A DNA stretch of 64,000 nt from an uncultured Planctomycetaceae bacterium (GCA_963776055.1 CAVZLD010000005.1:121685-185684); one strand, 5' to 3'. Shown: positions 1 to 64,000, counted from the first letter of the stretch. Numbers and translations are program-made. The notes: generated by a model from the letters alone, not told the origin.

Positions 1-692
<692 letters not shown>

Positions 693-697
693 CCATC

Positions 698-973
698 GTG
701 ATCAATCCCCAGCATCAACAAACACTCGCCGTTTTCGAACAATTGCAGCCGGGCGATCGTGTCGAGTTGACACATGAGGTCAAGGTCGGATTCCGCACGT
801 GGGAAACGGTCACACGAGGAACCGTCGTGAAAACGGAACGCCGACGACACGGCCTGCACCGTCGACGCAACGGGGACGACAAAGTCTTCAGCGATCTGAT
901 GGTTCTGGAGCAAGAGGATGGGGAGCGAACGACGGTGACGCTGGACGAATTCTCGATCCTTCGCAAGCTGTGA
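698..973 (+). CDS. Small hypothetical protein (91 aa), likely GTG start
   Basis: It starts 6 nt after the ilvC stop on the same strand and has compact, clean coding. I recognise no motifs. Confidence 0.4.
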   Translation: MINPQHQQTLAVFEQLQPGDRVELTHEVKVGFRTWETVTRGTVVKTERRRHGLHRRRNGDDKVFSDLMVLEQEDGERTTVTLDEFSILRKL

Positions 974-1142
974 GCCACCGGGCGAGATCTACCGTCTAGG
1001 ACACGCGGCCGGATCACTTCTGCGGTCCCTGCGCAACACAGGCGAGCGATTGGCTGGATCGGATCGGCAGTTGACCATGGCCGACCGCGGGTGTCATGCT
1101 GAAAGCCTCGACGTCGTCGGTCCGACGATTCACCGCCAACGG

Positions 1143-3281
1143 TTAGAGTCCCGCGATTTGGATCGTTTCTTCGTAGCTACAGAGACCGGCCGAGGCCCCC
1201 AGCCCGGTGACGCAACAAGCGCCGACCGCGGCGGCCAGTTGGCCCGCTTGCGCTGGAGGGAATCCCTTCAGTAAGCCGCAGAGCAGTCCTGCGTAGAAGG
1301 CGTCGCCGGCGCCGGTCGTGTCCACGATCGGTCCTGGCGGAATCACGGCCGGGACTGCGATGAACTGATCCGCCGCGGGGCTCAACAAAGCTCCTTGCGA
1401 TCCCAGCTTGACGCCCAGCAGACCTGGCGCGCCGCAGCTACGGAAAGTCTCGAGAATCTTCTGTGGATCCGTCTGTCCGGTCTGATGTTCCGCCTCGGCG
1501 CGACTCGGACAATACACATCCAGATGAGGCAGGATCCGATCTAACGGTTGCAAGGAACCGCCGTCGCCGGCCGCGTCCAGCGCGGTTTGGCAGCCGGTCT
1601 CGCGAATGGCGGCGAAAACCTCCGGCAAATCCCCTTCCAGGTTGGGCATCAAGGAGTAGTAGCCGACGAGCATCATCCGGCTCAGCGCAAAGAACTCCAG
1701 GTTCTCCAGGAAGGTCGCCTTCGTCATCAGTTTGGGCGCACCCACACAATGCGCAAAGCTCCGTTCCCCGCTGTCGTCGACCAAGACCGCGGTCGTGCTG
1801 GTCGCGCCGGTCGGATGCGTTATCAGCGAACGCACATCGACACCTTCATCACTCAGTCGCTTGCGAATCAGGTTCGCCCAATCATCACGTCCCACGTAAC
1901 TGAGTGCCGCCACTTGCATCCGCAGTCGCGCCATGGCGATTCCTGCATTGGCGACGATGCCTCCCGTGGTCACTTCGATTGGGTCGGTCTGCATCAGTCG
2001 CCCGCCACCGATGGGCACTTCCAATGGAACGGGACGCACCAGCATATCGACAACACAGGAACCACATAGTACGCAGTCGATGAGCTTTTCCATGTTCAAT
2101 CCAGAATCCGCTTCCAGCGTTCGAGGTTCCATTGCACTTTTTCCGCCTGCGTCATCTTCCCAAAATCGGGTTCCTCGGCACCGTTGCGAGACGAGGCGGC
2201 CGTGGTTCGCCGTGCCGACGTTCCCGCATAGCTGCCCGACGTCTCGGTCGATTGCAGGTCGTCCTGCAGTGATCGGTGCGGCGGAATCTTCAGCTGCTGC
2301 AGATCGCCATGATAAGCACGCACGGCTTCCGCCGGCTTGAGTTGGTCGTCCGCCACGGCGCAAGTACTTGACGAACGACAACTGGTGTTCGGCGTTGTTG
2401 ATCTTTCGACCGTAGAGCGCGACACGAGCCCCGTACTTCTTTGCCTCCCACAGCATGTGGTAGGCATCGAAGGTCGTGCCGGCCGAGCCGCCGAGAATTC
2501 CGACCACCAACGCATCGTCGTAGCGCGACAGGGCCTCCATCGCGGCGGGTCCATGATACACGATCTTCAGAAACAGCGGTCGACTGCGCTGCGTGACTCC
2601 CGCCAACAAGTGCGCGATGTGATCATTGATAAAGCGTGCCAGATCGGCGGGAGAGTGAGCCCCCGATGCGTTCGGGTCAAAAACCTCCAGGAAATGCCGA
2701 AAGTCTTTGCGTTCCGCTTCCAGTCGAAACGTTTTGTAAGCCTCCAGCGTCTGCAGATCGAGCTGCACGTCGTTGTTCAGCGTGATGGAGTACAGGCCAA
2801 GATTCGCGCCGAGTCGACGTTCGTGCGGCGCGCATTCCACTTTGCCGCACTGCGCATGATCAATCGTCGCCGAGCGAAAGGGACGCGAAGGTTGCGAAGC
2901 ATAACGGCCGCTGCCGGCCGCTAACCAAATGTCCGTCGTGTCGTTGGCGCGGATCGCCGGCGTGACTCGACTGTTGTCGAACAATCGTTCCTGCAGCGTC
3001 AAGACTTCGCTGGAACTGGCACTCATCAACATGATGTCGACCAGTCCCTGATGAACGATCTCGCGCATCAATTGACGATACTCGTTCAACGTCCGAAACC
3101 GCGCTTCCGGCCCGTAATACTCGGGACTATGACCCGGCGCCGAAAGGCCAAACGCCATATCGGCATCTTTGGCGTCGGCAATGATGAAGTCTCGACAACT
3201 GGAGTCGGATTGGATCCGCGCCAGTTTCGTGTCAAGCGATTTCGGCACTCGAGGTCCGGGAGGGTGCGTTGCATCCGTCAT
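1143..3281 (-). CDS. Bidomain sugar-catabolic protein: N-terminal aldolase-like TIM-barrel domain (DUF2090/DeoC-LacD-like) fused in frame to a C-terminal PfkB-family carbohydrate kinase (IolC-like 5-dehydro-2-deoxygluconokinase candidate)
   Basis: The C-terminal 317 aa (1143-2093) carry PfkB motifs (LLGVKLGSQGA ... DTTGAGDAFYAGLL). The N-terminal ~300 aa (DFIIADAKDADMAFGL ... VVGILGGSAGTTFDAYHML) look like an aldolase-type TIM barrel. There is no stop between the two, so they form a single 713-aa frame from ATG 3281. An ~85-aa low-complexity linker sits at 2094-2350, so fusion versus two genes is uncertain. Confidence 0.6.
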   Translation of the reverse strand: MTDATHPPGPRVPKSLDTKLARIQSDSSCRDFIIADAKDADMAFGLSAPGHSPEYYGPEARFRTLNEYRQLMREIVHQGLVDIMLMSASSSEVLTLQERLFDNSRVTPAIRANDTTDIWLAAGSGRYASQPSRPFRSATIDHAQCGKVECAPHERRLGANLGLYSITLNNDVQLDLQTLEAYKTFRLEAERKDFRHFLEVFDPNASGAHSPADLARFINDHIAHLLAGVTQRSRPLFLKIVYHGPAAMEALSRYDDALVVGILGGSAGTTFDAYHMLWEAKKYGARVALYGRKINNAEHQLSFVKYLRRGGRPTQAGGSRACLSWRSAAAEDSAAPITAGRPAIDRDVGQLCGNVGTANHGRLVSQRCRGTRFWEDDAGGKSAMEPRTLEADSGLNMEKLIDCVLCGSCVVDMLVRPVPLEVPIGGGRLMQTDPIEVTTGGIVANAGIAMARLRMQVAALSYVGRDDWANLIRKRLSDEGVDVRSLITHPTGATSTTAVLVDDSGERSFAHCVGAPKLMTKATFLENLEFFALSRMMLVGYYSLMPNLEGDLPEVFAAIRETGCQTALDAAGDGGSLQPLDRILPHLDVYCPSRAEAEHQTGQTDPQKILETFRSCGAPGLLGVKLGSQGALLSPAADQFIAVPAVIPPGPIVDTTGAGDAFYAGLLCGLLKGFPPAQAGQLAAAVGACCVTGLGASAGLCSYEETIQIAGL

Positions 3282-3370
3282 CGATCGATGGCTCCGGGCG
3301 CGAAACAACCGGAAAGCAAAAAGGGGGTGCTGCCGGATCGGCGCATCCTCGGCCCGGCACTGCCTCAAGT

Positions 3371-4402
3371 CTAGCTTCCCAGCAAATGCTTGAGCACAGC
3401 CAGCTCCAGGGCCTCGTAGTCCCGATCGGCAACACATTGTTGCTCGACATCCCGCGGGAAAGACCGCACTTTCTCCACCAGCATCAGGAACAGCTCACGA
3501 CTATTCTGCAAGTGCAACGTAGCCGCCTCCGCCTTCTGCGTCCGCATCGCCTTGACATCTAAACCCACACAGCGACCGGTCTGGGCGTAATTGCCCAATT
3601 CCAGCACGCGGACTTGATTGTAGGCACACCGCAGATTCGCCGCTCCAAAAGACTTGTCCTGGTCGTATTTCAGCCCGTTTTGATCATTCAGGTGGACGCT
3701 CCACAACTTGCCGTGCGAAAGCGCAAAGGCCATTTCGTCGGAAGGATCCAAACCAGCCAGCAGGGCATGAGCGCTTTCAATCAATCCCCCTACGCGCGAC
3801 GGATCCTTGGCCTGGTAGGAAATCGCCAGCGCGTGGCCGATGGTCGGCAAATAGGCCTGGTCCGTCGGTTCGTTCGGCTTGGGCTCAATCGCCAGCTCCA
3901 CTTTGTCGTCGTGATCCAGCAAGGCGTTAATCGCATCCAACAGATGCTGGTGTGCCTCAATCGCGTTCTTCGACTCGCGGATATAGGTGCCTTCCCGCGC
4001 AAGCCAGAGCACGATCAGCTTGGTGCCCAGCAGATTCGCGATGTCAATCGCGCGCCGGCTACGCTCGATCGCCCATTGCCGACCGGCCGGATCGTTGGCC
4101 GTATAGCCGCCGTCAATCCCCTTGGGATGCTCCCACAATCGCGGCGCAACGAACTCCGCCTGCAGTCCTTCTCCATCGAGGATCTTTTTCATTTCGGCAG
4201 CTTCCCGCTGGATCTGCTCGAACGATTTCTCCTCCAAGTCCGGCACCGCGTCGTCATCGTGAAACTGAACGGCGTCAAAGCCCAACTGCTTGTAGAGCTT
4301 CAGCTTCCTGGCAAACTCCACCGTCGGTCGCACAGGCGGGCCAAATGGATCCGCACCTTCATGGATATTCCACGGACCAAACGAGAAACAATAGTCGGCC
4401 AC
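3371..4402 (-). CDS. Xylose isomerase-like TIM-barrel protein (sugar/sugar-phosphate isomerase or epimerase family)
   Basis: The N-terminus MADYCFSFGPWNIHEGADPFGP parallels the XylA N-terminus (FTFGLWTVG..DPFG). It is 343 aa and is probably co-transcribed with the upstream kinase gene. Confidence 0.75.
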   Translation of the reverse strand: MADYCFSFGPWNIHEGADPFGPPVRPTVEFARKLKLYKQLGFDAVQFHDDDAVPDLEEKSFEQIQREAAEMKKILDGEGLQAEFVAPRLWEHPKGIDGGYTANDPAGRQWAIERSRRAIDIANLLGTKLIVLWLAREGTYIRESKNAIEAHQHLLDAINALLDHDDKVELAIEPKPNEPTDQAYLPTIGHALAISYQAKDPSRVGGLIESAHALLAGLDPSDEMAFALSHGKLWSVHLNDQNGLKYDQDKSFGAANLRCAYNQVRVLELGNYAQTGRCVGLDVKAMRTQKAEAATLHLQNSRELFLMLVEKVRSFPRDVEQQCVADRDYEALELAVLKHLLGS

Positions 4403-4680
4403 GACGAGACCCTCCTCTTACGGTGCGCTGACAATCACCACCCACCGGAACCGACGGGCGACCTCCCAGGATAAGGCGTGTGGCACCACCGGAGCAAGTC
4501 CCCGCACCGAACCGCTGCAATGCCTCCTCGGTGAGCGAAAACAACTTCATCCGAAACAAAAAGAGGGCTTCCTCCGAAGCGGAAAGGGGGGCCAAACGGA
4601 ATGACATTCAGATCGAACGAAGTCATTTCGTAGCAATCCGAACGATTTCGACAGAGTCTCGCTGTACTCGCAAACAAAAC

Positions 4681-4970
4681 CAACCCGAAGCGCCAGCGAA
4701 GGGGTCAGGCAAGAAACGCCGATCTGCGCCGGAACCCACCAAACCCACCGTCGAAGGACTCCACCGCGCCGCGTGTACCACCCTGTGGCAATGTCAAGTC
4801 GAGACGTGGCGACGCTTCGGCATCATGTCGAGACTTCGGGTCGCGCCGGCACGAGGAATGTTACGCGGAGAGGCGGGATGACATGTGGAGAGGCGGGGTG
4901 AGATGTGGAGAGGCGAGTTGTTACGCGGAGAGGCGGGGTGACACTGACCCCTTCGCTGGCGCTTCGGGTT
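4681..4970. repeat. Intergenic palindromic element: 28-bp perfect inverted repeat arms (4681-4708 and 4943-4970) enclosing about four tandem ~20-bp GC-rich repeats (4858-4945)
   Basis: The left arm caacccgaagcgccagcgaaggggtcag is the exact reverse complement of 4943-4970. The internal units follow t[gt]t[ga]cggagaggcggggtga[cg]a x4. Confidence 0.6.
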
Positions 4971-5072
4971 GGTGGGTGAGGCCGCTGTCCTCTTGAGCTT
5001 TGCGATGGAGGACGGGCCGGAGGGAATCCAGAGGTCATGCTGACGTCCAGCATGCTGTGTTCACGCCAATCG

Positions 5073-6263
5073 TCAGAATGCTTCGGGCATCCAGGGAGCG
5101 GGCCCGGCGAAAACGCGATCGATCAGCGACAGATCATTCGAATGGGGAGTCGCCAGCAACCCAAGTTCGGCCAATTGCGAAGCACGCCAATACCCCGTAA
5201 ACAGCGGCGCCAGCGCACGAATCGACAATCGAATTCTTCCCGCTCCGCCAGAACGAACCGTGGCCTGCCCGTCGCGAATGCGAATCTGCCAGCATCCATC
5301 ATTCGCCGTCAACAGCGGATCCTCGACGGCCAACTCCAGCTCGGTCTCCATGTCCTGGGGATAACCGCGCAATGACAGGGCCGCCGGCAAATCGACGATG
5401 CGAGACATCCACACTTGATGAAGGGCAACATCTAAGAACGCACCATCCACGTGCGCGGCCAACGGTTCGGCGGGCGAACCGAACCAGCGGACGACATCAT
5501 TTAGCGACGAGTGACCTGCCAGAAAAGCCCACACCGCCCGAGCGGCCAGCGGGGTGCTCGCCGCCATATCGATCACATCCAGTGGCTGGGGCAGAGTCAC
5601 TGCGCGGCCTGCCCTTCGCAGGATCAAATAGCCCTCCGGCCGATCGGAAGGACCAAAAAGATAGGTGATACTGCTCGCGTCGAACGGTTCCAGTAGTCGC
5701 TGCCAAAGACCGTGACTCCGCTGAAGATTGCCCTGTCCACGCCGAGCCCGCTCGCTGGCAACACCCTCCAGTCGCTCAAGTTCGGGCACAGGATATCGGT
5801 GGACATCCAGTGTCGAGACTTCGGTGGGAATCGCGCGCAGCGGCAGTTGATACTGCAGACGAGTCCCCGACTGTTCGAAGCCGACCGAACGATAAAGTCG
5901 TTGCGTCGAGGCAAACAAAGTCGCAACGGGAATTCCCTCCGATCGCAACTGCTGCAAGATCGTTTCCAGCAGAGAACGAGCCGCACCCTGCCCTCGCTCG
6001 GCCGGACTGATCGCCACGCCCGATACACCCGCCGCGGAAAGACATCGACCGCCAAACCACTGCCCCATGCGATATAAGCCCAATCCGCCCACCAAAGTGT
6101 CGCGTGAGAAGATCCCGTACATGTTCTCGCGGCCCACGCGTTCGAAGTACGTATCCCACCCCGACCGGGATGTCCCCAGCAGCGACTCCCCGGCAATCGA
6201 CGCGTAATCATCCAGATTCGATTCATCGAGCGGCCGAACTGACCATCCCGCTGTTCGCGACAT
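5073..6263 (-). CDS. Eis-like GNAT N-acetyltransferase (GNAT domain plus C-terminal SCP2-like domain), 397 aa
   Basis: The architecture and length match the Eis family. The acetyl-CoA site shows RGQGAARSLLETILQQL. I chose the internal ATG (MSRTAGW) at 6263 instead of the ORF-track start at 6326. Confidence 0.7.
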   Translation of the reverse strand: MSRTAGWSVRPLDESNLDDYASIAGESLLGTSRSGWDTYFERVGRENMYGIFSRDTLVGGLGLYRMGQWFGGRCLSAAGVSGVAISPAERGQGAARSLLETILQQLRSEGIPVATLFASTQRLYRSVGFEQSGTRLQYQLPLRAIPTEVSTLDVHRYPVPELERLEGVASERARRGQGNLQRSHGLWQRLLEPFDASSITYLFGPSDRPEGYLILRRAGRAVTLPQPLDVIDMAASTPLAARAVWAFLAGHSSLNDVVRWFGSPAEPLAAHVDGAFLDVALHQVWMSRIVDLPAALSLRGYPQDMETELELAVEDPLLTANDGCWQIRIRDGQATVRSGGAGRIRLSIRALAPLFTGYWRASQLAELGLLATPHSNDLSLIDRVFAGPAPWMPEAF

Positions 6264-6621
6264 TGTCCCTTCCTTTACTTTCAACCCCCACGCGGTCCAC
6301 TCGACGAAGGCCAGGCCAAGCCCCATGGCGCAACCCGCACGTGTTCGACCTTCTCATGCCCGCCCATAACCAAGGCGAGCTGGAAATGCCCCCGAGACAA
6401 TTTCTGGTTTTTTTATTGAGCCATTCCAGAGCAAGCTGGCTTGAGTATAGGACATCTGATGGACAGGCAGGTTCATCCGCGCGTGTTACAGATGCTTTAC
6501 GATTGGAGACACGCGACCAAGAAATGCTTTACCGCACGGGTCCCATCGCCTTTAATAGGTAGAGCGCTTACTGCCCTGCCCTCCTTCCACCGCGCCCACC
6601 TGCCTGCGGAGTGACCGATCT

Positions 6622-9600
6622 ATGTCTCGTCCACGTCCTTTGGGTCCCTTCGTGATCCTGGTTCTGTTCCTCAGTTTCGCCGGTCCGGCCGCCGCACGAC
6701 CGGCAGCGACGGATGCCGCGCCGGACTTCACCCGGTTGACCAATCCCGAGTTGGCTGACCAGTTGCAGCTGACCGATGAACAGCGAGCGCAAATTGCCCA
6801 GCTTCTACAGACACGCGCCGAGGCCCAAGCCAACCCGGACCAGGATCAGCGAGATCAGCAGCAGGCCGAAATTGACGCGCAGTTGGCCGAAGTCCTGACT
6901 GCCGAGCAGAAACAACAGTACAGTTCGCTCCCTGGTCAGTCCAAACTGGCCTTCAATTTCCGCGATCAGAGCTGGATCGATGTCCTCGATTGGTTTGCTC
7001 GCCAGGCGGGGCTATCGCTGGTCGTCAATCAACCGCCTCCTGGGACGTTTACCTACAGCGACACGAAATCATACTCCCCAACGGAAGCACTCGATCTGCT
7101 GAATGGTGTCCTATCGACTCGCAACTTTGCGCTCGATTCGGCGCGATCGAATGCTGATTTGTGCCGACCTTTCGCAAGCATTTCCCGACGCGCTCATACC
7201 GGAAGTGCGTCTGGAAGACCTGGACAAGTACGGCGACTTCGAACTGGTGAAGGTTTCGTTTGCGCTGGGCGGTCGCTCGGTGCAGGCGGTGTCGGACGAA
7301 ATCAAGCCGCTCCTGGAACCGAACGGACGGTCGACGATCTTTCCCCAATCCAAGCGTGTCCTGGTCACGGCCCGCGCGGGCAAGATGCGAGCGGTCAGTG
7401 TGGTGATTGCTTCTATTCCCGAACCACGACGGAAGGAGCCCCAAAAACCTAAACCGCCGGCGCCGAAGCCGGAATTACAGGTCTATCCGGTCGAGTCGCT
7501 CGACTTGAAAGCCACGGCGGAAATGTTGGATGATCTCGTCGGAGGTGCCAAGATCACAGTCGACGAACAGGCCGGGCAATTGAACGTGTTTGCCGTGCCA
7601 AGCCAGCAGGGGGCGATCAAGAAATACCTGGATGCCATGAAGGAACCCGCTTCGGCTGAACGCCAAGCCAAGTTGGAAGTCTATCTGCTCGAGCGTGAAT
7701 TAACGGGGGAGTTCATCGAGCAATTGAAGGCTCTGGCGCCTGGCGCCACAATGGCCGGCGACAGCGACCCCGCGCGTCTGGCGGTTTTCGCTCGGCCTGA
7801 TCAACATCGGAAGCTCCAGGAATTGCTTGGTCCGCCGTCCGGAATGGACCTGGAGATGGGGGATCGTCGCGCCGATGTCTACACGCTGAAGCACGCCGAA
7901 CCGGATGAATTGGCGGACGTCATCGAGAACCTGCTTCCGAAAGCGGAGGTCGCCACGGACGAAGCGGGAGGTCGCATGGTGGTCGTCGCCACGTCCGCCC
8001 AGCACGCCATCTTGGCGCAAATGATCCAACAGTTCGACTCGCCGCCCGCTGCCGACCGGGAATTGAAATTCTATCCGTTGCCGGACCGCGCCCGCAGCGA
8101 TCTCCAAGACATCCTGCAATCGTTCGTACCCAAGGCGGAGATCCAGATTCAGACCGATCCGCGTCGACTGATGGTCATTGCCAGCCCCGAAGAACAGACC
8201 ACGGTCGACCGGTTGCTGACGCAACTTGGCTCGACTTCGAACGATGTGCCGCAAAAACGGCTGCGCGTCTACACGGTCACAGCGGAGCAGCGCAAGCAAT
8301 TCGTCGCCACGTACAAACAGATCGCTCCCGAGCTGGAGACGATTACGATTCAGGAGACATCGCGCCCCGACGAGTTGCAGATCGTCGCCGACGAAGCCCA
8401 GCAACAGCGAATCGCCGAATGGCTGCAAGAGTTGAAGGAGCAGTTTCCCGACGCGCCGCGAAAGCTGAAATTCTACGACCTGCCCGCCTCCCTGCGTGCC
8501 CGCTTCTTGTCACTGAAGGACCAACTTGCTCCGGAGCTTCGATCGCTGCAGGTGGTCGACGGCGACCGACCGGATCGCCTGGGAGTGGTCGCATCCGATG
8601 TCGAACATGCGCAAGTCGCGGATCTACTGCAGCAACTGCAGACCGAACTGCCGGTCGAGGAGTCCCAGCTGCAGGTCTATCCCACCAGCCCCTCGCAGCG
8701 CAAGCGGTTCCTGGCGATCTTGCCTTCTCTGCAAAACGAACTACCGGGAATTCGCCTGATCGAGACGTCGGTACCCACCGAGCTGACGATCTGGGCGCGC
8801 CCCGCCCAGCATCAACGCCTGGCGGAACTACTGAATTCGCTTGCCGACGGCGATAATACCGGCGCCCTGCAACTGGTTGCCTACCCGGTCGAACAGGGAG
8901 ATCCGGAGAGCATCCTGGCGGTGCTGCAGGAGTTGTATCCAGACACGAAGATCGTCGCCGACTCGGAAACCAGTCGCGTGCTGGTCTGGACAACGCCCAC
9001 CGAGCACGAACAGATCGAACAGGCGGTCCAGCAGATGGATGCGCCAGCTGCGGCCGGCAAGAACAAGATGGTCTACTATCCCCTGGGGGAAGTTGATGTG
9101 CGCGATGTTCTGCGAATGTTCGAGGAACTCGTGCCCAACATGTCCCTGGTCGCCGACCGGGATTCGAATTCGATCATTGCCTGGGGTTCCGAGAAGGACC
9201 ACGCCTTGTTGAAGAAAACCGCGGAAGACTTCCGCCAACAGGCCGAGGTCGGTGGACGACAGATCGTCAGCTACCCGATCGGAAGTCGGAGCACACGCGA
9301 AGTCGAGTTCATCCTGCGGGCCGTGGTGCCCGGCGTTCCCATGGGAGGCGATGAGAAACGCCGCGCTGTCATCGCGTGGGCTACGCCGGAGGAGCACAAA
9401 CGCATTCAGCAGACGATGCTGGAATTGACCGGTGGCGCAGAGTCCGAGAGGGGCGAGCTACGCGTCTACACGATTACGCGAATGTCGGCCGACGATGTTG
9501 TCGAAGCGCTCGAACAGATCGCGCCGGCCGCACAGATTAGTATTGCCTCAGATCAGAGTCAGATTCTCGTCTGGGCCGATTCGGAAACACACAAGCAGAT

Positions 9601-12600
9601 CCGAGCGACCCTCGACAAGATCGAGGCGGGCGATCCGGATGCGCAGAAGGGCACCATCCGAATTTACCAGGGCAGGCCCGAAGTGCTGGCGCAGATCAAG
9701 GGGCTGCTTCCTCAGGTAGCCCCCGAGGCGGAATTGATGCCCGACACGCAGACCGACCGGTTGACGGTCTGGGCACAGCCGCAGGAACACACCGCAATCG
9801 AAACGCAGCTGAAGTCTCTCGAAGACCAACTCCAGCCAATCGATCTGCAACTGGCCACGTACCCGCTCCAGCGCGCGTCGACGGCGGAAGCGACGCAGTT
9901 ACTTCAATCGGTGATTCCCGATCTGCAGTTTCTTACTTCCGCGGATCCGCAACAACTGTTGATTCGAGCACGCCCGGAAGACCACACGCTGATTCAGAAG
10001 ACGCTGGCCGAGCTGGATCAGGTCTTGTCGCAACCTCAGGCGACCGAAGTCAAGGTGTACTCGCTCGGGAGCATGGCCCCCGACACGTTGACCCCCCTGC
10101 TCGACCCGAAACTGACCGCTGGCATGTCGGTGATTCCCGACGCAGAACGCAAGGCTTTGGTCGTCCGAGGAACGGCCGAGCAGCACATCGAACTCAAGGC
10201 GGCGATCGATGAAATCCTCCTGCGACTGGCGGATGCGCCCGAAAAAGTCTCCAAGGTCTATCGGTTTCAACACGCCGATCCCGCGGCGACAAGACTGACT
10301 CTGTTGCAGTTGCTACCCACCAGTGCCTTCGTCGTCGACCTGGCCGCACGAAGCCTGACCGCCAACGCTCTGCCGGCCGATCACGAACGCATCGAACAGA
10401 TCATCCAACAACTCGACCAACCACCGAATGATAACCGCGAGACGGTTGTCTATCGTTTGGAACAGGGCGACGTGTATGCTTTACTCACAACGCTGCGGTC
10501 GCTGCTGCCGGAGGCGGTCTTTGGCGTCGATCGCTCCAGCCGCACGCTGGTCGCCACGGCCTCCCCCACCGATCAGCAACGCATTCGGCAGGTCGTCCAA
10601 CAGATGGATGATCCCGAATTCCGCGCGTTGGAGACCAGAGTGTACCGTGTCCAAATGCGGCGGCTGTACAGCCTGCGGTATTCGTTGAATGCCATTTCGC
10701 CCGACGCCATCATTGTCACCGACGAGGACAACGGCCTGCTCGTCGCCACCGCCAGCCCCGCCGATCACGAGAAGATCCAGGCGATTATCAAGCAGCTGAA
10801 TGATTCTCAGGCGGAGACACGAGAAACGAAAGTCTATCACTTCCAGTATGCCGACCCCGCCTCGGTCCGGCTGACGCTCTTGCAGATGTTGCCCCGGAGT
10901 CTCCTATCGATCGACCCGGCCACCAAGAGCCTGATCGCCAACGCATCACCGGAAGACCAGCTACGGATCGATGAAATGGTGCAGCAGTTGGACCAACCCG
11001 CCGATGACGGGCGTGAGACGGCCGTCTACCGGCTGCAGGAAGGGGACGTCTATGCCCTGCTGAATAGCTTGCAGTCACTGCTGCCCAATGTCGCCTTCGG
11101 CGTCGACCGGTCCAGCCGCACGCTGATTGCCACCGCCACCCCGGAGGAACAAGAACGCATCAGCAAGGTTGTCGAGGAAATGGATGACCCCGAGTTCAGC
11201 GCAATGGAGACCAAAGTCTATCGAGTGGAAATGGGAGAACTCTATAGCCTGCGGTACGCGTTGCGATCGCTGTCGCGCGAAGCGATCATCGTGACCGACG
11301 AAGAAAACGGTTTGTTAGTCGCGACCGCCAGCCCCGCCGATCAGAAGAAGATCTCCGCCGTCATCACGCAATTGAACGATCCGGAGGCCAACCAGCGGGA
11401 AACCAAAGTGTATCGTCTGCAAGCCGGCGAACTCTACGGCGTCCGGCAGGCACTCCGATCGATGTTGCCCCGAGCCAGTATCTCCGTCGATGATGAAAAT
11501 CGCGCGATCCTCGTAACGGCGTCCACCGAGGATCACGCCCGCATCAAACAGGTTTTGGATGAACTCGATTCGCCCGATGCCGACACCCGTCAGACGAAGG
11601 TCTATCGGTTGAAGTACGGTGACGTCTATGCGGCGCAGTCGGCTTTGGAAGCCCTGCTGCCCCAGGCAGTCATCGCCGCCGACAGAAGCACCCGCGCACT
11701 GGTGGCAACCGCCTCCACAGCAGATCACCTGCGGATCGATACAGCGCTTCAAGAATTGGATGCGGCGCGGGAAGACCCCACGGAAACACGAGTCTACAAC
11801 TTTGAACTGGGCGATGTCGAAGCGGCAGAAACGGTGTTGGAGGAACTACTGCCGGAGGCAGTGTTCGCCGTCGATACCGACAACAAGTTGCTCGTCGCCA
11901 CCGCCTCCCCCAGCGAACATGAACGAATCCAGGCCACCGTCAAGGAACTGGATCGGCCCAATGCCGAGCAACCCTCCCTGCAGGCATACCGTATCGTGAA
12001 GGCGAACTTTCAGTCAGTCTACGAAGCACTCGACGACGTGTTCCGCCGGCAGTACGAAGTACGGATTTCCGCAGACCCGGAAAACCAGACGATCCTTGTC
12101 CAAGCGCCGCCGGAAGAACACCGCACCATCGCGCAGCTCGTTTCCCAAATGGAAAATGCCTCCGACGAGAGTCTCCGACGACGACTCGTCGTCTACCCGC
12201 TCAAGGGAGAGGCCGACGATTCGGTGCTAAACGCTCTCCAGGATCTGTTCACCAACCAGCAACCGGAGGTCGAACTGTCACTCGATACAACGGCCGACCA
12301 GGTCCTGGCCGTCGCCACCGAAAAACAACATGAATTGATCCGGGGCGCGGTGGAACAGATGCAGGGCGGCGAAACGCTGATGGAGGTCTTCCCCTTGCAG
12401 ACTATGGATCCCTTTTTCGCCGAACTGGCGATCGACCGGCTCTACACGGATGACAATGATCCGCCCGTCGCCAATGGGGACAGTGAAACCCAGCAGCTGA
12501 TCGTCCGCGGAACGAGAAAACAGCTCGACGAAATCAAACAACTCCTGTCCAAAATGGGCGAACTGCCCACGACGGAGCTGGGGGGTTCCGATGGCGTGCG

Positions 12601-13948
12601 CGTGATTCCTTTCCGCGGCGATGTGCGCGAAGCGGTCGAGAAGATCCAAATGGTCTGGCCGCGGTTGCGCGGCAATCCGCTGCGCGTGATCCAGCCCACT
12701 CGCGTTCTCACACCGCTCCAGCCACAGCCGTCCGACGCAACACCCGCGGCCGAGCCTGCCCCGGCCCCGCCAACTTCGACGGCGCCGACCGACGCGGCCC
12801 CTGGGACTCCCCCACCGACGTCCCCTGCTCCCGCCGAGCAGGCCGAACAACCGACAGCAGACCGTGCCGCACATTTCGACCGGTTCCTCACGATTCCGGT
12901 CGCGGCGGTCGATCCCCCCACCGATGCCAACGCACCGGTGGAGAGCGACGGTATCCTTCCGCAGCGTGTGGAGTCGGATTCTTCCCGTACTGCCGATCTA
13001 CACGACGGGGAACCGGTACGCGAGAAAAAAGAAGCGAACGCGACCAACACGAACGAATCGGTTGGCAACAGATCGGCTGATCCCTCGGCCAAACCCTCGC
13101 CCCAAGAACAGGATGCTCCTGCCGCCAGCGTGATCCCGCCGGCGGCAGCCACACCCGCCGCCGCGGAACCGGCTGCGGAACCGGCCGTTGTACTCGTCCC
13201 CGGTCAGGATTCCATCACCGTGATGTCCGATGACCCGGAGGCCTTGATGCAGGTGGAAACGCTCCTGCGGACCCTCGCCCGCCAGAGCTCCATGGAGTCG
13301 GGCGGAGGCAATTTCGCCGTGTACGCGCTCACCAACGCAGGCGCAGGAGAAGTCGCCCAGACGCTCGATCAACTGTTCGAGAAAATGCCGTTCACCGCGC
13401 GGGTCCTTCAGCCGCGTGAGCATCGTGCCGGACGAACGACTCAACGCCCTGATCGTCCACGGTCGGCCCAACGATCGCGCCTGATCGAAGAACTCCTGCA
13501 GGTGCTCGACTCCGCCAACGTGCCCAATCTGCTGGTCAGCGGACCACCGACGATCGTTCCACTGCAACATACGGACGCCCAACGCATCGTGGAGATTCTG
13601 CAGGGAATCTATGCCAGCCAACTCCGGTCAGGAGGAACGGGACCCCGGATTTCCATCCCGCGCGGTGTGCCGTCGGAAGTTGCCTCGATGTTGAAACAAA
13701 TGAACGCCGCTGCGGCCGGCCCACTGTTAACCCTGGAGGTCGACGAAGTGACCAACTCCATCGTCATCATGGCCCCAAAGCTCCTCGCCGAAGAGGTCTC
13801 GCAGCTCGTCCATCAACTCGACCAAAAAGCCCAAGCCGAAGATACAAGAAGAATTGAAATCGTCCCACTCAAATCCGCCAAAGCGGAAGAACTCGAGGAT
13901 GCACTCCAGGACCTTCTGCGAAACCGGAGTCGGGGTCGAGGAAGATGA
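6622..13948 (+). CDS. Giant exported secretin N-domain repeat protein (~2,440 aa): signal peptide, Q-rich coiled segment, secretin N0/STN-like domain, ~30 tandem secretin_N (N1-like) modules, PT/PA-rich linker, 3 more secretin_N modules; no secretin pore domain. One apparent frameshift near 7135 and a compensating double shift near 13390-13480
   Basis: The signal peptide is MSRPRPLGPFVILVLFLSFAGPAAA. The N0-like region is FNFRDQSWIDVLDWFARQAGLSLVVNQ..TEALDLLNGVL. Removing one base at ~7135 joins NFAL to VRRDRMLICADLS, the usual continuation. The repeated module reads ETxVYRLxxGDxYxLxxxLxxLLPxAxxxVDxxSRTLVATASPxxHxRIxxVVxQLD and matches the secretin_N profile (beta strand, helix, ..NSLIV.., ..I..LD). 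The last module is RIEIVPLKSAKAEELEDALQDLL. A +1 reading at 13400-13470 gives SIVPDERLNALIVHGRPNDRA, which is the canonical secretin_N motif. Confidence 0.8.
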
Positions 13949-14294
13949 CCCCCAGACTCGCCATCGCTGCGGACGGTCACGCCCCACGAATACCCCAGGA
14001 AGTTCGTGCCGTTCTTTGAATTTCCCTTGCGCCGGAGTACGCGAACATGAATGACTCGCCTTCCGGAAGAGTCGGGCTTTCCGGTCCGGAGAGGGCGGTG
14101 TCGTTCGTCGGGAAGTCCGCCTTCCGGGGCAATGCAAGACAAGAAGCCCTCCCCGGCCGCTACCGCGTCCGACCCTCCCGCAAGCAGGTGGGTGGGTATC
14201 CGGTCTCCCGGCAAGCCGATCACCGCAGAGTGGCAAGAAAAAAAGAGGCAAGAAAGAACCACGGACTTCCACGTGCTCAGCAGCACTCAGGGGG

Positions 14295-14325
14295 TTGATC
14301 TGGTTCTACCTTGACTTGCTATAAT
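14295..14325 (+). promoter_or_regulatory. Candidate sigma70-type promoter with an extended -10 element (TGcTATAAT at 14317-14325; weak -35 TTGATC at 14295-14300) upstream of gspE
   Basis: The sequence is ttgatc-19 nt-tgctataat. It is the only near-consensus -10 in the 560-bp gap between the giant gene and gspE, and it sits ~190 nt upstream of the gspE start. Confidence 0.35.
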
Positions 14326-14511
14326 AGCGTCACTACCCTACCGTACGAATGCTCCGAGAGAACTGTACGGGCTACCGCCTGCCTAGAGACCGACCCGACC
14401 CCGCAAGGGTTCCCGCCGTTCGACAACCAGATGCTACGGAAGATCGCCAGCGGGCCATCTTCCGTCCTACCTCCGCGTCGCCGAGAGGCGACCCACTAAC
14501 GAAACGCAACC

Positions 14512-16212
14512 ATGAGCGCAACACTTGTTGTTCAACACGTGCCGAGCACGGTGGTGGTCGCGCCAACCGACCTGAGACAGATTCGCCGGATTCTGGCCGA
14601 CGGTGGAACGCTGGACGATGTCGCCGCCGAACTGCGACTGGCTTCGGCCGAAGTCGCGTTGGGCGCGATCGCTAGTTCGCTGGGGCTGCAGGTAGCCGAC
14701 TTGGCGCGTTGCGAGGTCGATTCCGAAGTGTTGGCCGAATTCCCGCCCAAGTTGGTGCACCGGTATCGCGTGCTGCCCCTGGGACAGGCGGACGACGCCT
14801 TGCTGATTCTGACGAGTGACCCGTTCGACCTGCATGCGATGGACGCGGTCAGCGCAGCGATCGGTCAGCGCGTGACACCGATCCTGGCGCTGCCGGACGA
14901 TCTGGCCAAGCTGATCAAGACACACTTGGGAGTCGGTGCGGAAACGATTGACGATCTGCTGGCGCAATCCGGCGACGACGCGATCGAAATGCTGGAGGAG
15001 GTCCAGTTCGACAACAGCGAAGCCGCCGAAATGGCGCAACAGGCTTCGGTCGTTCGACTGGTCAACGAAATCCTCTCGGAAGCAGTCGTGGCACAAGCCA
15101 GCGACATCCACATCGAATCTCAGGAATCGGGGATCAAGATTCGCTATCGAATTGACGGTGTGCTGCAGCGTCAGCCAACGCCACCGGAGATGAACCGTTT
15201 CCACGCAGCCATCGTCAGTCGTCTGAAGATCATGTCGAAGATGAACATCGCCGAGAAGCGAGTTCCTCAAGACGGTCGCATCAAGCTGCACGTGGCGGGT
15301 CGCGAGGTGGATATCCGCGTCTCGATGATTCCGATGCTACACGGCGAAGGGATTGTGATGCGAGTCTTGGACAAGTCTCGCATTCAGTTCTCGTTGCAGG
15401 ACATCGGGATGCCGCAGGAAGTGTATGACTCGTTTCAGCGGCTGATCCGGTTGCCGCACGGCATTCTGCTGGTGACCGGGCCGACCGGCTCGGGGAAGAC
15501 CACCACGCTCTACAGCGCACTGAACGAAATCAAAAGCGAAGACACGAAGATCATCACCACGGAAGATCCGATCGAGTATCAGTTGGAAGGGATCAATCAG
15601 ATCCAAGTCCATTCGAAAGTCGGACTGACGTTTGCCACAAGTCTGCGCAGCATTCTGCGACACGATCCCGATGTGGTCCTGGTTGGTGAAATCCGCGACT
15701 TGGAAACGGCCGAGAATGCGACGCAGGCCTCGCTGACCGGGCACCTCGTTTTCAGCACGCTGCACACGAACGATTCGTCCGGCGCCTTCATGCGGCTGTG
15801 TGACATGGGTGTGGAGCCATTTCTGGTCAGCAGTACAGTGGAGGGCGTGATGGCGCAGCGATTGGTTCGCACGTTGTGTCGGCACTGCCGGCAGGCGTAC
15901 GTGCCGCGTGCGGAGGATTTACCCGAGGATTTCCCCTACGAGCAGATGCGGGATCAGCGCCAGAACCTGTACCGCGCCGTCGGTTGTCGCACATGCCGTG
16001 GCACTGGATACGCGGGACGAGTGGGGATTTACGAGTTGCTGGTGTCGACGGACGAGGTTCGCCACTTGGCCAGCGAACGAGCGCCCTCGAATATCGTCAA
16101 GCGGGCGGCGATGGCCGCCGGTATGCGCACCTTACGATCGGACGGATGGTCCAAGGCTTGCCGCGGGCTGACCACCGTCGATGAAGTGCTCCGCGTGACG
16201 AAGGCCGACTGA
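14512..16212 (+). CDS. gspE: Type II secretion / type IV pilus assembly ATPase GspE/PilB family
   Basis: A T2SS-E N-domain is present. The Walker A is LVTGPTGSGKTTTL, and the Asp and His boxes are present (ITTEDPIEY, LVGEIRD, STLHTND). The C-terminal tetracysteine is CRHC...CRTCRGTGY. Confidence 0.95.
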   Translation: MSATLVVQHVPSTVVVAPTDLRQIRRILADGGTLDDVAAELRLASAEVALGAIASSLGLQVADLARCEVDSEVLAEFPPKLVHRYRVLPLGQADDALLILTSDPFDLHAMDAVSAAIGQRVTPILALPDDLAKLIKTHLGVGAETIDDLLAQSGDDAIEMLEEVQFDNSEAAEMAQQASVVRLVNEILSEAVVAQASDIHIESQESGIKIRYRIDGVLQRQPTPPEMNRFHAAIVSRLKIMSKMNIAEKRVPQDGRIKLHVAGREVDIRVSMIPMLHGEGIVMRVLDKSRIQFSLQDIGMPQEVYDSFQRLIRLPHGILLVTGPTGSGKTTTLYSALNEIKSEDTKIITTEDPIEYQLEGINQIQVHSKVGLTFATSLRSILRHDPDVVLVGEIRDLETAENATQASLTGHLVFSTLHTNDSSGAFMRLCDMGVEPFLVSSTVEGVMAQRLVRTLCRHCRQAYVPRAEDLPEDFPYEQMRDQRQNLYRAVGCRTCRGTGYAGRVGIYELLVSTDEVRHLASERAPSNIVKRAAMAAGMRTLRSDGWSKACRGLTTVDEVLRVTKAD

Positions 16213-16227
16213 CCGCGGCAACGCACC

Positions 16228-17451
16228 ATGCCCGAATTCGCCTATACAGCTCGAGGACTGGACGGACAAAATGTGACCGGCCAGCTAACGGCGACCAATC
16301 GCCGAGAGGCACTGGCGACTCTTTCACAGCAGTCTCTCTTCCCGCTGAAACTCGAAGACCAGGCCGCTCACGGCATGGCCAGTCGTTGGGCGCAGCGCGG
16401 TACGCGGAAGCGGGTTCGGCCCGAACAGGTGGCCGCCTGTCTGCGCCAACTATCCGATCTATTGCAGAACGGCGTTCCGCTTTTGGATTCGTTGAATCTG
16501 CTGGCCGAGGAATCTCCCAATCCGGCATTGCAGGAAGTGATGGGGGATGTCCGCGACCAAGTCGCTGAAGGAGCGACGCTCGAGGATGCGGTCGCCCGAC
16601 ATCCACGCGTCTTTTCTGATCTGACGGTCAGCATGATCCGAGCGGGTTCCGAGGGTGCCTTCTTGGAAGAGGCGCTGACGCGGATCGCCGGTTTCCTGGA
16701 ATTGCAGGAGGAGCTGAAGAGCAAGGTCAAAGGCGCCATGGCCTATCCAACGTTTCTGATGATTGGCGGCATCTTGGTGACGGTCGTACTAATCATCTTT
16801 TTCGTGCCCAAGTTCGAAGGCTTGTTTGAACGCCTGGAACGACAAGGCAACGGATTACCGCTCGCGACCGTGTTGCTGTTGGGAATCAGTGACTTTCTGA
16901 CGCGGTACGGCCTACTGCTGCTGCTCGGCCTGGTGGGGCTCGTGTTGGGACTCCGCCATCTACTTCAGACACCCGCCGGAATCCGCTTCACGGACTACTG
17001 GAAGTTGCAACTGCCGATTGCCGGCAAGATCTTCCACAACTCGGCCGTCTCCCGATTCTGCCGCGTCCTGGGTACGCTGCTGCACAACGGAGTGCCGATC
17101 CTCAAAGCCCTGGATATCAGTAGCGGCTCGGTCGGAAACCAGTTGCTGGCCGAAGCGATCCAGAATTCCGCCGAGAACATTTCCTCGGGGCAAACACTCT
17201 CGGCGCCACTGGCCGACTGCGGCCTGATCCCGCCCTCCACCATGGCGATGATCCGCGTGGCGGAGGAATCCAATTCCTTAGACACTGTTCTGGTCAACAT
17301 CGCCGACGGAATCGACAAGCAGGTCAAGCGCCAGTTGACGATGATGGTTCGTTTCGTGGAACCGGTCATGCTCGTGATGATCGGCGTCGCGGTTCTGTTC
17401 GTTCTGGTCGCGCTGTTGTTGCCGGTCTTCGATATGAGTGCGGCGATTTGA
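16228..17451 (+). CDS. gspF: Type II secretion system inner-membrane platform protein GspF/PilC family
   Basis: It has two GspF repeats. Typical sequences are LLQNGVPLLDSL and LHNGVPILKAL, and there are three TM segments. It is 407 aa. Confidence 0.95.
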   Translation: MPEFAYTARGLDGQNVTGQLTATNRREALATLSQQSLFPLKLEDQAAHGMASRWAQRGTRKRVRPEQVAACLRQLSDLLQNGVPLLDSLNLLAEESPNPALQEVMGDVRDQVAEGATLEDAVARHPRVFSDLTVSMIRAGSEGAFLEEALTRIAGFLELQEELKSKVKGAMAYPTFLMIGGILVTVVLIIFFVPKFEGLFERLERQGNGLPLATVLLLGISDFLTRYGLLLLLGLVGLVLGLRHLLQTPAGIRFTDYWKLQLPIAGKIFHNSAVSRFCRVLGTLLHNGVPILKALDISSGSVGNQLLAEAIQNSAENISSGQTLSAPLADCGLIPPSTMAMIRVAEESNSLDTVLVNIADGIDKQVKRQLTMMVRFVEPVMLVMIGVAVLFVLVALLLPVFDMSAAI

Positions 17452-17478
17452 TTCAATTACCAAAGAGGGGAAAGAAAC

Positions 17479-17988
17479 ATGCCTTGCAAGAAAACTCGCC
17501 ATCGAAGTCGAGCGGGCTTCACGCTGATCGAAATCATGATCGTGCTGGCAATTCTCGTGTTGCTGGTCGCGATGGTCGGGCCTCGACTGCTGCGCACGCA
17601 GGAGCAGGCCGACCTGAAGATCACCGTCACGCAGATCGAAAACCTGGAGCAGGCACTCGATTTTTACAAGGTGGACACACGCAGCTACCCGACGACGGAA
17701 GAAGGCTTGAAAGCTTTGTTGCAGAAACCGACGGACGAGACCCGCGGGAAGAACTGGGCCGGGCCCTACCTGGAAGAAGATGCTCTGCCCGCCGACCCCT
17801 GGGGCAATCCGTTCCAATACGAGTTTCCGCCGACCAAGGGTGGTTCAACCGACAAACCGAACATCTGGTCGTTCGGTCCCGATGGTCAGGATGCCACCGA
17901 AGATGACATCATCAACTGGACAGAGGGCAGCAACGATGGCTCGGGCAGCGAGATCTCCGAGAGCGACAGCATGGAATTCGCACCGTAA
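17479..17988 (+). CDS. gspG: Major pseudopilin GspG
   Basis: The prepilin leader plus GFTLIEIMIVLAIL is present. The GspG core is YPTTEEGLKALLQKP..WAGPYL..PADPWGNPFQYEFP. An acidic Ser-rich C-terminal tail is present. Confidence 0.9.
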   Translation: MPCKKTRHRSRAGFTLIEIMIVLAILVLLVAMVGPRLLRTQEQADLKITVTQIENLEQALDFYKVDTRSYPTTEEGLKALLQKPTDETRGKNWAGPYLEEDALPADPWGNPFQYEFPPTKGGSTDKPNIWSFGPDGQDATEDDIINWTEGSNDGSGSEISESDSMEFAP

Positions 17989-18821
17989 CCACGCTTACAC
18001 CCTCCTGGAACTGGTGATCGTGCTTTCGGTGATTGGGCTGCTGGCCGGCCTGAGTTGGCCGGTGCTGATGCGCCCTTGGTCCAAGAGCCAAGTGCAGCAG
18101 GCCGCACAGGACCTCAGTCGGGAATTGATGCGCGCCCGACTGAACGCCATCGAAAAGGGACAGATCTTTCGGCTCCGTTGGCGACCGGGAACCGGCGAAT
18201 TCGAGCTCCGTCGCTGGCGACCGCCCTCCCCCGAGTTCGTTCTGCTGGGCGATGAATCCGAGCCGGCGCTTTCCCCCCCGACACGAATCGCCTGCCCACC
18301 CTGCCGCGAGTGATCCGTTGACGGCAGAACCCGTGACGGAACGCGGCGCCGAAGACGGGACGGACGCATTCGCCAGCGAAGACACCACGACATCCACATC
18401 GCCCTCCTTGCGAGAGTTGCCCAACGGGGTCCTATTCTGGGACCCGACGCAGCCAACCGAGCCCCTGGGCGCCTCGCTGTTGCGTGAGCCGACGCTGGCG
18501 AGAGAAATGGGGCAAGATGATCCGAGCCTGGCCTTTTTGCCGGCCGAGGAATCCACCAGCGACGATTTGCCCACCAACAGCCGTTCCTCGGTTCCCTGGT
18601 CGCCTTCGATTTGGTTCTATCCGGACGGTCGAACATCCAACGCTCGGTGGACTCTGATCAGTGAAGACGGTTACCAGATCGACGTGACTCTCCGCGGCTG
18701 GGTCGGTTCGGTCCAAGTCGGTCCGGTGCAGCTGCAACCGATGTTGGAAAGCGAGCTCGACGGGGTGGAGTCCGACAACACGGCCGTGGCCGCGGACCGC
18801 CGCCCCGCGATCGACCTATGA
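17936..18821 (+). CDS. Minor pseudopilin, GspH-like (two overlapping frames, 17936-18313 and 18252-18821, probably one gene with a frameshift near 18250-18310)
   Basis: The N-terminal frame has the prepilin-type helix AYTLLELVIVLSVIGLLAGLSWPVL. The downstream frame has the GspH-like C-terminus WFYPDGRTSNARWTLISEDGYQIDVTLRGWVG. The putative ATG at 17936 overlaps the gspG 3' end. Confidence 0.5.
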
Positions 18822-19256
18822 GGCGTGGACTGTCACTGCTGGAGGTCATCATTGCGCTGGCGATTCTCGCTGGCAGCGCCGCGGTACTGGCCCAGTTGAT
18901 GAGTCTCGGACGGCGTCATGCTTTGCGCAGCCGACGTCAGTGAAGCGCAATCCCTGTGTCAGAATCTGCTGAATGAGCTGCTCGCCGGAACGCTGCCCTG
19001 GGAGATGGTCGAATCGGAGCCGATTGATCCATTCTCTCCTTGGGAGTATTCCGTGCAGATCGAGCCGCTCGGTGACGGACGATTGTCCTCCGTTTCGATT
19101 GTCGTCACGCAGTTATTGGAAGAACAGATCGAAGTCGCCGATACCGAGACCCCCGCTCCCCCCCAGTTCCGGTTGACTCGCTGGGTCTACCATCCCGATG
19201 GTCCGCGCGATCTGGCGGGCGAGCCAGACTTCGGCGGTGCCTCCTTGTTTGAATAA
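18818..19256 (+). CDS. Minor pseudopilin, GspI-like (frameshift near 18905-18940)
   Basis: The ATG at 18818 overlaps the upstream stop (ATGA). The N-terminus MRRGLSLLEVIIALAILAGSAAVLAQL is a prepilin N-terminus. A premature TGA at 18939-18941 is followed, in another frame, by the GspI-like body EAQSLCQNLLNELLAGTLPWE...WEYSVQIEPLGDG... Confidence 0.6.
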
Positions 19257-19263
19257 CCTCGCC

Positions 19264-20700
19264 ATGGATTCGATCGTAAAACGAAATGGGTGGTTACATG
19301 CCTCGCTGGTGGGCCTGCGCGCGCGATGCGAGCTGGGCCCACCCTACCGCGGTGGCCCTCTCCCACCGGATTCGGCAAGCCCGATCGATCCGCCCACGAT
19401 CCACGCCGTTCATCCCCCCATCACCGATCCAGAACAAACCATCCCCCCAGCGCGGCTCCATCCTGTCGGATGGCGCAATCCTGTAGGGTGGGCTCAGCGA
19501 AGCGCAAGCCCACCATCCCAACACCCCGCAACCCCTCCGCCGTCCGGCTTCACTTTGCTGGAAATCATCATTGCGATGGTGCTGATGGCCGTTTTGATGA
19601 TGGCCACCTGGAGCTTGCTGGGCATCTACCGTGGCCAATTCGAGCGCAACCAACAGCGAGCGGAACGCTCCCAAATCATTCGTTCGCTGCGACAACGGCT
19701 GGAAGCGGATGTTCGGTCGTGCGTAACGGCGCCATCGAGCTCACCGCCAACCGATCCCGCGTCCACCGACGAGGACCCGGCCGCCGCCACGGATGACTCG
19801 GAACAGGCCGCGACGAATCGGAGGAACGCTAGCCTGGAACCACCATTCGGCGGCGACGCAACCGAGCCCATCCTGAGCGAGCCATTCCTCGGCGAGTCGA
19901 TGAGCGCGGTCGGGCCGGACCTTGCTGCGGAGTTGACCGGCGAACTGTGGCTCCAGCCGGCGATTGGACTGCGCGGCAACGCACGGGGTCTGGTCCTGGA
20001 TCGACTGGTGCCCCTGGAGCATCCTCGTGCGCTGATCGAGGGCACCGCCGTGGACCTGCAAACACCGATTCCCGATGTGGTGCGTCGCGTGATCTATGTC
20101 TTCACGGACGAGGCAACTTCCCTTCGGCAAGGCCGCCCGGCCGGGCTGCTGCGGTGCGAGTGGACGGAGCAGGAGATGCAGGTGCTTCGTTCCGCCGCTG
20201 GTGGAGGGGACCTGTTTGCGCTGCTGGAAACACTGGTACCGGACTGGCCGGTCGTCGAGGCGACCGACGGGATCTCGGACTGGACGGAGCCAGCCGTCGC
20301 GGAACGCGACCGTGACCTGGGACGCACTTCGTCGACCGAACTGGAGCAACTGACCGCGGAAATCACTCAGCGCGTCGACTTGCTGCCGGAGATGACCGCC
20401 TTTCGGCTGCGCTACTACGGCGGCGGCGGATGGCAGGATCGCTGGGACAGCCGGCAACAAAATGCGCTTCCGGTCGCGATCGAATTGCGGTTCGATGTGA
20501 AACGACTCGAGGCGAAAGCGGACGAAACGGCCGAAATCGATCCCATCACGGGGCTACCCATCGAGGAGTCGGCCGCAGAATTGCTGAACGAACCTCCCGA
20601 TGACGAACTGACGGAACCGATCGACCCGCGTCAGATGTCCGTCCAGACCAAAATGCTGATGGCGCAAGAACAAGACCAGCGGGTCGTCCTGTTTTTCCAT
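19264..20700 (+). CDS. Minor pseudopilin, GspJ-like (start and 3' end uncertain)
   Basis: The prepilin motif PPPSGFTLLEIIIAMVLMAVLM is at ~19540. The GspJ-like C-terminus reads AFRLRYYGGGGWQDRWDS..LPVAIELRFDV. The nearest in-frame ATG (19264) would give an implausible ~107-aa leader. No stop occurs until 21282, which overlaps the next gene, so a frameshift or non-ATG start is likely. Confidence 0.55.
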
Positions 20701-20800
20701 GCGCAACAAACGAATCCGGCTTGCGCCAATCACCGGATCCGAACGAAGCGATGGACCCAATGGAAGTGGGACCGACGGAGCCGATCGAGGAGAGTGCCCC

Positions 20801-22525
20801 ATGATTCTACCTCGGTCGGATCGTCACCTGGAACGCCGTGGAGTCGTCCTGTTCGTAATCACAATCGTGATCGCACTCGTCTCACTGTCCGCCTACGGCT
20901 TCGCCGTGCTGATGCAAACGGAATACCGCGCAACGCAACTGCGAGGAGATCAGATCCAAACGGAACAAGTAGCGGCGTCCGGCGTGGACTACCTGCGAGC
21001 GATTCTGTCGCATTCACGTTCTCAACGAACGGAATGGGGAGGATGGCAGGACAACGCTCCTTTGTTTCGCGATCAGATCGTCGATTTCGATCTTCAGCTC
21101 GCCCGCACCGGTCGGTTCAGCATCGTCTCACCCTACCATGCCGCGGAAGATGCACCACCGCAGTATCAGTTCGGGGTAGAAGACACCTCCAGCAAGTTGT
21201 CGCTGGAAGCGTTGTTACGATGGGACCAACAGACTCCCGGCAGTGCCCGCCAGGCACTGCTGCAATTACCGGGAATGGATGACTCCCTCGCCGATGCGTT
21301 ACTGGACTGGATCGATCCGGATGATGAGGAACGGGAATTCGGTGCTGAATCGGAATATTATCTCGAGCTGGAACCTTCTCGGCAGCCGGCCAACACACTA
21401 CCAACGATCCTGGATCAATTGCTGGCCGTTCGCGGATTCACATCCGGGCAGTTGCTCGGACTGGAGCCTTACCAGTCCCAGGAAACAGTCGATTCCGACG
21501 GCACCGATACCGGAACTCGAATACCGATCCCTTCGCCGCCGGTCACTTCCCCAGCCGACAGCTTGGGAACAACTTCGTGGAGCGGTGCTAGTGCCACAGG
21601 CATGTCACAAGTACCGTGGTCCCGCTATCTGACGGTTTACAGTGCCGAGCGAAACGAAACGTGGGAAGGGGAGCCCCGGATCAACTTGAACTCGGCGGAC
21701 CTGAGTGAACTGCACCAACAGTTGACCGAGTTGTTTGACGAGTCGATCGCGAACTTCGTCATTGCGCTGCGCCGCTACGGACCCACCTCCTCGACGACGG
21801 GAAATCTGCAGACCGGCCCCGCACCCCTGGTTGCGTTCCAAGAACAAGCGAGCTTCACGTTCACTTCACCGCTCGACATCATCGACGCCTACGTCGCGAT
21901 CCCCAACGAGCCGCGGCCAGACGCATCCGATGATTCTTCCGAGCCGCAAACCACGACTTACGCCAGTCCTTTTTCAACGCAGCAAGGTTCACTGCGCGAG
22001 GAGCTGGTCGCCTTCTGCGATGGAACAACCACCAGCAGCGATGAGCGTTTTTTCGGAAGAATCAACATCCAACAAGCTCCGCGGGAAGTCTTATTGGGAA
22101 TTCCGGGCATCTCGGCGGAGACCGTTGACCAGCTGTTGTCATCCCGCGAGACGGGTAGCCGGGACACGGAGAGCCAGATCCATCCCGTGTGGCTGCTCGT
22201 TGAAGGGATTGTCGACTTGCCAACGATGAAGCAGTTGTTGCCCTGGCTGAACACGGGAGGCGACGTAATTCGCGCCGAAATCATCGCCTACTACGAGCAC
22301 GACTCGCCATGGACGCGGCAGGAAACAATGCTGGACGGTACCCGCAAGGGAACTCCGGCGATATACTATAGAGACCTCCGCCGCATGGGACGCGGTTTCC
22401 GCTGGGAGCAACTGGCGCGGGAATCAAGTTCGCCCGATTCGGCGACGTCCCCCCCACCCACCGAGGATCTCCCAGGTCCATACTCGATCAGCCAACCAAC
22501 TTCCGAATCGACTCCGTTCCCATAA
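20801..22525 (+). CDS. GspK-like minor pseudopilin / T2SS protein K
   Basis: The N-terminus MILPRSDRHLERRGVVLFVITIVIALVSLSAYGFA is a GspK-type N-terminus. The GspK middle domain reads TSSKLSLEALLRWDQ..LLQLPGMDDSLADALLDWIDPDDE..GAESEYYLELEP. Confidence 0.7.
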   Translation: MILPRSDRHLERRGVVLFVITIVIALVSLSAYGFAVLMQTEYRATQLRGDQIQTEQVAASGVDYLRAILSHSRSQRTEWGGWQDNAPLFRDQIVDFDLQLARTGRFSIVSPYHAAEDAPPQYQFGVEDTSSKLSLEALLRWDQQTPGSARQALLQLPGMDDSLADALLDWIDPDDEEREFGAESEYYLELEPSRQPANTLPTILDQLLAVRGFTSGQLLGLEPYQSQETVDSDGTDTGTRIPIPSPPVTSPADSLGTTSWSGASATGMSQVPWSRYLTVYSAERNETWEGEPRINLNSADLSELHQQLTELFDESIANFVIALRRYGPTSSTTGNLQTGPAPLVAFQEQASFTFTSPLDIIDAYVAIPNEPRPDASDDSSEPQTTTYASPFSTQQGSLREELVAFCDGTTTSSDERFFGRINIQQAPREVLLGIPGISAETVDQLLSSRETGSRDTESQIHPVWLLVEGIVDLPTMKQLLPWLNTGGDVIRAEIIAYYEHDSPWTRQETMLDGTRKGTPAIYYRDLRRMGRGFRWEQLARESSSPDSATSPPPTEDLPGPYSISQPTSESTPFP

Positions 22526-22658
22526 TTGCTGAGCACCAACCACGAAATCTTCCTACCGAAACGGGTGGTCGCCACCGACGGTGGCCGACGCCATCCCGAT
22601 CCACGCAAACTCTCCCGCCAATCCAAGCGAACGTGCCTACCGTTCCGACTGAGGGGTT

Positions 22659-24158
22659 ATGCTCCGCCTGAAACCAAGTCATTCGACCGTCGTCGCCTGT
22701 TCCTGGCATCAACACCGCCTGCTGATCCTGGTAGCCAAGGTGCGTGGTCGGGAGATCGAACTGGTGGACGCCCTCTCGGTCCCGCTCGATCAAAACGCGA
22801 CACCGGAGCAGATCGGAGAACGACTTGCCCAGGAGATGGGCGACCGACAGATCAAGCATTTCGACCTGCTAATCGGCCTGCCCCGCTCGCGTGTCGAGAT
22901 GTTGAGCCTGTCGCTACCTCCCGCAAGTGACGCGGAGTTGCCCGAATTGGTCCAGAACGAGGTTCTGCGGCAACTGACCGACTTGCCGGAGGATGCAGTC
23001 GTCGATTTCTATCAGAGCCAGGGCGATTCCGAAACATTACGGCGCGTCGAGGCAGCCGTACTGCGACCCGAAACACTCGGACAAGTACAGACCGTATGTG
23101 AGGCAGCCGGCCACACCGCCCGGCAAATGGTCTTGCGACCAATGGCGATCGCTTCGCTGTTTTCGCGGCTCGCCGGCCATGCCCACTCCAAGGCACTCCT
23201 GCTGACCGTGATGGACTGTGACGCAGACATGTCGCTGTTCTCCCACGGACAAGTCATCTTCAGCCGAACCGTTCGATTGATGGATGACGAAACGAGTGAC
23301 TTGGATTCGAGTCGGATGTCCGACGAAATCCGCCGGACGTTAGCTGTCGCCCCGCTGGAATCGCAAGATGACGACGATATCGGACATGTCTACATGTTCG
23401 ATGACTTGAAACGCTCCAACGAACTGATCGAGCAACTTGCCGACGACCTGCAATTGCCGGTTTCTCTGTTGGATCCCTTGGTGGGACTTCGCGTTCGCAA
23501 AGAAGTTGACCTGCAGCAGATTCACCGTTTTCCGGCGCTGATCGGCATGATCCGCGACTACGCCGAAGAAAACGCGGCAATCGATTTTGCACATCCGAAA
23601 GAACCGCCGCCGCCACCGCGCTACGGACGGAAGATTGCGTTCTATTCGACCGCCGCCGCCGTCGCCCTCCTGTCCGTTTTCTTCCACTTTCGGTCACAAT
23701 TGCACACGACCGTAGAAACGGCCCGCGACCTGGCCCAAGAGGTCAAGCAGAAGGAAGACGAACTCAAACGCTGGCGCCAACGTACTGCCGTCGTCGATGC
23801 CGTTGCGCGTTGGGAGACCAGGGAGATCCACTGGTTGGATGAACTGCGATTCCTGTCCGAACGCTTTCCGTCGGCTGATCAAGCGGTCGTTCAGCGCGTG
23901 ACCATGGCTCCCACCAGCGCCGGCACCGGAGTGATTTCGATGAGCGTTCGAGTCAGCACGCCCGAAGCAATCAGCCGACTGGAAACGAGCCTTCGCGACG
24001 ACTATCACAAGGTGAGCAGTAAACGGATTTCGCAATCAGAAGGCGCACAAGACTTTCCTTACCAGTTTGAAACCAGCGTCGCCGTACGACCCAAACCGGT
24101 CGAAGAACAGCTGCCGCAAGAATCGACGACCGAGCCGCTCGTGGCGAAGCAACAATAG
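22659..24158 (+). CDS. GspL-like assembly-platform protein (cytoplasmic actin-like/PilM-type domain, single TM, periplasmic domain)
   Basis: It is 499 aa. The TM segment is RKIAFYSTAAAVALLSVFFHF at residue ~330. The domain order matches GspL (PilM plus PilN-like). Confidence 0.65.
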   Translation: MLRLKPSHSTVVACSWHQHRLLILVAKVRGREIELVDALSVPLDQNATPEQIGERLAQEMGDRQIKHFDLLIGLPRSRVEMLSLSLPPASDAELPELVQNEVLRQLTDLPEDAVVDFYQSQGDSETLRRVEAAVLRPETLGQVQTVCEAAGHTARQMVLRPMAIASLFSRLAGHAHSKALLLTVMDCDADMSLFSHGQVIFSRTVRLMDDETSDLDSSRMSDEIRRTLAVAPLESQDDDDIGHVYMFDDLKRSNELIEQLADDLQLPVSLLDPLVGLRVRKEVDLQQIHRFPALIGMIRDYAEENAAIDFAHPKEPPPPPRYGRKIAFYSTAAAVALLSVFFHFRSQLHTTVETARDLAQEVKQKEDELKRWRQRTAVVDAVARWETREIHWLDELRFLSERFPSADQAVVQRVTMAPTSAGTGVISMSVRVSTPEAISRLETSLRDDYHKVSSKRISQSEGAQDFPYQFETSVAVRPKPVEEQLPQESTTEPLVAKQQ

Positions 24159-24232
24159 AGCCGACGCACGCGAAAGAACAACCGCCCCCTATTGCCTGAT
24201 TCGTTTCCCGTCACGCTCAAAACGAAACGACG

Positions 24233-25102
24233 ATGCCACAACGCCAGAAGATTCTGATTGCCCTCGTGACAACAATGCTGGTTGTGTACGTCGCCGATCT
24301 TGCCTACCGACGGCTCTACGCCGAGCCGGTGCAGAAAGCACAGACCGCAACCGAAACGCTCAAGAAGCGATTGCACAAGGCGGAATTGAATGTCCGCGCG
24401 GAGAAAAACAAGCTCGCGGCATTGGAAGACCTGCAAATCCGGAGCCTGCCCAGCAACTTGGAACTTGCCGTCTCGTCCTATCGCAGCTGGTTACTGAATC
24501 TCATCGAGCAAGCCGGGCTACGCGGGACGAGTGTCGATTCCAGCCCGCCGCTTCGCCAGGGCAACCTCTACTACCGGCTCGATTTCAACATCCGCGGAAA
24601 TGGAACCCTACCGCAGATCAACAACTTGCTCCGTTCGTTCTACGAATCGGGCTACCTCCACAAGATTCGCTCGATGTCGCTCAATCCAGCAGCCAGCGGT
24701 CAGGTCGATACGTCGATCACGGTCGAGACGATCGTGCTGCCCAACGCCAAGTTCGAGGACCGCCTGGCGGCACTCGATCCCCAGAACACTCCAGCGGACG
24801 AATACCGCGTGATCACTCGCCGCAACTTGTTTTCGGGCGGCGATCCGGTCGCATCCCGCATCGCGCTGACCGCGATTACCGTCGATGCGCAAGGACAACC
24901 GCAAGCCTGGATCACCGATCGGTCCACGGGCCAAACTCGAATCCTGGCCCCCGGAGATTCGCTGGCCTTGCCAGGAATCGACCTGAAGATTGTCGACGTC
25001 TCTCAAGACGGCGTGACCGTCGAGCTGGATGGTCAGTCACTCCGCCTCTCCATCGGGATGACGCTGTCGGACGCCCTGCGGCAAATTCCTCCAGCACGCT
25101 GA
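24233..25102 (+). CDS. GspM/PilO-like inner-membrane protein with C-terminal beta-domain (possible GspC/PilP-like secretin-contacting module)
   Basis: The N-terminal TM is ILIALVTTMLVVYV, followed by a coiled coil. The C-terminus reads TRILAPGDSLALPGIDLKIVDVSQDGVTVELDGQSLRLSIG. Its position lies between the gspL-like gene and the secretin. Confidence 0.55.
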   Translation: MPQRQKILIALVTTMLVVYVADLAYRRLYAEPVQKAQTATETLKKRLHKAELNVRAEKNKLAALEDLQIRSLPSNLELAVSSYRSWLLNLIEQAGLRGTSVDSSPPLRQGNLYYRLDFNIRGNGTLPQINNLLRSFYESGYLHKIRSMSLNPAASGQVDTSITVETIVLPNAKFEDRLAALDPQNTPADEYRVITRRNLFSGGDPVASRIALTAITVDAQGQPQAWITDRSTGQTRILAPGDSLALPGIDLKIVDVSQDGVTVELDGQSLRLSIGMTLSDALRQIPPAR

Positions 25103-25932
25103 GCACACCCACCGGGCCAGCAAAAACGCTGGAAAAACGCTGGGACAGGCCATGCGTGCGCTCCAGGGCGCGCTCACGTTCCGATCCGCGTTCATCCGCG
25201 ACAGCCGCCTTCCCGTCCGCGTCCCTACTGTCTCACTCCATCGCGTGGAGCCACCCCACGACGGCACCCAACGCCGGGACAGGCCATGCGTAGTCCGCGG
25301 AATTGCATAAGGGCGACGGACGCAGTCGGAAGATTCAGGAACGCGGATCGGAGGCGGACCACGCGGATGAATGCGGACCAGAGCGACGGCACCCCCAAGA
25401 CGGAAAACTCGAGGACCTGGGAGACACAGGCAAGGGAGAGAGCAGGGAGGGGTACTGGGAAGCTGTAAGACTCCGGTGCAGAGCCTCGAGCAGGAGACTC
25501 CCGGGACAGGCCATGCGTCCGCCCGAATACCTCCGCACGCTGAGCACACCCACCGGGCAGCAAAAACGCTCAAAAACGCCGAAAAAACGCCGGGACAGGC
25601 CATGCGCAGTCCGAAAAACGCCGGGACAGGCCATGCGCAGTCCGCGAAATTGCGCCTGAGGGCCACGGACGCAGTCGGAAGATTCAGGAACGCGGATCGG
25701 GGGCGGACCACGCGGATGAACGCGGACCAGGGCGACGGCACCCCCAAGACGGAAAACCCGGGAATCGGGAGAATCGGGGAGGCTCAAGCCGGGGAGACCT
25801 GCGCAGCTGCCACGGGGCAACGACAGAAGAGAAGTCAAAACGCCGAGCTTGACGCGATCCTGCGGATCACTTAGCATTCCCCCGAATTTTCCCTGGATTC
25901 CTTGCCCATTTTGACAGGCAATCTGATTCAGC
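25103..25932. repeat. 830-bp non-coding repeat-rich spacer: two copies of a ~95-bp direct repeat (25317-25420 and 25667-25760), two copies of gctgagcacacccaccgggc(c)agcaaaaacgct (25095 and 25536), and five copies of the 15-mer cgggacaggccatgcg
   Basis: This is direct reading of the sequence. The 15-mer is at 25143, 25278, 25504, 25594 and 25624. The long repeat reads cggacgcagtcggaagattcaggaacgcggatcgg.ggcggaccacgcggatgaa.gcggaccag.gcgacggcacccccaagacggaaaac. Confidence 0.75.
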
Positions 25933-28900
25933 ATGGATGACGTCTTGGAAGTTTATCGACTGCACAGACGCACGATTGGGCTCATCGCGTTGCTCATCGG
26001 CGTGGGACTCGCCCAACCGTCAACGATCGAGGGGCAGACACCGGAACCACCACCGAGTGCTGCCGCGCTGACGGTCCGGGGCTACGTTTGCCCGCCGTCG
26101 GAGCAGTCCGCAACGATCGCCCGGCTGCGGACGTTTTTTGAATCGGTCGATGGCTTTCGTGTCTCTTCGGACCCGAACACGGCGCAGCTGTTGGTGGTTG
26201 CACCGCCGGAGGTCCACGCAGCGATCGAAGATCAACTCGCCGCGGCAAAGCCATCTCGGGCGGAGCTGACGGTTCCACCGCGACTGTGGGACGAACCCAA
26301 CGCAAAATTACGTTTTCGGCCCGCGACCTCATCGCCCCCGACGGCCACGACCGTGGAAAGTGAAGCCACGACGCGTTTTCTGCTGATCCGTGGCGATGTC
26401 GCCCGGCTGCAGCAACGTCTCGCGACCGTGTTGGGAGGTCGATTGCGACGGTTTGCTCCGGACGGGCAGCCTACGTATGTGCTCGAATCAGGAACCGGCC
26501 CGGTGGCGGAATTGGTCTTTGACGTACGCCGCGGTGGTGTGCTGGTCACGGCGCGGGAGCGTGTCTTGCAGCAGTTGACGCTGCTCTTCCGTCGCTGGAG
26601 GCGAACGCCGCCGGCGAAGGTCGACGAACGGCCGTCGTATCGATTGAGCGAGCGGATCCGGCCAAGCTGCAGCAGACGATCGACGCCTACCGTGCGGCGG
26701 CCCCCGAGCCGGAGGACTCGTCGCAGCGGACGCGACGTTCGGCCCAGCGGCCGCTGGCCCTGGTGAATTTCGTGCTCCAAGAGGGAGCCGCAGAGGCCGC
26801 CCCGGAAGCGGACGCAACTCCCCCCGCTTCGGCCGACGATCTGGCACCCTCCAGCGACCTGGATGTGGATGTCGAAGTCCAGACCCTGCCGGACTTGGAT
26901 GTGATCATTCTACGCGGCCGCGACAGCGACGTGCAGAAACTCACGGAGATCATTCAGGAACTGGAACGGCTAAGCCGCGAGACGCAGCCGCAGATCCGCA
27001 TCTATCAACTAAAACATGCGCCAGCGAAGCAATTGCGGAAATCGTGCAGCAGGTCAGTGAGGACCTGACCGGTCGGCGACAAGGGCGTGTCAGCGCAACT
27101 CCGCTCGTCAAACCCAACGCACTTCTACTGATTGGCTGGGGAGACGCGATCGATTCGATGGTGGAATTGATTGGCAAGCTCGACCGAGCGGTGGCGCCGG
27201 AAACGCAATTCGAAGTCTTTCGTCTCCAGCACGCCGCCGCACCGTTGATCGCAAATTCGCTTTCGCAATTCTTTTCCGAGCGCGAGGGGCTTGGCCCCAC
27301 CGTCCAGGCGTTGGCCGACATCCGCACGAATTCGGTGATCGTGTACGCGGCTCCGCGGGACATGGAGGAAGTCCAACGGCTCGTAGAATCGCTGGACAAG
27401 GCAGGCAGCGAAGCCGTCAATCGGGCCAGGGTCATCACGATCCGCAATGCATTGGCCGCCGACGTCGCCGACACTCTGCAACAGGCGATCGACTCGGCAG
27501 ACGGAACCGGCGCGCCCTCCGCGATCCTGGAACTGCTGACCATTGACGAACGCGGCGAAGAGATCGTGAAGTCCGGGATGCTGAGCAACGTCCGCATCAC
27601 CGCCAACCCACGCAACAATACGCTGATCATCTCCGGACCGAATGAGAGTATGGCGTTGTTGGAAGAGCTGGTTCGCCAGATGGATGTACCGGGCGCCGTC
27701 TCGCAAATCAAGGTTTTTCGCATTCTGAATGGAGACGCATCCAGCCTGGTGCAAACGCTGCGTTCTTTGATACCTTCGCAAGTGGGCGCAGCCGCAATCG
27801 GCCCGCAACTGCCGAGCGCCGAGGGTGAGACTTCCCTGGCACCGCTTCGTTTCTCGGTTGACACTCGCACCAACAGCATTATCGCCGCCGGATCGGAAGG
27901 TGATCTGCGAATCATCGAAGCATTGCTCTTGCGATTGGATGAGCGGGACTTAGCCGAACGGCAAACCGAGGTATATCGGTTGCGGAATGCTCCGGCCCTG
28001 GACGTCGCCACTGCGGTAAACGAGTTTCTAAGAAGCGAACGGATTGTGCAGCAGGCGGCACCCGGTAGTGAGAGTCCTTTCGAACAGATTGAACGTGAGG
28101 TGGTGGTCGTCCCGGAACCGGTAGGAAACTCACTGATCATCAGCGCCACACCGCGCTACTTCGACGAAATCCACGAGCTAGTGGTCGACCTGGACGAGCA
28201 GCCTCCGCAGGTGATGATTCAGGTCGTCATCGCCGAAGTTTTGATGGACAACACGGACGAATTTGGCGTCGAACTGGGACTGCAGGATTCGATTCTCTTC
28301 GACCGCAGTCTGCTAGGAGACCTGGTCACCACGACTGTCACCGGTCAACAATCGACTCCCTCGGGGATCATTACGGCGACCGAAGAACTCATCCAGGCCG
28401 CGACCAACATTCCCGGTTTCGATTTCAACAACAAACCGCTGGGCAACAGTGGAAGTTCGCAGGCGCTGGCGAATTCCAATCGCGTCGGTGGCCAAGGACT
28501 ATCCAATTTCGACGTCGGACGAATCAACAACGAGTTGGGCTTTGGCGGCCTCGTGCTCTCGGCCAGCAGCGAAAGTGTCAGCGTGCTGATTCGTGCGCTC
28601 GAAGAATCGCGGCGTGCAGACGTTCTCAGCCGTCCGCAAATTCGCACCTTGGATAATCAATCGGCTTTCATCCAAGTCGGCCAACGCGTCCCGCGAATCA
28701 CAGCGTCCAACCTGACCGCCGGTGGGCTGCAGACCAACACCGTCGAATTGGAGAATGTCGGCATCATCCTCGGCGTCACACCCCGGATCAGCCCGGACAA
28801 CACGGTGGTGATGGAGATCGATGCTGAGAAATCGCAACTTGGTCCAGAAGAGAAGGGAGTTCCGATCACGGTTTCCCTCGACGGAACGGTGATTCGTTCT

Positions 28901-29590
28901 CCCAGTGTCGACATCCAGACGGCGCAGGCCACGGTCAGTGCGGCCAGCGGAGAGACAATCGTTCTGGGCGGAATGATCACGTCGCGCGACGAGACGATCT
29001 CGCGGCGCGTTCCCTATCTTTCCGACATCCCGGTCCTGGGAAATCTGTTCCGCTTCGATAGCACAACGGACATTCGCGCGGAGCTGTTGATTATCCTGAC
29101 TCCGCACGTAATCCGCTCCCCCGAGGACGCTCAGCGAATCAAAGAAACCGAGATGGCGCGCATGTCCTGGTGTGCAGCCGACATCTATGAAATCCACGGG
29201 GACGTGGGCGCGGCCTACGACCCGGGTGTGGTGAATGACCGGGACACGGAAACGGTCTATCCCGACCTGAATCCGCGCGGTGAGCCGGTCTCCTCTCCAC
29301 CGGAGCCCGACGGAACATTCGAGCCATCGCCAGAAGCACCGAGCGAGGACTACGAGCCAACGGAGCAAGACGCACTTCCGTTGCTCGACCCCAACGCCAG
29401 AGCCGTCAAGCCGCCGACCTCCCCCGAATCAACGCGCACCGGCTCCGGCGAGACGGCCCACAGCGGAGCAGCGCTGGCGCGCCCGGTGAGTCATTCCGAG
29501 ACCATGACACCGCGACCTCGGCGGCGGTGGAATATCAGACTGTCCGAAATGCTACCCTTCAAGTCACGCAAACAAGAATCGACGGAATGA
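25933..29590 (+). CDS. gspD: Type II secretion system secretin GspD (N-domains plus C-terminal secretin pore domain), ~1,200 aa, split over three frames by two apparent frameshifts (~26600-26760 and ~27000-27060)
   Basis: The N-terminal signal/TM is TIGLIALLIGVGLAQ. Secretin_N modules include DLDVIILRGRDSDVQKLTEIIQELERL and QIRIYQLKHA. The secretin domain ends ...VPYLSDIPVLGNLFRFDSTTDIRAELLIILTPHVIRS. Confidence 0.85.
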
Positions 29591-30420
29591 ACTCCCCAGC
29601 AACTCGATTCCAAAGCACTCCACACCGACCTTGGCACAAGGCGCCGGCTCGTCGGCTCGCGTTGGTCGGCCTGTGCGCGTTGTCGTTATCCGGTTGTGCG
29701 CGTTGGGACGTGCGCGAAGCATGGCCATGGAGCGATGCGGAGGAAGCGGTTCTGCCCGACCGCATTGTGCCGATGTGGACCGACACGATTCTATATCAAC
29801 CGGGTCACACCGGCGTGCGAGGTTTCGGGGCGAGACTCTATTTCTACAACCGGGAATCGAAGGAGCCGGTCGAAGTCGACGGAAAGGTGATCGTCTACGC
29901 GTTTGACGCCGAGAAGCCACAGTCGGGAATTCCGATCCCGGAGAAGAAATTTGTCTTCACGGCGGATCAACTGCCGCTGCATCACAGCCAGACCAGCCTG
30001 GGGCATTCCTACAGCCTGTGGCTCCCCTGGGATGAAGTCGGGGGCGCCACCCGACAGATCAGCTTGATCACCCGATACGAAGGTCGCGCCGGTGGCGTGA
30101 TCGTATCTGATCCATCACGGAAGTTGCTGCCGGGCATCACGCCAACGGGCGAATCATCGCCAGCGGAGGCCAATGGCTCGGCGGTCCAAGCCGCGTCGTT
30201 CGAAACAGAAACACGGCAGTCGGGGGAACGTCCCGAATCGATCACGATCGATGTTTCGCCGGACTTCGCGCGAAAACTGGCACCCGTTCCGCAGAAGCCC
30301 GACGCCCCGTCATGGGACGAAAGCCAAACCACGCCACGATCGGCACCCGCGGCCGCTCCGGCGGCACCGGAACGCGTCGAGCCGGCTGCGCCAGCGTCGT
30401 CGTCGGTCGATCCCACGCAA
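29587..30420 (+). CDS. Lipoprotein immediately downstream of and overlapping the secretin gene (candidate pilotin/secretin-associated lipoprotein); 3' end uncertain
   Basis: The ATG at 29587 overlaps the secretin TGA (ATGA). The lipobox reads ARRLALVGLCALSLSGCARWD. The low-complexity Pro/Ala-rich tail collides with the convergent BON gene, so the true stop is unclear. Confidence 0.5.
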
Positions 30421-30421
30421 C

Positions 30422-31080
30422 TTAGCGACCCGCCGGTGTCGGGGGCGGTGGGGGGACAAACTCGGATGCCGTACCACGATCGACTGTCAGCTCATTTTTC
30501 ACAGTCGAGATACCCGGCTCGAAACTGGCCAGAATCGAAGCCACCTGACGGTCTTCCGCGGAAGCAACCGTACCGCGCAAAATGGCTGTCCGCCCTGCCA
30601 CCGACACCTCGACCTCACTCCCCATGACACGCAATCGTCGCGTGAGATCCTCCCGCAATTGCTCCTTCGGCAACGGGTCATGGGGGAACTGGACCACCAG
30701 CCGTGGAGCGTACATCTCGTTGGCCGTTGGCATCCGAACCGGCTGATTGATGCTGGCCGACCGATCCGTCACTGGGCGCAATCCTGCCACTGCCGAACGA
30801 ACCGCTTGCACGGCGGCGCCGGCCTGTTCCATGCCGACAAAATCGCGCGTCTCCGTGCGATCGCTGCCCACAAAATTCCGCACGCTGCGATTCCCACGCA
30901 AGAAGCGCTGGTTTCGCAATGTTCCGACTTCCTCGCTCGCCCCCGGACCGCGCGCCGATTCAGCGGCCGACCGATTTGGCGCTGTCCAAACATCTGCGCC
31001 ACCGCAGAATCGCTGCTTCCTAGAAGAAGCAGACAGCCGAGCGTGATCGATCGCACCCACCAAGCTCTCGTACGGTTCAT
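30422..31080 (-). CDS. Secreted BON-domain protein (OsmY-like), with apparent frameshift between signal-peptide frame and BON frame
   Basis: The signal peptide MNRTRAWWVRSITLGCLLLLGSSDSAVAQ (ORF 30769-31080) sits in one frame. The BON domain RLRVMGSEVEVSVAGRTAILRGTVASAEDRQVASILA..ISTVKNELTV is in the adjacent frame (30422-31129 ORF). Confidence 0.5.
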
Positions 31081-31207
31081 TTCCCGTTGCCCCTTCGTCG
31101 ATCCCGTGCCACGCGACGGATCGACGCACTTACAATGCTGCGAGGCCTCACACGATTTGCGAGGCCTCGCTTGGTCTGTCCAGTGAACTCACCGAAGTTC
31201 GTCCCGT

Positions 31208-32794
31208 TTACGAATCGGCGCCGGGCTGTGCCGTGGCAGCGGACTCCGATCCGTTCTCGGATTCACTCGGTCCATCGCCGCCGAGTTTGATCAGCGCTTC
31301 CGGCAGTTCGACGCCTCCGATGTCGCGCATCACCTGCATCATCGGCGGCAGCGAATTCGCCATCTTGCTCAGAAAGTTGGCGGTGCTACTACGACCGTTC
31401 TGACCACCGTTTTCCCAGACCACGATTTTATCAAACTTGATGTTGGAAATCGCCCGGGAGGAGGCTTCCGCCAGGTTGTCCAGGTGTTCGAGCATCAGCA
31501 TCTGGAAGGCTTCGTGGGCTCCGCCGCAAGCTTCCACGATACGCTGGAGGCCTTCCCCCTTTTTCGCCAGAACCTCATAACTACCGCGGGCTTCCGCGTC
31601 CAGCTTGGCGAAGATGGCATCGGCCTGACCTTGGGCCTCGATCCGCAACTTTTCCGCTTCCGCTTCGGCTTCGACGACCGTTTTCGCTTTCGCCGCCACG
31701 GCAGGAGCTTCCAACTCGGCCCGTTGCTCCGCCTCGACTCGTTCCGCTTCGGCCAGAGCAGCCAGCGCCATGGCACGGTTCTGCACTTCCAGGACTTTGG
31801 CTTCCGCTTCGCGTTTGCGGGCTTCACCCAATTGGTAGGCTTCGGCCCGCCGGACCGCCAATTCAGCTTGCGAGGCGGCGACTTTCGCTTGTGCAATGTT
31901 TTCTCCATCGATCGCCGAGGCATCCGCATCCGCGACTTCGACGCGCATTTTCTGCTCCGACAACTTGATCTGTGCTTGTCGTTGGAAGTCCGCGGTCTGT
32001 TCGCCGACGCCTTGCTCCTTCAACAGTTCGGCCAGTCGGATCTTCTGATCGCGTTCGGCTTCGCGTGTACCAATGGCTTGATCGCGATTGGCATTGGCGA
32101 CTTGAATGAACTTGTCGCGTTCCGCCTCGGCGACGCGTGTTTCGCCCTTGCGTTCCTCTTCCGCCACATCGGCCCGCGCCTGTTGTATCGCTTGCGAGGC
32201 GGCCTTCTGACCGATCGCGTCGATGTAGCCCGACTCGTCCGTGATGTCGGTAATGTTCACGTTGATCAGCTGCAAGCCGACCTTATTCAGTTCCGGTTCC
32301 AGCGACGCCTGGATGTGCTGCAGGAACGTGTCTCGATCGCGGTTAATCTCTTCGATACCCATCGAGGCGATCACTTGTCGCAGTTGGCCGAAGATAATCT
32401 CTTCGGCCTGCTGCCGAACCTCGGGAGTCGACAGGCCGAGCAAACGGATCGCCGCTTGCTGCATGACCGCCGGTTCCGTGCCGATCGCCACGGTGAACAC
32501 GCTGGGCACGTTGACACGAATGTTCTCCGACGACAACGCTCCGCGCAAGGGAATTTCGATCTGAATCGGGTCGAGACTCAAAAAGGCATAGTCCTGGATC
32601 AATGGCCAAACGAAGGCGGCACCACCATGAATCGTCTTTGCCGCATCCCCCGCGCGACCGGCCTTTCCGTAAATCACCAGCACACGGTTGCTGGGACAGC
32701 GTTTGTACTGCCGCGCCAACAGGATCAATGTGGACACCAGCAACATGACCACTGCCACAACGATCACAACCATCACAGTCCAGAAGTCGTTCAT
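31208..32794 (-). CDS. Flotillin-like SPFH/band-7 protein (FloT/YuaG-like)
   Basis: The N-terminal TM is followed by an SPFH domain. A long Ala/Glu-rich coiled coil reads EAERKGETRVAEAERDK...AEAEAEKLRIEAQ. The C-terminal flotillin domain is present. It is 528 aa. Confidence 0.9.
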   Translation of the reverse strand: MNDFWTVMVVIVVAVVMLLVSTLILLARQYKRCPSNRVLVIYGKAGRAGDAAKTIHGGAAFVWPLIQDYAFLSLDPIQIEIPLRGALSSENIRVNVPSVFTVAIGTEPAVMQQAAIRLLGLSTPEVRQQAEEIIFGQLRQVIASMGIEEINRDRDTFLQHIQASLEPELNKVGLQLINVNITDITDESGYIDAIGQKAASQAIQQARADVAEEERKGETRVAEAERDKFIQVANANRDQAIGTREAERDQKIRLAELLKEQGVGEQTADFQRQAQIKLSEQKMRVEVADADASAIDGENIAQAKVAASQAELAVRRAEAYQLGEARKREAEAKVLEVQNRAMALAALAEAERVEAEQRAELEAPAVAAKAKTVVEAEAEAEKLRIEAQGQADAIFAKLDAEARGSYEVLAKKGEGLQRIVEACGGAHEAFQMLMLEHLDNLAEASSRAISNIKFDKIVVWENGGQNGRSSTANFLSKMANSLPPMMQVMRDIGGVELPEALIKLGGDGPSESENGSESAATAQPGADS

Positions 32795-32821
32795 AGTTCA
32801 GGCTCCCCCTCGGCCTACGTT

Positions 32822-33445
32822 TCAAGTTGAAGCAACGGTTTCACGGGTTCGTGTCACCATCAGCGTGCTGGGACTAATGAAGTCAACCACCATAACCTTA
32901 GCACCCGTCAAGAGCTTTTCGGATTCCGTGGTCATCGCCGAATATTCCACGATCCGTCCCTGCATTTGAACCTGCACCTTCCCACTGCCGCTCTCATTTG
33001 GGGGAATCGGGATGTAAACGGTTGCGGTGTGACCGATCGACCGCTCAATCCGCTGACTCCCGTCATGCCGCAGCCGATACAGCCTCTGCATCAGCCAGTG
33101 CACCCCCCACATAGCGGCATATCCGGCGACCAACGCCAGGACGAACGAGAGCGCCGAACCCAGCTCGGCTTCATGCCCGGCCATGCCCACCAGACCGAAA
33201 AACGTCAGGGCCGCGACAACCGTTCGAAACGAAATCACGCCAAACAGCCAGGTGGACCCGTGCTCCATGCCCGGTGCGGCGTCGGCGGCCCCCTCCATCC
33301 CGTCCGGGACGTCCAGGTCCACGTCATCCGGAATGTCATCGACGAAGTCCAGATCCTCTGCTCCGAAGCCAATCAGAGCCAGGAGGAACTGAAACAAGAA
33401 CACGGTTCCACCGAGCACTGCGCAAGTCAGGAACACGTAATACAT
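32822..33445 (-). CDS. NfeD-like membrane protein (flotillin-associated, YuaF-like) with C-terminal OB-fold
   Basis: It sits in the conserved operon position upstream of flotillin. It has multiple TM segments, and the C-terminus reads SGKVQVQMQGRIVEYSAMT..GAKVMVVDF. Confidence 0.8.
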   Translation of the reverse strand: MYYVFLTCAVLGGTVFLFQFLLALIGFGAEDLDFVDDIPDDVDLDVPDGMEGAADAAPGMEHGSTWLFGVISFRTVVAALTFFGLVGMAGHEAELGSALSFVLALVAGYAAMWGVHWLMQRLYRLRHDGSQRIERSIGHTATVYIPIPPNESGSGKVQVQMQGRIVEYSAMTTESEKLLTGAKVMVVDFISPSTLMVTRTRETVAST

Positions 33446-33566
33446 CGCTTTCAGCTCCTTTGCGACGAACGAATGTCAGCAACTGCCCTTTTATTCGGCG
33501 CCAAGGGCAAAATCTTGTCGGATCACCGCGGACCAATCCCGCAATCCAGAAGGGAAACCTCTTAGA

Positions 33567-35141
33567 TTATACGGCGGACGGAAGGGAGTGCTGTGTCGCC
33601 CCCGCGACGGATCGCCACCGGCTTACGATTGGCCCAAGGTCAACGCGACGTTTGCTGCGGGGAGAGCGGGTTACTGGTGGAGCAAATTCCAGTCGCGGGT
33701 TAATTCGACCAGGGTACGTACTAGAGCCGCCGCTGCCGCCGGCATCGAGCCAGGGCTTGGGTTTTTCCAGAAAGGCGGGACCGGCGATATCGATGTGCGT
33801 CCAGGGACGTTCGGCGACGAATTGCTCCAGCAGCTTCGCCGCGGTGATCGCGCCGCCCCAACGTCCTTCGCCGATATTCTTCAGGTCGGCCACATCACTT
33901 TTGATCTGTTCATCGAACTCGGGAAACATGGGCAACTGCCAGACTCGTTCCCCCACCCGATCGGCAGCCGTCTTGACGGCGTCGCACCAACTTTGCTGAT
34001 TCGTCATCAGCCCGGCCACGTCGGTCCCCAGTGCGACGACGCAGGCACCGGTCAGGGTTGCCAAATCGACAATCTTCGCCGCTCCCCGATCGACGGCGAC
34101 GGACAGAACATCGGCCAGGACCAGCCGCCCTTCCGCGTCCGTGTTGTGGACCTCGATCGTCTTGCCGTTGCGGGTCGTCAGCACATCCCCCAACTTGTAC
34201 GCGGCGGCACCGGGCATGTTCTCGACTAGCCCGACGAGACCCATCACGTTGACCGGCAACTGCAGCTGTGCGATCGCCTGCATCGCACCGAGAACGGTAG
34301 CGGCACCGGCCATGTCACATTTCATCGTCTTCATCGCATCACTGGGCTTCAGCGACAATCCACCCGAGTCGAAGGTGACACCTTTTCCCACAAGGGTTAG
34401 CCAGGGATCCTGACTCGAGGAAGCGCCGGCGTGACGAAGGATCACCAGCCGCGGCGGTCGTTGGGAACCGCGTGCGACCGCCAGCAGGGCACCGCAGCGT
34501 TCCGCCGCCAGACGGTCGGCATCCCAGATTTCCGCTTCCATGGCAGTATCCTTCGCCACTTGGGCGGCCGTGTTGGCAAACGATTCGGGATCGACCACTT
34601 GAGGCGGTTCATTGACGAGTCGCCGAGTCAGGTTGATGGCATCGCCAACGATTTGCCCGGAGGCGATTGCTTCGGGCGTGGCTCCCCACCAGCGCAACGT
34701 GTGCGGCGTGAATCGTTTTGGTTCGAATTGGTAGAGGCCGGGTCCGCGACAACCGACCACCGATCCCGCCACCGCACTTTCCCCCATGTCCTCGGGTAGA
34801 TGATCATCGAGGGCGAAGACAACCGTCTGCCTGGGTTTTTCCGAAAGGACGCGACTCGCCGTGGCGGCTGCGCGAAACGCGGTCCCGCGATTCCAGTCGG
34901 CTCGTTTGCCACAGCCGGTCAGGGTCACTACGGGCGCCGCCACGCCGGGCAGGCAGTACAGATTGACGGTTCGCCCTACCTGCGGCTTGAACTCCTGCAA
35001 TTCCAGCAGCCGCTTGACGATGCCTCCGCTGGCCGCATCCAATGCCTCGGCCGGCCCCGACATGTGGTCGGAAAACAGGCCGACGACAACCGCATCCACC
35101 GATTGTTGTTCGACATTCTCTTGCGTCGCAATGATCTGCAT
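33567..35141 (-). CDS. pepA: Leucyl aminopeptidase (M17 family); C-terminal ~25 aa possibly frameshifted
   Basis: VGKGVTFDSGGLSLKP and NTDAEGRLVLAD are M17 signatures. The start is taken as MQIIATQEN at 35141. Confidence 0.85.
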   Translation of the reverse strand: MQIIATQENVEQQSVDAVVVGLFSDHMSGPAEALDAASGGIVKRLLELQEFKPQVGRTVNLYCLPGVAAPVVTLTGCGKRADWNRGTAFRAAATASRVLSEKPRQTVVFALDDHLPEDMGESAVAGSVVGCRGPGLYQFEPKRFTPHTLRWWGATPEAIASGQIVGDAINLTRRLVNEPPQVVDPESFANTAAQVAKDTAMEAEIWDADRLAAERCGALLAVARGSQRPPRLVILRHAGASSSQDPWLTLVGKGVTFDSGGLSLKPSDAMKTMKCDMAGAATVLGAMQAIAQLQLPVNVMGLVGLVENMPGAAAYKLGDVLTTRNGKTIEVHNTDAEGRLVLADVLSVAVDRGAAKIVDLATLTGACVVALGTDVAGLMTNQQSWCDAVKTAADRVGERVWQLPMFPEFDEQIKSDVADLKNIGEGRWGGAITAAKLLEQFVAERPWTHIDIAGPAFLEKPKPWLDAGGSGGSSTYPGRINPRLEFAPPVTRSPRSKRRVDLGPIVSRWRSVAGATQHSLPSAV

Positions 35142-35353
35142 CTTAGGCCCTTGCTGGTCGGCTGCGTTTGGCGAACGGTCCGGCTGCCCCCTGTCGTTCC
35201 CGACGGTGGGCTGCCACATTGTAGAGGTTCGCGAAACATCTTCCCAGCACAACACGTTTCGCCGTACCCGGCGATCGATCTTCCCCGGAAACGGTGCCCT
35301 ATCGTACGGCGACGGAGGCTGGAGACCTGGGGCCGATCCGGGCCGCATGCAAC

Positions 35354-36298
35354 ATGACCGATTTGTGGTTGGAACTTGTCACGAACTCCGTCCGGTCCGC
35401 TCCGTGGCTGACTGTCGCATGGATTGCGGCGATCGGTGGCTGTATCGGAAGTTTTTTGAACGTGGTGATTTATCGGCTGCCGGCGGGAAAGAGCCTGGTG
35501 TATCCGGGTTCGCGGTGTCCGAAATGTGAACACACGATTCGTGCGCGCGACAATGTTCCGATCCTTAGTTGGCTCGCGTTGCGCGGCCGTTGCCGCGATT
35601 GCGGAGCCCCGATCGCCGTGCGCTATCCGCTAGTCGAGGCAACCGTCGCGGCGATGTTTGCCCTTCTGTGGTGGATCAACGTTCAAAGCTCCGTTCCACC
35701 GCTCGACCAGCCATCGGAGGCAACTCCCTATCTGCTCGCCTTCCTGCTGCAGGCCGGTCTGTTCTGCTCTTTGCTGGCGGGCGCCCTCATCGACCGGGAC
35801 GGCCAGCGTGTGCCCTGGTCGCTGGGTTGGCCCTTGGGGGTGTTTGCGTTGGCGGTAGGCTTCGCCTATCCGGAGGCCATCGTCGCCCGTTGGCCGCGGG
35901 AGACCGCTGGCTGGCTGCGAACCGAGCCGAGACTGGTAATCGACGCCACGATCGCGGCGCTGTTGGCGGTGGTCAGCCGGGGAATCCTCCGGCGTCCCCA
36001 GCAGTGGTCGACCCCCATCCTTTTGGGGGCATCGTGTGGGTTGGTCTGGGGCGGTGCGGCCGCAGGCCTCTTGGTCATCCTGGCGGCGATTCTTAGGATA
36101 GGCCTCTACGGCCGCGCGCCCTGGGCCACTTGGCCGGTGCTGTTGACGTGCGTCGCGGGGGCGTTTCCGCTGGTCTGGAACTCGATCGCCCCCGAGCGGA
36201 TCCCAGATCCGGTCAGCTGGTGGATCTGGGCAACGCTCGCGGCAGCGTCGCTCGGACTGGGGTGGTGGGCCCGTCGGAACGGAGAATCGGCAAGCTAA
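35354..36298 (+). CDS. Prepilin peptidase (A24 family, PilD/GspO-like) with N-terminal tetracysteine zinc-binding loop
   Basis: IGSFLNVVIYRLP..SRCPKCEHTIRARDNVPILSWLALRGRCRDCGAPI is the diagnostic A24 N-terminus. The first catalytic Asp region is LIDRDGQRVP. I could not find the second GGGDxKL motif. Confidence 0.75.
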   Translation: MTDLWLELVTNSVRSAPWLTVAWIAAIGGCIGSFLNVVIYRLPAGKSLVYPGSRCPKCEHTIRARDNVPILSWLALRGRCRDCGAPIAVRYPLVEATVAAMFALLWWINVQSSVPPLDQPSEATPYLLAFLLQAGLFCSLLAGALIDRDGQRVPWSLGWPLGVFALAVGFAYPEAIVARWPRETAGWLRTEPRLVIDATIAALLAVVSRGILRRPQQWSTPILLGASCGLVWGGAAAGLLVILAAILRIGLYGRAPWATWPVLLTCVAGAFPLVWNSIAPERIPDPVSWWIWATLAAASLGLGWWARRNGESAS

Positions 36299-36436
36299 CT
36301 TTGGAGTAATTTCGCACAACAGTGCAACGGACGGAGTTCGCCATGAAACGTCGACGGGGCCCCCGCGCTCGAACACGGCCGCTGCAGGGGAAACGGATCG
36401 GCAGCAGCAGGCTCGGACGAGCCGGGAGACGCACTT

Positions 36437-37276
36437 TTGAATGATGATCTGAAACAGATGCAACAGCGGATCCTCCATTCACCCAGCTACCGGCTGGCGG
36501 AGGAGGACATCGAGTTGCTGCAGACACCGGCGTTGCGACCTATCCGCATGCAACTGGAACTGTTGAAATGCGAGATAGCATTTCAACAGAACGGAATTGC
36601 CTCCACGATCGTGGTCTTCGGCGGCACCCAGCTCGTCGAACCTCAGGAAGCGGAAGAGCGTCTTCGCGAGGCGCGCAAGCAACTTCAACTGGAGCCAGAC
36701 AACCGGCAGTTTCAGCAGCGGTCTCCCGCGCCGAGCGAGTTCTGGCGAAGTCACCGTATTATGATGAAGCGCGCGAGTTCTCGCGGCTCGTGTCACACAC
36801 ATGTCAGACAGAGGGAAAATGTGAATACGTCGTGATCACCGGCGGCGGCCCGGGAATCATGGAGGCCGCCAATCGCGGAGCGTACGACGTCGACGCAAAA
36901 TCGATTGGACTCAACATCACGCTTCCCGAGGAACAGGACCCCAACCCATATATCACGCCGGACCTGTGCTTCCAGTTTCATTACTTTGCACTGCGCAAGA
37001 TGCACTTCCTCCTGCGCCAAGGGGCTCGTGGTCTTTCCCGGCGGTTTCGGCACACTGGATGAACTGTTCTGCACGCTCACGCTCCGCCAAACCGGACGGA
37101 TGCAGGAAATCCCTGTTATCTTGTACGGCACGGAATACTGGAAACGCGTGGTCGATTTTGAATTCCTGGCAGAAGAAGGCGTGATCGCCGACCGCCATCT
37201 CGACCTGTTCGTTTACGCCGACAGCCCCCAGGAAGCCTGGACCGAGATCGAGGACTTTCACCGGGACCGGTCCTGA
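36437..37276 (+). CDS. LOG-family / Rossmann-fold nucleotide-binding protein (TIGR00730-like), spread over three frames (two apparent frameshifts near 36700 and 37010)
   Basis: Conserved LOG sequences read YVVITGGGPGIMEAANRGA...IGLNITLPEEQDPNPY...VFPGGFGTLDELFCTLTLRQTG. The pieces come from ORFs 36437-36835, 36568-37062 and 36905-37276. Confidence 0.65.
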
Positions 37277-37293
37277 AGGAGTTACCTGAACCA

Positions 37294-38805
37294 ATGCGCA
37301 CCGCCAACTTCGCGGGCTGCCCCGCCCTGACTGCTTTCTGCTTCCTCGGCATAATCCTCGGACCCGGCTGCCGGCCGTCGCCCCCCGCCGTCGAACCGAA
37401 CAGCACGCAGGTTGCGTCCACTTTGCCTACGGCGCCCCGAGAGGAAGCGGCCGATCAGGAAGTGGATGCCATCACGATTCCCGATGGAACGCCGGAAGAG
37501 CTTTTTCAGTTCTTGGGGGAAGTGGAAACGCGTGAATTCGAACGACTGCAAGGCCCCGGATCCGAGTCACTCGATCCGGAAGCACGTGGTCAGGCCATGC
37601 AACGCCTGATGCTCACGCGCGTCCGTGTTTGCGACACCATCCTGGAAAAAGAAATCCCGGCCGACATACGTGCGTCCGCGATCCAAATGAAACTGGATGC
37701 CCTGCGCACGCTGGCCGCCATCCAGCCGGACCAATGGAAAGAACCGTTTGACCGGTTGTGTGCAGAACTAATCGACGGAAAAGACGCTTACCTGGCGCGG
37801 TTTGCGCGAGCCACGCGCTACCAGGCCCAAGTGAATGATTTCATTTCCGAAGCGGACGGAGACGAGGAGGCTTTACGAGTTGCGTTGGGCGAATTGCTGC
37901 AGAATCCCGATGCGGGAGCGGAAACGTTTCGCGCGGCGCGCGATGCATCCGGCTGGCTCATGCAAACCGGTCGATACGGTCCGGCGATGGAAGCCCTGAC
38001 GATGATCGGAAAGCGTTTTCAGGACGATGCCAATGAGGACCTGGCCACGGAGGCACAAAAGCTGGCCAGCCAATCCGTGAACCTGCAGCTCTCGCAATTG
38101 GCGCGAAACGTCCTCGACGAAAAGCCGCAGGCGATCGACGATCTGCTCACGACGATGCGGTCGTTGCTGCAGTCGAATGCGGCCGACCCGAACCTGCTGG
38201 CCTACCTGATGCAGACCGCGCAAATGCTCGAATACGCCGGCTACACCAACGGGGCTGGCCAAGCCTATGATCTGATTCGAGATGACTACCCCAGCGAGCC
38301 TGACTCCCAAACCGCGCAGGATGTGCAGCGAACCGTCGACCTGGCCCACCAGCGTCTGGACCTGATTGGCCAACCACTGGAAATCGAAGGGGTCCTCCTG
38401 GATGGATCTGCGTTCGACTGGCAGACCTATCGTGGTAAGCCGGTGTTCGTCTGCTTCTGGACCACCTGGTACGAAAACTGGCTGCAGGACGTATCGCAGA
38501 TCCGGCAGGCGCTGCGCGACTATCCGCCTGATGCCGTCGCCGTGGTGACGATCAACCTGGATGACGACCGGAACACGCTGGAACGATACCTGCAAACACA
38601 CCCCCTTCCCTGGCCGGTTGTCGTGCACGCCGATCCAATGGCCGCCGGTTTTGAAAACCCAAACGCCGTGCGATGCGGTGTCGAAGCGGTGCCGTTGGCC
38701 ATCCTGGTGGACGCCGACGGCGTCGTGACCGACCTACACGTGCTCGGCGGACGGCTGAGCAAAGTGCTTGCCGAGCGGCTGACCGGTTCCCCGTCGGCCC
38801 AGTGA
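37294..38805 (+). CDS. Secreted/lipoprotein with C-terminal thioredoxin-fold (TlpA/redoxin-like) domain lacking the CxxC active site
   Basis: The N-terminal signal with Cys is AGCPALTAFCFLGIILGPGC. The C-terminal 130 aa read GKPVFVCFWTTWYENW...VVTINLDDD...PWPVV. This is the redoxin fold with WCxxC replaced by WTTWYENW. Confidence 0.6.
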   Translation: MRTANFAGCPALTAFCFLGIILGPGCRPSPPAVEPNSTQVASTLPTAPREEAADQEVDAITIPDGTPEELFQFLGEVETREFERLQGPGSESLDPEARGQAMQRLMLTRVRVCDTILEKEIPADIRASAIQMKLDALRTLAAIQPDQWKEPFDRLCAELIDGKDAYLARFARATRYQAQVNDFISEADGDEEALRVALGELLQNPDAGAETFRAARDASGWLMQTGRYGPAMEALTMIGKRFQDDANEDLATEAQKLASQSVNLQLSQLARNVLDEKPQAIDDLLTTMRSLLQSNAADPNLLAYLMQTAQMLEYAGYTNGAGQAYDLIRDDYPSEPDSQTAQDVQRTVDLAHQRLDLIGQPLEIEGVLLDGSAFDWQTYRGKPVFVCFWTTWYENWLQDVSQIRQALRDYPPDAVAVVTINLDDDRNTLERYLQTHPLPWPVVVHADPMAAGFENPNAVRCGVEAVPLAILVDADGVVTDLHVLGGRLSKVLAERLTGSPSAQ

Positions 38806-38855
38806 GTACGGCCGACGGCGGGCCGACCCCGAAGGCGGCAGTTTCTGAAAACGCA

Positions 38856-39887
38856 CTACGCGCCGCTGTCCTGCTTTTTCGCGGAACTCTCGTAGCGACC
38901 GAAGATCATCCGCCCGGCACTGGTCTGCAGAACGCTGGTCACGGCGACTTGCGCCGTCTGCTGAATATACGGACGACCACCTTCGATCACAATCATCGTT
39001 CCGTCATCCAGGTACCCGACACCCTGTCCGTCTTCCTCACCAGCCTTGACGATCTTCACCGTCAAATGCTCACCGGGCAGGAACACAGGTTTCAGCGCGT
39101 TGGCCAGATCGTTCAGATTCAGCACTTCCACGCTGTGCAGTCGAGCAACCTTGTTCAGGTTGTAGTCGCCCGTTACGAGCTTTCCCTCTAAGCGTCGCGC
39201 CAGCAATACCAGTTTCATATCCACCGGCTGCCCTGACATTTCCGGCAATTCACGGTCAAAGATCTGCAGATCGACCTTCGAATCGCTCCGCAACCGATTC
39301 AGAATATCCAAACCACGCCGGCCGCGACTGCGGCGCAGCTTGTCACTGCTGTCCGCGATACTCTGCAATTCCGCGAGAACAAAACGGGGCATGATCAACT
39401 GGTTATCCAGAATGCCCGTCTCAACCACATCGGCGATCCGCCCGTCAATCACGACGCTGGTGTCCAGAATGTAGGGCCGCAGTCCCTTCACTTCCTTCGC
39501 AAATTCCACGTAGGGAATGATGAAGCGGAAATCATCCTGGGTCTGCAGCAACACGCTGATGCAGATGTAACACAGCACCATGCCTAGCACCATCTGGACC
39601 GCCCGAAGATAGGTATCCCCTACGAGGGGCGTGATAGCGATCCCGGCGATATAGGTCAGAAAGAGCCCGACGAGTAATCCAAAGTAGACGGCCGAAATAA
39701 TGTCGATCCGTTTGCGCGGCAGCAAGACGTCGACGGCAATTACCGAGCAGGCCAGACCAATCACCAGTGCGACCACCGCAAACGGCGCCCAGTTGGGCTC
39801 ACGCGGCGGAATTTCCGACCGGATGAACGTCACGGACAGTCCAATCGCCACCAGCAGGAAGGCGCATCGGAGAAGGATCAGCCGCAT
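38856..39887 (-). CDS. Membrane-anchored PIN-domain plus TRAM-domain protein (YacL-like)
   Basis: Four N-terminal TM helices are present. The PIN domain reads YILDTSVVIDGRIADV...LIMPRFVLAELQ. The C-terminal TRAM-like region reads GEHLTVKIVKAGEEDGQGVGYLDDGTMIVIEGG. Confidence 0.8.
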   Translation of the reverse strand: MRLILLRCAFLLVAIGLSVTFIRSEIPPREPNWAPFAVVALVIGLACSVIAVDVLLPRKRIDIISAVYFGLLVGLFLTYIAGIAITPLVGDTYLRAVQMVLGMVLCYICISVLLQTQDDFRFIIPYVEFAKEVKGLRPYILDTSVVIDGRIADVVETGILDNQLIMPRFVLAELQSIADSSDKLRRSRGRRGLDILNRLRSDSKVDLQIFDRELPEMSGQPVDMKLVLLARRLEGKLVTGDYNLNKVARLHSVEVLNLNDLANALKPVFLPGEHLTVKIVKAGEEDGQGVGYLDDGTMIVIEGGRPYIQQTAQVAVTSVLQTSAGRMIFGRYESSAKKQDSGA

Positions 39888-40149
39888 AGTTCTTGTCAGT
39901 GGGGCAAAAGGGACGATCGGTCGGCCGCCCGACCAGAGGAAATGCGCCGCAATCGGCTCATCTGGACTTCAGGTTAGCATTTCCGCAAGGTCAGCGACTA
40001 GTGCCTTCGCCCCAGCCGAATCCAACATCCCCCAAGCGAGAGGGTGCGTCAGAGGGATCCGGAGGATTATGCCCCACCGAACTGGCGTTTTCACCGGCGC
40101 GTTGCGGCAAACGCCCCGCCCCCCCGTCCGCGCGAGTTTCGGCTCGTGT

Positions 40150-41285
40150 TCAGGGGTCATTTCGTTGTCGCAGGCACCGTCGGTACTGCTGGCGACAGTA
40201 CCGGTCGGTCATCCCCGCGAGATAATCGGCCGCCGCCTGGCGCGTCCCCAGCAACTCGGCGCGAGCCCGAAACCGAGCCGGTAAAGACGAGGGATGATCC
40301 ACCAAGTATTGAAACAAAGCACGCAACTGTTGCTGGGCTCGTCCTCGTTCGACGATCAGCTTCGGATGGCGATAGACGCGCCGATACAGGAACGACTCCA
40401 GTTGCTCCTTTTCCTGTTGGCAACTCGGGCTCGCACCGATCGCCGGCTCGTCCGACCGGGCCTCCTCCGCATCGGCGAAGTTGCGCTGCTGCAAAACCGC
40501 GCGACTGGTCTGCACGACGTCCCCAACCTGCGTGTCGATCAGTTCATGCACCAGCGCTCGGCGCAGCTTCCGACCGGCCAACGGTCCGTAGCGATCGAGC
40601 ACCTGCTGATGGCATTGGCGGATGATCGGCAGGGACATCAGTTGATCCAACGGCAGCAACCCCAGCTTAACGGCATCATCCACATCGTGAGCGTCGTAGG
40701 TAATGCTGTCGGCCACGTCCACCACTTGGGCCTCCAGCCAGGCGCCGGACGAATGCTGTTTCTGCGAGCGGCCTTGCTGGCTCTCGAGTATCTCGCGGCT
40801 CAGATTCAGACCTGGAAACTGGGGATAGGGATGCTCCAGTTCACAGACCAAAGTCAAGGCAAACTGATTGTGCGAAAAGCCACCGTCGTCGGCCAGGCAT
40901 TCCTGCAATGCGTCTTCGCCGGCGTGGCCAAACGGGGGATGCCCGATATCGTGCAGCAACGCCAAGGCCTCGATCAAGTCTTCGTTCAGCCGCAGCGCCG
41001 GCCAATGGTCCGCGCAATCGAAGCGACCTCCATCGTGTGGGTCAGGCGCGTGCGACAGTAGTCCCCTAAATTGCCGGTAAAAACCTGCGTCTTTCCGCTT
41101 AAACGTCGGAAGGCGGCCGAGTGCAGAATTCGGCCGCGATCCCGCTGGAACGGGCCCCGGTACGGGTGCGCCGGCTCCGCATGTTCGCGCCCCTTCGACT
41201 GGCAGCTGTGCAGGGCAAACGGCGCCAGCAGGGCCGATTCTCGTTGCCAATCATGGGGAGTTTCCGGCGATTCGCGCGCGGACAT
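40150..41285 (-). CDS. dGTP triphosphohydrolase-like HD-domain protein (frameshift near 41000-41080 separating N-terminal 99-aa frame from main frame)
   Basis: The N-terminal frame has [17 protein letters not shown]...[15 protein letters not shown] (HD motif). The main frame continues [15 protein letters not shown]...[17 protein letters not shown]. Confidence 0.75.
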
Positions 41286-41376
41286 GGTGGTTCCTTCGGC
41301 CGAGGCTTGCTGTGGCCAGTTCGCTCTGCTACGGTAGCAAGTTTAGCGTTCGCCACTGGGGATGGGCAGAGCATCC

Positions 41377-44232
41377 ATGAGTCCGCAGACCTCGCTTGGG
41401 ATCGATCACGCCCCGTCGCTGAACGGGTCCATTCACGTCCGCGGGGCGTGCATGCACAACCTGAAGGACCTCAGCCTGGATATTCCCCGGGATCACTTCG
41501 TGGTGATCACCGGCCCCAGCGGGTCGGGCAAGAGCACGTTGGCTTTCGACACGCTCTTTGCGGAAGGGCAGCGGCAGTATGTCGAGAGTCTTTCGGTCTA
41601 TGCGCGACAGTTCCTGGACCAGCTCCAGCGGCCGGAAGTCGACCTGATCGAGGGCCTGCAGCCGACGATCTGCATCGATCAGCGAGCGGCCTTGCTGAAC
41701 CGCCGCAGCACGGTCGCCACGGTGACCGAGATTTACGACTATCTCCGCTTGCTGATGGCGCGACTCGGCCAACCGCACTGCTACCGCTGCGGACAGGAGA
41801 TCCGACAACAGTCGGTCGAACAGATCCAGGACCGGGTACTGGGTCTGCCGGAGGGCACCAAAGCGATGATCATGGCCCCGATGGTGCGGGGCCGGAAGGG
41901 CAGCCACAAGGAGGTCTTTGCCCGAATTCGCAAGGCCGGCTTCGTCCGGGCCCGAATTGACGGAGCGGTCGTCGACCTGGAGGAGATTCCGACCCTCTCG
42001 CCCCGGCGAAACCACCATATCGACGCGGTCGTCGACCGCGTGATCATCCGCCGCGGTGTGCGTGCTCGCGTCGGAGAATCGATCCGCCTGGCCGTGCAAC
42101 ACGGCGATGGCCTGGCGGTCGTCTGCTACCTGACACCGGAACAGGAGTCGCGGGAAGGCACGCGCACCCAATGGCCCAATGAACTGTTCAGCGTCAAATA
42201 TGCCTGCCCCGACTGCAATCTGAGCTACGAGGAGTTGGAACCGCGGACTTTCAGCTTCAACAGCCCCTACGGTGCCTGCCCGGTCTGTGAGGGGCTGGGG
42301 ACGATGGAGGAATTCGATCCTGAGCTGGTGGTCCCCGACTTGACGCTGAGCATTGACGGCGGGGCGATCGAGCCCTGGAAGGTGCTGACCGCCAAAGTGA
42401 TCCGCCAGCAGCAGGAAATCCTCGGCGCGTTCTTGGAAGCACGTGGCGCTTCGCTCCAGCTCCCGTTGGCGGAGTTGAAGGACACCGTCCGGCAGCAGCT
42501 GATTCACGGCGACGAACGGGATTTTCGCGGGCTATTGATGCTCTTGGAAAAGGAGCTGTCGACAACCACCAGCCAGAAACGAATCGCCGCCCTGCAGCGC
42601 TTCCGCGGAATCGTCACCTGCCAAGCCTGTCAGGGCGCACGCTTGCGGCCCGAGGCCACCAACGTCCGACTGCACGAGAAGGCGATCCATGAAATCGTGG
42701 GTCTGCCCATTCAGTCAGCGCAGGCCTTCTTCCGCGAACTGCAGCAGGTGGCCCCCAAGCCGGAGATCGCTCGCCCACTGATCCGAGAAATCGACCATCG
42801 CCTGCAGTTCCTCGATAAGGTGGGAGTCGGCTACCTGACCCTCGATCGCCCCGCCGATTCGCTCAGCGGCGGCGAGCTGCAGCGTGTGCGCTTGGCCACA
42901 AGCATCGGATCCGGTCTGGTCGGTGTCTGCTATATCCTGGACGAGCCGTCCATCGGTCTCCACCATCGCGACAACGAGCGGCTGATCGGGGCGCTACGCG
43001 ACCTGCAGCAACTGGGCAATACCGTCCTGGTCGTGGAGCATGACGAAACGATGATGCGCCAAGCCGATCAGCTGATCGACATGGGGCCAGGAGCGGGTGG
43101 CGAGGGAGGCCACGTGGTGGCCCAAGGGTCACCGCACGAGATCAGTCGCGGCACCTCCATCACCGGCCTGTACCTCTCCGGGCGGGAAACGATTCAAGTA
43201 CCCGCGAAACGCCGTCGGATCGCCAAGAGCCGATCGATCGTGCTGCAGGGCGCGGAAACCAACAACCTGAAGAACATTGAAGTGCAATTCCCACTCGGTG
43301 CCCTGGTCTGCGTCACGGGCGTCAGCGGTTCGGGCAAGAGCTCCCTGGTCAACGAAACGTTCGCGCCCGCCCTGCTGCGCCGCCTGGGAGGCACCGCTCC
43401 TCGTCCTGGTCGCCACAGCAGCCTCCGCGGCGCATCCCAAATCGACAAGGTTCTGCAGATCGACCAGTCGCCGATCGGCCGCACTCCCCGCAGCAATCCG
43501 GCAACCTACACCGGCGTCTTCGACGAAATTCGAAAGATCTTCGCGGGAACGCGCGAGGCCAAGCAGCGTGGATTCGGCGTCGGTCGATTCAGCTTCAATG
43601 TCAAGGGCGGCCGCTGTGAAGCCTGTCAGGGCCAAGGCGTGCAAAAAATCGAAATGAGTTTCTTGCCCGACCTGTACGTGGCCTGTGACGAATGTCGGGG
43701 AGCACGCTTCAATCGACAGACCCTCCGCGTTCGCTACCGCAGCCGATCGATCGCCGACATCCTGGACATGAGCGTCGCCGACGCAATTCAGTTCTTCGAG
43801 AACTTCGTCACCACATCCCGTCTACTGCAGACGCTCGCGGACGTCGGACTCGGATACCTCCCGCTCGGTCAACCGTCGACCACGCTGTCGGGCGGGGAGG
43901 CGCAACGAGTGAAACTGGCTACCGAGTTCGCGCGCGTCGACACGGGCCGCACATTGTACCTGCTCGACGAACCCACCACGGGCCTGCATTTCGTGGATAT
44001 CCAACGGCTGTTGGGCGTGCTGAATCGATTGGTCGATAAGGGAAACACCGTCGTCGTGATCGAGCACAACTTGGATATTATCAAGTCCTGCGACTGGGTC
44101 ATCGACCTGGGACCCGAAGGCGGGGAAGCAGGCGGGCAGGTGGTCGCCTGCGGCACCCCCGAACAGATCGCCACCGTCGGCGATAGCTTCACCGGCCAAG
44201 CTCTCCGGGCCGTACTGGAAGCGGCCGCCTAA
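41377..44232 (+). CDS. uvrA: Excinuclease ABC subunit A
   Basis: Two ABC ATPase modules are present (GPSGSGKSTLAFD; GVSGSGKSSLVNE). The zinc fingers read CPDCNLSYEE...CPVCEGLG and CEACQGQG. The signature LSGGE occurs twice. An alternative ATG lies at 41362. Confidence 0.95.
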   Translation: MSPQTSLGIDHAPSLNGSIHVRGACMHNLKDLSLDIPRDHFVVITGPSGSGKSTLAFDTLFAEGQRQYVESLSVYARQFLDQLQRPEVDLIEGLQPTICIDQRAALLNRRSTVATVTEIYDYLRLLMARLGQPHCYRCGQEIRQQSVEQIQDRVLGLPEGTKAMIMAPMVRGRKGSHKEVFARIRKAGFVRARIDGAVVDLEEIPTLSPRRNHHIDAVVDRVIIRRGVRARVGESIRLAVQHGDGLAVVCYLTPEQESREGTRTQWPNELFSVKYACPDCNLSYEELEPRTFSFNSPYGACPVCEGLGTMEEFDPELVVPDLTLSIDGGAIEPWKVLTAKVIRQQQEILGAFLEARGASLQLPLAELKDTVRQQLIHGDERDFRGLLMLLEKELSTTTSQKRIAALQRFRGIVTCQACQGARLRPEATNVRLHEKAIHEIVGLPIQSAQAFFRELQQVAPKPEIARPLIREIDHRLQFLDKVGVGYLTLDRPADSLSGGELQRVRLATSIGSGLVGVCYILDEPSIGLHHRDNERLIGALRDLQQLGNTVLVVEHDETMMRQADQLIDMGPGAGGEGGHVVAQGSPHEISRGTSITGLYLSGRETIQVPAKRRRIAKSRSIVLQGAETNNLKNIEVQFPLGALVCVTGVSGSGKSSLVNETFAPALLRRLGGTAPRPGRHSSLRGASQIDKVLQIDQSPIGRTPRSNPATYTGVFDEIRKIFAGTREAKQRGFGVGRFSFNVKGGRCEACQGQGVQKIEMSFLPDLYVACDECRGARFNRQTLRVRYRSRSIADILDMSVADAIQFFENFVTTSRLLQTLADVGLGYLPLGQPSTTLSGGEAQRVKLATEFARVDTGRTLYLLDEPTTGLHFVDIQRLLGVLNRLVDKGNTVVVIEHNLDIIKSCDWVIDLGPEGGEAGGQVVACGTPEQIATVGDSFTGQALRAVLEAAA

Positions 44233-44536
44233 GCAAGCCCTCCGTCCAGCGCAGCGTCGGAACTACCACCCCATGTGATTTGGCAACGCCCGGAATGCTA
44301 CGCAATGGACTGCTGCGTCAAGAAGAGGAACGGAGGACGCCACCGGGTTGGCGATGTTGGCCCTGACTGCCAGATCAACTCGGACACGGGCGAAGCCGAC
44401 TGCTGAGCCCTTTTTTCGACGAACTCTCGGCTCGGCGGTGGCCCCACCCTCCCGTTTTCCATCGGACCCGGTACGAATCTTCGACCTGGGCCGGTAGAAT
44501 ACTGCGAGCTTCGTTCTTTTTGTCACGAGACGGTCC

Positions 44537-45223
44537 ATGTCCGAACAAACTGTGTCTGTAAAACGAGACATTCGCGCCGAGCAGCGTGCCGCGGCGGAGC
44601 GATTTCGTCTGGAAATGGCTCGCCAGGGAACGCTGGTCGTGCGGCTGCTTTCTTCACCTGGTGCCGGCAAAACCACGTTACTGCAGAAAACCGCTCAGCG
44701 CCTCGGGGAACAGTTCCAGGTCGGAGTGCTGGTCGGCGACGTCGAAACGAACCGGGACGCCGAGCGTCTGGCACCGTATGCCCCCAGCGTGCAGATCACG
44801 ACGGGGGGGGCCTGTCACTTGGAGTTGCCGTTGATCGAACGGGCCTTACCGGATCTGGGAGGGAAGAAGCTCGACTTCCTGTTCATCGAAGATATTGGCA
44901 ATTTGATCTGTCCCGCCTCGCACGAGCTGGGCGAGCACGTTCGGGTGATTTTGCTGAGCACGACCGAGGGCGATGACAAGCCGGGCAAGTACCCCAAGGC
45001 TTTTCGCACAAGCCAGGTCACGTTGATCAGCAAGACGGACCTGTTGCCCCATGTGCCGTTTTCCGTCGAACAGGCGGAAGCGGACGTTCGCCAAGTTCAG
45101 CCCGACATGACGATCCTCCGATTGTGCTCGCTGAACGACGAAGGAATGGAGGCCTGGTACCAGCTGTTGATCGATCGGCGGTCGGCGCTTTCATCGGCGG
45201 CCTCTCACGGCGATCCGGCGTGA
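44537..45223 (+). CDS. hypB: Hydrogenase nickel-incorporation GTPase HypB
   Basis: The G1 motif SSPGAGKTTLLQK is present. Other matches are the GACHLEL region, the ENVGNL-like IEDIGNLICP, and the SKTDLL G4. An N-terminal CxxCGC/His-rich metal site is absent. Confidence 0.85.
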   Translation: MSEQTVSVKRDIRAEQRAAAERFRLEMARQGTLVVRLLSSPGAGKTTLLQKTAQRLGEQFQVGVLVGDVETNRDAERLAPYAPSVQITTGGACHLELPLIERALPDLGGKKLDFLFIEDIGNLICPASHELGEHVRVILLSTTEGDDKPGKYPKAFRTSQVTLISKTDLLPHVPFSVEQAEADVRQVQPDMTILRLCSLNDEGMEAWYQLLIDRRSALSSAASHGDPA

Positions 45224-45314
45224 AGAAAGTGCCGTCGGTCGAGTGAATGAGACGAAGCGGTCGTGTAGCGTATCCGCGACACGAGCCCCGTTCTGTTGTG
45301 TCCTCTTTGAGATC

Positions 45315-47608
45315 ATGTTGATGCCGGCAGCGAACAAAATGCGCCCCGCCGATCCGCGAACCGCCCGGCGACTGATTCTCAAGGGAAACGTGCAGGGTCT
45401 GGGCGTCCGGCCCGTCCTGTTCCGGCTGGCCACGCGATTAGGGCTGGGCGGACGCGTACAAAATACGGCGCGGGGAGTCGAGGTCGAACTGGAGGGGGCG
45501 CAGGCCGCGCTCGAAGAGTTCATCGAGCAGTTACCGCAGCAACTGCCCTCGGCGGCGCGGCTGCAGAAAATGGAAGTCCTACCCGGTTCGCTGCGCGGAA
45601 CGCAAACCTTCACAATCTGTCACGAGCCCTCGGACGGACCGCTCGGCGCCGGGGTTCCACCCGACTATGTCGTCTGTTCCTCCTGCCAAGCCGAGTTGGC
45701 GGACTCCGCCGATCGTCGCTTTCGCTACCCATTTACCAGCTGCACGCTCTGCGGACCACGCTACACGATCATCGAATCGATGCCGTACGAGCGTGTCGAC
45801 ACGTCGATGGCGGACTTCGCCTTTTGTGATCCCTGCCGCCATGAATACGAGCGGCCGGGCGAGAGACGGTTCCACGCGCAGACGAACGCTTGTCCGCGCT
45901 GTGGTCCCGTAATCTGGAGTGTCGATGCTCAGGGACATGCGTGCGGGCGGGGCGAGGAGGCCTTGCAGGCCGCCTTGCAGACATTGCGCGTTGGAAAGAT
46001 CGTCGCGCTCCGAGGGATCGGAGGCTACCAGTTGTTGGTAGATGCCACTGACGAAGCGGCCGTCCGTCGATTGCGCGAACGCAAGGGGCGTCGAGCGAAG
46101 CCGCTGGCGGTCCTGGTCGATAGTCTGCCGACCGCGGCCCAACTGGCCTTTTTGGATTCTGCTGCACAGACCGCGCTGACCAGCCTGGCGAACCCGATCG
46201 TGGTCTGCCCGTGCGCGAGCGCAGCGGGCTGGCCGCCGCCGTTCACCCGGATCTGGACCGAGTGGGGCTGATGCTGCCGTCCACGCCGTTGCACACTCTG
46301 CTGGCGCAAGATTTCCGACAGCCGCTAATCTGCACCAGCGGCAACCGGGAAGGGGAACCGCTGGAGTTTGCCGTCGAGCGTGCCGAGCAACAGTTGCACG
46401 GAATCGCGGACCTGTGGCTGCACCATGATCGGGAGATCGTGCGGCCGATCGACGATAGCGTTGTGCAGATCATCGCGCAGCAACCGGTGACGATTCGCCT
46501 GGCACGCGGATTGGCCCCGCTGCCACTTGACCTGCCCGCTCCACCACCCTCACTGGCGCTGGGAGGCCATCTGAAATGCGCCGCAGCCTGGTCCAATGGT
46601 GTGCAGGCGGTGCTAGGGCCGCATGTCGGCGATCAGCAGAACCTGCCCGAGCGCGAGCGACTACTGCAGCAGATCCAGCAGTGGACGCGTTTGTATCGCT
46701 TTCAGCCAGAGCGTTTGATCCACGATTTGCATCCCGACTACTTCACGACTCGCTGGGCAGCGGAACAACCTGTTCCACAACAGGCGGTGCAGCACCATCA
46801 CGCTCACATTCTCGCCGGGATGCTCGAGCGCGGTTGGCTCGATCAAACCGTATTGGGTGTCGCTTGGGACGGGACCGGGTATGGCCCGGACGGAACAGTC
46901 TGGGGTGGCGAGTTCCTGATCGCGCGGGCCGGCAGCTTTCGACGAATGGCCCATCTGCGCCCGTTCCGCCTTCCGGGCGGCGAAGCAGCGATCCTGCAAC
47001 CGTGGCGGTGCTGCCTGGCCGTTCTGGACGATGCGATCGGTCCGGAAGCGGCCGAACGGTTCCTGCCGGCTACGGTGAGTGTCTCGCAGCGCAACCTGCT
47101 GCGCCAGATCGTCGCGCATCCGGAACTTTCACCCGTGACGACCAGTGCCGGACGACTCTTCGATGTCGTCGCTGTCCTTTGTCTGGGATTGGACCAGGCG
47201 GCATACGACGGGCAACTGGCAATGCGTCTGGAGTCGATTTCCGATCCCACAGTGGAAGGACGCTACCCACTCGATCTGATACCCGGTCCGGTATCTCAGT
47301 TGGATTGGCGCCCCTGCGTGCGCGAACTGTGCGCGGATCTCCGCCGCGGTGCACCGCCGGGCGCGGTGGCGATGCGCTTTCATCGGACGATGGCGGCGGG
47401 TATCGTCGAAGTCTGCCGACAGCGTGACAACCTGCCGGTCGTCCTGTCGGGAGGCGTATTTCAGAACCGTGTACTTACGGAACAGTTAGTCGAGATGTAT
47501 TCCGAAAGCCGACAGCCGGTCGCCTGGCCAGGGGTCATTCCTCCAGGCGACGGCGGTCTGGCCGCCGGTCAATTGGCCGCAACCATTGCCGAGGAGGAAA
47601 CCGCCTGA
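45315..47608 (+). CDS. hypF: [NiFe]-hydrogenase maturation carbamoyltransferase HypF (frameshift near 46210-46270)
   Basis: The acylphosphatase domain reads KGNVQGLGVRPVLFRLA. The two zinc fingers read CSSCQAEL...CTLCGPRYT and CDPCRHEY..CPRCGP. YrdC-like and Kae1-like domains continue in the 46211-47608 frame. Confidence 0.85.
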
Positions 47609-47862
47609 TGTGTCTGGCAGTCCCTGGTCAAGTCGTGGAGTGGCTCCACCGTGAGCCCCCGTTTTCTACTGCTGCGGTGGAGTTCGCCGGGATTCGGCGA
47701 AAAGTCAGTATGGAATGCGTTCCGGAAGCTGCCATCGGCGACTATGTGCTAGTGCATGCCGGGATTGCGATCAGTCGCATCGATGCCGATGAAGCGGCAC
47801 AAGTCCTGGCAACACTCCAGCAACTCGAACTCGATTCCGAGGAAGAGGGCGAGACAACATGA
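47608..47862 (+). CDS. hypC: Hydrogenase assembly chaperone HypC/HupF
   Basis: The N-terminus MCLAVPGQVVEW is the conserved MCLAIP start. It is 84 aa, and its start overlaps the hypF stop. Confidence 0.85.
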   Translation: MCLAVPGQVVEWLHREPPFSTAAVEFAGIRRKVSMECVPEAAIGDYVLVHAGIAISRIDADEAAQVLATLQQLELDSEEEGETT

Positions 47863-48953
47863 AGTATGTGGAAGAGTTTCGCGATCCGGAAATCTGCCGC
47901 AACCTGGTGTCCGAGATTCGTCGAACTGTCACCCAGCCCTGGACGATCATGGAGGTCTGCGGCGGGCAGACACATGGCTTGCTGCGCTACGGGATCGACC
48001 AGGAATTAGAAGAGGTCGTGACGTTGATTCACGGCCCCGGCTGCCCCGTCTGTGTTACTCCGCTGGAAGCGATCGATTTGGCGATCGAACTGGCGGAGCG
48101 ACCCGGAGTAACGATGACCAGTTTCGGAGACATGCTGCGCGTACCGGGTAGCCGAGCCAGTCTGTTGCAGGCCCGCGCTCGCGGCGGGGATGTGCGGATT
48201 GTCTATTCTCCGTTGGATGCCGTGCAGCTTGCCGCCGAGAACCCCGAAGAACAATTCGTGTTCTTTGCCGTCGGCTTCGAGACGACAACACCGGTCACCG
48301 CCTTGACCGTCCACCAGGCGCGGAAGTTGGGCCTCGCGAATTTTTCGCTGCTCGTGTCGCACGTGCGCGTTCAACCTGCGATGGAGATGTTGGCGTCCAG
48401 CCCCGACAGCGTGGTCCAAGGGTTTCTCGCCGCCGGACACGTTTGTGCAGTGGCCGGATACGAGACCTATCGCGATTTCGTCGACCGCTATCGGTTGCCG
48501 GTGGTCGTGACCGGGTTTGAGCCGGTTGACTTGCTCTCCGGGATTCTCGAATGTGTGCAGTTACTGGAACGGGGCGAAGCAGAAGTGCTGAATCGCTATC
48601 AGAGAAGTGTCTCCATTGAGGGAAACAGGCACGCACTGCAAATGGTCGACGAGGTGTACGAAATCTGTGACCGACCTTGGCGCGGACTGGGTGTCGTTCC
48701 GCGCGGCGGACTGGCGCTGCGCGATTCGTGGGCGGAATTTGATGCCTTGCGCCGGTTTCCTCCCGCCTCACTGCCTGTCGTCCACTCGACCGACTGTCGC
48801 AGCGGCGACGTGCTGACCGGCAAGATCAAGCCAACCGAATGCGAGCATTTTGGGGGCCGCTGCACGCCCGAAAATCCGCTGGGAGCACCGATGGTTTCCG
48901 CCGAGGGGGCTTGTGCGGCCTACTACCGCTACGCTGCTCCACGCGTAGGATAG
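47859..48953 (+). CDS. hypD: Hydrogenase maturation factor HypD
   Basis: CGGQTH, GPGCPVCVTP and FETT are diagnostic HypD motifs, and the C-terminal CxxC pair is present. It overlaps hypC by 4 nt. Confidence 0.9.
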   Translation: MKYVEEFRDPEICRNLVSEIRRTVTQPWTIMEVCGGQTHGLLRYGIDQELEEVVTLIHGPGCPVCVTPLEAIDLAIELAERPGVTMTSFGDMLRVPGSRASLLQARARGGDVRIVYSPLDAVQLAAENPEEQFVFFAVGFETTTPVTALTVHQARKLGLANFSLLVSHVRVQPAMEMLASSPDSVVQGFLAAGHVCAVAGYETYRDFVDRYRLPVVVTGFEPVDLLSGILECVQLLERGEAEVLNRYQRSVSIEGNRHALQMVDEVYEICDRPWRGLGVVPRGGLALRDSWAEFDALRRFPPASLPVVHSTDCRSGDVLTGKIKPTECEHFGGRCTPENPLGAPMVSAEGACAAYYRYAAPRVG

Positions 48954-49011
48954 ACCTCTTCCGCGCGGAGGAGGAGAGACCCTCACCAACCGAAGCGCGT
49001 GGCCCAGGAGA

Positions 49012-50072
49012 ATGACTGTGACGAGCCATCCCCCGAATCTGACCTGCCCCGTCCCCGACTCCGGGGAAGGGGAAACGATCACGCTGGCGCACGGAGAAGG
49101 CGGACGGTTGATGCGCCGGCTGATTCGGCAACGGCTGCTGCCGGCGGTCGAGAATGAATTCCTCGGATGCCTGGGGGACGCGGCGCAGTTGCCCGAGTTG
49201 CAGGGACCGCTGGCGATGACCACCGATAGCTTCGTCGTGGCCCCGTTGTTCTTCCCGGGTGGTGACATTGGATCGCTGGCCGTGTATGGAACCGTCAATG
49301 ACCTGGCGGTCGCGGGAGCCCTACCGCAGTGGATCACGCTGGCACTGATCCTCGAAGAAGGACTACCCATCGAACGGCTGCAACGGGTGATGGACAGCAT
49401 CGCCGCGGCGGTGCGACGAGTGGGCGTGCAAGTCGTGACCGGCGACACGAAGGTGGTACCTCGGGGAGCGGCCGACCAGGTGTTCATCAATACGGCCGGC
49501 GTCGGACGGCTGGCGTCGCCGATTCCACCCGGCCCGGCGGCGCTGCAGGAAGGAGATCAGATTCTCGTCAGCGGTCCGATCGGCCGGCACGGGATGGCGG
49601 TGATGGCCTGTCGGGAAGGGCTGCAATTTGATCCGCCACCCACCAGCGATTGTGCCCCGCTCGTCGACGCCGTGGCTGCCTTGCGGCGAGCCGAAATCCC
49701 GGTCCGCGCGATGCGCGATGCGACCCGCGGCGGCCTGGGGGCCGTCATGCACGAATGGGCCGAATCGAGCGGCAAGACACTGGCTCTCGAAGAAACACAG
49801 ATCCCGCTGACCGAAGAAGTCCGTGGTGCTTGCGAACTGCTGGGACTGGATCCGGTTCACGTTGCCAATGAAGGAACCATGGTTTTGGCGGTTCCTTCCG
49901 ACTGCGCCGAGCAAGCCTTGTCCGCCCTGCGGTCGGTGCCGGAATCGTCAGGGGCTGTGCGCGTGGGCGAGGTTCGGCGCAGCGACTGGCGCCGGTCGTC
50001 GTGCGCCGTGCTCTCGGACAAGAACTCGCCCTGGATGAACCCGTCGGCGCTCCCCTGCCACGCATCTGCTGA
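49012..50072 (+). CDS. hypE: Hydrogenase maturation factor HypE (C-terminal ~30 aa recovered in adjacent frame; apparent frameshift near 49975)
   Basis: The AIR-synthase-like fold reads TTDSFVV...GTVNDLAVAGA. The conserved C-terminal PRIC* is found in frame 0 ending at 50072 (..EPVGAPLPRIC), whereas the annotated frame runs on into low-complexity sequence. Confidence 0.85.
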
Positions 50073-50083
50073 CCCGCCGGAAG

Positions 50084-51488
50084 TCAATCACTCCGCCGAT
50101 AGGCGCCGTAATTCCGCATCGATAGCTGCTGCAGCAGTTCACTGTCGCGCCCCACGGCGATCGTATTGATGCTGATTTTGCGGAAGCGATTGTCGCGGGT
50201 GATCGAACGGACGATTTCTACGGGATCCGTGATTCGCCCCCGGCTGGGCAGTCCATCCGACAGCAAATAGATGGCCTCGGTCTCTCGATCGATTTTCAAA
50301 GCGGCGTCGAGCCCGTCGAACAGGGCAGTGCCACTTCCCGCCACAAGCGCATAGATGGTCTGTCGCGCCAGTTCTTTGTTCCGAGGCGACGCAGGAATCG
50401 ACTGGCGTTGCCAAAACTGCACCTGGTGGTCGAAGGCAATCAGATTAAAGGCCGCATGGATCGGTAGCCGTCCGACGGCGCCTTGCAGTTCGATTTTGGC
50501 TTGATCCAGACGCGTGCCACCGCCGCGAACATATTTGTTCATCGTGCTCGAAACATCAATCACAAACAGTACGCGTGTGCTGTAAACCTTGTAGTTGTAA
50601 AAGGTGGGCACCGGGTAGTCCCACGTGTAGTCACCCGTGGTCGCGACCTCTTCCGGCAAGGGTTGATAATCGCGACGATTGCTGTTCCACCACTGTTGCC
50701 AATGTTCCGAATTACCGCCGAACGGCAACCCGGTGTTGCGTGTCAAATGATCGACGACCAGAAACTTCAGCTGCCCTTGGAGTCGCGGCAATTGCGAAAT
50801 CAGCAGCCCGGTTGCTTCCCTGTTGTTCCATTGACTAATGGCATTCAGGACGGAGAAGCGGTAGGCATACGAAACGCGATATTCGGGGCGTTGGACAAGG
50901 TCTTGAATCGGTTTCAGCGCATCCGCTGCGTGCTGTTGCCCCAGCAGATCGGTTGCCATGATCGATACCCGAGGGTCGTCATGTTGGAGTAGCCGGATCA
51001 TCGCCTCGTGCACGCCGGGCGTGTCGCACAAGGTGAGTAGTTCCATCAGATCGAAGGTCCAATCCTGGATCTTCGCGGCCTCGGTTCCGTGGTGAAGCCA
51101 CCGCAGCAGCGCCGAGACAATCTCCGGTTGGTCGGTGTATCGACACAACTGGCCGATCATTTCGAAGGTAGATTTCGTGACCGTATCGGATTGAACGGCG
51201 ACGTCGACAGCGTCAATCAGCAACTTCGGCACACGGGGATGATCCGCATCGCGAGCAAATAATCGCCGCAAACCTCGCTGCCGTCCGCGATCGGATGGAC
51301 TGTTCAGCAGCTTGGCGTATTCCGACTCGGGAAAGTCCGTGGCCGTATCCGGCGTGCCGTCGTCGGCGACTTGCGTGGCGATCGGCCCGGTGCTGCCCGG
51401 GTTTGGCCGTGTCGGGCCATCGGCGGAGCGCGCAGACGGACAGGCAGCAGACATTCAGCAAGAAAGAAATCGTCAGAAGAAACCGCAT
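50084..51488 (-). CDS. Secreted von Willebrand factor A (vWA) domain protein with N-terminal helical-repeat region (signal peptide in adjacent frame; frameshift near 51450)
   Basis: The vWA/MIDAS region reads VLFVIDVSSTM...LSDGLPS and the C-terminal part continues IAVGRDSELL. The signal peptide MRFLLTISFLLNVCCLSVCA starts at 51488 in the neighbouring frame. Confidence 0.6.
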
Positions 51489-51568
51489 GGCATGTCTCCT
51501 GTACGTTAGGTTGTTGCCGAGCGCACTCGGGGCTTCACGATTGGGAAGGATGACTTGCCAGGCGGCGA

Positions 51569-52174
51569 TTATACCATCTGCCATTGGCGAACGGCTTCGA
51601 TTGGAAATAGCAGCATCAGAATGTTCAGCAGCAGGCTATCACGAATCCACAGCACGCTCACAATCTCCAGGGCGACAAAAAGGGCCAACGAGGCCTGCCA
51701 GGGCAGTCGGCGGGCGATCAGCACGCCGGCCAGGCAGGTTCCATAATCGCCAAGCGAATTGAGAATGCTGTCGCCATAGTAGTCCAGGGAGATCGTGACC
51801 TCTCGATACCGGTCAATCATCCAGTTCGTATTCTCCACCAGTTCCCAGGTCGCTTCCACCAACGCCACCAGCAACGTGCGAACGGAGTCGCCGAAGCGGG
51901 ATCCGAACAGAACGGTCAGCAGCAGGAAGAGCCCAATGCCGTGCTGGACGTGAGACAGCGAGTAGGGGTCCACGAGGTGTTGGGAATTGTGTTGGCTCCA
52001 CACATCCCAGGACCAGGGCCAAAGGTCACCGGCCTGACACCACCAGACGCGCCCCATGCCGGCCAGGGCGATGACGAGAAACATCGCCAGCGTCAACAGC
52101 CCAAGACACGTCCGCCGGGTGGTCCACCAGGCCTCGCGTGCGGAATCGGAAGAATGGTTGGGCATGAGAGGCAT
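51569..52174 (-). CDS. Integral membrane protein (DUF2585/UPF0314-like), 201 aa
   Basis: Five predicted TM helices are present, with conserved-looking WWC..AGDLWPWSWD..WSQHNSQHLVDPYS...EATWELVENT. The family name is from memory and is low confidence. Confidence 0.45.
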   Translation of the reverse strand: MPLMPNHSSDSAREAWWTTRRTCLGLLTLAMFLVIALAGMGRVWWCQAGDLWPWSWDVWSQHNSQHLVDPYSLSHVQHGIGLFLLLTVLFGSRFGDSVRTLLVALVEATWELVENTNWMIDRYREVTISLDYYGDSILNSLGDYGTCLAGVLIARRLPWQASLALFVALEIVSVLWIRDSLLLNILMLLFPIEAVRQWQMV

Positions 52175-52996
52175 TCACTTTCCCCCATCGCGGAGAAGGC
52201 CTTGCAGGTGATCACGTGCGCGGCAGATCTCTGCCGTTGTGTCCTCCAGCGTCTCGTGAATCGGGATCCCGCGCGGAAAAGGATGCATGAAGACCTCCGT
52301 CCAACCGGTGTACTGAATTTCCCGCAGCGCTTCCAATAGCGGAGCGAAATTCAGAGGGCCGCGTCCAGGCAACTGAAGCAGTTCCTGTTCCTTGGGAAGC
52401 TGTTTCATGCACCCCATACCGTGTTGCCAGGCGTAAAAAACGGCCATCCCATTCGCTCCCAAAGAACGAAGCAGACCGCTCAGCAACGATTCGCGCTGTG
52501 GCAGGTGATAGGGTGCGAGGGCAACGGCGAGTCGCGTCGAGGGACGCAGTTCGATCAGCCATTTCAGCGAATCGGGACTCTCGATCAGGCTGTTGGCATG
52601 GTTCTCGATCGCGATCGTTACCCCCGTCGCCTCGGCCGTCTCCAGATGCGGTCGCATGCGTTCGACGAACCGTTGCACGGCGGCCTTCAGTTCCGCGCCC
52701 CGCAAGCCGGTGGGGCCGCCGGATCCTGTGACGATCGTGTGGCATCCAAGGCGTTGCGCAAAGTGCATTTCCGACTGCAGCCGAAAGGGCCCCAGCGGGT
52801 ACTGGGTCAGGCAACCCAGGGCGACCTTCTCCTGACGCAGCAGCTCGGAAAACGCGGCCTCGCCCAGCTCGTCCAACTGCTCCCGCTGATTGCCGTGGAC
52901 GCGCGGCCAGATGTCAATGGCTGTCGCGCCGGTCGGTCGAACTTGCCGTACCACTTCCGCCAGATCGGCATAGCCGTACAGCGAAGATGCGAGCAA
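52175..52996 (-). CDS. Sugar phosphate isomerase/epimerase (xylose isomerase-like TIM barrel)
   Basis: It is 273 aa. IAIENH is the typical metal-binding strand. It abuts the downstream membrane-protein gene with no gap. Confidence 0.7.
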   Translation of the reverse strand: MLASSLYGYADLAEVVRQVRPTGATAIDIWPRVHGNQREQLDELGEAAFSELLRQEKVALGCLTQYPLGPFRLQSEMHFAQRLGCHTIVTGSGGPTGLRGAELKAAVQRFVERMRPHLETAEATGVTIAIENHANSLIESPDSLKWLIELRPSTRLAVALAPYHLPQRESLLSGLLRSLGANGMAVFYAWQHGMGCMKQLPKEQELLQLPGRGPLNFAPLLEALREIQYTGWTEVFMHPFPRGIPIHETLEDTTAEICRARDHLQGLLRDGGK

Positions 52997-53415
52997 ATAC
53001 CGGAGCTGGAAATCGCCTGCCGGCTCACCAGCTCGCAGACGCGAATCCGCCGCGTAGGATGCCCCCGCGACCGCTCAGCTGACCCAGAAACTGCCGCCGG
53101 TCGAAGCGAGTCGATTGAAGCCTCATCCTCCGATTCTCCGATGATCTCTCAGAACAGCAGATTGACTTTGAGCCGATTCCGGTTTCGAGCTAAACTCGTG
53201 GTACACTCGATGATCGCCTGATGCTCAGCCCCCTCTCGCCACAGAGATCGTGCGGCTTTCAGGTGTTTGATTCGAAAGGAGTTGTCATCCCCTCCTGCTC
53301 GCGGGAGAGGGAACCTCGATCGGAAACTCATGCAACGTGGAAATGTACAAGCCGCACAAGCTCTAGGAAGGTGGAGGGGCGGCCCGGTGCGAGTCAGAAA
53401 TTGGGGGGGGATACC

Positions 53416-53883
53416 ATGAGAAGATCATTAACGGTGCTCGTGGCCGTTTCGTTGGTCGCCGTAATGACGGGTTCGGCGAATGCCTACACCTACATGAAGA
53501 AGCCGTTGCAGAAGCGTTACAACCTGCGGCTGGTGTCCTGTAACACATGCCACGTAAAAGGCGAGGAGAAGGACGTCGTCAACAAGTTTGGCGAGACGAT
53601 CGATAAGCTCCTGGAGGGAACCGACATCCCGCAGCGCATCGAGGCCTGCAAGGAAGTGGACGAGGAGACCAAGAAGCAGATGGAAAAGGTGTTGACCGAA
53701 GAGTTCACCGTTCTGCTGAAACGCCTAGACGAAATCAAAGCTCCCAACGGGAAACCGTACGGCCAAGCCCTTCGTGACGGGGAAATCGAAGGAGCGAAAC
53801 CGCGAAAGGCCAAGTCCGGGGACAACGACAAGAGCGACGACCCGGATGAGGACCCGGATGAAGACGATCAAGAAGAGGAGTAG
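53416..53883 (+). CDS. Small secreted protein with single CxxCH heme-binding motif (putative monoheme c-type cytochrome-like) and poly-acidic C-terminal tail
   Basis: The signal peptide is MRRSLTVLVAVSLVAVMTGSANA. CNTCH is at residues ~45-49. The C-terminus is KSGDNDKSDDPDEDPDEDDQEEE. A G-rich, RBS-like sequence lies upstream of the ATG. Confidence 0.5.
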   Translation: MRRSLTVLVAVSLVAVMTGSANAYTYMKKPLQKRYNLRLVSCNTCHVKGEEKDVVNKFGETIDKLLEGTDIPQRIEACKEVDEETKKQMEKVLTEEFTVLLKRLDEIKAPNGKPYGQALRDGEIEGAKPRKAKSGDNDKSDDPDEDPDEDDQEEE

Positions 53884-53979
53884 GCGGTCGACGATAGGAG
53901 GTCGTACGCGGTAGGGCGTACGACCCCGAAGCTCCGCGTCAGCGCAGCGCCACCCGAGGGCAGCCACCACCCGGAACTC

Positions 53980-56587
53980 TCAATACTCTGATGCTGCCTT
54001 TCCTTTGCCCCGGGCCATCTGAGGGTCCGTTGGTCGCACGCAGATCTGCAGGTCGTCAAGACACACTTCGCCCGGTGCGGTTAAGGTGATCGTAACACTC
54101 AAATGGTCGTTCTGATGGACGGAGCGCAGCATCTGAAATGGCTGCCATCCCTGCGTTTTTCGCAGTCTCAGGGCGAGGTCGGGTCCACTCACAGAATCCG
54201 AGATCAGGCAACCGTCGGGTCCCGCTGACAGCGGCTGATCGATGCGGACCCAGCCGGAGATCTTGACGACTTGACCGGGATGGACCGTGACGGGCGCCGA
54301 GTGCACCCACAACAGGGGAGATTCCAACACGCTGCGTTGTGCCTCAGCGCTTTGCGGCGCTGCGCAGTTGCAGGCAGTAGTTACCGGAATGGGGTTGGCG
54401 CGGCGACAACGCGATCTGCGTGTGCAACTCGCTGGAAGCCTGCTGATGCTGTCGCCAGCCCCGGCTCACCATGTACGGCAGTTGCTCGCAATCACCACTC
54501 GCCATCAGGTTGCGGCTCCACGCCTTGTCGGTCAGCGGCAGCACGGTTTGCGGCAAGGTTCCGGCGAGTGAGAACGTGGTGCCGCCAGGGTGAGTCATCG
54601 GGTCACCGTAGGGGCGGATTTGCGCCTCCCAGAGTGCGGTTCGGATACGAGCGACAGCGGATTCCGCTTGGCGAGCAAAGCGATAGGCGGCGGCAGCGTC
54701 CTGCGCCTGCAACAACTGCTGACTGGTCTGCAAGCTGACTTCGGCCTCATCCAGGTCTGGTGTCACGTGAACGGCCACGCCCAAATCAGCTTCCAGGCGC
54801 TGCCGAATGTCCTGCAGTTGCCAGTCGGCGATCTTGTACTCCAACTCCGCCGCTCGATCGCGCATCCGAGCGATCTCGCGGTTCACGTGCGAAACCACGA
54901 GCGGATCCTGGGACAGAAGGATGAGGGCGTCGGAATCCAACGTGTCGGTTTCGAGCCGAAAACCACCACTAATCCGTTTGTGTCGCACGGGGCGCAGGCC
55001 AACCGGTGTGAGCAGATAGACATCGATCGATTCGGGGACGCCGGCGACGACCAGCGAATTGGCACCTGACGCAGCCGGGCAGACGAGCTGGCTGTGGGGG
55101 CGGACTCGGTTGGGAATCAGCAGCCGAGACCGCTCTGTGGAGAGGGCGACCACTCGGTAGCCCGAATTGCGGCCCGGGACCTCACCGACTCGCTGACCAC
55201 CCATCGCCCAGGGGGCAGCCAGCGCAAGTTCCAAGTTCAACCGCTCCAGCATCCAACGGCGGATTTCGGTGCTCGGATCCTGGGCATCGAGTCGGTGATC
55301 GGAGGCAAACCACAAACCGCGGGCGCCGGCGGCGAGAGAGGCCAGCGCCAGTTGTCGCATCTGTTCGGCTTCGATGTGTGTCGGAAGGGGGCCGGCCTGC
55401 GGCATGAGTTGTTGCACTTGTCGCAGAACGTTCTGCGACAACTCGGTCTGCACCGAACTCCAGAACGGCGTGCCCGGACGGACGAGTTGCGAACAATCCT
55501 GCAGCCATTCGCCGAACTGGGCCAACTCCATGCTGGTTCCCACCGGCAGTCGCCGCCGCAGCAGAATGTCGACCTGACGGCTCGAAACCCACTGGCTGCG
55601 GACCGCTCCAGCGATCAGTGGCCGCTGGTCGGGGTCACGCCGCCGAACCTGATCGGTCCATTGATAGCTGTGAGGCCGTTGCGATAGATCCTCTCCACAG
55701 AACCAGGCCAGAACCGGCGGATTGGCTGGAATGGAATCGGTGCCCTCGGGCGGAGGACAGACCAGCCACAGTCCCCGTCGGCGAGCATTCTGTTGCTGCT
55801 GCTCCGTCGGCCATTCCTCCAGGAAGACGGTGTTAAAACCGAGCTGCGAAAACAGCTCGAACGGTTCCCCCCGATATTCGATCACGCGGGGGAAAAAGGG
55901 ACGTCCGTCCACTTGCAGCGTCTCGATCCGCAATCGGGGTGGGGCCACCGGTGGGCCCGCACTCGGGTCGGTCCGTTGGTCGGAAGCGACGTGATCCTCC
56001 GCGACGGCCGCATCGATACGACCTTCCAGTTCCACCTGGTCGATCCAGGTGCGTGTGATTCCGGGGCCGCCGAAAACGTTCAATACTAACGAGTCCAAGT
56101 AGGCCCCGCGCAGGTCGATGGCTTGGGAGGTCTGCGCTCGCAGGACGCGGGCGCTGCGCTGCAAGGCAAGCGGCGTCTCGGCCAGTCGCAGCTGTTGCCA
56201 TCGGCCAGGATTCTCATAGATCTGCCCGGCGATGAGCAGGCGGTGCGGCCGACCGGTTTTCGGATCGCGCGCCCGCGGCAGCACCACGCGCCCCAGGACT
56301 TGCAGCCCCTGGCGATCGGCGCGAACCCACACCCCCGCCACCAGATCCTCGACAATGCGCGAACGCTGGACCGGGCGTTCCAGATAGAGATGCGTCCCGG
56401 TTCCTGCGCGGACCGCGATCGTTTCCACAGGCACCCCGCGGCGCCGCATCTCGGTCGACTGTTCGTGCAGCAGTACCTTGTAGCTGCAGTCTGCGTCGAC
56501 GAGTGTCCAGGTCCCGTCGCGCGAATGGGCCATCGCGTGTCCCGCGATCGTCAGGCTCGCACACAGCGCAACCATCCACTGTCGCAT
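53980..56587 (-). CDS. Large secreted hypothetical protein (~870 aa; possible glycoside-hydrolase-like fold), C-terminal ~115 aa in adjacent frame (frameshift near 54335)
   Basis: The signal peptide MRQWMVALCASLTIAGHAMA starts at 56587. The 796-aa frame ends at 54344 and is immediately followed by a 116-aa ORF (53980-54330) on the same strand. I recognise no diagnostic motifs. Confidence 0.5.
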
Positions 56588-57502
56588 GGTTCCTGCTGGC
56601 ATGCGAAGTGGGCGGCCCAATTGTGCCGCCTTGGCAACCGCCATTTTTCGCTGAGACACAGCCATCGATTTTTTCGAGATGTCGTGGGAAAACAACATGG
56701 GTCCCCGCGTGGATGCTGAACGTAACCTCGCCATATAAATACAGTTGTGTTTTTTTGCCAGAGCAGATGGCGACTTTTTGCTACGTGCCCCATGCGGGGG
56801 AGGAGCGAGGTGGCAAGTGCTAACGTGTTCTGTGAGAAGCAGTTATGGCATGAGTTTTCTTCCGGGCTGCGCGATGGTACGCGGTCTGCACTGGGAAGGG
56901 TCTCCATCTGAAGTCACTCACTTTTCCGCGGAGACCGGCATCCATGGCAAGCTCGCGTTTGGCGAATCTGCAATCCCGACCCCTGCCCCGTGACGTTGCG
57001 GAATTGACGGCCGCCGTCGCTGCCCTGCCCCGGAGCAGCGAAGCCGTCTGGAACCGATCTGTCAGCGGGTGGTGGACAGCACGCGGCGGCGGCAGCGGAT
57101 CTTGGGGCTGGTGCAGGAAGCCTTGGGACAACTCCGCCTGGATATGAAGTACCTGCTGTTTGACCTGGACGCGACGCGACGCGAAAGAAATCGGTATCGC
57201 GAGGCGATGGACGAGGGGGAGGGGGAGTGATGTTGCGGCCGCTGCCGCAGAGTTCGTTGCCAGTTTTGTGTGAATTTCATAGGATACACGGTCTGAAGAG
57301 GTTAGCCATTCGCTGCGATCGCTCGTTCCGTCTGCTCGCCTCACTGAATGGGACACTTCTATTGCCGGAGCCATACCGGCCGAAGAGGACAAACTCCGAT
57401 TCCACGACGAGGGCGGGCAAAGGGTCCGCTCAGTTGCGTCAGCGGAACACTCGATGAGATCGGCTGGGCTGATTCGTCTTATCCCCCTGAAGGTATGTCC
57501 GC

Positions 57503-58594
57503 ATGTCGATGGTCGAGAGATCGGCGGAAGAGTTTGCTCGCTTGGCGTTTGATCTGAACCTGTTAGATCAGCGTCAATTGGAATCGGTGTGGGGTGAATT
57601 CGGCACGCGCAACATCTCGGCGGCGGAACTTCAGCGAGCGCTCGTGCGGCGCGGACTGCTGACGAATTACCAGGTCGATCGGCTGGCGAAGGGGGAAAAG
57701 TCCGGGTTCTTCTACGGCGACTACAAAGTCCTCTACCTGGTAGGTTCTGGTTCCTTTGCGCGCGTTTATCGTGCCGTGCACAAAGACACGGGCAAGGTCG
57801 TTGCGGTGAAGGTCTTGCGGCGACGCTTCGCCGAAGACCCGGCCAGCACCGAGCAGTTTGTGCGCGAAGGTGAGATGGGGGCGCGATTGCGGCATCCGAA
57901 CATCGTCCCGATCTATGAAGTCCACTCAAGTCGTGCGGCGCACTACATGGTGATGGACTTCATCGAGGGGCGGAACTTGCGCGAGTTTGTCCGCGTTCGG
58001 AAGAAGCTCAGTCCGGAAGAGTCGCTGAAGTTCATGATCGATATCGCTTCCGGCCTCTCGTACGCCGCGCAGTTCGGAGTCCAGCATCGCGACCTGAAGC
58101 TCTCGAATGTCTTGATGTCCAGCACCGGCCGAGCGCAGTTGGTTGATTTCGGTCTGGCGGCGGTCAGTGGCAGTTCGAGTGACAGCGATTTCAGTGAATC
58201 CGTAAATCCGCGGACGATTGACTACGCCGGTCTGGAGCGGGCCACCGGGGTCCGGAAAGACGACCCGCGCAGTGACATCTATTTCGCCGGCTGCATCTTC
58301 TATCACATGTTGACCGGTCGTGCTCCGTTGGTGGAGGCCAAGGACCGCAGCCAGCGACTGAGTAAGACGCGGTTCGAGACGATTCAGTCGATCACCGAAG
58401 CAGAACCGGACTTGCCGCATCGCGTCGTCATGGTCGTGAACAAGGCGATGGAATTGGACGCTGGTCGACGTTATCAGACGCCGACAGAATTCCTGGCCGA
58501 TCTGAAACTGGTGGCCAGGCGATTGCACGCGCCCGATGATGCGACGGACGATCTCGCTCGACGAGGGGCAGGACAAGGCGATCATGATCGTTGA
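57503..58594 (+). CDS. Serine/threonine protein kinase with ~75-aa N-terminal extension
   Basis: The glycine loop is GSGSFARVY and the catalytic lysine is VAVKVL. Other motifs are HRDLKLSNVLM and DFGLA, and the APE-equivalent region is present. Confidence 0.85.
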   Translation: MSMVERSAEEFARLAFDLNLLDQRQLESVWGEFGTRNISAAELQRALVRRGLLTNYQVDRLAKGEKSGFFYGDYKVLYLVGSGSFARVYRAVHKDTGKVVAVKVLRRRFAEDPASTEQFVREGEMGARLRHPNIVPIYEVHSSRAAHYMVMDFIEGRNLREFVRVRKKLSPEESLKFMIDIASGLSYAAQFGVQHRDLKLSNVLMSSTGRAQLVDFGLAAVSGSSSDSDFSESVNPRTIDYAGLERATGVRKDDPRSDIYFAGCIFYHMLTGRAPLVEAKDRSQRLSKTRFETIQSITEAEPDLPHRVVMVVNKAMELDAGRRYQTPTEFLADLKLVARRLHAPDDATDDLARRGAGQGDHDR

Positions 58595-58955
58595 CTCAAG
58601 CCCGACGATGCAGGACCTGTTTCGCAAAGGTCTGAAGAAGATCGGTTACCGAGTATTGTTAATCAGCGATCCGGTTCGCGCTCTTCAACGGTGCGAGTTA
58701 GAGGATCATGTTGCCGATTGCGTTGTCATCGGTTGCTACAGCCTCGGCAAAGCGGGGCTGGAAGCTTTCAACCGGTTTGGCCAGCATGACCACACGCGGA
58801 ACATCCCGGCCATCCTGCTGCTGGCGGAAAAACAGGCCGGTTACGCGCGAGAAGCGATGTTGAACGACCACCGTGTCGTGGCCAAAATGCCGCTAAAAAT
58901 GCGGGAATTCCGCCAGATGCTCAAGAAGTTGCTCAGCCAAACCCCCGTCGGTTGA
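58584..58955 (+). CDS. CheY-like receiver domain protein lacking the phospho-acceptor aspartate (pseudo-receiver)
   Basis: It begins MIVDSSPTMQDL. The position equivalent to the phosphorylated Asp reads DCVVIGCYSLGKAGLE instead of the usual DLVLLDLMLPGMDG. The conserved Lys is present in AKMP. It overlaps the kinase stop by 11 nt. Confidence 0.55.
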   Translation: MIVDSSPTMQDLFRKGLKKIGYRVLLISDPVRALQRCELEDHVADCVVIGCYSLGKAGLEAFNRFGQHDHTRNIPAILLLAEKQAGYAREAMLNDHRVVAKMPLKMREFRQMLKKLLSQTPVG

Positions 58956-58969
58956 ACAGCAATCTCCGG

Positions 58970-59797
58970 CTATCGCTGCGGGATCTTGATTCCCATCTGC
59001 TGCATCAGCATCTGCATGTCTTCCCAGACGAGTCGCTTGGCCGATGGGTTACGCAGCAGATAGGCCGGGTGATAGGTAACGACGACTTGCGCCCAGCGCC
59101 AGGGGTGCATCTCACCGCGTAGTCGCCCGAGGGAGGTCTTGGTGGCCAGCAGGGCCGTGGCAGCCGCAGCTCCCAAACAACAGATGTAATCGGGCCGGAT
59201 GATCTCGAGTTGGCGTTCGAAGAACTGCCGGCAGCGATCTGCTTCTTCGGCGGTGGGTGTCCGGTTCTTCGGAGGCCGACACTTGAGCACGTTCAAGATA
59301 TAGACGTCCTCACGCTGCAAGCCACAGGCGTCGATGATCTTGTTCAACAATTGCCCCGCTCGACCCACAAACGGTTCGCCCATTCGATCTTCATCGGCTC
59401 CAGGTGCCTCCCCAAAGAAACACAGGCGCGTCTGCGGGCTGCCTACGCCAAAGACAGTTTGCGTCCGATTCGCCACCAACTCGGGGCAGAGCTGACAGGA
59501 CTGTACCTGTTGGCAGAGCGATTGAAGTTGGGATTTCTTTTCTTCAGGCGAAAGCGTGGGAACCGGATCGTTGGGGGAGGCGGATGGCTGCATGGGAATC
59601 TGGCTGCTGGGAGGATCGGGGGGGGTGACGCCTTGGACCTGGCCGGAGGTTTCCCCCTCCGAGGTCCGTTTTGCGAGGGCGCACGGTGGACTTGGCACGC
59701 GATGCAACTGCTCAACGCCCGCCCGCTGCAGACTTTCCAGTCGCTGCCGGACGACCCGCCGGAGTCGAATTTGCAGAATCTGTCGGCTTTCGTCCAT
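58970..59797 (-). CDS. Uracil-DNA glycosylase, family 4 (UdgA-like)
   Basis: [23 protein letters not shown] is the family-4 UDG motif A. The [4Fe-4S] cysteines CQLC...C...C lie upstream, and the HPAYLLR-type motif B is HPAYLLRNP. Confidence 0.85.
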
Positions 59798-60228
59798 CGT
59801 CTCTCTGGCCGGTACTTCGCGGTCGGACGGCCGGTTTCGGCACGTCGGTCCCCTCGGCTGCTGCGAGCGAAATGCTAATTGGGGACGAAAGAGCCTCCGT
59901 CCACATACCTTTACGCCGCCCCATCATGACGCGGATCCGGCCGGTTTTCCAGAGTGGGTGCGGTCGCCGGGCCCGAGGGTGGGTTCCGCGAAACGCAAGC
60001 CCACCAAGCCCGCTTACCGGTTGCGCTGCCACCGCCCGGCTGACAAAATCGCATCGCCACCCATAAGGCAGCACCGTCTCCCAAGATCCAGCTCCGCTTG
60101 TTCGGCTGCATCTTCCGCCGGTTGCGACGATCCCGTATCATCAGAGATGAGCTTCCTTCCTGGATTTTGAACTCTTCCCGCACCGCTGCCACTCGAGGGG
60201 GTGCTTCCTTCCCCCGCTTCCGCTCGCT

Positions 60229-61605
60229 ATGCAATTGCCGCAAGTTGTCATTGTCGGTCGTCCCAACGTAGGCAAGTCCAGCCTCTTCAACTGGCTTGCG
60301 CGGCGGCGGCTGGCGATTGTCGACGACATGTCGGGCGTGACACGGGATCGGATGAGTCATCTGATGGAGTACGAAGGACGCTTCTTCGAGTTGGTCGACA
60401 CGGGCGGCATGGGTGTCGAGGACACCGACAACCTCACGCGGCAGATCGAGGAGCAAATCACCACGGCCGTGGACTCGGCCGACGTGATCCTGTTTGTCGT
60501 CGATACCAAAGAGGGTCCTGCCCCGCTCGATGCAGAAGTCGCCAAACGGTTGCGCTACGTGGACAAACCGATCATCTGCGTGGCGAATAAGACCGATTCG
60601 GAGAATCTTGAACCCCAGGCGCAGGAGTTTCATCGCTTGGGCCGGGGCAAGCTGATCTGTTGCAGTACGAAGGCGGATCGAAATCGCCACGTGCTGGCCG
60701 ACATGATTCTGGAACGTCTTCCGCCGCCGCTCGATGACCAGACGGTCGATGAACCGGCGATGAAGGCGGCGATTGTGGGCCGTCGAAATGTGGGCAAGAG
60801 TACCTTCGTCAATATGCTGGCGCAGTCCGAGCGGATGATTGTCAGCGAGGTTCCCGGGACGACCCGCGATAGCGTGGATGTGCATTTCGAACTGGACGGC
60901 AAAGCCTTCACGGCGATCGATACGCCCGGATTGCGGCGGACCAAGAGTGTCCGTTCGAATATCGACTTCTACGGCACGCATCGCGCCAAGCGGAGTATTC
61001 GGCGAGCGGATGTGGTGTTGCTGTTCTTCGATGCCAGCCAACGGATCAGCAAAGTGGACAAGCAGTTGTGCGGTTACGTGGCGGAACAATACAAGCCGTG
61101 TATCTTCGTCGTGAATAAGTGGGATCTGTACCGGAAACAGATGCCCACGGAGCGATGGGTGACCTATTTGCGAGATACGTTCCAGACAATGTGGCACGTA
61201 CCTATCGCCTTCGTGACGGCCACCACCGGCAAAAACGCGAAGACGCTGATCAATCACGCGCAGATGCTGTTCAAGCAGTCACTTTCCCGCATTTCCACCG
61301 GGCAACTGAATCGATTGATGCGCAACGCGCTCGCACACCATCCACCGCCGCTCGTTCACAACCGCCGACCCAAGATTTACTATGCGACGCAGATTGGCGT
61401 GCAGCCACCAACCATTGTTCTCGTCTGCAATGATCCGAAATCGTTCGCGAACTCGTACCGGCGATACCTGCTTGGTGTCCTGCGCGACCAACTCTCCTTC
61501 GGCGAAGTGCCCATCAAGATGTATCTGAAACGGCGCTCCAGCGATGACCGGCGTGACGAGATCGAACGATCGGCCGATCCGAATCCATCCGACGCGGTCG
61601 ATTGA
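60229..61605 (+). CDS. der: Ribosome-associated GTPase Der/EngA (two tandem GTP-binding domains plus KH-like domain)
   Basis: GD1 reads GRPNVGKSSLFN...DTGG...NKTD. GD2 reads GRRNVGKSTFVN...DTPG...NKWD. Confidence 0.95.
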   Translation: MQLPQVVIVGRPNVGKSSLFNWLARRRLAIVDDMSGVTRDRMSHLMEYEGRFFELVDTGGMGVEDTDNLTRQIEEQITTAVDSADVILFVVDTKEGPAPLDAEVAKRLRYVDKPIICVANKTDSENLEPQAQEFHRLGRGKLICCSTKADRNRHVLADMILERLPPPLDDQTVDEPAMKAAIVGRRNVGKSTFVNMLAQSERMIVSEVPGTTRDSVDVHFELDGKAFTAIDTPGLRRTKSVRSNIDFYGTHRAKRSIRRADVVLLFFDASQRISKVDKQLCGYVAEQYKPCIFVVNKWDLYRKQMPTERWVTYLRDTFQTMWHVPIAFVTATTGKNAKTLINHAQMLFKQSLSRISTGQLNRLMRNALAHHPPPLVHNRRPKIYYATQIGVQPPTIVLVCNDPKSFANSYRRYLLGVLRDQLSFGEVPIKMYLKRRSSDDRRDEIERSADPNPSDAVD

Positions 61606-61685
61606 CCTTTGCCCGCGCGCCCGTAGGACAGGCTTCCGCCCGTGGGACGCGGGAATGTTGGCCTAGGAAGGCCAACGAACGGGAC

Positions 61686-61830
61686 GGACTGGAAGTCCAT
61701 CCCACACTGGAAGTCCATCCCACCGACTGGAAGTCCATCCCACCGACTGGAAGTCCATCCCACCGACTGAAAGTCCATCCCACCGACTGGAAAGTCCATC
61801 CCACCGACTGGAAGTCCATCCCACCGGAGA
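61686..61830. repeat. Tandem 20-21-bp minisatellite, ~7 copies (ccgactggaagtccatccca(c))
   Basis: This is direct reading of the sequence. The units are ctggaagtccatcccacactggaagtccatcccaccgactggaagtccatcccaccgactggaagtccatcccaccgactgaaagtccatcccaccgactggaaagtccatcccaccgactggaagtccatcccacc. There are no unique spacers. Confidence 0.8.
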
Positions 61831-61976
61831 TCCTCGCACTGCCGGCGTGTGGGACAGGCTGCCGGCCTGTGGGACAGGCTTCCAGCCTGTCTCGTACCGC
61901 GCGGGCTTCCAGCCCGCCTCACCCCATGGCCCCCCCATGGGCTTCCCGCCCACATTATGCCACTGCCGACGGCCCC

Positions 61977-62570
61977 TCACTCTCTCGCCATCCGTTCCAG
62001 GATTTCTCGGACGGCCTGCCGCGTTTTGTAGACGGTGCGTTCCGCCATCCCGGTTTGCTGGGCGATTTCCGAGACGGACCGGCCTTGGAGGAGACCGTCG
62101 ATGATAGCGCGGCGGCGCTGGCTGAACGATCCACGGAGTTCCTCGATCGTCTCTTGCAGTCGCAGTGCGTCTTCCGGCGTAGGGCCGAGTTCGAGTGGGT
62201 CACGGTCGTTGTCCAGCGTGGTCTGGCGGCGGCGATCGCGTCGCTGACGTTGGTGGAACTTGACATGGTTGCGGATCTTGTTGACGGTGATGGTGACCAG
62301 TAGGGGCCAGAGGCTGTCTTGCGGGCCGAGTTCGATCTGGTGCGCACGGCCGCGGAGGAAGACACTGCGAAAGACGGACTGTGCGACGTCGGTGGAATCC
62401 TCGAGCTGATTGAGTAGATCCCCCATCTGCTTCCGCGCCAGGCCGACGAGGCGCGCGTAGTAACGTTCGAACAACGCCTGCGCCGCCGCTTCATCGCCGC
62501 GGCGATACGCCGCCAGCAGCGCCTCGTCGCGCAACGATTCGGTTTCCGATCCCCATGGGTCCGAAGCCAC
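61977..62570 (-). CDS. ECF-type RNA polymerase sigma factor (sigma-70 regions 2 and 4)
   Basis: Region 2 reads DEALLAAYRRGDEAAAQALFERYYARLVGLARK. Region 4 HTH reads RAIIDGLLQGRSVSEIAQQTGMAERTVYK. GTG starts are possible at 62570 or 62636. Confidence 0.8.
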   Translation of the reverse strand: MASDPWGSETESLRDEALLAAYRRGDEAAAQALFERYYARLVGLARKQMGDLLNQLEDSTDVAQSVFRSVFLRGRAHQIELGPQDSLWPLLVTITVNKIRNHVKFHQRQRRDRRRQTTLDNDRDPLELGPTPEDALRLQETIEELRGSFSQRRRAIIDGLLQGRSVSEIAQQTGMAERTVYKTRQAVREILERMARE

Positions 62571-62645
62571 GGCGAACTCCTGGTTTTCTTCTGCGCAACC
62601 ACATTCGTGTGGCCGCTGCGGTACGACGAGAATCACTCCCAGTAC

Positions 62646-63953
62646 TCACGGATCAAGCGACCGGTCAGCGTTCCTGAGTTGGACCCATCGATCGCGTTTG
62701 GGTGTTGCCCTGTTCCTGGTGGTCATGGCGACCGTTTTCGGCGGGTTCGCCGACGGACTGATCCAGCGGGAATGAGCGACGGGGGGACCCACGAGGGCAA
62801 ACGGGGCCCACCAGTTGGGCTCACTGGTATTCGTGTTCCTCTGCGTATCTTCCATCGCCTCTTTCAGCACGTGCGCGTAGTCCACTTTTTCGCCAGCATC
62901 AGCTCGGCGTTTGATGTTCGAGAGCAATCGCTGGACGATCGGTCTTGGAACGCGATCCGGAACGTCCCAAAAGGTGGCGATGACGCGAGACGCCCCGGCC
63001 ACCAGGAACGCCCTCGCCAGTGACTGACCATTGTCCAGTCGCGTGGGGGACCCGCGTTGCGTACTGCACGAAAACAGCAGGGCTGCCTCGCAGCCTTGCA
63101 GATTGAGACGAAGGATCTCGGGAAGCGCCAAGTCTCCTCGATTCGTGTCGGGCCAACTCGTGGCAGTGACGGCGTCCAAGTGTCGCCCGCGCGAAGGACG
63201 CCGGAACAGCGTCAGCCCGCCGGTGATGTTGTCGGCAGTCGGCCGTACCTCGGCATGGTCGGCGAAGTAGAGTAAACGGCATTCCTGGGCGTATCGCATC
63301 AAGAGTCCTTTGGTTGCACGCGGGCCAACCAACAGCGGAGTGACGATTTGGTCCGCAAAATGCTGGGCCACGAGTTGGCACTCCTGTCGCGCGTGCTTCA
63401 GCTCGGGACTGACTGCCCCGATCGCGACCACACGATTCGCAGGGACGCGATGGCGACTGCGGGAATGCAGAAGATCCAGGACTTGGAGGGACGGAGCGTA
63501 GCAGATCGGCGGGAAGAGGTTCAGGACGTATTTCGGCCCATCGGGCGGGCTAGATCGCCGCGTTGGGGATCGAATTGGCAGCGCGGCGAAAGGTAAGGAT
63601 TGGAGGTAGGGGTCGGCCACTATGATCGTGTGTTGGTATCGCAATGGTTGTTGGCGGATCTGACTGACAACGGCCTCTGGCAACAGCAGATTGCTCAAGA
63701 CATACGCCTGTTCGGCGCCAAATGCTCGAAGAGAGTAGCCTTTTCGCGGCTGCAACTTGCCTAGTCGGACAACTCTGCCGGGACCGGGCCGCGGTTTTTC
63801 CGGAGCCGGATCTGCTTTGGCGATATTCGACGCAAGCTGGTGCTCCGATGTCGTCGCACGTCGAATCTCTGTGGAAGAGAATTGGATCAGATCGATATAC
63901 GCGTTGACCAAACGCTCGGCCATGGATCGCGTCAGACCGACCGTCGTTTGCAT
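62646..63953 (-). CDS. CHAT-domain (caspase-like) protein; N-terminus may extend beyond the window end
   Basis: The His and Cys dyad region reads LLYFADHAEV ... ALLFSCSTQRG, as in CHAT/caspase folds. Its stop lies 10 nt upstream of the ECF sigma start. Confidence 0.65.
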   Translation of the reverse strand: MQTTVGLTRSMAERLVNAYIDLIQFSSTEIRRATTSEHQLASNIAKADPAPEKPRPGPGRVVRLGKLQPRKGYSLRAFGAEQAYVLSNLLLPEAVVSQIRQQPLRYQHTIIVADPYLQSLPFAALPIRSPTRRSSPPDGPKYVLNLFPPICYAPSLQVLDLLHSRSRHRVPANRVVAIGAVSPELKHARQECQLVAQHFADQIVTPLLVGPRATKGLLMRYAQECRLLYFADHAEVRPTADNITGGLTLFRRPSRGRHLDAVTATSWPDTNRGDLALPEILRLNLQGCEAALLFSCSTQRGSPTRLDNGQSLARAFLVAGASRVIATFWDVPDRVPRPIVQRLLSNIKRRADAGEKVDYAHVLKEAMEDTQRNTNTSEPNWWAPFALVGPPVAHSRWISPSANPPKTVAMTTRNRATPKRDRWVQLRNADRSLDP

Positions 63954-64000
63954 CGGGTGACGAAAAAGGACACGACTCTGCTGGGGAGTGATGGTTAGTG

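What the first reader, a model, noticed from the sequence alone, without database searches (positions are those of the whole stretch)
6622..13948. Giant exported protein made of ~30 tandem secretin N-domains and no pore domain
The protein has a signal peptide and a secretin N0/STN-like domain (FNFRDQSWIDVLDWFARQAGLSLVVNQ...EALDLLNGVL...RRDRMLICADLS). About 30 consecutive ~64-aa modules follow, each fitting the secretin_N (N1/N2/N3) pattern: VYRL strand, LxxLLP helix, DxxSRTLVATASP strand, HxRIxxVVxQLD helix. The protein ends after a final module (RIEIVPLKSAKAEELEDALQDLL) with no C-terminal secretin beta-barrel domain. Canonical GspD has only three such N-domains, and each forms a ~3-4 nm periplasmic ring. 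A multimer of this protein could form a ring stack on the order of 100 nm long, based on ring height alone. I know of no characterised protein with this architecture. It sits at the head of a complete T2SS-like gene set, so it is most likely a structural part of that machine. It could be a periplasm-spanning conduit or spacer in an organism with an enlarged periplasm, a planctomycete-like trait.
Basis: partly seen in the sequence, partly recalled or inferred. Interest (0 to 1): 0.9.

Follow-up and report, generated by a model that had tools for sequence, protein, structure and literature searches.

The report
Pore-less giant secretin-like periplasmic protein
This planctomycete gene encodes a roughly 2,440-residue exported protein with every periplasmic part of a secretion-channel (secretin) subunit, enlarged to about 30 ring-type domains, but no membrane pore; a second gene in the same secretion-system cluster supplies the pore, so the channel looks split across two proteins.

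Summary
Window 6622-13948 (+) encodes a ~2,441-aa acidic protein. In order it has a signal peptide, two LTxxQ helices, a secretin N0-N1 pair and 26 contiguous ~64-66-aa Secretin_N modules. One further module is split by a ~170-aa Pro/Ala-rich insert. The protein ends in a GspD N2/N3-like cassette, a half module and an Arg-rich tail. It has no pore domain. The only PF00263 pore domain in the 64 kb lies in a separate ~1,220-aa secretin at 25933-29590, at the far end of the same gspE-F-G-H-I-J-K-L-like cluster.

That secretin and its 120 closest homologues show no detectable N0. Phycisphaerales carry one fused 3,592-aa secretin (N0 + array + pore) in the same cluster slot. I therefore read the giant protein as the N0-bearing periplasmic half of a two-gene secretin, an extender between the inner-membrane platform and the pore. 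Stacked rings are inferred, not shown.

The family is common in Planctomycetia: 81 complete cluster representatives with 13-46 modules, conserved ends and mostly conserved synteny. Databases name it only by domain, and I found no paper on it.

The reading frame is broken by three indels. Similar indels break other genes in the window, so assembly error is more likely than gene decay.

Verdict: new variant of a known kind; interest 0.68.

The parts
6622..6696 (+). Signal peptide (MSRPRPLGPFVILVLFLSFAGPAAA), or possibly an uncleaved signal anchor
   Evidence: This is the only hydrophobic segment of the protein (KD>1.6 only at aa 6-29). All family members start with a comparable h-region.
6727..6930 (+). 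Two LTxxQ helices, a Spy/CpxP-like helical hairpin
   Evidence: AF2 predicts helices with pLDDT>90. The family profile weakly hits the periplasmic chaperone Spy (E 0.006-0.008). The region is conserved across the family.
6943..7174 (+). Secretin N0 domain, interrupted by the +1 frameshift at base 7135
   Evidence: AF2 gives a beta-alpha-beta-beta-alpha-beta-beta fold. Foldseek hits include ETEC GspD N0 (4jtm, TMt 0.83, rmsd 1.8) and PilQ N0 (4ar0, rmsd 2.2). The domain is homologous to the N0 of pore-bearing giant secretins. The frameshift is shown.
7238..7417 (+). N1-type domain
   Evidence: [quoted passage not shown] The family profile aligns to XcpQ N1 residues 115-169. PulD 6hcg N0-N1 superposes at rmsd 3.2 over 156 columns.
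7475..12559 (+). Central array of 26 contiguous Secretin_N modules with a 64-66 aa period. Modules 15-23 are young (35-70% identical). A three-module block is duplicated: 10256-10831 and 10832-11407.
   Evidence: Pfam PF03958, own-HMM module map, module identity matrix, coordinates.
12593..13279 (+). One Secretin_N module split by a ~170-aa Pro/Ala/Ser/Thr-rich low-complexity insert (12677-13186) between its beta1-alpha1 and beta2-beta3-alpha2 halves
   Evidence: The half-module sequences are. AF2 shows strand-strand-helix at the start of the C-terminal cassette.
13310..13822 (+). GspD N2/N3-like pair. The second domain carries a conserved insertion (IPxGVSxEVAxxLxQINAAxxGPLLTL). The region contains the compensating indel pair near 13405 and 13478.
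   Evidence: The family profile aligns to E. coli GspD 5wq7 residues 151-323 (E 3.9e-19). AF2 plus Foldseek gives secretin N domains only. The cassette is conserved and terminal in all family members scored, and in all 81 complete ones.
13847..13945 (+). Terminal half module (beta1-alpha1, RRIEIVPLKSAKAEELEDALQDLL) plus an Arg-rich tail (RNRSRGRGR). The stop codon is at 13946-13948.
   Evidence: This ending is conserved at the C-terminus across the family. AF2 gives only a helix here.
14512..25293 (+). T2SS-like genes downstream: gspE 14512-16212, gspF 16228-17448, gspG ~17497-17964, gspH/I-like (frameshifted) ~17966-19196, gspJ-like ~19546-20499, gspK 20699-22525, PilM/GspL-like 22659-24158, and an unassigned 408-aa ORF 24067-25293
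   Evidence: Pfam hits to T2SSE, T2SSF, T2SSJ and T2SSK. tblastn with orthologous clusters.
25933..29590 (+). Partner pore-forming secretin (~1,220 aa, two frameshifts near 26570 and 27015). It has a signal peptide, one giant-type module, ~200 unassigned aa, 5-6 Secretin_N domains, the PF00263 pore domain and an acidic Pro-rich tail. No N0 is detectable.
   Evidence: The 120 closest homologues all carry PF03958+PF00263 and none carries an N0/STN family.

Best explanation
The gene encodes the periplasmic, pore-less half of a two-gene ('bipartite') secretin of a planctomycetal T2SS-like machine.

Proposed mechanism, with each step marked as shown or inferred:
1. The protein is exported by the Sec pathway. 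The signal peptide is shown by sequence; export itself is inferred.
2. Its N0-N1 end docks on the inner-membrane assembly platform, as N0 does in GspD. This is inferred from homology.
3. Its ~27 Secretin_N modules form a long extension through the enlarged periplasm. The extension is most likely an oligomeric stack of rings around the pseudopilus path. At the roughly 3-3.5 nm per N-domain ring of canonical secretins it would be about 100 nm long. This is inferred.
4. Its C-terminal GspD N2/N3-like cassette, half module and Arg-rich tail dock beneath the N0-less pore-forming secretin encoded at the other end of the cluster. This is inferred.
5. The number of central modules sets the span.

Shown here: the domain composition, the absence of a pore, the conserved end cassettes, the conserved linkage to gspE-F-G, the co-occurring N0-less secretin, and the existence of fused versions in other lineages.
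For: Domain identity:
- Pfam Secretin_N scores E=3.5e-153, and no PF00263 is found.
- NCBIfam TIGR02517 (GspD) matches the giant protein only within model positions 93-333, the N-domain part.
- AF2 models of both ends (pLDDT 90.9 and 79.8) hit only secretin N0/N1/N2/N3 structures.
- The C-terminal cassette profile aligns to GspD 5wq7 residues 151-323, directly before the pore domain.

Complementarity with the partner secretin:
- The window holds a single pore domain, in the secretin at 25933-29590.
- Neither that secretin nor its Rhodopirellula orthologue gives an N0 signal with Pfam at E<=5 or with the family N0 profile.
- None of its 120 closest homologues carries an N0/STN Pfam family. Fused giant secretins such as P0103 do score for N0.

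Fused counterpart:
- Phycisphaerales P0116 (3,592 aa) combines N0-N1, an array and a pore. It occupies the slot after gspK and the PilM-like gene, where the window has its ordinary secretin.
- Of the best 145 giant-array representatives, 131 carry a pore domain. In those proteins the long N-domain array is attached to the pore and, as in all known secretins, must lie in the periplasm.

Linkage:
- The order giant gene then gspE-F-G and onward is seen in L001, L003, L004, L006-L009, L016 and L017.
- Giant protein and N0-less secretin share contigs in at least 9 genomes.

Extender architecture:
- 81 complete family representatives have conserved N- and C-terminal cassettes and 13-46 central modules. 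Length correlates with module count at r=0.98.
- Central modules turn over by tandem duplication while the ends stay orthologous.

Precedent: Thermus thermophilus PilQ uses six stacked N-domain rings to span most of a wide periplasm (PMC5745081). Planctomycetes have an enlarged periplasm (PMC5394234).
Against: - No oligomer was modelled or observed, so ring formation by this protein is untested.
- Module number varies 3.5-fold between species. Central modules lose positional orthology in distant orthologues. This fits a generic flexible extender, or even a surface fibre, as well as it fits a fixed trans-periplasmic tube.
- A ~170-aa disordered insert interrupts the array. That is awkward for a continuous rigid conduit.
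- In L011, L013 and L014 the gene is not adjacent to T2SS genes.
- The absence of N0 in the partner secretin rests on HMM negatives, not on a structure. Its ~200 unassigned N-terminal residues could hide a divergent domain.
- In this particular assembly the gene carries three indels.
- The role of the terminal half module and of the Arg-rich tail is unexplained.
Confidence: 0.5

Rival explanations
1. The protein is a flexible tether or ruler rather than a closed conduit. It stays monomeric or low-order, a beads-on-a-string chain of KH-like domains. It links the inner-membrane platform (through N0-N1) to the outer-membrane secretin or cell wall (through the C-terminal cassette and basic tail). 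It sets or tolerates the variable membrane spacing without enclosing a channel.
For: - The module count ranges from 13 to 46, and central modules turn over by duplication.
- A long disordered Pro/Ala-rich insert sits inside the array.
- Only the two ends are strongly conserved.
- The pTM of the C-terminal cassette model is low (0.42), so the modules are not rigidly packed in a monomer.
Against: Every structurally known homologue of these domains forms rings of 12-15 subunits (Foldseek hits; PMC5745081). Fused giant secretins place the same kind of array under an oligomeric pore, where the copies are held together at least at one end.
Confidence: 0.25
2. The protein is exported cargo or a surface structure. 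It would be a substrate of the neighbouring T2SS-like system, or a building block of an extracellular fibre or adhesin. The repeat array would serve as a stalk, as in giant adhesins.
For: - The protein has a Sec-type signal, a strongly acidic repetitive body and only one Cys.
- Its length polymorphism is typical of extender domains in surface proteins.
- Planctomycetes carry unexplained 12-nm fibres on crateriform structures (PMC5394234).
Against: - N0-N1 and N2/N3-like cassettes are known only as periplasmic parts of secretins and related envelope complexes.
- No adhesin, lectin or enzyme domain was found.
- The fused relatives anchor the C-terminal end of the array at the outer membrane and point the array inward.
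- The first position in the cluster and the conserved co-occurrence with an N0-less secretin suggest a machine part.
Confidence: 0.08
3. In this genome the gene is a decaying pseudogene. The frameshift at 7135 separates the signal peptide and half of N0 from the rest, so no functional protein is made.
For: There are three indels in 7.3 kb. The public annotation starts at an internal Met and gives 2,265 aa. The partner secretin, gspH and gspI are also frameshifted.
Against: - Indels also break the unrelated hypF, and probably the prepilin peptidase gene, elsewhere in the window. This points to assembly or base-calling error.
- Outside the indels the reading frame is open for 2,281 codons and the domains are well conserved. 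The end cassettes are 55-56% identical to those of the closest orthologues.
- The second and third indels compensate each other within 75 nt.
- The orthologous proteins retrieved from other assemblies include 81 complete single polypeptides with both end cassettes.
Confidence: 0.07
4. It is simply a very long conventional secretin whose pore domain was missed because of sequencing errors.
For: The assembly does contain indels. About 560 nt lie between the stop codon and gspE.
Against: - None of the three forward frames of 13700-14800 shows secretin-like sequence.
- A pore HMM run on the six-frame translation of the window hits only 26648-29587.
- All 81 complete orthologues end at the same half module plus basic tail.
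- None of the 102 closest homologue clusters carries PF00263.
Confidence: 0.01

Closest known systems
T2SS secretin GspD/PulD/XcpQ (periplasmic N0-N1-N2-N3 vestibule)
   Same: Both have a signal peptide, an N0 fold, N1-type domains and an N2/N3-like C-terminal pair with an N3-type insertion. Both are encoded with gspE/F/G/H/I/J/K.
   Different: This protein has no C-terminal double beta-barrel pore domain and no S-domain. It has about 30 N-type domains instead of three after N0. It also has an extra LTxxQ helical hairpin, a terminal half module and an Arg-rich tail. The pore is supplied by a second gene.
Thermus thermophilus PilQ (six stacked periplasmic rings N0-N5; PMC5745081)
   Same: In both cases extra beta-alpha-beta-beta-alpha N-domains are associated with a wide periplasm. 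The paper states that the six rings let the complex span most of that periplasm.
   Different: PilQ is a single 757-aa chain with its own pore and belongs to a type IV pilus and DNA-uptake machine. It has 6 rings, against about 30 here. Ring formation is demonstrated for PilQ and only inferred here.
Uncharacterised giant pore-bearing secretins of Phycisphaerae, Methylomirabilota and many metagenomic lineages (for example P0116 at 3,592 aa, P0103 at 3,846 aa, and others up to 5,532 aa)
   Same: Both have an N-terminal N0-N1 pair homologous to the one here (27-60 bits) and arrays of 20-47 Secretin_N modules. Both sit in the same kind of T2SS-like cluster.
   Different: Those proteins end in a PF00263 pore domain and sit at the tail of the cluster. 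Here the array and the pore are on two polypeptides, at the head and the tail of the cluster.
N0-domain proteins that lack a pore (DotD of the Dot/Icm T4SS, Xanthomonas VirB7, phage baseplate proteins)
   Same: They show that an N0 fold can be used outside a pore-forming chain. They appear as weak Foldseek hits (ranks 40-46).
   Different: They are small single-domain lipoproteins or baseplate parts. They have no Secretin_N array and no T2SS context.

Membership tests
Secretin superfamily (GspD/PulD/PilQ/InvG) | C-terminal secretin beta-barrel pore domain (Pfam PF00263) | tested here: not met
   There is no PF00263 hit in the corrected protein. The pore HMM on the six-frame window hits only 26648-29587. 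TIGR02517 matches only model positions 93-333 of 600. The 102 closest homologue clusters lack PF00263.
Secretin superfamily (GspD/PulD/PilQ/InvG) | N-terminal N0 domain | tested here: met
   The AF2 model has pLDDT 90.9. Foldseek hits include 4jtm (TMt 0.83, rmsd 1.8), 4ar0, 3ezj, 5mp2 and 6hcg. Pfam alone was sub-threshold at E 0.066.
Secretin superfamily (GspD/PulD/PilQ/InvG) | One or more Secretin_N (N1-N3) domains, PF03958 | tested here: met
   E=3.5e-153 with 17 stretches. The protein's own HMM finds 28 full or partial modules plus a terminal half-module match.
Secretin superfamily (GspD/PulD/PilQ/InvG) | Homo-oligomeric (12-15-mer) ring assembly | not testable with these tools
   Only single-chain predictions were available.
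Secretin superfamily (GspD/PulD/PilQ/InvG) | Encoded with type II secretion or type IV pilus machinery genes | tested here: met
   gspE, F, G, J and K and a PilM-like gene lie directly downstream. The same order is seen in nine related loci.
Planctomycetia pore-less Secretin_N-array family (RefSeq name 'secretin N-terminal domain-containing protein'; no curated NCBIfam model) | Conserved N-terminal cassette: LTxxQ helices plus N0 plus N1 | tested here: met
   The window cassette scores 160-296 bits against nearly all of the ~100 family members, always at their N-termini. Mean column identity of the alignment is 53%.
Planctomycetia pore-less Secretin_N-array family (RefSeq name 'secretin N-terminal domain-containing protein'; no curated NCBIfam model) | Conserved C-terminal cassette: N2/N3-like pair, half module and basic tail, with nothing after it | tested here: met
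   The cassette scores 100-290 bits and is collinear and terminal. 81 complete representatives have both cassettes.
Planctomycetia pore-less Secretin_N-array family (RefSeq name 'secretin N-terminal domain-containing protein'; no curated NCBIfam model) | Variable central array of ~64-aa modules | tested here: met
   There are 26 modules here. The family range is 13-46, median 23.
GspC (the T2SS connector between the inner-membrane platform and the secretin) | N-terminal TM anchor, HR domain, and a PDZ or coiled-coil domain | tested here: not met
   No GspC/HR or PDZ family appears in Pfam or NCBIfam. Fold hits are to secretin N domains, not to the HR domain.

The most novel reading that the evidence does not exclude
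The giant pore-less protein and the N0-less secretin together form a tube of roughly 50-150 nm. This tube would be the core of the planctomycetal crateriform 'press-stud' complexes. Those complexes connect the outer and cytoplasmic membranes, carry fibres implicated in macromolecule uptake, and have an unknown protein composition (PMC5394234, PMC12673574). Module number would then encode the local membrane spacing.
Probability: 0.1. Interest if true: 0.9.

Novelty: new variant of a known kind. Interest (0 to 1): 0.68.

Why it matters
Secretins are treated as single-chain channels with three to six periplasmic rings. If the model is right, Planctomycetia would be the first case of a secretin split into two parts. 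One part is an N0-bearing periplasmic array of 13-46 ring-type domains. The other is a separate N0-less pore.

Related lineages would hold fused channels with 20-47 such domains. These are by far the longest predicted trans-periplasmic conduits. This gives a concrete, testable molecular candidate for how a T2SS-like machine bridges the enlarged planctomycetal periplasm, and possibly for the unassigned crateriform complexes.

It also flags a very large uncharacterised protein class: 1,756 clusters at 50% identity match the cassette profile at E<=1e-30.

Tried and rejected
- Hidden pore domain after the stop codon: three-frame reading of 13700-14800 and a pore HMM on the six-frame window found none.
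- Rfam, tRNA and promoter/terminator scans of the window and of the 563-nt giant-gspE spacer found nothing above chance.
- The genome-contig scan with the broad C-cassette alignment failed because no stretch was conserved enough. A narrower alignment gave 12 loci, none of them from the window's own genome.
- The look-up of encoding contigs could not retrieve the source contig of P0001.
- PF24471 (KH_DEAH11), listed for many homologues, is only a sub-threshold KH-like cross-hit and not an extra domain.
- I tested whether the terminal half module is completed by the N-terminus of the partner secretin. It is not: that secretin starts with a complete module.
- I tested whether the C-cassette maps uniquely to the pre-pore region of fused giant secretins. 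It does not: it matches several internal places about equally well.
- The whole-library profile search was dominated by summed repeat matches. It therefore measures giant-array proteins in general, not this subfamily.
- Literature searches for planctomycete T2SS, secretin or crateriform links found no paper on this protein. The P. limnophila envelope proteome lists 'GspD' and 'putative secretin' entries that I could not map to this family.
No multi-module or oligomer model was made.


Full report
**1. What is in the sequence**

ORF listing shows two overlapping + strand ORFs, 6622-7452 and 7103-13948, in different frames. Translating them shows that the first ends in '...EALDLLNGVLSTRNFAL'. 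The second continues with 'IRRDRMLICADLS...'. One extra base at 7135 separates the two.

Near the 3' end, ~25 residues read as nonsense (ARVLQPREHRAGRTTQRPDRPRSAQRS). The adjacent frame reads the canonical secretin N-domain strand pair RVSIVPDERLNALIVHGRPNDRA. An extra base near 13405 and a missing base near 13478 compensate each other.

The deposited public protein P0001 (2,265 aa, from a 619-kb contig) is 100% identical to the downstream ORF. The indels are therefore in the public assembly.

Other genes in the window are broken in the same way:
- gspH-like and gspI-like genes;
- the cluster's secretin, twice;
- hypF, split inside its Sua5 domain;
- probably the prepilin peptidase gene.

Orthologues in other assemblies are single polypeptides. 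I therefore treat the indels as probable assembly errors and worked with a corrected ~2,441-aa translation.

**2. Domain anatomy**

Pfam gives Secretin_N at E=3.5e-153 with 17 significant stretches. It gives no Secretin pore domain, and N0 only at E=0.066.

An HMM iterated on the protein's own modules maps the following:
- 25 contiguous modules at aa 287-1914, with a 64-66 aa period;
- one further module at 1921-1979;
- two modules at 2233-2297 and 2310-2401;
- a final half module.

A module whose two halves flank a ~170-aa Pro/Ala-rich insert accounts for the gap.

The only hydrophobic segment is aa 6-29, the signal peptide. The protein is strongly acidic (net charge -122) and has one Cys.

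An AF2 model of the N-terminal cassette, built on a 39-sequence alignment, has pLDDT 90.9. It shows a helical hairpin carrying two LTxxQ motifs, then a beta-alpha-beta-beta-alpha-beta-beta N0 fold and a beta-alpha-beta-beta-alpha N1 fold. All its Foldseek hits with E<=0.001 are secretin N0-N1 structures: XcpQ, GspD, PulD, InvG, EscC, MxiD and PilQ. ETEC GspD N0 (TMt 0.83) appears further down the list at E 0.029.

The C-terminal cassette model has pLDDT 79.8. It shows the second half of the split module, two complete modules (the second with a helical insertion), and a final helix. Its significant Foldseek hits are again secretin N-domain structures only. The family profile aligns to E. coli GspD residues 151-323, that is N2-N3 up to the start of the pore domain, at E=3.9e-19.

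NCBIfam's GspD model matches only positions 93-333 of 600.

A pore HMM searched against the six-frame translation of the whole window hits only 26648-29587. None of the three forward frames of 13700-14800 looks like secretin.

**3. Context**

Downstream lie gspE, gspF, gspG, gspH/I-like genes, a gspJ-like gene, gspK, a PilM/GspL-like gene and an unassigned ORF. Next comes a ~1,220-aa secretin with 5-6 Secretin_N domains and the PF00263 pore, followed by a conserved 366-aa ORF.

This secretin begins, after its signal peptide, with one module of the giant's type and ~200 unassigned residues. Neither it nor its Rhodopirellula orthologue gives any N0/STN signal with Pfam at E<=5 or with the family's own N0 profile. 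All 120 closest homologues carry PF03958+PF00263 and no N0 family.

**4. The family**

More than 100 clusters at 90% identity, all from Planctomycetaceae, Pirellulaceae, Pirellulales and related MAGs and isolates, share the architecture. None has PF00263.

Source names are generic: 'secretin N-terminal domain-containing protein', 'putative GSP protein' and 'Bacterial type II/III secretion system short domain protein'. No NCBIfam model covers the family.

The N-terminal cassette (160-296 bits) and the C-terminal cassette (100-290 bits) are conserved and terminal. The ending, a half module plus a basic tail, is nearly universal.

Among 81 complete representatives the central array has 13-46 modules. 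Lengths run from 1,433 to 3,774 aa and correlate with module count at r=0.98.

Within the window protein, modules 1-14 are old (15-30% identical to each other). Modules 15-23 are young (35-70%), with a three-module block duplicated at 66% identity.

Close orthologues keep one-to-one positional orthology for the old modules. Distant ones keep it only at the ends.

The order giant gene then gspE-F-G recurs in nine loci. It is absent in three. In Rhodopirellula sp. P2 the N0-less secretin lies divergently upstream.

**5. The fused counterpart**

A second class of proteins (P0103-P0120, 3,500-4,270 aa) has N0, very many Secretin_N domains (39 stretches in P0103) and a PF00263 pore. Their N0-N1 is homologous to the giant's N cassette at 27-60 bits. 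Their pore domains are 31-44% identical to that of the window's secretin.

In a Phycisphaerales genome such a protein sits after gspF-G-H-I-J-K and the PilM-like gene. That is the slot of the ordinary secretin in the window.

A whole-library profile search finds 1,756 clusters at 50% identity with E<=1e-30. Of the best 145 (2,149-5,532 aa, 18-47 matched stretches), 131 carry a pore domain. A few pore-less ones end in the same half module plus basic tail.

**6. Interpretation**

Three facts together are best explained by one secretin whose parts are distributed over two genes:
- the giant protein has N0 but no pore;
- the partner secretin has a pore but no detectable N0;
- other lineages fuse both parts in a single chain.

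The giant protein would be the periplasmic extension. Its N0-N1 would sit at the inner-membrane platform. Its N2/N3-like cassette would sit under the pore-forming partner. The variable array would set the span.

All solved homologues of these domains form 12-15-mer rings, and Thermus PilQ uses six such rings to cross a wide periplasm (PMC5745081). A stack of rings is therefore the most likely form. At about 3-3.5 nm per ring in canonical secretins (established structural knowledge, not computed here), the stack would be on the order of 100 nm. Planctomycetes have an enlarged periplasm (PMC5394234).

Ring formation, docking and location are inferred, not shown.

The main rival is a flexible, non-tubular tether. 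It is favoured by the 3.5-fold range in module number, by module turnover and by the disordered insert.

Surface export and strain-specific pseudogenisation are less likely. A missed pore domain is excluded.

**7. Novelty**

Full-text searches found no description of this protein or of a split secretin. A 2025 review of the phylum mentions neither secretins nor T2SS.

The domains are well known and the family is already in databases under a domain-based name. I therefore class it as a new variant of a known kind, not as categorically new.

The most novel reading not excluded is that this two-part channel is the core of the crateriform 'press-stud' complexes, whose composition is unknown. I put its probability at about 0.1.

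Noticed in passing
window ~17966-18767, ~18928, ~26570, ~27015, 45171-47605, 35225-37059: Frameshifting indels break several unrelated genes: the gspH-like and gspI-like genes, the secretin (twice), hypF (split inside its Sua5 domain), and probably the prepilin peptidase gene, where only A24_N was found. This suggests an error-prone assembly rather than decay of one gene.
   Followed up: partly
window 25933-29590 (+): The cluster's true secretin has no detectable N0. It starts with one module of the giant protein's type, has ~200 unassigned residues, and ends in an acidic Pro-rich tail after the pore domain. All 120 closest homologues likewise lack an N0/STN Pfam hit.
   Followed up: yes
proteins P0103-P0265; locus L018 10001-20779: Giant pore-bearing secretins with 20-47 N-domains (up to 5,532 aa) are abundant in public data. 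1,756 clusters at 50% identity match at E<=1e-30, and 131 of the best 145 carry a pore. They appear to be uncharacterised.
   Followed up: partly
window 6727-6930 (+): The giant protein starts with two LTxxQ helices. These give weak profile hits to the periplasmic chaperone Spy/CpxP (E ~0.006) and are conserved across the family.
   Followed up: partly
window 13847-13945 (+): Nearly every family member ends in half a Secretin_N module (beta1-alpha1) followed by an Arg-rich tail. No complementing partner was found.
   Followed up: partly
window 10256-10831 and 10832-11407 (+): There is a tandem duplication of a three-module block (66% protein identity) inside a younger sub-array (modules 15-23, exact 64-aa period). 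This shows ongoing expansion of the array.
   Followed up: yes
window 22659-24158 and 27044-29587 (+): The PilM-like gene and the secretin give weak NCBIfam hits to the Akkermansia Amuc_1101 and Amuc_1098 pilus-complex families. This hints that the cluster type is shared across the PVC superphylum.
   Followed up: no
window 29527-30627 (+); L003 5163-6206: A conserved ORF of ~350-366 aa with no Pfam or NCBIfam hit always follows the N0-less secretin. The two copies are 36% identical between the window and Rhodopirellula sp. P2. It could be a pilotin-like or accessory factor.
   Followed up: no
window 3-689, 41347-44229, 44498-50166, 60151-61602: The flanking genes are housekeeping genes: an ilvC fragment (ilvC also lies upstream of the orthologue in L001), uvrA, hypB/F/D/E hydrogenase maturation genes, and the der GTPase. 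No tRNA and no Rfam match was found in the 64 kb.
   Followed up: partly
loci L011, L013, L014: In one Pirellulaceae/Planctomycetaceae subgroup the giant gene is not followed by gspE. In L013 the neighbours are FG-GAP/ASPIC and cytochrome-like genes on the opposite strand.
   Followed up: partly
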